32,000 bases of DNA, from assembly GCF_001457615.1 (NCBI RefSeq), contig NZ_LN831024.1, positions 4,620,001 to 4,652,000 on the forward strand, written 5' to 3'. Under the pieces are notes generated by a model, which did not search any database, was not told the origin of the DNA, and saw only the letters and a list, made by a program, of their open reading frames with translations. The position numbers were made by a program, and so were the translations under genes. Shown here in pieces: positions 1-32,000 of this stretch (position 1 is the stretch's first letter; the number at the start of each line of letters is the position of its first letter). The DNA is from Pseudomonas aeruginosa. GTDB lineage: Bacteria > Pseudomonadota > Gammaproteobacteria > Pseudomonadales > Pseudomonadaceae.

Positions 1-337
1 CATCAACGGCCTGCCGGCGGTGACGCTGGGTAGTATCGGGGCGCACGGCAACGTGGTGATCGGCGGCTCGGGGACGGTACTCATCGGCGACGTCTTCACG
101 CCCGCCCCGCGCGCTCCCGCCCTTCCCCTTAACCGCAACAGCGTGCCCTGTTCCGGGCGCTTCCAGCTCATCGACCACGAAACGGGCAAGCCCGTCGCCG
201 GACGCCGGGTCAGGGTCTGGTCGAGTGGCGGCTGGAATGCGTTCGACACCACGGATGCCGACGGCATGACCTCCTGGATCGAGCGCCCCACCGCGGAGAC
301 CCTCTACATCGACCTGGTGCAGAGGGGCGACGCATGA
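1..337 (+). CDS. 3' end of a PAAR-domain T6SS spike-tip protein with a C-terminal transthyretin-like (TTR) extension; the 5' end lies outside the window
   Basis: Frame 2 is open from the window edge. It reads INGLPAVTLGSIGAHGNVVIGGSGTVLIGD, which fits a terminal PAAR repeat pattern. A Pro/Ala linker follows, then a ~60-aa beta-rich block (FQLIDHETGKPVAGRRVRVWSS...TTDADGMTSW) typical of TTR/carboxypeptidase-regulatory-like domains. The stop at 335-337 overlaps the next ATG (ATGA). Confidence 0.6.
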   Translation, partial: INGLPAVTLGSIGAHGNVVIGGSGTVLIGDVFTPAPRAPALPLNRNSVPCSGRFQLIDHETGKPVAGRRVRVWSSGGWNAFDTTDADGMTSWIERPTAETLYIDLVQRGDA

Positions 338-1035
338 GCGACCAGCCCAGCCTGTCCCGGGGAGGCATGAGCCCCGAAGGCAGGACCAACCCCGTCGGCA
401 CTCTGGAATCCAGGCTCGATCCGCAGGACAAGAAGGTGCTGTGCTCGGCGGTCTGCCATTGCAGCAGCACGCCCAACCTCAGCCAGGATGGCAAAAGCCT
501 CAAGCAGGCGTGCGTGGCACAGCGGCTGGGAGAGTTGGACGAAGTTCTCCAGGGACGCAGCCCCTACAAGCCCGAGGTCAGCTACGACATGACCAAGAAC
601 CCACCGCAGCCGATTCTCTATAGCCAGACCGGTAACAGTCCACATGGCTGGATACCGGGATGGATCAGCAAGTATTGGGATGAAGATCCGGAGCATCCGC
701 CGTTCAAGCCAGGGAAAGGAATGATTCGCAGGCCCGACGTGATCATCGTTCAGAATCCCAACAGGCCGCCAACCCAGGACAATATCAAACAGGTGGTGGA
801 GATGAAGTTTCCGCCTGACCCACATAATAGGGAACAACTTGAGGATTATGCAGCGATTGCCGGCAACAAGAACAAGATTGTTGAAATGAAGCCCTCCGAC
901 TGCGACTGTGGCCAGGAAAATCAACGATCCAAGGTGCCAGTAGAGCAAGTAGGGTGGGCCGCCGCCATCGCAGGTGGGGTGATGTTCGTCTTGACCCGAG
1001 GCCGTTCCCCTCGCCCGATGATTCCCGCCTGTTGA
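334..1035 (+). CDS. Putative T6SS cargo toxin with a PD-(D/E)xK restriction-endonuclease-fold / VRR-NUC-like core and a C-terminal hydrophobic helix
   Basis: 233-aa ORF preceded by the RBS-like AGAGGGG and an ATGA overlap with the PAAR-TTR gene. The motif RRPD(135)VIIV...VVE(156)MK(158)F...Q(168)LEDY fits D...ExK...Q of VRR-NUC nucleases. Residues 206-221 (VGWAAAIAGGVMFVLT) are hydrophobic. GC is visibly lower than in flanking core genes. Confidence 0.6.
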   Translation: MSDQPSLSRGGMSPEGRTNPVGTLESRLDPQDKKVLCSAVCHCSSTPNLSQDGKSLKQACVAQRLGELDEVLQGRSPYKPEVSYDMTKNPPQPILYSQTGNSPHGWIPGWISKYWDEDPEHPPFKPGKGMIRRPDVIIVQNPNRPPTQDNIKQVVEMKFPPDPHNREQLEDYAAIAGNKNKIVEMKPSDCDCGQENQRSKVPVEQVGWAAAIAGGVMFVLTRGRSPRPMIPAC

Positions 1036-1051
1036 TCAAGAGGAAAAGCCC

Positions 1052-2140
1052 ATGGAACAGCCATTCGATCTGGCCGCAGAGTTAGCCAAGCAACCCCATC
1101 TGCTGGAAATAGCCGGCAACCTGTTGATGAAGGGCGGCCCCGAAGACTATATCGGTGCAGTGCTTTGCCTACGCGGCACTCTCTACTTCAAAGAGGCCCA
1201 TACCCCTCTGGTACGAGAGTCATTATGCCAATGCTTCGATGAGTTCAAGCGCCTGGCAGAGCCCCACCTCACCCGGCTCTGGCGTGAAGAGCCTGCACAA
1301 GGAAAGCCACTGACCGCATACCGTGACACCCAACCACTGCGCGAGATGATGGGGGCAATGGATGAAGACGATCATCTCAGCTTCTGCTACACCAGCGGCA
1401 AGAAATCCCGCGATGCAGGCGCCTGGCTGTTTGATATTTACGGCAAGCGGAGCTGGCAAGCCAAAATGGGGCATGATCTTAGTGTTCTGGAGTTCTCCGT
1501 ACCTCTGCTATATCAAGAGCAGCAGCCATTGGATTTCCTACAGCTATTTATCGACTTCGCACGTCGACTAGAGCCTGAGCAGGGGTATGCGGGGCATGCC
1601 TACAATCTCTCGCCGACCAGTTGGGACAATGACGAGCCCTCCGAAGCCTTTATGGCGGCGCGTATGCCGGGTTTGGATGTAGGGACGGCTTGTCTGTTGG
1701 CCAATACTCCCGAGTTCAAACCTACAAGAATCAAAACTGTCAGTTGGCTAACCCTCCTGAACAACGAGCGCCTGGCGCTGGCCGGCGGGCTCGATGCCCT
1801 GCGTGCGCAACTGCCCTCCAGCCACTTTGCCTTCTACCGCTACGGCGATGGCGTGGTAATCCAGGCCGGTGCCTATCCCTATATCGCGGGTGATGCGGAA
1901 GACTCCAGGCCCGCTCCGTATGTGCTGCTGAACCACGCGCTCAAAGGCATTCGCTATGAAACCATCGGCTCGCTACACGGCGGCTCACATGACGGCGAAT
2001 TGCGGCTGGTGGGCTGGGCGGCCGATCAATGGCTGAAACGGCTGGATGTGGAAGACAGCGAACTCCCCCGCTGGCGCGACAAATTGCTCAACACTGAGCC
2101 ATGCTTGGACGCGACGAACTCACTGCCGGAGCGCCCGTAG
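1052..2140 (+). CDS. Putative cognate immunity protein (large, cytoplasmic; resembles the DUF3396-type immunity partners of VRR-NUC T6SS toxins)
   Basis: 362-aa ORF starting 16 nt after the toxin stop, with an AGAGGA RBS. It is on the same strand and has the same lowered GC. No signal peptide or TM segment is visible. The assignment rests on position and my recollection of the family, not on a visible catalytic motif. Confidence 0.5.
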   Translation: MEQPFDLAAELAKQPHLLEIAGNLLMKGGPEDYIGAVLCLRGTLYFKEAHTPLVRESLCQCFDEFKRLAEPHLTRLWREEPAQGKPLTAYRDTQPLREMMGAMDEDDHLSFCYTSGKKSRDAGAWLFDIYGKRSWQAKMGHDLSVLEFSVPLLYQEQQPLDFLQLFIDFARRLEPEQGYAGHAYNLSPTSWDNDEPSEAFMAARMPGLDVGTACLLANTPEFKPTRIKTVSWLTLLNNERLALAGGLDALRAQLPSSHFAFYRYGDGVVIQAGAYPYIAGDAEDSRPAPYVLLNHALKGIRYETIGSLHGGSHDGELRLVGWAADQWLKRLDVEDSELPRWRDKLLNTEPCLDATNSLPERP

Positions 2141-2515
2141 GGGCTTACGTTTTCTGGGATCAAAAGTGCTCGCCAAGGCTACACTCCCTATGAGGCGAGC
2201 CTGACAGAAAAAATATCTGCCCCTCACAAGAGTGCTTATAAGCAAGAATTCAACCTATCTAATCGTGCCTTCAATATCACCCAAACAGCATCTATTACTT
2301 ATTATTCAACAACCATCCCTCTTTAATAGATTCGCGACTCGAAACCCAAACTCAAACTTAAAATCTGTCTTCTTTACACCTTACTAAAACTTCTTCAAAC
2401 CCATAAGACCATCTCCATTGGCGTCATTTACTTCTTATCGGCGATATCTAAAACACCTTTAAATTGGAAACAGCTCTAAGGCTTTGAAGTCGAAGAACTG
2501 TCGTAACGAATAGCC
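2141..2515. other. AT-rich (about 35-40% GC by eye) ORF-free block between two convergent 3' ends
   Basis: No ORF of 60 aa or more on any frame. Composition contrasts sharply with the ~66% GC surroundings. It lies between the immunity gene stop (2140) and the antitoxin stop (2516). Confidence 0.7.
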
Positions 2516-2839
2516 TTAGGCGCCCGTCTCTTCGATATCAGCGAAGTTACTGATTTTCACCGCGCCATCCGGGAAGCGTGCAATCACTTCCAGATGGCCG
2601 CCCATGGCTTCGATGTGGCTGCGCAAGGTGGAGATGTACATATCCGTACGCCGCTCCATCTTGGCAATTGCCGGCTGCTGCACCTGCAGCACTTCAGACA
2701 GCATCTTCTGCGACAAGCCTCTAGCCTGGCGCAACTCATTCAGGGGCATTTCAGCCAACAGTTCCTGGGCCTTGGCCTCGACGCGGGCCTGTGCCTCAGG
2801 CGACATTTGCGCCCGAAGGTCGGAGAATTTCTTAGCCAT
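2516..2839 (-). CDS. XRE-family helix-turn-helix antitoxin (HigA-like)
   Basis: 107 aa. The HTH segment LRQARGLSQKMLSEVLQVQQPAIAKMERR is typical of XRE/Cro-type antitoxins. Its ATG overlaps the upstream toxin stop by 8 nt (ATGGCTAA). Confidence 0.85.
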   Translation of the reverse strand: MAKKFSDLRAQMSPEAQARVEAKAQELLAEMPLNELRQARGLSQKMLSEVLQVQQPAIAKMERRTDMYISTLRSHIEAMGGHLEVIARFPDGAVKISNFADIEETGA

Positions 2840-3197
2840 CGATCAGTCCCTCCTCACGGAGCTGGTGCAAGTGTTCGTCATGGAGGCGGTCGGCAATGGG
2901 CACGTTCAATTCGTACCAACGATCATCGCCAGTCTTGTCGCCACCGATCGGCAGTATCGCGGAGCGTCTGGGGTCAAACGCGTAAAGCGTTCGGAAAGGT
3001 CGCCCGCCGTGTTGAGTCCGTAGCTCTCTCATATGGCCAGGGCGGGAGCCATTGATGCCGCTGCTGTGGGGGTGCCCCAAGGATGGCCCCCGCTCCTCAA
3101 GCAAGCGAACCGTCACAGCTAGCGACTCCTGCTCATCCTCGGACAGAGAACCCCACCAATCACCGAACTCGTCGGTGTACTCGATATCCCACGCCAC
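2832..3197 (-). CDS. Type II toxin of the RelE/ParE superfamily (HigB / phage Gp49-like)
   Basis: 121 aa with a GTG start. The pattern HMRELRTQHGGRPFRTLYAFDPRRSAILPIGGDKTGDDRWY matches the Gp49/HigB-type toxin core (ELR..yRvlY.fd....ill.ggdK). The toxin-first gene order is typical of HigBA modules. Confidence 0.8.
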   Translation of the reverse strand: MAWDIEYTDEFGDWWGSLSEDEQESLAVTVRLLEERGPSLGHPHSSGINGSRPGHMRELRTQHGGRPFRTLYAFDPRRSAILPIGGDKTGDDRWYELNVPIADRLHDEHLHQLREEGLIDG

Positions 3198-3213
3198 AAA
3201 ATATAACCCCCAG

Positions 3214-3243
3214 GGAATATTCCATCAAAGGAATCCTACTCAA
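3214..3243 (-). promoter_or_regulatory. Candidate TA promoter/operator: 10-bp palindrome GGAATATTCC plus a related GGAATCC half-site, with a possible TTGAGT-N16-AATATT promoter on the minus strand
   Basis: The palindrome at 3214-3223 lies 17 nt upstream of the GTG start. TTGAGT (reverse complement of 3238-3243) sits at a -35 distance. The hexamers are only moderate matches. Confidence 0.3.
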
Positions 3244-3460
3244 AGAGAGCGCTTCCCGACAACGGACCGAGCGCACGGAGTCCTGAAGACGATCCGGTCC
3301 CAGATGGACGCACCAGGACCCGCGAGGCAGCCTCATTCCGTGTGTCGAAAAAGTGTCGAAATTACTCGCCCATACAGGCCGGCATAGCACAGAGCTTGGC
3401 CCGTCCCCTCCTCTCCAGCCCCAGTCCTGCCCAGCCTTGGCCATTTACCGCCTCCGTCGG

Positions 3461-3772
3461 TTATCGGTGTCTGCGTGCGTATTCCGCCTCGAACAGCGAC
3501 AGCAAGGAGCCGGTGATGCGGCGGTGCTTTCGCCGGTCTTCGGTTTCGTCGAGCAGGTCGAGGACGCTCAGCGTTCCGATCGCCGACTCCAGCCGGCGGC
3601 GGGCGGTGTCGAACAGGTCTTCGCTGGCTGCGCTGCTGTCCAGGTAGAGGGTGGCGCAGCCGGGATGCTGGTTGCATTGCGAGGTGCGTCGCAGGGGGAT
3701 GAAGGTGGAAGGGGACTGTGCGGTGACGGTTTTGCCCGGACAAGGTGCCGCTCCGGCAAGGTGCGAAGCGCT
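3461..3772 (-). pseudogene. Start-less open frame with coding-like composition; possible truncated gene remnant
   Basis: A stop-to-stop minus-strand frame of ~103 codons ending ...DLFDTARRRLESAIGTLSVLDLLDETEDRRKHRRITGSLLSLFEAEYARRHR*. It has high-GC third positions and a helical, protein-like sequence. It has no ATG or GTG, and its only TTG is 11 codons from the stop. Confidence 0.3.
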
Positions 3773-3906
3773 TCACAAAATGCCAAACAGAGGGCGAGCG
3801 CATCCCATCGCCAACACGCAATCGCCTTGAATGGCCGCTTCGATTCCTCGTCATGCGGGGATGCCGTGCCCGGCTCCAGCGCATCGCCACCCACACCGGA
3901 AACCCT

Positions 3907-4179
3907 ATGCCCTACCGCGTTCTCCTGCTCATCCTGGCCCTGACGCCCGCCCTCGCCTCCTCCGCCACCCTGGACGAACGCCTGGGCGACCTTGAACACG
4001 CCTTCAAGCCCGACCTCGACGGGACGACAAGCGCAAAGCCGGCCAGCCCGCCGCCGGAGCGGTTCAAGCTGGCGCCGCTGGGCAGCGTGGTGCGCAAGAA
4101 AGAGTGCGCGACATCGAGCCTACCGGACGAGCAGTCCAGCTGCGCGGCGCTGGAGTTCTGCACGGACTGCGCACAGTAA
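3907..4179 (+). CDS. Small secreted hypothetical protein (90 aa, Sec signal peptide, Cys-rich C-terminus)
   Basis: Internal ATG of the 3745..4179 ORF. MPYRVLLLILALTPALASSATL looks like a signal peptide with an ALA-SS cleavage site. The last 30 residues contain four Cys. The RBS is weak. Confidence 0.45.
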   Translation: MPYRVLLLILALTPALASSATLDERLGDLEHAFKPDLDGTTSAKPASPPPERFKLAPLGSVVRKKECATSSLPDEQSSCAALEFCTDCAQ

Positions 4180-4197
4180 GGTGGAGCGCCGGCAATC

Positions 4198-4623
4198 TCA
4201 CTTGGCGAACAACTGGCCCATGTCGCGGAAGCTCTTGAACTCCAGCGCGTTGCCGCAGGGGTCGAAGAGAAACAGCGTGGCCTGCTCGCCGACCTGGCCC
4301 TTGAAGCGGATGTAGGGCTCGATCACGAAGCGGGTGCCGCGCTGCTGCAGGCGTTCGGCCAGGGCGTGCCAGTCGTCCCATGCGAGGACCACGCCGAAGT
4401 GCGGCACCGGCACGTCGTGGCCGTCCACCGGGTTGCTGCCGACGTGGCGCTGGGAATCGGTCTGCGGATGCTGGTGGATGACCAACTGGTGGCCGAAGAA
4501 GTCGAAGTCGACCCAGTGCTCGGCGGAGCGGCCTTCGCTCAGGCCGAAGACCTCGCCGTAAAAGCGCCGGGCGGCGGGCAGGTCGTGGACGGGGATGGCG
4601 AGGTGGAAGGGCATCAGGCTCAT
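4198..4623 (-). CDS. VOC-family (glyoxalase/bleomycin-resistance/ring-cleaving dioxygenase) protein
   Basis: 141 aa starting from [28 protein letters not shown], a typical VOC N-terminus. The longer 358-aa track ORF is an upstream extension running through the divergent LysR gene. Confidence 0.85.
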
Positions 4624-4723
4624 GGCGCGGTTCCTCTGTGGGTGTGCCGGGATTATTTGCCCTGCCGATTTCGATGGAAAGCGCATAATATTTCGCCTGA
4701 GCAACACTTTTTTCGAGGCTTGG

Positions 4724-5608
4724 ATGATCCGCGAACTCCGCACCCTGGTCGCCGTGGCGCGCCGGGGCTCCTTCGCCGCGGCGGGGGAACAGGTGGGGCT
4801 GACGCAGTCGGCGGTGAGCGCGCAGATCCGCGCGCTGGAACGCAGCGTCGGCGTCGAGTTGTTCAAGCGCACGCCGCGCGCGGCACACCTGAACGAGGTC
4901 GGGAGGCAGGCGGTGCGTACGGCCGAGCAGATCCTCGCGCTGTTCGACGGCATCGGCCAGGGCGACAGCCCGCGCGGACGCCTGCGCATCGGTGCGGTGA
5001 ACACGGCGCAGACCGGGCTGCTGCCGGAGGTGCTCAAGCGCCTCGCCGAACAGGCGCCACACATCGAGCCGCAGGTGGTGCCGGGCGTCTCGCTGCACCT
5101 GCTGGACCAGGTGGACGCCGCCGAACTGGACCTGGCGATCCTCATCCGCCCGCCGTTCAACCTGCCGCGCGGGCTCTCCGCGCAACGGGTCGAGCGCCAG
5201 CCGTTCGTGCTGATCGCGCCGCCGCAATGCACTGCGACGGATGCGCTGGAATTGCTGCGCACGCAACCGTTCATCCGCTACGACCATGTGTCCTTCGGCG
5301 GTCGCCTGGTGGGCGATTTCCTCGAGGCGCAACAGCTCAGGCCACGCCAGGTAATGGAGCTGGATGAGATCGACGCGATCGCGCGGATGGTGGAGAACGG
5401 CCTCGGCGTGGCGCTGCTGCCCCGGGCCGGGCTGTGGCTACGCGAGCCGGCGCGGGTACGGGTGATCGAACTGGGCGCGCTGGAATTCCAGCGCGAGCTG
5501 GTGATGGTCAGCCGCAGCGGTTCGGCGCAGGACGACCTGGTCGGTGAATTCCGCCGCGCCCTGCTGGCCGAGACGGCGGCTCAGGAGGCCGCGCCGACCA
5601 CCGCGTAG
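4724..5608 (+). CDS. LysR-family transcriptional regulator
   Basis: The start at [39 protein letters not shown] is a canonical LysR wHTH. The gene is divergent from the VOC gene across a 100-bp intergenic region. Confidence 0.9.
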
Positions 5609-6534
5609 CGCGGCGCCGGGCGCGCCAGCTCGCCGAGGAAGGTCCACAGGCGTTCGGCCTCGCCGGGTAGCGGCAGGCGGCGACGGATCAGGGTGTAGCG
5701 CAACGGCACGTCGAAGCGCTGGCCGCCGGCGCGCACCAGGCGACGGCTGGCGAGGTCCTCGCGGACCAGGGTATGCGGCAGCCAGGCGACGCCCAGGCGC
5801 GACTGGGCGAAGAAGCGCAGCCCCTCGGTCTGGCTGGAACTGTGATGGCGCTGGAGGAACAGGCCGCTGTCGCGCAGCAGCGGTTCCAGGGCCCAGCCCA
5901 GGTGGCATTCCTCGGAGTAGCCGAGGAACGATAGCGCTTCGGTCTGCAGGCGGTCGAGGTTGAACAGCGGCTGGCCGGCGGCGTCCGGCGCGCAGACCGC
6001 CACCAGTTGTTCGTGGCCAAGCTCCAGGCGCTGGAACTCGGCTTCGCTGTCGATGCCCAGGCGGCGCGACACCGCCTCGCCTTCGTCGAGCAACGCCACC
6101 ACGTAATCCACCGAGCCGTCGCGCAGGCGCGACAGGCATTGCGGCAGGTAATCGCAGTCGACGCTGAACTTGGCGCTGCGGAAGTCCGCCTGCAGGCGCG
6201 GAATCCAGTGCGGGAAGAACACCGAGGAGAGGATGTGCGGGGCGCAGAAACGAATGCGCCGCTGGGCGTCTTCGTCGCGCTCGCGGATCGACTGGCGCAG
6301 GTTGTCCAGGGCGCGCACCGCGTCCTGCGCCACGCCTTGCAACTGGCGGCCGGCCTCGGTCAGTTCGAGGGCGTGCTTGTGGCGCTCGAACACCGGCGCG
6401 CCGAGCCACTGTTCCAGGGTCTGGATACGCCGGCTGAGCCCGGACACGGAGACATGGCACTCCTGCGCCGCACGGCTGAAGCTCTTGATCCGACAGAGGA
6501 CGAGGAAGTCCTTGAGCATCACCAGGTCGATCAT
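5581..6534 (-). CDS. LysR-family transcriptional regulator
   Basis: MIDLVMLKDFLVLCRIKSFSRAAQECHVSVSGLSRRIQTLE is a LysR wHTH. The gene is divergent from the RidA-led cluster. Its 3' end overlaps the convergent LysR gene by 28 nt. Confidence 0.9.
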   Translation of the reverse strand: MIDLVMLKDFLVLCRIKSFSRAAQECHVSVSGLSRRIQTLEQWLGAPVFERHKHALELTEAGRQLQGVAQDAVRALDNLRQSIRERDEDAQRRIRFCAPHILSSVFFPHWIPRLQADFRSAKFSVDCDYLPQCLSRLRDGSVDYVVALLDEGEAVSRRLGIDSEAEFQRLELGHEQLVAVCAPDAAGQPLFNLDRLQTEALSFLGYSEECHLGWALEPLLRDSGLFLQRHHSSSQTEGLRFFAQSRLGVAWLPHTLVREDLASRRLVRAGGQRFDVPLRYTLIRRRLPLPGEAERLWTFLGELARPAPRYAVVGAAS

Positions 6535-6616
6535 CGTTGCGCGTTCCTCAACGGTCGGGCGTTTTCAGTCTACTTCGCGCGGCGGTGCCTGTTGCAAGGC
6601 TAAAGTTCGGTTTGTT

Positions 6617-6631
6617 TTGCCGATTTGGCAA
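6617..6631. promoter_or_regulatory. Candidate LysR box TTGCC-N5-GGCAA
   Basis: The perfect inverted repeat TTGCCGATTTGGCAA lies in the 220-bp divergent region between the LysR gene (start 6534) and the RidA-family gene (start 6755). It fits the T-N11-A architecture. Confidence 0.35.
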
Positions 6632-6754
6632 GCAGCTCGTCGACTCCCGCAAAACAGACCGGGAAAAGCGGCCCACAGTAGTGAGGTCGCGCTTTTCCAG
6701 CCATCGACCCGCCCGAGCATCGTGGCCGGGCGGGTCCGCCACGAGGACAGGACC

Positions 6755-7189
6755 ATGCAGACATCCCCCGCTCCGGCCATCGTCGCCGGCGGCGCCTACC
6801 AGCCGGTGGTGCTCCACGCCGGCATCGCCTACGTCAGCGGCCAGTTGCCACGCCAGCACGGCGAGCTGCGCTGGACCGGCAAGGTCGGCAGCGAACTCGA
6901 CCTGGAACAGGCCCGCCAGGCCGCCCGGCTCTGCGCGGCGCGCTGCCTGCAGGCGCTGGAGGAGGCGCTGGGCGGCCTGCAACGGGTCGAGCGGCTGCTC
7001 AAGGTGACCGGCTACGTCGCCAGCGCGGCGGGTTTCGTCCAGCAGCCGGCGGTGATCGATGCCGCCAGCGAATATTTCGACGAGGTGCTCGGCGCGCGCG
7101 GCGGCCACGCCCGCGCCGCCGTCGGCGTGGCCGAGCTGCCGCGCGGCGCCGCGGTGGAGGTGGAACTGATCGCGGCGGTGCGGCCATGA
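6755..7189 (+). CDS. RidA/YjgF/L-PSP family (reactive enamine/imine deaminase-like) protein
   Basis: 144 aa with IAYVSGQLP and HARAAVGVAELPRGAAVEVELIA motifs, including the conserved Arg of RidA-type members. An RBS GAGGACAGG precedes the ATG. The stop overlaps the next ATG (ATGA). Confidence 0.85.
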   Translation: MQTSPAPAIVAGGAYQPVVLHAGIAYVSGQLPRQHGELRWTGKVGSELDLEQARQAARLCAARCLQALEEALGGLQRVERLLKVTGYVASAAGFVQQPAVIDAASEYFDEVLGARGGHARAAVGVAELPRGAAVEVELIAAVRP

Positions 7190-8433
7190 GCGCGCTCTTC
7201 CCCGCCGCCCCCGACGCCTTCGGTGCCGACGAACTGCTGCGCCTGCGCCGCGAGACCCCGGCCTGGGGCAGCTACGCGCACTTCGCCCATGGCTCCGCCA
7301 GCCTGCCGCCGCAGGTGCTCTACGAGGCCCTCGACAGCTGGCTGGAAGCCGAGCGGCGCTGGGGCGTGCAGCGCGCCGCCGAGCATTTCGCCGAGCCCTT
7401 GCTGGCGGTCCGCGACAGCGTCGCGCGAGTGCTCGGCACCCAGCCACGGCACATCGCCCTGCTCGACTGCGCCAGCCGCGCCTGGTCGGTGGCCTTTGCC
7501 GCGGCCCTGGCCGCCCATCCACGGATACGGGCGATCAGCAGCTTCGACGAATACGGTTCCAACAGCCTGTGCCTGCTCGCCGCGCGCCAGCAGCGCGGGG
7601 TGGAGCTGCGCCTGATCGACGCACGCGGCGACGCCGCACAGCTGTTGCAACGGCTCGACGAGCAGTTGCACGACCTCGCCCCCGGCCAGACGCCGCTGCT
7701 GTCGCTCAGCGCGGTGCCCACCGGGCATGGCGCGGCTACCGCGCTGGAGGGCGTGGCCGAGCGCATCCGCGCCCATGACGGGCTGTTCTTCCTCGATGCC
7801 AGCCATGCGGTCGGCCAGTTGCCGCTGGCGGTGGAGGCGATCGGCTGCGACGTGCTGGTGTTCCCGCCACGCAAGTGGCTGCGCGGGCCAAAGGGACTCG
7901 GCGTGCTCTATCTCGGCGAACGCGCCCTGGAGCGCCTGGCCCTGCCCGACGGGCTGGACGTCGGCGGCGCGCAATGGAGCGACGCCTTCGCCTTGCAGGC
8001 ACGGGATGACGCGCGGCGCTTCGAATGCTCGGAGTTCAACCCGGGGCTGCGCCTGGCGCTCAAGGCCAGTTGCGACTACCTGTTGCAGACCGACGTCCAG
8101 CGCATCGCCCGGCGCAACCGCCAGTTGCGCGAACGCATCGCCCAGCAGCTCTACCGCCGGCTCGGCTGGACGCCGCTGGAACAAGGGCCGCACGCCAGCG
8201 CGTTGATGACCTACGCGGCCCCCGAACTGAGCGGCGAGCAATGGCTGAAGCGCCTCCACGCGCGCGGCGTGAACGCCTCCTACATCGGCCCGCAGTATGC
8301 CCGCTGGGCGCTGCGCGAGCAGGCGCTGCCGGGGGTACTGCGCCTGACTCCGCACTACCTGACCGACGACAGCGAGATCGAGCGCCTCGGCGAGGCCCTG
8401 GAGGATTGCCTGCGACAGCGCGCCGCCAGTTGA
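7186..8433 (+). CDS. Class-V aminotransferase-fold PLP-dependent enzyme (cysteine desulfurase / epimerase / lyase-like)
   Basis: 415 aa. FFLDASHAVGQLPL and PPRKWLRGPKGLGVLY match the class-V D..H and PLP-lysine (sgHKxxGPxGxGxLY) motifs. Confidence 0.85.
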   Translation: MSALFPAAPDAFGADELLRLRRETPAWGSYAHFAHGSASLPPQVLYEALDSWLEAERRWGVQRAAEHFAEPLLAVRDSVARVLGTQPRHIALLDCASRAWSVAFAAALAAHPRIRAISSFDEYGSNSLCLLAARQQRGVELRLIDARGDAAQLLQRLDEQLHDLAPGQTPLLSLSAVPTGHGAATALEGVAERIRAHDGLFFLDASHAVGQLPLAVEAIGCDVLVFPPRKWLRGPKGLGVLYLGERALERLALPDGLDVGGAQWSDAFALQARDDARRFECSEFNPGLRLALKASCDYLLQTDVQRIARRNRQLRERIAQQLYRRLGWTPLEQGPHASALMTYAAPELSGEQWLKRLHARGVNASYIGPQYARWALREQALPGVLRLTPHYLTDDSEIERLGEALEDCLRQRAAS

Positions 8434-8435
8434 GC

Positions 8436-8508
8436 GACCTTGCGCGAATGGCAACGTTGCGCCGCCGTGCCGGCGGTTGGCGCAACGCCGGGCGATTTGC
8501 GCAAGGTC
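8436..8508 (+). repeat. Long nested imperfect inverted repeat (about 73 nt) immediately after the PLP-enzyme stop
   Basis: The outer arms GACCTTGCGCGAAT (8436-8449) and ATTTGCGCAAGGTC (8495-8508) pair over 14 bp with one G-U. The inner arms CGTTGCGCC (8455-8463) and GGCGCAACG (8479-8487) pair over 9 bp. A further GGCAACG-AGC-GTTGCC hairpin follows at about 8520-8535. Confidence 0.55.
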
Positions 8509-8721
8509 TTTGTGCCGGCGGCAACGAGCGTTGCCGAATGCGCCGCGCACGGCCGCCGCCATGCGGTTTAAATCCCTCTCGTAGAACAACGCATAACGAT
8601 CCCGCCAGCGACATCTTTCACCTGCCTGAGACACCGACGACTTTCGACGCCCTGGGCAGCCTTTCGGTCCCCCGCGGACCGCTCCGCCCTCAATGGAATG
8701 ATGAATGGAGGAAAGACGACC

Positions 8722-10017
8722 ATGACCGGATCCCGGAAAACCCTGATTCTCGGATGCGCCTCCACCGGCGCCAAGTTCACCCCGCGCAACCACGCCGCCA
8801 CCGGCGACCGCCTGCTCGACAGCATCTGCACCGGCGCCACCATCCGCACCGCCCCCGGCGAACTGCTGGACGAAGCGCGCCAGCTCTACGAGATGGGTTG
8901 CCGCTACTACCACTATCACGCGCGCAACCCGCTGACCCAGGAACAGACCACCGACAACGACATCTACCAGGCGGTCAGCCGCGCCCTGCAGAACCGCTTC
9001 CCCGACCTGATGTTGAGCTTCGGCGCCAGCCGCAACGGCAGCGAGGTGCAGGAGAACATCCGCCGCTTCGGCGAGTGGGAGCGGGTCAGCCACTGCGCCA
9101 TCCCGCTGCACCTGGGCGGTGCGCACTTCGTGACGATCCAGGCGGCCATCGAATTGCAGGTGATCTGCGAGCTGGAGAAGCAAAGGCGCAAGCTCGACCT
9201 CGACTATGCCTCCAGCCCGGCCTTCCTCGCCGACCTGCGCGACTACCAGCCGTCGACGGCGCTGGAAAAGGCCGAGTTGCAGACCCACTCCACCAGCAAG
9301 GGCGCCGACTACGGGGTGACCTCGCCGATGACCCAGTTCCAGGTCTACCGCAACGCCATCCAGGCGCGCCAGAAGCTCGGCCTGTTCCACGAGGTGGAGT
9401 GGGTGCAGCACGTGCGCAGCTACGCCATGACCCGTTTCGCCGTGGAGCACCCGCGCCTGCGCCTGGGCGGTTCCGGCCAGTTGAACGTGATCCTGCTGTT
9501 CGGCTTCTCGCCACGCCTGCCGTTCCCGGAGACCTACCAGCAGTTCCGCGCGGTGATCGAGAGCGCCAAGAGCCTGGAGTACGATATCGGCGAACCCGGC
9601 GTGCGCAAGCGCAAGGTCAGCATCACGGTCGGCGCGGCGGTGATGCCGCAGCATGCCGCGCAGCACTTCCGGCCGCTCGACGTCGGCCCTCGCGCCGGCA
9701 CCCCGCTCTGCGCGGTGCGCCGGCTGGCCGCCTATGCCGCGCAGGCGGACAGCCAGGTCGACGTGCTGCGGGTCGGCATGGAGGACACGCCCTATGCGGT
9801 GGACGATGACGGCCAGGTGACGCTCAGCGACAACTGCCAGTTGCTGCGCCAGGCTCTCGACGAACTGCGCGCCAACGGCGCCGAGGCCGAGCTCGACGGC
9901 GAACGGATCTTCCAGCGCATGGGCATGGAACGCACCCTCGGCGAATACCTGTCGCTGCAGCGCCTGCATCCGCTCGGCGAAGCCAACTTCACCCTCGCAC
10001 GGGAGTTCGTCCAGTGA
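8722..10017 (+). CDS. BKACE / DUF849 family enzyme (3-keto-5-aminohexanoate cleavage enzyme-like), enlarged variant
   Basis: The series of blocks follows the Kce-family order: LILGCASTGA, YYHYHARNP (HxH), LSFGASRNG, HEVEWV, ILLFGF, RVGMEDTPY (E-D). The start was chosen at ATG 8722, 9 nt after GGAGGA. The track start at 8698 is also possible. Confidence 0.8.
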   Translation: MTGSRKTLILGCASTGAKFTPRNHAATGDRLLDSICTGATIRTAPGELLDEARQLYEMGCRYYHYHARNPLTQEQTTDNDIYQAVSRALQNRFPDLMLSFGASRNGSEVQENIRRFGEWERVSHCAIPLHLGGAHFVTIQAAIELQVICELEKQRRKLDLDYASSPAFLADLRDYQPSTALEKAELQTHSTSKGADYGVTSPMTQFQVYRNAIQARQKLGLFHEVEWVQHVRSYAMTRFAVEHPRLRLGGSGQLNVILLFGFSPRLPFPETYQQFRAVIESAKSLEYDIGEPGVRKRKVSITVGAAVMPQHAAQHFRPLDVGPRAGTPLCAVRRLAAYAAQADSQVDVLRVGMEDTPYAVDDDGQVTLSDNCQLLRQALDELRANGAEAELDGERIFQRMGMERTLGEYLSLQRLHPLGEANFTLAREFVQ

Positions 10018-11261
10018 CCGCCGCCCTCGCCCCGAACCCCACCCAGCGCTACCGCTGGGTCATCCTGCTGATCGCCACCTTCGCCCAGGCCTGCGCCTGC
10101 TTCTTCGTCCAGGGCATCGGCGCGATCGCCGTGTTCATCCAGAACGACCTGCAACTCTCGTCGCTACAGATCGGCCTGCTGGTGTCGGCGGCGCAGCTGG
10201 TGCCGATCGTCGGCCTGCTGGTGGCCGGCGAGCTGCTCGACCGCTACTCCGAGCGGCTGGTGGTCGGCCTCGGCACGCTGATCGTCGCGCTGGCCCTCTG
10301 CGCCTCGCTGTGGGCCACCGACTACCTGACCATCCTGCTGTTCCTGGTGGTCGTCGGCGCCGGCTACAGCACGGCGCAGCCGGGCGGCAGCAAGTCGGTG
10401 TCACGCTGGTTCGCCAAGACCCAGCTGGGCTTCGCCATGGGCATCCGCCAGGCCGGGCTGCCGCTGGGCGGCGCGCTGTCCGCCGCGCTGCTGCCGTACC
10501 TGGCGGGGATCTACGGCTGGCGCAGCGCATTCCTCGCCGGCGGCCTGGTAGCGTTCCTCGGCGCGCTGGCCTTCATGCTCTTCTACCGCACCCCGCCGGA
10601 CGCCCCCGCGCCCGGCGCGAACCCCGCCGAACGCGACCTGGGCGCGGTGGTGAAGTCGCGGCTGGCGATGATCACCGATCCAGCGATGAAGAACATCGTC
10701 TGTTCCGGGGTGGCGCTGATCTCGGTGCAGTACGGCATCCTGGTGTTCACCGTGCTCTACCTGCACGAGACCCTGGAGATCGGCATCGGCATGGCCGCGA
10801 CCCTGCTGTTCGTCGCCCAGGGCAGCGGCGTCGCCGGGCGCATCCTGCTGGCCGCCTGGAGCGACCGCTGCCGCGCCGGGCGCTACTTCCCGGTGATGGT
10901 CTGCCTCGGCGCGGTGATCCTCGGCCTGCTGGCGCTGGTCCTGCTGCCCCTGCAATCGCCGTTGGGGATGGGCCTGGTAGTGGCCTGGCTGGGCTTCTTC
11001 GGCTTCGGCTGGTACGGTCCCTGGGTGGCCTATGTGGCGGATACCGCGCCGGTCGGCAAGACCGGCTTCGCCCTCGGCCTGGCGATGGCCATCAACCAGT
11101 TGGCGATCGTTCTCGCGCCGCCGGCGCTGGGGCTGCTCAAGGACTTCAGCCACAGCTTCGTCCCCGGCTGGCTGGCGCTCTGCCTGATGGCGGCGGTAGC
11201 CCTTGTGGTCACCGCCTGGAGCGGCCGCGGCCTGCCCACCGCGCTGCCACAGAAGCACTGA
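10014..11261 (+). CDS. MFS transporter
   Basis: 415 aa with about 12 hydrophobic spans. An MFS-like loop motif is present (GELLDRYSERLVV). The GTG start overlaps the BKACE stop (GTGA). Confidence 0.9.
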   Translation: MTAALAPNPTQRYRWVILLIATFAQACACFFVQGIGAIAVFIQNDLQLSSLQIGLLVSAAQLVPIVGLLVAGELLDRYSERLVVGLGTLIVALALCASLWATDYLTILLFLVVVGAGYSTAQPGGSKSVSRWFAKTQLGFAMGIRQAGLPLGGALSAALLPYLAGIYGWRSAFLAGGLVAFLGALAFMLFYRTPPDAPAPGANPAERDLGAVVKSRLAMITDPAMKNIVCSGVALISVQYGILVFTVLYLHETLEIGIGMAATLLFVAQGSGVAGRILLAAWSDRCRAGRYFPVMVCLGAVILGLLALVLLPLQSPLGMGLVVAWLGFFGFGWYGPWVAYVADTAPVGKTGFALGLAMAINQLAIVLAPPALGLLKDFSHSFVPGWLALCLMAAVALVVTAWSGRGLPTALPQKH

Positions 11262-11291
11262 AGCGATGACGGCCACGGCCGAGGAGGCACG

Positions 11292-11993
11292 ATGCGCGCG
11301 ATCCTGTTCGATGTGTTCGGTACCCTGGTGGACTGGCGTTCCAGCCTGATCGAGCAGTTCCAGGCGTTGGAGCGCGAACTCGGCGGGACCCTGCCCTGCG
11401 TGGAACTGACCGACCGCTGGCGCCAGCAATACAAGCCGGCGATGGACCGGGTACGCAACGGCCAGGCGCCCTGGCAGCACCTCGACCAGTTGCACCGGCA
11501 GAGTCTCGAGGCCCTGGCCGGAGAGTTCGGCCTGGCGCTGGACGAGGCCCTGCTGCAACGCATCACTGGCTTCTGGCACCGCCTGCGGCCGTGGCCGGAC
11601 ACGCTCGCCGGGATGCACGCGCTGAAGGCCGACTACTGGCTCGCCGCGCTGAGCAACGGCAACACCGCGCTGATGCTCGACGTCGCGCGGCACGCCGGGC
11701 TGCCCTGGGACATGCTGCTGTGCGCCGACCTGTTCGGCCACTACAAGCCCGACCCGCAGGTCTACCTCGGCGCCTGCCGCCTGCTCGACCTGCCGCCGCA
11801 GGAGGTGATGCTCTGCGCGGCGCACAACTACGACCTCAAGGCCGCGCGCGCCCTCGGCCTGAAGACCGCGTTCATCGCCCGGCCGCTGGAATACGGCCCC
11901 GGCCAGACCCAGGACCTCGCCGCCGAGCAGGACTGGGACCTGATCGCCAGCGACCTGCCGGACCTGCACCGGCAACTGGCGGCCTCGGCCTGA
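11292..11993 (+). CDS. HAD-superfamily hydrolase, L-2-haloacid dehalogenase (type II) subfamily
   Basis: [12 protein letters not shown] (nucleophile Asp motif), LSNGN and HYKPDPQVY motifs are present. A GAGGAGG RBS precedes the start. Confidence 0.9.
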
Positions 11994-12099
11994 CCGACTT
12001 CCTCCTTCCTGCCCCCTGAACCGCTCGCCCAACCCGCGCGCCACGGCGCGCCGGGAAAGGCGCGCGCAGCGCCGGCACGCGTCCGGCAGGAGCTTCGTC

Positions 12100-13416
12100 A
12101 TGTCCGCGAAGGATACCCCGGCCCCCCAGGCCGCCGAGCCCGGTCGCGCCCAGCCGGTCGAAGTCCCCAGCGGCGGCCACTGGTGGCGCCGCCTGCTGGC
12201 CTTCGCCGGCCCCGGCTACCTGGTCGCGGTGGGCTACATGGACCCGGGCAACTGGGCCACCGACGTCGCCGGCGGCGCGCAACTGGGCTACCTGCTGCTC
12301 TCGGTAATCCTGCTCTCCAGCCTGATGGCGATGCTGCTGCAGGCGCTGTCCGCGCGCCTGGGCATCGCCAGCGGCCTGGACCTGGCCCAGGCCTGCCGCG
12401 AACGCTACTCGCCGAGCACCTGCCGCCTGCTGTGGCTGGCCTGCGAGACGGCGATCATCGCCTGCGACCTGGCCGAGGTGATCGGCACCGCCATCGCCCT
12501 GAAGCTGCTGTTCGGCCTGCCGCTGGCCTGGGGCGCGTTGCTCTGCGTGGGCGACGCGCTGCTGGTGCTGGTCCTGATCGGACGTGGCCAGCGGCCGCTG
12601 GAGGCCTTCGTGGTGGCGTTGCTGACACTGATCTTCGCCTGCTTCGCGGTACAGTTGCTGCTCTCGCGTCCCGAACTCGGCGAGGTGCTCCAAGGGTTCT
12701 TGCCGAGCCCGCGGGTGCTCAGCGACCCGGCTGCCCTGTACCTGGCGATCGGCATCGTCGGCGCGACCGTCATGCCGCACAACCTCTACCTGCATTCCTC
12801 GCTGGTGCAGAGCCGCGCCTACCCGCGCAGCCTTGCCGGCAAGCGCCAGGCGCTGCGCTGGGCGGTGGCCGACAGCAGCCTGGCGCTGACCCTGGCGCTG
12901 CTGGTCAACGCGGCGATTCTGATCGTCGCCGCCAGCGTGTTCCACCGCAACGGGCACACCGAGGTGGTCGATATCGAGCAGGCCCACGCGCTGCTCTCGC
13001 CATTGCTCGGCCTGGAACTCGCCTCGCTGCTGTTCGCCGTGGCGCTGCTCGCGTCCGGCCTCAACTCGACGGTCACCACCACCCTGGCCGGGCAGATCGT
13101 CATGGAGGGCTTCCTCCGCCTGCGCCTGGCGCCCTGGGCGCGGCGCCTGCTGACCCGGGGCGTCGCAGTGCTGCCGGTGCTGCTGGTGACCCTGCTCTAC
13201 GGCGAGGACGGCACCGCGCGGCTGCTGATCTTCAGCCAGGTGATCCTGTCGATGCAGTTGCCGCTGGCAGTGATCCCGCTACTACAGTTCGTTTCCGACC
13301 GGCGCCTGATGGGCCCGCTGGCGATCGGCGCCGGGACCCGGTGGCTGGCCTGGGCGGTAGCGCTGGCGATCGTCGGCCTGAACCTGCAACTGCTGGCCGA
13401 CTTCGCGTTCGGCTGA
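12100..13416 (+). CDS. mntH: NRAMP-family divalent metal (Mn2+/Fe2+) proton symporter
   Basis: 438 aa with the [19 protein letters not shown] signature (DPGN) and [19 protein letters not shown] precedes the start. Confidence 0.92.
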
Positions 13417-13473
13417 GCATTGCCTGAGGGCACGCTGCGCGGTGCGGGACGCGCACTCAGGCAATGCTCAGCC
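13411..13473. terminator. 18-bp perfect inverted repeat spanning both convergent stop codons (hairpin, no U-tract)
   Basis: GGCTGAGCATTGCCTGAG (13411-13428) and CTCAGGCAATGCTCAGCC (13456-13473) flank a 27-nt GC-rich loop. The arms contain the mntH TGA and the TCA (reverse TGA) of the convergent gene. Confidence 0.5.
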
Positions 13474-13941
13474 ATCGAGACCGCGGGGAAAACGGTCGGC
13501 CACCAGGTTCAAGGCGATGCCGTGCTCCAGGCAGGCCTTGAGCCCGGCCAGCACCAGGGTGAAACCTTCGGTGGCGTCTACCACCCGCGGGATGACCTCT
13601 TCCGGGGTGCCGACGAAACCGCTGTTGCGGATGCTGACGAAGGTCCCGGCGCCGGGCAGTTCCTCGAACAGCCACTCCACCTGGGAAGGATTGCTGTCGC
13701 CATTCGGCCATTCGATGAGGATGCGGCGGTTCGTTTGCAGGTCTTTCACTTCGATTTCCTGGGAAACCCCGTACATGTCCCAGTGCCAGCGCAGCCGTTT
13801 CCCGGCTTCGAGGCGGGCATCGCCGCGGCTGAACCAGAACCTGGCGGTGATGGCCGGATCGACGAAGGCTTCGAAGACCTCGGCGATGGGGCGGCGGATC
13901 AGCATTTCCGCCTTGGCGACGACCTGTGCGACGGCAGTCAT
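13468..13941 (-). CDS. SRPBCC / Aha1-like (START-fold) protein, downstream partner of ampDh3
   Basis: 157 aa. IRRPIAEVFEAFVDPAITARFWF is a typical N-terminus of AHSA1/SRPBCC small proteins. A GGAGGA RBS precedes the start. It lies 68 nt downstream of ampDh3 on the same strand. Confidence 0.8.
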   Translation of the reverse strand: MTAVAQVVAKAEMLIRRPIAEVFEAFVDPAITARFWFSRGDARLEAGKRLRWHWDMYGVSQEIEVKDLQTNRRILIEWPNGDSNPSQVEWLFEELPGAGTFVSIRNSGFVGTPEEVIPRVVDATEGFTLVLAGLKACLEHGIALNLVADRFPRGLDG

Positions 13942-13969
13942 GGCAAGTCCTCCATGGGGGTGGGCAAGG

Positions 13970-13997
13970 GAGCGGCCGCCGCATCGGGCGGCCGCTC
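13970..13997 (-). other. Intercistronic 11-bp GC hairpin between ampDh3 and the SRPBCC gene
   Basis: GAGCGGCCGCC (13970-13980) and GGCGGCCGCTC (13987-13997) flank a 6-nt loop. No U-run follows on the minus strand. Confidence 0.5.
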
Positions 13998-14009
13998 GCG
14001 GTTAATGGC

Positions 14010-14777
14010 TCAGGCCGGGTATTTCTCGTTCAGAGCGTAGAGGATCGCCGCCGTCTCCACATCCAGCGCGCCGTCGTAGTTCTCCGGGCGGAAATGCATC
14101 TGGAAGGCGCGCAGCAGGCTGGTGAAGTAGGCATCGTCGACCGTCGCCGGCAGCGCATAGCCGTACAGGCGGAACGCCTCCAGCAGGTCGGCGCGCGGCG
14201 GCAGGCCGTCGCGCTCGAAGCCTTCGCGATAGCGATCGCGGGTGGCGTCGTCGTACCAGGCGCCGATACCGGCCTCGTAGAGTTCCTTCCAGGGCAGCTT
14301 CGGCCCCGGGTCGGACTTGCGCCCGACGGCGATGTCGGAGTGGCCGACCACGTTCTTCGGGGTCATGTCCGGGTAGCGCTGCAGGATGTTCTTCGCCAGT
14401 TGCTTGAGTGCGTTGATCTGCGAGCGCTCGTAGTCGGGGAAGGTGAACACGCCGTCGTCGTCGCGGGCGAGGTTGACGATCTCGATGCCGATGGAGGTGT
14501 CGTTGAGGTTGTCGCGGCGCGCCCAGCCGCTGACGCCGGCGTGCCAGGCGCGGTCTTCCTCGGCGACCAGGTTGAAGATGCGCTGGCCCTTGAAGCCGGC
14601 GGCCTTGTAGCTGGGGTCATGCGGCGCCGGGATCAGGTAGTGGGCACTGGCGGCGCCGGTGGTCAGCGCCTTGACCGAGGCGGCGAAGTCGAGCGCGGTG
14701 TAGTGCAGCACCAGGAAGCGCACGCGTTTGCCGTAGGGGGTAGTGGTGCGATAGCTGTTGTAGTCGATGGTCAGCAT
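14010..14777 (-). CDS. ampDh3: N-acetylmuramoyl-L-alanine amidase AmpDh3 (amidase_2 / PGRP fold)
   Basis: MLTIDYNSYRTTTPYGKRVRFLVLHYTA...RAWHAGVS...IGIEIVN contains the zinc amidase_2 motifs. I recognise it as P. aeruginosa AmpDh3. The ATG at 14777 has AAGGTG 6 nt upstream; the track GTG at 14786 lies inside that RBS. No signal peptide is present. Confidence 0.9.
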   Translation of the reverse strand: MLTIDYNSYRTTTPYGKRVRFLVLHYTALDFAASVKALTTGAASAHYLIPAPHDPSYKAAGFKGQRIFNLVAEEDRAWHAGVSGWARRDNLNDTSIGIEIVNLARDDDGVFTFPDYERSQINALKQLAKNILQRYPDMTPKNVVGHSDIAVGRKSDPGPKLPWKELYEAGIGAWYDDATRDRYREGFERDGLPPRADLLEAFRLYGYALPATVDDAYFTSLLRAFQMHFRPENYDGALDVETAAILYALNEKYPA

Positions 14778-14919
14778 GGTTTTCACCTTTTTGCGGATGA
14801 TGGAAAGCCCCCGGCCACAGGCTCGCCTGTAGCTAGGGACGTCGATGCAGCGATGAGGTTCAGGGGCCGGCCAAGGAAACGCGGACCCCGTCTAAACCGG
14901 AAGGAAGAAGACCGGGCAT

Positions 14920-14948
14920 AAAAAAGCCCGGCACGCGGCCGGGCAAAA
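14920..14948 (-). terminator. Rho-independent terminator on the minus strand
   Basis: The minus strand reads GCCCGGC-CGCGT-GCCGGGC followed by TTTTTT. The stem arms are 14926-14932 and 14938-14944, and the U-run is 14920-14925. No minus-strand ORF lies between it and the gene ending at 15404. Confidence 0.7.
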
Positions 14949-15126
14949 GGGATACACCAAAGGCAAGCCCCAGCGAACTGGGGGTGCGGGGGCTCACCGA
15001 GGCCACTGAACGATGGCGTTATGACAGCACCCGGCACAACCGAACTTTAAGTTGGCCGGACGCCGTGCGGGCGCACCCCAGAGCCTTTCGCACCGGTCGC
15101 CGCCCGCTGCGTCCGGTTGCGCGGCG

Positions 15127-15165
15127 GGCAGAAACGACGAAGCCCGGCGCTGGGGCCGGGCTTCG
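15127..15165 (-). terminator. Second minus-strand terminator-like hairpin (11-bp stem, U-poor tail)
   Basis: CGAAGCCCGGC (15138-15148) and GCCGGGCTTCG (15155-15165) form the stem. On the minus strand the stem is followed by TCGTTTCTGCC. Confidence 0.4.
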
Positions 15166-15361
15166 AGGGCGACCACGGGAAACGTGATCATGGGAAAAAA
15201 CTACCGCGAGCGTCCCGCCGCGTGCAACACCGTTCGTCCGTTGGCCGCTCTACTTTGCACTTCTTCACAAAGTTCACCAATAGCCATACAGACCCTCGAC
15301 AGAGTGACTACTACTCTATCCACGCCAGGTCCGATTGCTCCTCCATCTCCTGGCATTCCCG

Positions 15362-15394
15362 GCCACTGTCCACCCCCGCACAGTGGCTTTTTTT
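15362..15394 (+). terminator. Rho-independent terminator on the plus strand, with no plus-strand CDS upstream
   Basis: GCCACTGT (15362-15369) and ACAGTGGC (15380-15387) flank a 10-nt loop and are followed by seven T (15388-15394). It ends 10 nt before the stop of the convergent minus-strand gene. Confidence 0.75.
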
Positions 15395-15403
15395 CGCCTG
15401 CGC

Positions 15404-15799
15404 CTAGCGTCGTGCCAGCGGCGCCTCGTCCCGCGCCAGCATCAGCGCCAGGATGCAGCCGAGGAGGAACGCCTGCAGCGCCAGGCGAGCGGCCAGCAGC
15501 GTCGGCGGGAAGGATGGGAACAGGTCGGGGTGCTGCCACATGTAGAGGTTGGCCGGGGTCACGCAGAGGGTCAGGATGAACAGCCCGCACGCCGCCAGCC
15601 GGCGCCATGCCGGCACCAGCAGGGCGCCGGCGCCGAGCAGTTCGAAGACCCCGCTGACCCACACCGCCGCCAGCGGCCAGGGCACGTAGGGCGGGACGAT
15701 GCCGACGAAGAAATCGGTGAAGACGAAGTGGCCCAGCCCACCCAGCAGGAACCAGGCGGACACGAAGGCCAGGAGCAGCGTGCGAGCGGGCGACGGCAT
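15404..15799 (-). CDS. Small integral membrane protein (about 4 TM, DoxX-like)
   Basis: 131 aa, strongly hydrophobic (LLLAFVSAWFLLGGLGHFVF..., GVFELLGAGALLVPAW...). A GAGGT RBS precedes the start. Confidence 0.7.
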   Translation of the reverse strand: MPSPARTLLLAFVSAWFLLGGLGHFVFTDFFVGIVPPYVPWPLAAVWVSGVFELLGAGALLVPAWRRLAACGLFILTLCVTPANLYMWQHPDLFPSFPPTLLAARLALQAFLLGCILALMLARDEAPLARR

Positions 15800-16359
15800 G
15801 GATAACCTCGGCGCGGCGATGGAACGGCAATCCTGCCACGCACCGCCGACGCCAGGCCCATAACCTTTGCCCGGTTGGCAGGCGTCCGCCGAAACAAATG
15901 CTCAAACATTCCCGCCGCCGGGGCGACATCTGCTCAAAAAATGTCCTGGCCTTTCTTCGTCGAAAGACATACAATCCGGGACTGCGTACCAAACTGAAAG
16001 TCAATCAGGCTTTACCCCAAGACCGGGCCCACAGATGAAAAGGGCTCTACCATCAGGGTTACAGCCTTCCGATGGTTCTTCGGTCGCCACTCTTCTGAAG
16101 CAATCCCCTGCCAAGCAGGGCCGATGGGAAGACCGGCGTCCCGCAATACCACCCGCAGATTGATCAGGATCCTGGCCTGGAAACTTTCCTGCCAATCGAT
16201 CCTCTGATTAGTACCTGAACTGCCAGCTTGCTCTTTTCGAAAAAAGCCGGCATAACCAGTACGTTCCCCCGACACAAAGCTTTCTTGGCACTGTCACGGA
16301 GCGGGAACATTTGCAATATACGCTGCTCCATAAGCGTGAAAGTAAAGGAACATAAGAAT

Positions 16360-16587
16360 ATGTCTATTCAACATCGTACTCAGGATGCAATTCGCACCCT
16401 AACCGCCGCATTTGCGCCGTTCGACTGCCTGATCCAGGCAACTCGTAAAGGAAACTTCAGTTTCACCATCGTTGACCAGCATGGCGTGGCCTGCCACAGC
16501 GAGCGCCTGTATCCGGAGCAGTACGACGACTCCGGCAAAATGGAAGAAGTGATCAATCGAGTTCGCAAGAAAACACTGGCTGCCTGA
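16360..16587 (+). CDS. Small hypothetical protein (75 aa; possibly the Pseudomonas DUF1652 type)
   Basis: Internal ATG of the 16228..16587 ORF, preceded by AAGGAA. A strong terminator follows. The family name is from memory only. Confidence 0.55.
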   Translation: MSIQHRTQDAIRTLTAAFAPFDCLIQATRKGNFSFTIVDQHGVACHSERLYPEQYDDSGKMEEVINRVRKKTLAA

Positions 16588-16616
16588 ATCATGCAAGCAT
16601 CAGCGCGAATGCAAGG

Positions 16617-16645
16617 AAAAGCCCCGTCCCCGACGGGGCTTTTTT
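16617..16645. terminator. Bidirectional rho-independent terminator
   Basis: AAAA-GCCCCGTC-CCC-GACGGGGC-TTTTTT. It lies between the convergent small-protein gene (+) and the aldo-keto reductase gene (-). Confidence 0.8.
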
Positions 16646-16796
16646 GTGGGACAGCGAAAAGTACAGGTTAAGTTGAAGAAAGTTCCCACGCAGGAAATAA
16701 ATACTTACTTATTCCTTTTTAAATATTTCCTCGCCAACTTCGTCATATTCCCGCGGCCAGGGGAAACAAGCGCAGGCCGTTTCTCCCGTACTCCAC

Positions 16797-17618
16797 TCAG
16801 ACGATCGCCAGGTTTCGCTTGCGGGTAGGCGGCGGAAACGCCTGGTCGAGCGCCCGCAGGTCATCGGCGCTCAGTTCCAGGTCGGCCGCCGCTGCATTCT
16901 GGCGGATGTGAGCGGACGTCACCGCCTTCGGGATCGCGATCACCCCCTGCTCCAGTAGCCAGGCCAGGGCGACCTGGGCGCTGCTGGCGTCGTGGCGCGC
17001 GGCGATCTCGCCGAGCGCCGGGTGCCGTAGCAGCCTGCCGCCCTGCCCCACCGGACAGTAGGCCATCACCGGCATGCCGCGCTCCTGGCACCAGGGCAGC
17101 AGGTCGTATTCGATACCGCGTTCCTCCAGGTTGTACATCACCTGGTTGGCGGCACAGGCGCTGCCGTCCAGTTCGTACATGTCGCCCAGGTCGAAGTTGG
17201 ACACGCCCCAGCGCAGGATCTTGCCCTGGTCGCGCAACCGCTCGAAGGCTTCGATGGTTTCCTCCAGCGGATACCGGCCCTGCCAGTGCAGCAGGTAGAG
17301 GTCGATGGTTTCGCAACCGAGCCGGCGCAGGCTGCGCTCGCAGGCCGCCGGCAGACCCTTGCGGCTGGCGTTGTGCGGGTAGACCTTGCTGACCAGGAAG
17401 ACCTCTTCGCGGCGTCCCGCGATAGCCGCGCCGACCACGTCCTCGGCGCCGCCCTCGGCGTACATCTCGGCGGTATCGATCAGCGTCATCCCCAGCTCGA
17501 TGCCTTCGCGCAGCGCCGCGACCTCGCGCTTGCGTTCGCCGGGCTGCTCGCCGATATGCCAGGTACCCTGGCCGATGGCGGCGACCTCCTGGCCATCGAT
17601 CAGCGTGAGCGTTTTCAT
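16797..17618 (-). CDS. Aldo-keto reductase family oxidoreductase
   Basis: 273 aa starting from MKTLTLIDGQEVAAIGQGTWHIGE. IDTAEMYAEG, LYLLHW and GVSNF are AKR signatures. An AGGAGA RBS precedes the start. Confidence 0.9.
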   Translation of the reverse strand: MKTLTLIDGQEVAAIGQGTWHIGEQPGERKREVAALREGIELGMTLIDTAEMYAEGGAEDVVGAAIAGRREEVFLVSKVYPHNASRKGLPAACERSLRRLGCETIDLYLLHWQGRYPLEETIEAFERLRDQGKILRWGVSNFDLGDMYELDGSACAANQVMYNLEERGIEYDLLPWCQERGMPVMAYCPVGQGGRLLRHPALGEIAARHDASSAQVALAWLLEQGVIAIPKAVTSAHIRQNAAAADLELSADDLRALDQAFPPPTRKRNLAIV

Positions 17619-17649
17619 GCAGCGTCTCCTGTGGTGAATGGACGGGGCC

Positions 17650-18090
17650 TCATGCCCAGGGATCATAGCTGCCGAAGCTCCAGACGTGGCCCTCCGGATC
17701 GCGGCAAGTGAAGCCGCGACCGCCGTAGTCCTCGTCCTTGATGTCGATGACGATCTCGGCGCCGGCGGCCTGGGCGCTGCGGAACAGGGCGTCGGGATCG
17801 GCGACCACCAGGTAGAGGCTCTGGGTATTGCCGCCGGCTTCGTCGACGTGCCGCATCAGCCGACCGTAGGCGTTGTCGCGGACGCTCGAGCCGAGCATCA
17901 GCATGCCGTTGGCGCCGTTCGGGCTGGCGTAGGTCAACTCGGCGTGGAGCACCTGTCCGTCCTCGCCGGGCACCACCAGCTTGCGCTGGAAGCCAAAGGT
18001 CCGGCACAGCCAGTCGATGGCGGCCGGCGCATCGCGGTAACGCAGGCAGGGAATGACGCTGGCGACGGTGTTGCTGGCGGGCGTGTGCAT
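17650..18090 (-). CDS. VOC-family (glyoxalase/bleomycin resistance-like) protein
   Basis: 146 aa. VIPCLRYRDAPAAIDWLCRTFGF and DYGGRGFTCRDPEGHVWSFGSYDPW are typical of the PhnB/glyoxalase-like family. A GGAGGT RBS precedes the start. The AKR gene follows 31 nt downstream. Confidence 0.85.
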   Translation of the reverse strand: MHTPASNTVASVIPCLRYRDAPAAIDWLCRTFGFQRKLVVPGEDGQVLHAELTYASPNGANGMLMLGSSVRDNAYGRLMRHVDEAGGNTQSLYLVVADPDALFRSAQAAGAEIVIDIKDEDYGGRGFTCRDPEGHVWSFGSYDPWA

Positions 18091-18175
18091 GGCGCATACC
18101 TCCGGGGGAAAGCACGACCACCAGCATAGACGCTGGACCGGACCGCCCCCGAGGCACGGATGGGCGGCGCGCCCT

Positions 18176-18499
18176 TCAGCGCAGCAGCGCCAGCACCCCG
18201 CCGAGCAACGGCACTCCGGCGGCGCAAGGCAATGCCCAGCGTGGCCGCCAGGCGAGCAGCAGGACCAGCGTGCCGGCCGCCAGCATCAGCAGGCAGGACC
18301 AGAAGACGATGCCGATCTCCACGCCCTGCCGGTGGATCGAGAAGGCCAGCGCCAGGCCCAGGTCGAGCAGCGCCACGCCGCGTAGCAGAAGCACCCGGGA
18401 AGCCGACGGCTCGTGGCCGAGAAGGTTCTTGTGGTGGCGGTTCATGGCCAGGCAGAGAGCGGTGAAGGCCAGCAGGTTGAGGCCGAAGACCAGCAGCAT
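18176..18499 (-). CDS. Small membrane protein (DUF3325-like, PepSY-operon associated)
   Basis: 107 aa with 3-4 hydrophobic spans. Its ATG overlaps the PepSY gene stop by 1 nt (TGATG). Confidence 0.7.
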   Translation of the reverse strand: MLLVFGLNLLAFTALCLAMNRHHKNLLGHEPSASRVLLLRGVALLDLGLALAFSIHRQGVEIGIVFWSCLLMLAAGTLVLLLAWRPRWALPCAAGVPLLGGVLALLR

Positions 18500-20019
18500 C
18501 AGGCCACCTCCTGGACGTTCAGGCGTCGCCGGGCGGGCTTGCTCGACGCTTGCCGACGTCGCCAGCCGAGCCAGGCGCAGAGCAGGCCGAGGCCCAGCAG
18601 GCTGAGGTCGACGCCGGCCAGCACCCAGTCGCCGCGCTGCAGGCTGGCCAACAGGTTGCCTTCCGGGCTACGCAGCAGGCCGAGCAGCGGCAGGCCCAGC
18701 GCCAGCACGGCGGCGAGGCGCAGTTGCGTGCGACCGAGGGCCCCGCTGTTGCGGCGGACGATGGCCCACAGCGCGACCAGCGCCCAACTGGCGCAAAACA
18801 CGCGGATCTCCCAGGTGTCGCGGCCGGCCAGTTGCGTCGGCAGCAGGCGGTTGCCCCACAGCAGCGCCAGGCTGGCCAGCGGCAGGCCGCCGCAGACCGC
18901 CAGGTTCAGCGCCCGCACCAGACCAACGCCACGACTGCCGCGGACCTCGCGCTTGGCCAGCCAGACCTGCAACCCGCCGAAGATCATCATCGCCCCGGAC
19001 AGCCCGAGCAACAGGTACATCCAGCGCACCAACTGGCCGCCCCACTGGATCATGTGCAGGCCGGTCAGCCAGCCGTAGGTGGCGTAGCCGGGCGCATAGG
19101 ACGGCTGGGCATGCAGCAGTTCGCCGCTGGAGGCATCGAAGTTGACCGTGCGCTGGTCGTCGAGGATGCGCGAGGCGTCGCGCCGGCGGATGTCCACGGT
19201 GGCCGCCTCGTCATAGGGATGGTGGACGCTGATCCAGCCCGGCGCGCCGCCGTCGCCCCAGACCTTGCCGGCCTCGACGATCAGGCCGTCGATGGACGCC
19301 GGCGGCCCCGCCGGGCGGCCGACTTCCTCGCGTTCGTAGGAGCCCTGCACTTCATGGAAGAAGCGCTCGCCATCGTTCTGGTAGACCACCTGCAGGCCCG
19401 CCTGCATGTAGTAGACGATGAAGATCACCAGGCCGGTGTAGGCGATCATCAGGTGGAACGGCAGGCCGATCACCCCCAGCACGTTGTGCGCGTCGAGCCA
19501 GGCGCGCTGCCGCGCCGCCTGCGGGCGCAGGGTGAAGAAGTCCTTGAAGATCCGCCGGTGCACGATGGTCCCGCTGACCAGCGCCACCAGCATCAGCATC
19601 CCGGCGATGCCGACGATGTACAGGCCGACCATGCCGGCGTGCAGGTCGTAGTGCAGGGTGAAGAAGAACTCGCCGCCGACTGTCTTCGGCAGCGGCTGGC
19701 CGCTCACCGCGTCCAGCTGAAAGACCTTGAACTCGCTGCCGTCGCGTGGCTCCCAGCCGGCGTTCCAGTAGGGCGCCCGCTCGCTCGGCGGCAGCATCCA
19801 CCAGGCATGGGCATCGGGGGCGCGCTGGCGCAACCAGTCGCGCACCTGGTCGGCGCCCAGCGACTGCGCGCCGGGCAGGTGCAGGTCCGGCTGCATCCAG
19901 CGGGTCAGCTCCTTGTCGAAGCTGGCCAGGCTGCCGGCGAAGACGATGACGAACAGCAGCCAGCTGACCAGCAGCCCCGACCAGGTATGCAGGCCGGACA
20001 TCGATTGACGCAGGTTCAT
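18499..20019 (-). CDS. PepSY-associated TM-helix protein (PiuB-like)
   Basis: 506 aa starting from MNLRQSMSGLHTWSGLLVSWLLFVIVFAGSLASF, a typical PepSY_TM N-terminus. It has multiple TM segments. The track's 42-aa Arg-rich N-terminal extension was discarded. Confidence 0.85.
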   Translation of the reverse strand: MNLRQSMSGLHTWSGLLVSWLLFVIVFAGSLASFDKELTRWMQPDLHLPGAQSLGADQVRDWLRQRAPDAHAWWMLPPSERAPYWNAGWEPRDGSEFKVFQLDAVSGQPLPKTVGGEFFFTLHYDLHAGMVGLYIVGIAGMLMLVALVSGTIVHRRIFKDFFTLRPQAARQRAWLDAHNVLGVIGLPFHLMIAYTGLVIFIVYYMQAGLQVVYQNDGERFFHEVQGSYEREEVGRPAGPPASIDGLIVEAGKVWGDGGAPGWISVHHPYDEAATVDIRRRDASRILDDQRTVNFDASSGELLHAQPSYAPGYATYGWLTGLHMIQWGGQLVRWMYLLLGLSGAMMIFGGLQVWLAKREVRGSRGVGLVRALNLAVCGGLPLASLALLWGNRLLPTQLAGRDTWEIRVFCASWALVALWAIVRRNSGALGRTQLRLAAVLALGLPLLGLLRSPEGNLLASLQRGDWVLAGVDLSLLGLGLLCAWLGWRRRQASSKPARRRLNVQEVA

Positions 20020-20312
20020 GGACGCGCTCCGTAGTCGAGGCCGAGCCAGGCCAGGCCGCCCAGCGCCAGGCTGGCCAGCGCCAGCACCCAGCAGGCGCGC
20101 CAGGCGCTGCGCGCGGCGAAGGCGTAGACGATGGCCGCGACCCACACGGCGAAGCAGCCGAGGCTGCCGAACGAGACCCGGTCGGGACGCGGCAGCGGCA
20201 GGTAGATGCTCAGGCAGGCGGTGACCGCATAGGCCAGCGCGTAGCCAAGCAGGACCGCGACGAGGATGCGGCCGGTGACGGACAGTCCGCCGGCCAGGGC
20301 CTGGCTGGTCAT
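20016..20312 (-). CDS. Small membrane protein (DUF3649-like)
   Basis: 98 aa starting from MTSQALAGGLSVTGRILVAVLLGYALAY, with 3 hydrophobic spans. Its stop overlaps the PepSY gene ATG (ATGA). Confidence 0.65.
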   Translation of the reverse strand: MTSQALAGGLSVTGRILVAVLLGYALAYAVTACLSIYLPLPRPDRVSFGSLGCFAVWVAAIVYAFAARSAWRACWVLALASLALGGLAWLGLDYGARP

Positions 20313-20637
20313 GGGGCGGCGTCCCGGGTGGAAACAGGGCCTTGCATCGTCGCTACCTCGTCTGGCTGGCACGGCGACGCCGCGCTCGCGGGTGGCGAGG
20401 CGGTCGTCGATTCGGAAGGTTTGCGACTGTATCTCAATTACGTTCGCATTTGTACTTGCTCCGGACGACCGCCAGGTCGCGTCGCGCCAGGGATTGCCGG
20501 GGTCCGACGAGTGCGGGTCGTATCCCGTCGCATTCGTCCGCCGCGCCATACGTCCATCTCCGCTCTGCGCAAGCGCGCCGAGCTTGGTAATATCGGCTGT
20601 TTGCGGTTTCGGCTGGTCTCGCCGAAGGACATACCGG

Positions 20638-22959
20638 ATGACTTCACCCTCCGCCCCAGACACCCAGCTCAGCCTGGCCATCGACCCGGCCCGGCCGTAT
20701 GCGCGGCTGACCCTCGGCAGCCACGTGCACAGCGGCTACGACCTGCGCAGCGGACGCATGCAGAGCATTTCCCGGCACCGTGCGGCGCTGGCCTTCATCT
20801 ATGCCGGCGAGGCGGTTTCCGGGCGTCCCGGCAGCGAGCCACGGGAGGCCCAGCGGCGTATCGAACGGCGTCCGGCGCACGAGCAGGAATACCGCGAGAC
20901 CCTGCGCCGCCTCGGCTTCAAGCCGGCGACCCGGCGCAGCGACGCGCTCGAGGAAAGCGCCGGCGAGATGTTCGAACTGCCCGGCGACAACGCCTGGCTG
21001 CACTTCATGCAGGACGACCTGCCGCGCCTGCGCCAGCAGGGCTGGTTCATCGACATCCGCGCCGACTTCGCCTACGACCTGACGCCCATCGACGCCTGGT
21101 ACGCCGAGGTCGAGGAAGCCGACGACCGCCAGTGGTTCGAGCTGGAACTGGGCATCCAGGTCGCCGGCCAGCGGGTCAGCCTGCTGCCGGCGCTGACCGA
21201 GCTGATCCGCCGCAGCCCGGCCCTGCTCGATCCGCGCGCCCTCGCCCGGCACGCCGACGAAGAGCAACTGGTGCTGCGCCTGGAACTCAACCCGCCGCTG
21301 CGCGTGGCGCTGCCCTTCGGCCGCCTGAAGCCGGTGCTGGCGGCGCTTTCCGACTTCTACCTGGGCGACCCCGAACCGCAGCGCAAGCTGCGCCTGGGCG
21401 CACCGGACGCGGCGCGCCTGGCCGATCTCGACGAGTTGCCGCTGGCCTGGGAAGGCGGCGACAACCTGCGCGACTTCGCCCGCCGCCTACGCAGTTTCCA
21501 GGCTCGTCCGGCGACCCCGCCGCAAGGCCTGCGCGCCGAACTGCGGCCCTACCAGCTCGAAGGCCTGAGCTGGATGCAGACCCTGCGCGAACTCGACAGC
21601 GGCGGCGTGCTGGCCGACGACATGGGGCTGGGCAAGACCTTGCAGTCGCTGGCCCACGTGCTCCTGGAAAAGCAGGCCGGGCGGCTCGACACGCCGGCGC
21701 TGGTGGTGATGCCCACCAGCCTGATCCCCAACTGGCTGGACGAGGCCGAGCGCTTCGCCCCCGATCTGCGCGTGCTGGCCCTGCACGGCGCCGGCCGGCG
21801 CCGCGACTTCGCCCGCATCGACGAGCACGACCTGGTGCTGACCACCTATGCCCTGCTGCCACGCGACGCCGCCGAGCTGGGCAAGCGGCGGTTCCACCTG
21901 CTGATCCTCGACGAGGCGCAGAACATCAAGAACGCCACCACCAAGGCCGCCGTCGCCGCCCGCGAGCTGGCGGCACGGCATCGCCTGTGCCTGACCGGCA
22001 CGCCGCTGGAGAACCACCTCGGCGAACTCTGGTCGCTGTTCCATTTCCTGATGCCCGGCTGGCTCGGCGACGCCCGCCAGTTCGCCCAGGACTACCGCAC
22101 GCCGATCGAGAAGCACGGCGACGAGGCACGCCTCAGTCACCTGGCCGCGCGCCTGCGGCCGTTCCTGCTGCGACGGACCAAGGAACAGGTGGCCTCGGAA
22201 CTGCCGCCGAAGAGCGAGTTCACCCAGTTCGTCGAACTCAGCGAGGCGCAACGCGAACTCTACGAGACCGTGCGCCTGGCGCTGGACCGCAAGGTCCGCG
22301 AGGAGATCGCCCGGCGCGGCCTGGCGCGCAGCCGCATCGTGATCCTCGAGGCGCTGCTCAAGCTGCGCCAGGTCTGCTGCGACACGCGCCTGCTGCAACG
22401 CCAGGAAGACGGCGCGCGCAGCGGCCGGGCGCTCAGCTCGGGCAAGCTGGCCTACCTGCTCGACATGCTCGACGAACTGATCGCCGAGGGTCGCCGGGTC
22501 CTGCTGTTCTCGCAGTTCACCTCGATGCTCGCGCTGATCGAGGACGCCCTGCGCCAGCGCGGCGTCGACTACGTCCTGCTGACCGGCGAGACCCGCGACC
22601 GCCGCGCCCCGGTACAGCGCTTCCAGAGCGGCAAGGTGCCGGTGTTCCTGATCAGCTTGAAGGCAGGCGGGGTCGGCCTCAACCTGACCGCGGCGGACAC
22701 CGTGATCCACTACGATCCCTGGTGGAACCCGGCGGTGGAGAACCAGGCCAGCGACCGCGCCTACCGCATCGGCCAGGACAAGCCGGTGTTCGTCTACCGG
22801 CTGATCGCCCGCGGCACGGTGGAAGAGAAGATCCAGCACCTGCAGCAGGAAAAGGCCGCCCTCGCCGACGGCCTGTTCAGCGAAGGCAACGGCGACGGCT
22901 GGAAGCTCGACGAGGCCGATATCGACGCGCTGTTCGCGCCCTTGCCCAAGGCGCTCTGA
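20638..22959 (+). CDS. SNF2/RapA-like superfamily-2 ATPase-helicase
   Basis: 773 aa starting from MTSPSAPDTQ. LADDMGLGKT (motif I), LILDEAQNIKN (DExx), LTGTPLEN, and the helicase-C motifs LISLKAGGVGLNLT and QASDRAYRIGQ are present. The first ~330 aa have no recognisable motif. Confidence 0.9.
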   Translation: MTSPSAPDTQLSLAIDPARPYARLTLGSHVHSGYDLRSGRMQSISRHRAALAFIYAGEAVSGRPGSEPREAQRRIERRPAHEQEYRETLRRLGFKPATRRSDALEESAGEMFELPGDNAWLHFMQDDLPRLRQQGWFIDIRADFAYDLTPIDAWYAEVEEADDRQWFELELGIQVAGQRVSLLPALTELIRRSPALLDPRALARHADEEQLVLRLELNPPLRVALPFGRLKPVLAALSDFYLGDPEPQRKLRLGAPDAARLADLDELPLAWEGGDNLRDFARRLRSFQARPATPPQGLRAELRPYQLEGLSWMQTLRELDSGGVLADDMGLGKTLQSLAHVLLEKQAGRLDTPALVVMPTSLIPNWLDEAERFAPDLRVLALHGAGRRRDFARIDEHDLVLTTYALLPRDAAELGKRRFHLLILDEAQNIKNATTKAAVAARELAARHRLCLTGTPLENHLGELWSLFHFLMPGWLGDARQFAQDYRTPIEKHGDEARLSHLAARLRPFLLRRTKEQVASELPPKSEFTQFVELSEAQRELYETVRLALDRKVREEIARRGLARSRIVILEALLKLRQVCCDTRLLQRQEDGARSGRALSSGKLAYLLDMLDELIAEGRRVLLFSQFTSMLALIEDALRQRGVDYVLLTGETRDRRAPVQRFQSGKVPVFLISLKAGGVGLNLTAADTVIHYDPWWNPAVENQASDRAYRIGQDKPVFVYRLIARGTVEEKIQHLQQEKAALADGLFSEGNGDGWKLDEADIDALFAPLPKAL

Positions 22960-22972
22960 GGGCCGCCCGGAT

Positions 22973-23638
22973 TCAGCGCGCGACGCCGCGGTAGACGTAG
23001 GTCATCGGCCGCGGCCCGGGCAGGTAGCCCTGTTCCAGCTCGTCGATGCGAAAGCCGGCCTCGCGCAGCAAGGCCGGCATGTCGCGGTCCAGGTGGCAAC
23101 CGCCGGCCAGCGGTTTCCACCAGGGCGTCAGGCGCCGTTGCCAGGCCAGCACCGAGGCGTCCGGCGCGCGCCCATGCTCGCAGAACAGCAATTCGCCGCC
23201 ACGCTTCAGCACCCGACGCATCTCGCCCAGCGCCGGCAGCGGCGCGGCGATGGAGCAAAGGGTGAAAGTGCAGACGATGGTGTCGAAGCTTTCCGCCTCG
23301 GCGCGGATCTCGCCAAGCTCGAGGGCGACCATTTCCACCGGGATGCCGATTTGCGCCGCGCGCTCGCGGGCCAGCGCCTGCATTTGCGCGGCCGGGTCGA
23401 CGCCGACGATCGCCGACACCTTCGCCGCGTCGTAGAAGCCCAGGTTGAGCCCGGTGCCCAGACCGATCTCCAGCACCCGCCCATGGGCGCGCGGCACCAG
23501 CAGCGAACGCTGCTTCATCACGTCGCCCATGCCGCAGGCGAAGTCGATCAGGCGCGGCAACACGTAACGGTCATAGATGCCCACGAAACTCTCTCCTGGC
23601 ACAGCGGCTGGAGGGGAAAGCATAGACCAGCGATGCAT
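22973..23638 (-). CDS. pmtA: Class I SAM-dependent methyltransferase (PmtA-like phospholipid N-methyltransferase)
   Basis: 221 aa. VLEIGLGTGLN is the SAM-binding motif I. IYDRYVLPRLIDFAC and LKRGGELLFCEH are also present. The start is at 23638 or, alternatively, ATG 23623; neither has a clear RBS. Confidence 0.75.
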   Translation of the reverse strand: MHRWSMLSPPAAVPGESFVGIYDRYVLPRLIDFACGMGDVMKQRSLLVPRAHGRVLEIGLGTGLNLGFYDAAKVSAIVGVDPAAQMQALARERAAQIGIPVEMVALELGEIRAEAESFDTIVCTFTLCSIAAPLPALGEMRRVLKRGGELLFCEHGRAPDASVLAWQRRLTPWWKPLAGGCHLDRDMPALLREAGFRIDELEQGYLPGPRPMTYVYRGVAR

Positions 23639-23644
23639 TAGACG

Positions 23645-23656
23645 ATTGTCGACAAT
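23645..23656. promoter_or_regulatory. Perfect 12-bp palindrome ATTGTCGACAAT, a candidate GntR-family (PrpR) operator
   Basis: It lies in the divergent pmtA-like/prpR intergenic region and fits the GT-N-AC core of FadR-subfamily GntR operators. It is 7 nt from the pmtA-like ATG. Confidence 0.5.
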
Positions 23657-23670
23657 CAAGCGACGAATGA

Positions 23671-23699
23671 TTGACCCCACGCAATCCAGGCGGTAGCTT
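23671..23699 (+). promoter_or_regulatory. Candidate sigma70 promoter for prpR-prpBC: TTGACC-N17-TAGCTT
   Basis: The -35 TTGACC (23671-23676) and -10 TAGCTT (23694-23699) are separated by a 17-nt spacer. The second operator copy begins 9 nt downstream of the -10. Confidence 0.4.
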
Positions 23700-23707
23700 T
23701 CGCAAAT

Positions 23708-23719
23708 ATTGTCGACACA
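23708..23719. promoter_or_regulatory. Second operator copy ATTGTCGACACA
   Basis: It shares ATTGTCGACA with the site at 23645. The two centres are 63 bp apart, about 6 helical turns. It overlaps the expected transcription start of prpR. Confidence 0.5.
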
Positions 23720-23740
23720 TCGACCCGAACAGCCAGTACC

Positions 23741-24463
23741 ATGACCCAGAACCCGCCCCCTCTCGAGATTGCCCATGACGACGGAGAGACCTTGTCGGAA
23801 CACGTCTTCCGCAAGATCCAGAGCGCCATCGTCAGCGGCGAGATCGCGCCGGGCAGCAAGATCTCCGAGCCGGAGCTGGCGCGCACCTACGGCATCAGCC
23901 GCGGCCCGCTGCGCGAGGCGATCCACCGCCTGGAAGGCCTGCGCCTGCTGGTGCGGGTGCCGCATGTCGGGGCGCGGGTGGTGTCGCTGAGCCACGCCGA
24001 GCTGATCGAGCTCTACGAGATCCGCGAGTCCCTGGAAGGCATGGCCTGCCGACTGGCCGCCGAGCGCATGAGCCAGGCCGAGATCGACGAGTTGCGCCGG
24101 GTGCTCGACACCCACGAGCGCGACGAGGCGTTCCAGGCCGGGCGCGGCTATTACCAGCAGGAAGGCGACTACGACTTCCACTACCGGATCATCCAGGGCA
24201 GCGGCAACGCCACTCTCACCCGCATGCTCTGCGGCGAGCTCTACCAACTGGTGCGGATGTACCGCATCCAGTACTCGACCACGCCGAACCGGCCGCGCCA
24301 GGCCTTCGCCGAACACCACCGCATTCTCGACGCCATCGCCGACCGTGACGGCGAACTGGCCGAGCTGCTGATGCGCCGCCACATCAGTGCGTCGCGCCGC
24401 AATATCGAGCGCCAGCTGGAACCCCAGCCGGCGAAGCTCGCCTCCGCTTCCTCCACCGTCTAA
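23741..24463 (+). CDS. prpR: GntR-family (FadR-subfamily, FCD domain) regulator of the methylcitrate operon
   Basis: 240 aa. [37 protein letters not shown] is the GntR wHTH, and the C-terminal helical region is FCD-like. It lies immediately upstream of prpB (10-nt gap). Confidence 0.88.
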
Positions 24464-24473
24464 GAGGTCCGTG

Positions 24474-25370
24474 ATGAGCCAGACGTCCCTTACCCCCGGC
24501 CAGCGCTTCCGCGAAGCCGTGGCCACCGAACACCCGCTGCAGGTGGTCGGCACCATCAACGCCAACCACGCCCTGCTGGCCAAGCGCGCCGGCTTCAAGG
24601 CCATCTACCTGTCCGGCGGCGGCGTCGCCGCCGGTTCCCTGGGCCTGCCGGACCTGGGTATCAGCGGCCTCGACGACGTGCTCACCGACGTGCGCCGGAT
24701 CACCGACGTCTGCGACCTGCCGCTGCTGGTGGACGTCGACACCGGCTTCGGCTCCTCGGCGTTCAACGTCGCCCGCACGGTGAAGTCGATGATCAAGTTC
24801 GGCGCCGCCGCGATGCATATCGAGGACCAGGTCGGCGCCAAGCGCTGCGGCCATAGGCCGAACAAGGAGATCGTCTCGCAGCAGGAGATGGTCGACCGCA
24901 TCAAGGCCGCCGTCGATGCCCGCAGCGACGACTCCTTCGTGATCATGGCGCGCACCGACGCGCTGGCCGTGGAAGGCCTGCAGGCCGCCATCGACCGCGC
25001 CTGCGCCTGTGTCGAGGCCGGTGCCGACATGATCTTCCCGGAAGCCATGACCGAACTGGCCATGTACAAGGAATTCGCCGCCGCGGTGAAGGTGCCGGTG
25101 CTGGCCAACATCACCGAGTTCGGCGCCACCCCGCTGTTCACCACCGACGAACTGGCCTCCGCCGACGTGTCCCTGGTGCTCTACCCGCTGTCGGCCTTCC
25201 GCGCCATGAACAAGGCGGCGGAGAACGTCTACACCGCGATCCGTCGCGACGGCACCCAGAAGAATGTGATCGATACCATGCAGACCCGCATGGAGCTGTA
25301 CGATCGCATCGATTACCACAGCTTCGAGCAGAAGCTCGACGCGCTCTTCGCGCAGAAGAAGAACGCCTGA
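24474..25370 (+). CDS. prpB: 2-methylisocitrate lyase
   Basis: 298 aa starting from [26 protein letters not shown] and the [12 protein letters not shown] catalytic loop are present. An AAGAGG RBS precedes the start. Confidence 0.95.
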
Positions 25371-25462
25371 ACATCAAGCCCGGCGTGCGCCTGAGCGCCG
25401 GTCCGCAAACCCCGTGAAACCGAGTTGCAGCATCCAGAAAAAGTTCAAGAAAGGAGAGAGCA

Positions 25463-26590
25463 ATGGCTGAAGCAAAAGTACTGAGTGGCGCCGGCCTGCG
25501 TGGCCAGGTGGCCGGTCAGACAGCCCTGTCCACCGTCGGCCAGGAAGGCGCCGGCCTGACCTACCGTGGCTACGACGTCCGCGACCTGGCGGCGGCGGCG
25601 ATCTTCGAGGAAGTCGCCTACCTGCTGCTCTACGGCGAACTGCCGAACAAGCAACAGCTCGACGCCTACCTGAAGAAGCTCCAGGGCCAGCGCGACCTGC
25701 CGCAGGCGCTGAAGGAAGTTCTCGAACGGATTCCCAAGGACGCCCACCCGATGGACGTGATGCGCACTGGCGCCTCGGTCCTCGGCACCCTGGAACCGGA
25801 GCTGAGCTTCGACCAGCAGCGCGACGTCGCCGACCGCCTGCTCGCCGCCTTCCCGGCGATCATGACCTACTGGTACCGCTTCACCCACGAAGGCCAGCGC
25901 ATCGACTGCAACAGCGACGAGCCGACCATCGGCGGGCACTTCCTCGCCCTGCTCCACGGCAAGAAGCCCAGCGAGCTGCACGTGAAGGTGATGAACGTCT
26001 CGCTGATCCTCTACGCCGAGCATGAGTTCAACGCATCCACCTTCACCGCGCGGGTTTGCGCCTCGACCCTGTCCGACCTGTACTCCTGCGTCACCGGCGC
26101 CATCGGCTCGCTGCGCGGCCCGCTGCACGGCGGCGCCAACGAGGCGGCGATGGAACTGATCGAACGCTTCTCTTCGCCGCAGGAAGCCACCGCCGAGCTG
26201 CTGAAGATGCTCGAGCGCAAGGACAAGATCATGGGCTTCGGGCATGCCATCTACAAGGATTCCGACCCACGCAACGAAGTGATCAAGGGTTGGTCGAAGC
26301 AGCTCGCCGACGAGGTCGGCGACAAGGTTCTGTTCGCGGTTTCCGAGGCCATCGACAAGACCATGTGGGAGCAGAAGAAGCTGTTCCCCAACGCCGACTT
26401 CTACCACGCCTCGGCGTATCACTTCATGGGCATCCCGACCAAGCTGTTCACGCCGATCTTCGTCTGCTCGCGGACCAGCGGCTGGACCGCCCACGTCTTC
26501 GAACAGCGCGCCAACAACCGCATCATCCGCCCGAGCGCCGAGTACACCGGCGTCGAGCAGCGTGCGTTCGTGCCGCTGGAGCAACGCTGA
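25463..26590 (+). CDS. prpC: 2-methylcitrate synthase
   Basis: 375 aa of the citrate-synthase family (GPLHGGANE, GFGHAIYK, DPR). An AAAGGAGAGAG RBS precedes the start. Confidence 0.95.
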   Translation: MAEAKVLSGAGLRGQVAGQTALSTVGQEGAGLTYRGYDVRDLAAAAIFEEVAYLLLYGELPNKQQLDAYLKKLQGQRDLPQALKEVLERIPKDAHPMDVMRTGASVLGTLEPELSFDQQRDVADRLLAAFPAIMTYWYRFTHEGQRIDCNSDEPTIGGHFLALLHGKKPSELHVKVMNVSLILYAEHEFNASTFTARVCASTLSDLYSCVTGAIGSLRGPLHGGANEAAMELIERFSSPQEATAELLKMLERKDKIMGFGHAIYKDSDPRNEVIKGWSKQLADEVGDKVLFAVSEAIDKTMWEQKKLFPNADFYHASAYHFMGIPTKLFTPIFVCSRTSGWTAHVFEQRANNRIIRPSAEYTGVEQRAFVPLEQR

Positions 26591-26596
26591 TCCATG

Positions 26597-26631
26597 CCGT
26601 CCGGCGCGCCGAACGCGAGCGCGCCGGACGG
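26597..26631 (+). other. 13-bp perfect GC hairpin in the prpC-acnD spacer (no U-tract)
   Basis: CCGTCCGGCGCGC (26597-26609) and GCGCGCCGGACGG (26619-26631) flank a 9-nt loop. Confidence 0.6.
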
Positions 26632-26720
26632 TTGCCGCACCCAGAATTCGAAAGGCCGGCGTGGGCTGCGCCGCGGCGCGAGCGACACGCTTCCGAACAC
26701 CCCGTGATTGAGTCCGAGCC

Positions 26721-29327
26721 ATGAACAGCGCACACCGCAAACCGCTCCCCGGCACCCGCCTGGACTACTTCGACGCCCGCGAGGCGGTCGAGGCGATCCA
26801 GCCCGGCGCCTACGCCAAGCTGCCCTATACCTCCCGCGTGCTCGCCGAGAACCTGGTGCGCCGCTGCGACCCGGCGACCCTGGAGGCTTCGCTGCGCCAA
26901 CTGGTCGAGCGCAAGCGCGACCTCGACTTCCCCTGGTACCCGGCGCGGGTGGTCTGCCATGACATCCTCGGGCAGACCGCTCTGGTCGACCTCGCCGGCC
27001 TGCGCGACGCCATCGCCGACAAGGGCGGCGACCCGGCCCAGGTCAACCCGGTGGTGCCGGTGCAACTGATCGTCGACCACTCGCTGGCGGTGGAATGCGG
27101 CGGCTACGACCCCGAGGCCTTCGCCAAGAACCGCGCCATCGAGGACCGCCGCAACGAGGACCGCTTCCACTTCATCGACTGGACCAAGCAGGCCTTCCGC
27201 AACGTCGACGTGATCCCGCCGGGCAACGGCATCATGCACCAGATCAACCTGGAGAAAATGTCGCCGGTGATCCAGGCGCGCGACGGCGTGGCCTTCCCCG
27301 ATACCTGCGTGGGCACCGACAGCCATACCCCGCACGTCGACGCCCTGGGCGTGATCGCCATCGGCGTCGGCGGCCTGGAAGCGGAGAACGTGATGCTCGG
27401 CCGCGCCTCCTGGATGCGCCTGCCGGACATCGTCGGCGTCGAGCTGAGCGGCCGTCGCCAGCCGGGCATCACCGCCACCGACGTGGTGCTGGCCCTGACC
27501 GAGTTCCTGCGCAAGCAGAAGGTGGTCGGCGCCTACCTGGAGTTCTACGGCGAAGGCGCCTCCAGCCTGACCCTCGGCGACCGCGCGACCATCTCCAACA
27601 TGGCTCCGGAATACGGCGCCACTGCGGCGATGTTCGCCATCGACCAGCAGACCATCGACTACCTGCGCCTCACCGGCCGCGACGACGAGCAGGTCGCCCT
27701 GGTGGAGGCCTATGCGCGCACCGCCGGACTCTGGGCCGACAGCCTGGTCGACGCCGAGTACGAGCGGGTACTGAAGTTCGACCTGTCCAGCGTGGTGCGC
27801 AACATGGCCGGCCCGTCCAATCCGCACGCCAGGGTCGCCACCAGCGAACTGGCGGCGAAAGGCATCGCCGGCAACCTCGAGCGGGCCCGCGCCGAGGAAG
27901 CCGAGGGCCTGATGCCGGACGGCGCGGTGATCATCGCCGCGATCACCAGTTGCACCAACACCAGCAACCCGCGCAACGTGATCGCCGCCGGCCTGCTGGC
28001 GCGCAACGCCGACCGCCTCGGCCTGGTCCGCAAGCCATGGGTGAAGACCTCGCTGGCACCCGGCTCCAAGGTGGTCACCGAATACCTGCGCGAAGCCGGC
28101 CTGCTGCCGCACCTGGAAGCCCTCGGCTTCGGCGTGGTGGCCTACGCCTGCACGTCTTGCAACGGCATGTCCGGCGCCCTCGACCCGGCGATCCAGCAGG
28201 AGATCGTCGAGCGCGACCTGTACGCCACCGCGGTGCTCTCCGGCAACCGCAACTTCGACGGGCGCATCCACCCCTACGCCAAGCAGGCCTTCCTCGCCTC
28301 GCCGCCGCTGGTGGTGGCCTACGCCATCGCCGGGACCATCCGCTTCGACATCGAGCGCGACGTGCTCGGCGTGGTGGACGGCAAGGAGATCCGCCTGAAG
28401 GACCTCTGGCCGAGCGACGAGGAGATCGACGCGGTGGTCAGGGCGGCGGTGAAGCCCGAGCAGTTCCGCCAGGTCTACATCCCGATGTTCGACATCACCC
28501 ACGGCGAGCGCGAGAAGGTCGACCCGCTCTACGCCTGGCGCCCGACGAGCACCTACATCCGCCGCCCGCCGTACTGGGAAGGCGCCCTCGCCGGCGAACG
28601 CACCCTGCGCGGCATGCGCCCGCTGGCGGTGCTGCCGGACAACATCACCACCGACCACCTGTCGCCGTCCAACGCGATCCTCGCCGACAGCGCGGCAGGC
28701 GAATACCTGGCGAAAATGGGCCTGCCCGAGGAGGACTTCAACTCCTACGCCACCCACCGCGGCGACCACCTCACCGCGCAACGCGCGACCTTCGCCAACC
28801 CGAAGCTGTTCAACGAGATGGTGCGCAACGCCGACGGCAGCGTGAAGCAGGGTTCGCTGGCGCGGGTCGAGCCGGAAGGCAAGGTGATGCGCATGTGGGA
28901 AGCCATCGAGACCTACATGGAGCGCAAGCAGCCGCTGATCATCGTCGCCGGCGCCGACTACGGGCAGGGTTCTTCGCGCGACTGGGCGGCCAAGGGCGTG
29001 CGCCTGGCCGGGGTGGAGGCGATCGTCGCCGAGGGCTTCGAGCGCATCCACCGCACCAACCTGATCGGCATGGGCGTGCTGCCGCTGGAGTTCAAGCCGG
29101 GTACCACCCGCCTGACCCTGGGGATCGACGGCAGCGAGACCTTCGACGTGCTCGGCGCTCGCCGGCCGCGCGCCGACCTGACCCTGGTCATCCACCGGCG
29201 CGACGGGGAGCGGCTCGAAGTGCCGGTGACCTGCCGCCTGGACAGCGACGAGGAAGTCTCCATCTACGAAGCCGGCGGCGTACTGCAACGCTTCGCCCAG
29301 GACTTCCTGGAGGCGGCCGGCGCCTGA
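26721..29327 (+). CDS. acnD: Fe/S-dependent 2-methylcitrate dehydratase AcnD (aconitase family)
   Basis: 868 aa of the aconitase A-like family (DSHTP, ITSCTNTSNP and CTSCNG cluster-Cys motifs). It sits between prpC and prpF. Confidence 0.93.
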   Translation: MNSAHRKPLPGTRLDYFDAREAVEAIQPGAYAKLPYTSRVLAENLVRRCDPATLEASLRQLVERKRDLDFPWYPARVVCHDILGQTALVDLAGLRDAIADKGGDPAQVNPVVPVQLIVDHSLAVECGGYDPEAFAKNRAIEDRRNEDRFHFIDWTKQAFRNVDVIPPGNGIMHQINLEKMSPVIQARDGVAFPDTCVGTDSHTPHVDALGVIAIGVGGLEAENVMLGRASWMRLPDIVGVELSGRRQPGITATDVVLALTEFLRKQKVVGAYLEFYGEGASSLTLGDRATISNMAPEYGATAAMFAIDQQTIDYLRLTGRDDEQVALVEAYARTAGLWADSLVDAEYERVLKFDLSSVVRNMAGPSNPHARVATSELAAKGIAGNLERARAEEAEGLMPDGAVIIAAITSCTNTSNPRNVIAAGLLARNADRLGLVRKPWVKTSLAPGSKVVTEYLREAGLLPHLEALGFGVVAYACTSCNGMSGALDPAIQQEIVERDLYATAVLSGNRNFDGRIHPYAKQAFLASPPLVVAYAIAGTIRFDIERDVLGVVDGKEIRLKDLWPSDEEIDAVVRAAVKPEQFRQVYIPMFDITHGEREKVDPLYAWRPTSTYIRRPPYWEGALAGERTLRGMRPLAVLPDNITTDHLSPSNAILADSAAGEYLAKMGLPEEDFNSYATHRGDHLTAQRATFANPKLFNEMVRNADGSVKQGSLARVEPEGKVMRMWEAIETYMERKQPLIIVAGADYGQGSSRDWAAKGVRLAGVEAIVAEGFERIHRTNLIGMGVLPLEFKPGTTRLTLGIDGSETFDVLGARRPRADLTLVIHRRDGERLEVPVTCRLDSDEEVSIYEAGGVLQRFAQDFLEAAGA

Positions 29328-29386
29328 TGGCGCCGGCGAAACACCCTGGTAGGACGGACGACGCGTAGCGTCATCCGCCGACGACC

Positions 29387-29415
29387 GGCAGCGGCTGTCG
29401 AACGCAGCCGCTGCC
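29387..29415 (+). other. 11-bp hairpin in the acnD-prpF spacer, preceded by a REP-like imperfect palindrome (29348-29378)
   Basis: GGCAGCGGCTG (29387-29397) and CAGCCGCTGCC (29405-29415) form the hairpin. The upstream GGTAGGACGGACGACGCGTAGCGTCATCCGCC resembles Pseudomonas REP-type elements. Confidence 0.5.
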
Positions 29416-29445
29416 CCTGAATTCGATTGCCGAGGACGACGACGC

Positions 29446-30633
29446 ATGGCCCACCCACCCCAGATCCGCATCCCCGCCACCTACCTGCGCGGCGGCACCA
29501 GCAAGGGCGTGTTCTTCCGCCTGGAAGACCTGCCGGAATCCTGCCGGGTCCCCGGCGAGGCGCGCGACCGGCTGTTCATGCGGGTGATCGGCAGTCCCGA
29601 CCCCTATGCCGCGCACATCGACGGGATGGGCGGCGCCACCTCCAGCACCAGCAAGTGCGTGATCCTCTCGAAGAGCAGCCAGCCGGGCCATGACGTCGAC
29701 TACCTCTACGGCCAGGTCTCCATCGACAAGCCCTTCGTCGACTGGAGCGGCAACTGCGGCAACCTCTCCACCGGGGCCGGCGCCTTCGCCCTGCACGCCG
29801 GGCTGGTGGATCCGGCGCGGATACCGGAAGACGGCATCTGCGAGGTGCGCATCTGGCAGGCCAATATCGGCAAGACCATCATCGCCCACGTGCCGGTGAG
29901 CGGCGGCCAAGTCCAGGAAACCGGCGACTTCGAGCTGGACGGAGTGACCTTCCCGGCGGCCGAGATCGTGCTGGAGTTCCTCGACCCGTCCGACGACGGC
30001 GAGGACGGCGGCGCCATGTTCCCCACCGGCAACCTGGTGGACGATCTGGAGGTGCCGGGGGTCGGTACCTTCAAGGCGACCATGATCAACGCCGGGATTC
30101 CCACGGTGTTCGTCAATGCCGAGGAGATCGGCTACCGCGGCACCGAGCTGCGCGAAGAGATCAACGGCGACCCGCAGCAACTGGCGCGCTTCGAACGGAT
30201 CCGCGTCGCCGGCGCCCTGCGCATGGGCCTGATCAAGACCCCCGAGGAAGCCGCGACCCGCCAGCACACGCCGAAGATCGCCTTCGTCGCCCCGCCCCGC
30301 GACTACCGCACCGCCAGCGGCAAGCTGGTGGCGGCCGGCGATATCGACCTGCTGGTCCGCGCGCTGTCCATGGGCAAGCTGCACCACGCGATGATGGGTA
30401 CCGCGGCGGTGGCCATCGGCACCGCCGCAGCCATTCCCGGCACCCTGGTGAACCTCGCCGCCGGCGGCGGCGAACGCAGCGCGGTACGCTTCGGCCATCC
30501 CTCCGGCACCCTGCGAGTGGGCGCCGAGGCCAGCCAGGCGAACGGCGAATGGACGGTGACCAAGGCGATCATGAGCCGCAGCGCGCGAATCCTCATGGAA
30601 GGCTGGGTGCGCGTACCCGGCGACGCCTTCTGA
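29446..30633 (+). CDS. prpF: 2-methylaconitate cis-trans isomerase PrpF
   Basis: 395 aa. IPATYLRGGTSKGVFF and SGNCGN are PrpF/DapF-fold motifs. The gene follows acnD. Confidence 0.93.
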   Translation: MAHPPQIRIPATYLRGGTSKGVFFRLEDLPESCRVPGEARDRLFMRVIGSPDPYAAHIDGMGGATSSTSKCVILSKSSQPGHDVDYLYGQVSIDKPFVDWSGNCGNLSTGAGAFALHAGLVDPARIPEDGICEVRIWQANIGKTIIAHVPVSGGQVQETGDFELDGVTFPAAEIVLEFLDPSDDGEDGGAMFPTGNLVDDLEVPGVGTFKATMINAGIPTVFVNAEEIGYRGTELREEINGDPQQLARFERIRVAGALRMGLIKTPEEAATRQHTPKIAFVAPPRDYRTASGKLVAAGDIDLLVRALSMGKLHHAMMGTAAVAIGTAAAIPGTLVNLAAGGGERSAVRFGHPSGTLRVGAEASQANGEWTVTKAIMSRSARILMEGWVRVPGDAF

Positions 30634-30648
30634 ACCGACCTATCCTTG

Positions 30649-30680
30649 CCCCGGCCTTCCGCCACCGCGAAAGGCCGGGG
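30649..30680 (+). other. 10-bp hairpin after prpF (CCCCGGCCTT...AAGGCCGGGG), no U-tract
   Basis: The stem arms are 30649-30658 and 30671-30680, with a 12-nt loop. Confidence 0.5.
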
Positions 30681-30767
30681 CGTCTTGCAGCCACGACAAG
30701 AAAAACCATCCCCGAACCAGCCTGACCCGAGAGGAAACCCACCACTTACGAACCACTGGAGTACGCG

Positions 30768-32000
30768 ATGAGTGCCAACGTCGATCTCAACCAACGTCCC
30801 GACTACGACGCCGTCCTGCAGGACATCGCCGACTACGTGCTGGACTACCGCATCGATTCCACGGAGGCCCTGGACACCGCCCGCAACTGCCTGATGGATA
30901 CCCTCGGCTGCGGCCTGCTGGCGCTGCGCTTCCCGGAATGCACCAAGCACCTCGGCCCGCTGGTCGAGGGCACCCTGGTCCCGCACGGCGCGCGGGTGCC
31001 GGGCACCTCCTTCCGGCTCGACCCGGTCAAGGCCGCCTGGGACATCGGCTGCATCGTCCGCTGGCTGGACTACAACGACACCTGGCTGGCCGCCGAGTGG
31101 GGCCATCCCTCGGACAACCTCGGCGGCATCCTCGCCGTCGCCGACCACCTCTCGCAGAAACGCCTGGCCAACGGCGAAGCGCCGCTGAGCATGCGCCAGG
31201 TACTGGAAGCGATGATCATGGCCCACGAGATCCAGGGCGTGATCGCCCTGGAGAACTCGTTCAATCGCGTCGGCCTCGACCATGTGCTGCTGGTCAAGGT
31301 CGCGTCCACCGCCGTCTGCGCCAAGCTGATGGGGGCCGACCGCGAGCAACTGCTGGCCGCCCTCTCCCACGCCTTCGTCGACGGCCAGGCCCTGCGCACC
31401 TACCGTCACGCACCGAACGCCGGCTCGCGCAAGTCCTGGGCCGCTGGCGACGCGACGAGCCGCGGCGTGCGCCTGGCGGACATCGCCTTGCGCGGCGAGA
31501 TGGGCATCCCCGGCGTGCTCAGCGCGCCGCAATGGGGTTTCTACGATGTCCTGTTCAGCCACACCAGCAAGGACCTGGCGACCAAGCCCGAGGACAAGCG
31601 GCGCTTCAGCTTCCCCCAGGGCTACGGCAGCTACGTGATGGAAAACGTGCTGTTCAAGATCAGCTTCCCCGCCGAATTCCACGCGCAGACCGCCGCCGAG
31701 GCCGCCGTGCGCCTGCATCCGCTGGTGAAGGACCGCCTGCAACGGATCAGCCGCATCGTCATCACCACCCACGAGTCGGCGATCCGCATCATTTCCAAGG
31801 TCGGCCCGCTGGCCAACCCCGCAGACCGCGACCATTGCCTGCAGTACATGACCGCCGTGCCGCTGATCTTCGGCGACCTGGTGGCCGAGCACTACGAGGA
31901 CGCCTTCCACGCCGCCCACCCGCTGATCGACCGCTTGCGCGAGAAAATGGAGATCGTCGAGGAGCCGCGCTACAGCCGTGAATACCTGGAGGCGGACAAG
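30768..32000 (+). CDS. prpD: 2-methylcitrate dehydratase PrpD (3' end outside the window)
   Basis: The frame is open from ATG 30768 (CTGGAG RBS) to the window edge, 411 codons. It is absent from the ORF track because it has no stop. [24 protein letters not shown]...[10 protein letters not shown]...[23 protein letters not shown] is the MmgE/PrpD family. Confidence 0.93.

What the first reader, a model, noticed from the sequence alone, without database searches (positions are those of the whole stretch)
1..2140. Split PAAR-TTR / VRR-NUC-like cargo toxin / large immunity module: a probable uncharacterised T6SS effector-immunity system
The window opens inside a gene whose tail reads as a terminal PAAR repeat followed by a TTR-like beta domain. 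TTR extensions are known as cargo-docking adaptors on PAAR tips. Its stop overlaps (ATGA) the start of a 233-aa ORF with a clean D135 / E156-x-K158 / Q168 PD-(D/E)xK arrangement of the VRR-NUC type. A 362-aa cytoplasmic ORF follows 16 nt later. Both downstream genes have visibly lower GC than the core genes and end at an AT-rich scar, so the module looks like an acquired cassette. As I recall, VRR-NUC T6SS toxins were described in Salmonella as PAAR-like-fused effectors with DUF3396 immunity. Here the nuclease is a separate cargo behind a PAAR-TTR, and I know of no experimental work on this Pseudomonas version.
Basis: partly seen in the sequence, partly recalled or inferred. Interest (0 to 1): 0.8.

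Follow-up and report, generated by a model that had tools for sequence, protein, structure and literature searches.

The report
Known Pseudomonas PAAR2–TseV–TsiV toxin module

Summary
A PAAR gene tail (2-337) overlaps by ATGA a 233-aa ORF (334-1035). A 362-aa ORF (1052-2140) follows 16 nt later. Both downstream genes have lower GC, and an AT-rich spacer comes after them.

The functional reading is also right:
- The 233-aa protein passes Pfam VRR_NUC, and D135, E156, K158 and Q168 are invariant in 62 homologues.
- The 362-aa protein is a strong Pfam TsiV/DUF3396 match and is about 97% identical to PDB 7DRG, "PA0821" of P. aeruginosa.
- The PAAR C-terminal domain models as a beta-sandwich whose best PDB match is the cargo-docking TTR domain of E. 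coli VgrG1.

The novelty claim is wrong. This is the P. aeruginosa PAAR2 island with TseV (PA0822) and TsiV (PA0821), named by Wang et al. 2021 (FEBS J 288:5755). Hespanhol 2022 placed it in the TseV clade. Robinson 2023 used it in prey-sensitisation competitions. Habich 2025 classed it as an accessory H2-T6SS effector.

- The PAAR-TTR/TseV/TsiV order is conserved in 59 of 77 species loci.
- The variable segment ends at window 3446.
- This allele carries Y at the near-invariant D96.

Verdict: already known, low interest.

The parts
2..337 (+). 3' end of the PAAR2 gene. It encodes the last 111 of 172 codons: the final PAAR repeat (about aa 62-92 of the full protein), a Pro/Ala-rich linker and a C-terminal TTR-like beta-sandwich of about 62 aa.
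   Evidence: Translation is. The full 172-aa gene was recovered from a locus 99.9% identical to the window (L001 9486-10004). It matches PAAR_motif at E 3.4e-19. The AF2 model of window 128-334 has pLDDT 86.7 and is all-beta. Its best PDB match is the VgrG1 chain of the VgrG-Tle1 complex, 6sjl_A (TMq 0.71, rmsd 1.2 A).
334..1035 (+). tseV, a 233-aa VRR-NUC / PD-(D/E)xK cargo effector. It has the catalytic D135, E156-x-K158 and Q168. It also has six near-invariant or invariant Cys (37, 41, 43, 60, 190, 192) and a C-terminal hydrophobic helix (about 205-221) followed by an RGRSPRPMIPA tail.
   Evidence: Pfam VRR_NUC scores 24.0 bits against a cut-off of 23.8. All 62 of 62 homologues match, best E 1.2e-9. 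The AF2 core has pLDDT above 82. Sources name it 'VRR-NUC domain-containing protein [P. aeruginosa]'.
1052..2140 (+). tsiV, a 362-aa DUF3396/TsiV immunity protein and an allele of PA0821.
   Evidence: Pfam TsiV (PF11876) matches at E 3.7e-89. It aligns with PDB 7DRG 'PA0821' at E 2.9e-245, with 350 of 361 residues identical.
2141..2515 (.). AT-rich (40.5% GC) spacer between tsiV and the convergent HigA-like gene. No convincing terminator, repeat or RNA family was found in it.
2516..3197 (-). A HigB-like toxin (Gp49/DUF891, 2832..3197) and a HigA-like HTH antitoxin (2516..2839) that overlap by 8 nt. They lie in the same strain-variable segment but are not part of the T6SS module.
   Evidence: Pfam Gp49 matches at E 1.8e-17 and HTH_37 at E 3e-9. 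The pair is absent, together with the PAAR2 island, from the island-less strain L005.
3446..3447 (.). Right-hand boundary of the strain-variable segment. From 3447 onward the window aligns at 99.6% with a strain that carries restriction-modification genes in place of the island.
   Evidence: blastn of the window against L005 aligns 3447-12000 only.

Best explanation
The region is the 3' two-and-a-half genes of the P. aeruginosa PAAR2 island: PAAR2, TseV (PA0822) and TsiV (PA0821).

PAAR2 is a small PAAR cone that caps a VgrG spike. The literature assigns it to the H2-T6SS. It carries a C-terminal transthyretin-like domain. TseV is a separate 233-aa cargo protein that is translationally coupled to PAAR2.

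The following steps are inferred. TseV rides on the spike tip by binding the PAAR2 TTR-like domain. It is fired into neighbouring bacteria and there acts as a metal-dependent VRR-NUC (PD-(D/E)xK) nuclease, using D135, E156 and K158. By analogy with Salmonella TseV3 it would cut branched DNA structures and cause double-strand breaks. TsiV (DUF3396) protects the producer and its kin by binding TseV and occluding its DNA-binding face.

Shown here: gene order, family memberships, catalytic-residue invariance, near-identity to the crystallised PA0821, the TTR-like fold, and conserved three-gene synteny. Taken from the literature: the effector and immunity naming, the H2-T6SS assignment, and accessory-island status. 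Inferred only: TTR docking, nuclease substrate, and mode of inhibition.
For: Identity:
- TsiV is 350/361 identical to PDB 7DRG 'PA0821'.
- Both proteins occur exactly in P. aeruginosa assemblies, annotated as VRR-NUC and DUF3396.
- The downstream window carries the prp operon, an SNF2 helicase and other core genes, with no other T6SS gene, as expected for an orphan island.

Families:
- VRR_NUC is above the gathering score, and 62/62 homologues match.
- TsiV matches at E 3.7e-89.
- PAAR_motif matches the full upstream gene at E 3.4e-19.
- D135, E156, K158 and Q168 are invariant in 62 sequences down to 51% identity.

TTR:
- The AF2 model has pLDDT 86.7.
- The top PDB match is the VgrG1 chain of the VgrG-Tle1 complex (prob 1.00, TMq 0.71), followed by macroglobulin MG domains, transthyretin and HIU hydrolase.
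- Some homologues give sub-threshold Pfam hits to CarboxypepD_reg, Big_1 and SpaA.

Linkage:
- In 59 of 77 species loci (Pseudomonas, Halomonas, Oxalobacteraceae, Burkholderia/Paraburkholderia, Xanthomonas and others) the ORF ending -4 to +124 nt from the TseV start (within +68 nt in all but L023) matches the PAAR-TTR profile. In 54 of them it matches over both halves.
- TsiV follows in 74 of 77 loci.

Literature:
- TseV(PA0822)/TsiV(PA0821) is listed as a putative VRR-NUC nuclease pair of the H2-T6SS.
- The PAAR2 island contains tseV and tsiV and is missing in 44% of CF isolates.
- It is an accessory H2 effector in a PAAR island.
Against: - Foldseek of the TseV model against the PDB gave no significant hit (best E 0.15). 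FAN1, PaFAN1 and 4QBL VRR-NUC hits appear only at E about 1, over 53-69 columns.
- A family profile found no PDB sequence.
- The Pfam score of this allele is only 0.2 bits above the cut-off and covers only profile positions 61-105.
- The TTR Foldseek E-value is 0.14, which is expected for a small domain, and no Pfam TTR family passes threshold.
- I could not read Wang et al. 2021. Later authors still call the P. aeruginosa TseV 'putative', and it was not among the most potent H2 toxins.
- This allele has Y at position 96, where 57 of 62 homologues have D.
Confidence: 0.9

Rival explanations
1. The module is correctly identified, but TseV is not carried by the TTR-like domain. It would bind the PAAR cone, a VgrG or an unlinked adaptor, and the TTR extension would serve another role, such as choosing the spike.
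For: No interaction was tested here. The TTR fold match is structural only. PAAR proteins with similar extensions are widespread in Pseudomonas, and at least some of them have diverged C-terminal domains and presumably other cargos.
Against: PAAR-TTR and TseV are tightly linked, often with a 4-nt overlap, across Gamma- and Betaproteobacteria. The TTR part diverges in step with TseV, while the PAAR cone stays conserved among paralogues. The nearest solved structure is a TTR domain that docks a cargo effector.
Confidence: 0.15
2. In this strain the toxin allele is attenuated or inactive (D96Y at a near-invariant position, Y233C at the C-terminus). The cassette would then be kept mainly for the immunity gene, as protection against TseV-armed kin.
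For: Position 96 is D in 57 of 62 homologues, and the only two Y are this lineage. D96 alleles (for example P0018, on more than 1000 contigs) coexist with Y96 alleles in P. aeruginosa. TseV showed weak potency in competitions. tseV is lost more often than gained.
Against: The ORF is intact, with all catalytic residues and all six conserved Cys. The Y96 lineage is common, on about 500 or more contigs, which does not look like decay. The role of D96 is unknown, and I could not inspect model coordinates.
Confidence: 0.1
3. The pair is not a T6SS effector and immunity pair. It would instead be an intracellular toxin-antitoxin or anti-phage nuclease module that merely sits beside a PAAR gene.
For: The segment also holds a HigBA-like TA pair. 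In other strains the same site holds restriction-modification genes. VRR-NUC domains are of phage and repair origin. More distant relatives, in Sorangium and others, lack an upstream PAAR.
Against: The PAAR-TTR/TseV/TsiV synteny is conserved in 59 of 77 loci. PADLOC was not run, and nothing seen here points to a defence role. DUF3396 is an experimentally shown T6SS immunity family, and Salmonella TseV2/3 are secreted by a T6SS. The literature treats TseV as an H2-T6SS effector.
Confidence: 0.03

Closest known systems
P. aeruginosa PAO1 PAAR2 cluster: PAAR2, TseV (PA0822), TsiV (PA0821; PDB 7DRG). Wang et al. 2021, FEBS J 288:5755
   Same: It is the same locus in the same species. TsiV is 350/361 identical to the 7DRG sequence. 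The gene order and the domains (PAAR, VRR-NUC, DUF3396) are the same. The genomic neighbourhood is also consistent: the prp operon lies 22-30 kb away.
   Different: The differences are allelic only. TsiV has 11 substitutions, clustered at the C-terminus. TseV carries Y96 and C233, where other P. aeruginosa alleles have D96 and Y233. I could not obtain the PAO1 PA0822 sequence or read the paper. The locus tag PA0824 for PAAR2 is from my memory only.
Salmonella bongori TseV2/TseV3-TsiV (Hespanhol et al. 2022, eLife, PMC9635880)
   Same: Both have a VRR-Nuc PD-(D/E)xK toxin with a DUF3396 immunity gene directly downstream. The P. aeruginosa TseV falls in the same TseV/Plu1493 clade, and PA0821 is the top structural match of TsiV3.
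   Different: In Salmonella the nuclease is fused to an N-terminal PAAR-like (DUF4150) domain, making an 'evolved' effector. Here it is a stand-alone cargo behind a PAAR-TTR. The Pseudomonas protein adds a Cys-rich N-terminal region and a C-terminal hydrophobic, Pro-rich tail. Structure-specific Mn2+-dependent cleavage has been shown for TseV3 only.
EAEC VgrG1 TTR domain docking the Tle1 lipase (PDB 6SJL)
   Same: It is a small transthyretin-like beta-sandwich at the C-terminus of a spike component that holds a separately encoded cargo effector. It is the best structural match of the PAAR2 C-terminal domain.
   Different: There the TTR sits on VgrG, not on PAAR, and the cargo is a phospholipase rather than a nuclease. 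Sequence identity is 22% over 55 columns. Docking by the PAAR2 TTR was not tested here.
FAN1 / PaFAN1 / psNUC (4QBL) VRR-NUC repair nucleases
   Same: They share the Pfam family and the D...ExK catalytic motif. They give weak, recurrent Foldseek matches over the beta2-beta3-alpha2-beta4 core.
   Different: None of these hits is statistically significant (E about 1). The biological role is also different: DNA repair and phage replication rather than interbacterial killing.

Membership tests
VRR-NUC (Pfam PF08774; PD-(D/E)xK superfamily) | Sequence match to the family model at or above the curated gathering score | tested here: met
   The match is 24.0 bits against a cut-off of 23.8, E 4.1e-5, aa 130-178. 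All 62 aligned homologues match, best E 1.2e-9. The margin for this allele is thin.
VRR-NUC (Pfam PF08774; PD-(D/E)xK superfamily) | Catalytic D ... (D/E)-x-K triad on beta2/beta3, with a conserved Q on alpha2 | tested here: met
   D135, E156, K158 and Q168 are present and invariant in 62 of 62 sequences. In the AF2 model they fall at strand 136-139, strand 151-157 and helix 166-176.
VRR-NUC (Pfam PF08774; PD-(D/E)xK superfamily) | [quoted passage not shown] | tested here: inconclusive
VRR-NUC (Pfam PF08774; PD-(D/E)xK superfamily) | Metal-dependent nuclease activity | not testable with these tools
   This needs biochemistry. Later papers still call the P. aeruginosa TseV 'putative'.
TsiV / DUF3396 T6SS immunity (Pfam PF11876) | Full-length match to the family model | tested here: met
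   E 3.7e-89, 299 bits, profile positions 2-271 of 271.
TsiV / DUF3396 T6SS immunity (Pfam PF11876) | Orthology to a characterised member | tested here: met
TsiV / DUF3396 T6SS immunity (Pfam PF11876) | Encoded directly downstream of its cognate VRR-NUC toxin, and neutralises it | tested here: inconclusive
   Adjacency is met: the gap is 16 nt here, and TsiV is downstream in 74 of 77 related loci. Neutralisation cannot be tested with these tools.
PAAR spike-tip protein (Pfam PF05488) | PAAR motif repeats forming the cone | tested here: met
   The window holds only the last repeat, and Pfam finds nothing in the 111-aa fragment. The full 172-aa gene from a 99.9% identical locus matches PAAR_motif at E 3.4e-19.
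TTR-like (transthyretin/prealbumin-like) cargo-docking extension | Transthyretin-like beta-sandwich fold | tested here: met
   The AF2 model has pLDDT 86.7 and five or more strands. The top Foldseek match is the chain of 6SJL_A annotated as VgrG1 bound to Tle1 (prob 1.00, TMq 0.71, rmsd 1.2 A), followed by MG domains, transthyretin and HIU hydrolase. The E-value is only 0.14 because the domain is small. No Pfam family passes threshold.
TTR-like (transthyretin/prealbumin-like) cargo-docking extension | Physically binds the cargo effector | not testable with these tools
   Only indirect support is available: conserved adjacency of PAAR-TTR and TseV in 59 of 77 loci.
T6SS cargo effector-immunity pair | T6SS-dependent delivery and immunity-dependent protection | not testable with these tools
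   Literature only. The pair is listed as H2-T6SS, and tseV-tsiV deletion prey were tested in S10 Fig of PMC10281587. It is classed as an H2 accessory effector.

The most novel reading that the evidence does not exclude
Cargo-type TseV proteins carry features absent from the fused Salmonella TseVs, and no paper I could read describes them. One is six invariant or near-invariant cysteines (C37, C41, C43, C60, C190, C192), possibly a metal site. The other is a conserved C-terminal tail: a hydrophobic, glycine-zipper-like helix plus RGRxPRPxxPA(Y/F), which in Burkholderia is replaced by a purely Pro-rich tail. This tail could be the element that docks into the PAAR2 TTR domain. It could also be what carries the nuclease across the prey inner membrane. 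Separately, the common Y96 lineage could be a naturally attenuated toxin.
Probability: 0.15. Interest if true: 0.4.

Novelty: already known. Interest (0 to 1): 0.1.

Why it matters
It matters little as a discovery. The locus, its name, the immunity crystal structure, its T6SS assignment and its population distribution are all published. Its use here is as a clean positive control, since a tool-free reading of raw sequence recovered a real T6SS effector-immunity module correctly.

Some modest questions remain open, as far as the papers I could read show:
- whether P. aeruginosa TseV has been shown to be a nuclease, and with what substrate;
- whether the PAAR2 TTR-like domain is the docking site;
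- what the conserved C-terminal tail and the Cys cluster do;
- whether the Y96 allele is fully active.

Tried and rejected
- Foldseek of the TseV model against the PDB gave no significant hit.
- A family profile of TseV against PDB sequences gave only chance hits to response regulators and Elongin-B. phmmer of TseV against the PDB found nothing.
- NCBIfam has no model for any of the three proteins.
- Pfam on the PAAR tail alone gives nothing. Across 51 homologues there are only sub-threshold hits to prealbumin-like families.
- I looked for mobility signatures around the cassette. There are no tRNA genes, no Rfam families and no meaningful direct or inverted repeats. Promoter and terminator matches do not exceed shuffled expectation. 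I therefore dropped the idea of a defined att or IS-bounded element.
- Wang et al. 2021 is not in the held library, so its experiments are known to me only through citing papers.
- The GTDB species scan did not return a P. aeruginosa locus, so I could not align PAO1 PA0822 directly.
- I considered a TA or defence reading of the pair and rejected it on synteny and literature grounds.
Full report
**Observation.** The window opens inside a + strand gene that ends at 337. A 233-aa ORF occupies 334..1035 and a 362-aa ORF occupies 1052..2140. The stop of the first gene and the start of the second share ATGA, and the next gap is 16 nt. Residues 135, 156, 158 and 168 of the middle protein are D, E, K and Q. 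GC is 58.4% and 57.9% for the two downstream genes, against 68.8% for the PAAR tail and 67.1% for the window. GC3 is 71% and 66% against 87.5%. A 40.5% GC spacer follows at 2141-2515.

**Family assignments.** Pfam gives VRR_NUC for the 233-aa protein at 24.0 bits, just over the 23.8 cut-off, over aa 130-178. It gives TsiV ("Type VI immunity for VRR-NUC", formerly DUF3396) for the 362-aa protein at E 3.7e-89. NCBIfam has no model for either. The thin VRR_NUC margin is backed by the family. All 62 aligned homologues, down to 51% identity, match VRR_NUC, with a best E of 1.2e-9. D135, E156, K158 and Q168 are invariant in all 62.

**Identity of the locus.** Both proteins occur with exactly these sequences in many P. 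aeruginosa assemblies, named "VRR-NUC domain-containing protein" and "DUF3396 domain-containing protein". The immunity ORF aligns end to end with PDB 7DRG, whose molecule name is "PA0821". The E-value is 2.9e-245, and 350 of 361 residues are identical. The rest of the window carries LysR regulators, a glyoxalase, RidA, an aminotransferase, an SNF2 helicase and the prpB-prpC-acnD-prpF genes. It carries no other T6SS gene. That fits an orphan island in the P. aeruginosa chromosome.

**What the literature already says.**
- Robinson et al. [quoted passage not shown] They say PAO1 has the best-annotated version, citing Wang et al. 2021, and that the island is missing from 44% of CF isolates and is a target of insertion and recombination.
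- The PLoS Pathogens 2023 study lists TseV (PA0822) and PA0821 as a putative VRR-NUC nuclease pair among H2-T6SS toxins. It built tseV-tsiV deletion prey for competitions. TseT and PA5265, not TseV, were the most potent.
- Habich et al. 2025 class tseV as an accessory H2-T6SS effector in a PAAR island. They infer it was present in the species' common ancestor and has been lost more often than gained.
- Hespanhol et al. 2022 place the P. aeruginosa TseV in the same clade as Salmonella TseV2/3 and kept the name TseV for that reason.
- Wood et al. 2019 group PAAR2 with the H2-associated PAARs.

I could not read Wang et al. 2021 itself. What it showed experimentally is known to me only through these citations.

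**The PAAR-TTR claim.** The window holds only the last 111 codons of the upstream gene. A locus 99.9% identical to the window supplies the whole 172-aa protein, which matches PAAR_motif at E 3.4e-19. Its C-terminal 69 residues were modelled with 50 homologues. The model is confident (pLDDT 86.7) and all-beta. The best PDB match is chain A of 6SJL, the VgrG1 spike bound to the Tle1 effector (probability 1.00, TMq 0.71, rmsd 1.2 A over 55 columns). Next come alpha2-macroglobulin MG domains, transthyretin and 5-hydroxyisourate hydrolase. E-values are weak (0.14) because the domain is small. Pfam gives only sub-threshold hits to CarboxypepD_reg, Big_1 and SpaA in a few homologues. I accept "TTR-like fold" as supported. 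That it docks TseV remains an inference.

**Conserved synteny (the one thing I can add).** A scan of one genome per species found 77 loci encoding TseV relatives. In 59 of them the ORF ending -4 to +124 nt from the TseV start (within +68 nt in all but L023) matches a PAAR-TTR profile, and in 54 it matches over both halves. About 20 of them have the same 4-nt overlap. TsiV is found downstream in 74 of 77. The hosts include Pseudomonas, Halomonas, Massilia, Duganella, Janthinobacterium, Caldimonas, Burkholderia, Paraburkholderia and Xanthomonas. The most distant relatives (Sorangium and others, at most 40% identity) keep TsiV but lack the PAAR-TTR. The three-gene unit is thus an old, mobile module. 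The tight coupling of TTR and TseV is the best available indirect support for docking.

**The cassette.** A P. aeruginosa strain lacking the island aligns with the window only from 3447 onward, at 99.6% identity. Upstream of that point it instead carries a DNA methylase, an Mrr-type endonuclease, Vsr and an Ea47-like gene. The variable segment therefore spans at least window 1-3446. It includes a convergent HigB-like (Gp49) and HigA-like (HTH_37) pair at 2516-3197. I found no tRNA, IS end, flanking repeat or RNA family. That agrees with Habich's suggestion of exchange by homologous recombination of the flanks.

**Mechanism.**
- Shown here: the gene order, the families, the invariant catalytic residues and the near-identity to PA0821.
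- From the literature: effector and immunity status, and assignment to the H2-T6SS.
- Inferred: TseV binds the PAAR2 TTR domain and is fired with the spike. In prey it acts as a metal-dependent structure-specific nuclease like TseV3, which is Mn2+-dependent and cleaves splayed arms. TsiV blocks its DNA-binding face as TsiV3 does.

**Residual oddities.**
- This allele has Y96 where 57 of 62 homologues have D. It ends in C where Y or F is usual. Both D96 and Y96 alleles are common in P. aeruginosa.
- Cargo-type TseVs share six conserved cysteines and a C-terminal hydrophobic helix followed by RGRxPRPxxPA(Y/F). In Burkholderia this tail is replaced by a Pro-rich tail.
- A second allelic class exists in P. 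aeruginosa, with TseV at about 79-81% identity and PAAR2 at 76%.

None of these changes the verdict.

**Verdict.** The functional interpretation is correct and the novelty claim is wrong. The module is already known, and interest is low.

Noticed in passing
window 2516-3197 (- strand): A type II toxin-antitoxin-like pair sits convergent to tsiV. It is a Gp49/DUF891 (HigB-like, 121 aa, 2832..3197) followed by an HTH_37/XRE (HigA-like, 107 aa, 2516..2839), overlapping by 8 nt. It lies inside the same strain-variable segment as the PAAR2 island.
   Followed up: partly
window 3446/3447; L005 9180-16426: An island-less P. aeruginosa strain is collinear with the window only from 3447 onward. At the same site it carries a DNA methylase, an Mrr_cat/AspBHI-like endonuclease, Vsr and a lambda Ea47-like gene. 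The site is therefore a hotspot that swaps a T6SS island for restriction-modification genes.
   Followed up: partly
window 619-621 (TseV codon 96) and 1030-1032 (codon 233): This TseV allele has Y96 where 57 of 62 homologues have D, and a C-terminal Cys where Y or F is usual. Y96 and D96 alleles both circulate widely in P. aeruginosa. The functional consequence is unknown.
   Followed up: partly
window 940-1032 (TseV aa 203-233); also aa 37-60 and 190-192: The C-terminal tail is conserved: a hydrophobic Gly/Ala-rich helix, then RGRSPRPMIPA(Y/C). Six cysteines are invariant or near-invariant. In Burkholderia homologues the hydrophobic helix is replaced by a Pro-rich tail. None of the papers I could read describes these features.
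   Followed up: partly
proteins P0052, P0056, P0058 (TseV) and P0151 (PAAR2): P. aeruginosa also carries a second, divergent allelic class of the module, with TseV at about 78-81% and PAAR2 at about 76% identity to this one. It may correspond to the second-site copy (RGP28) reported in two CF isolates.
   Followed up: no
L001 8096-9312 (just upstream of the window's left edge): Two small genes precede PAAR2 in all three strains examined: a 212-aa protein with no family match and a 111-aa TM2-domain membrane protein. Whether they belong to the PAAR2 cluster is unknown.
   Followed up: partly
window 16000-16600: There is a local GC dip to 52%. It holds a small ORF (16228..16587, 119 aa from the first TTG) with no Pfam match, lying between a DoxX-like membrane ORF region and an aldo/keto-reductase-like gene.
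   Followed up: no
window 20266-31981: These are ordinary core genes: an SNF2-family helicase, a methyltransferase, and the propionate catabolism genes prpB, prpC, acnD and prpF. This is consistent with the PA079x-PA082x region of P. aeruginosa.
   Followed up: partly
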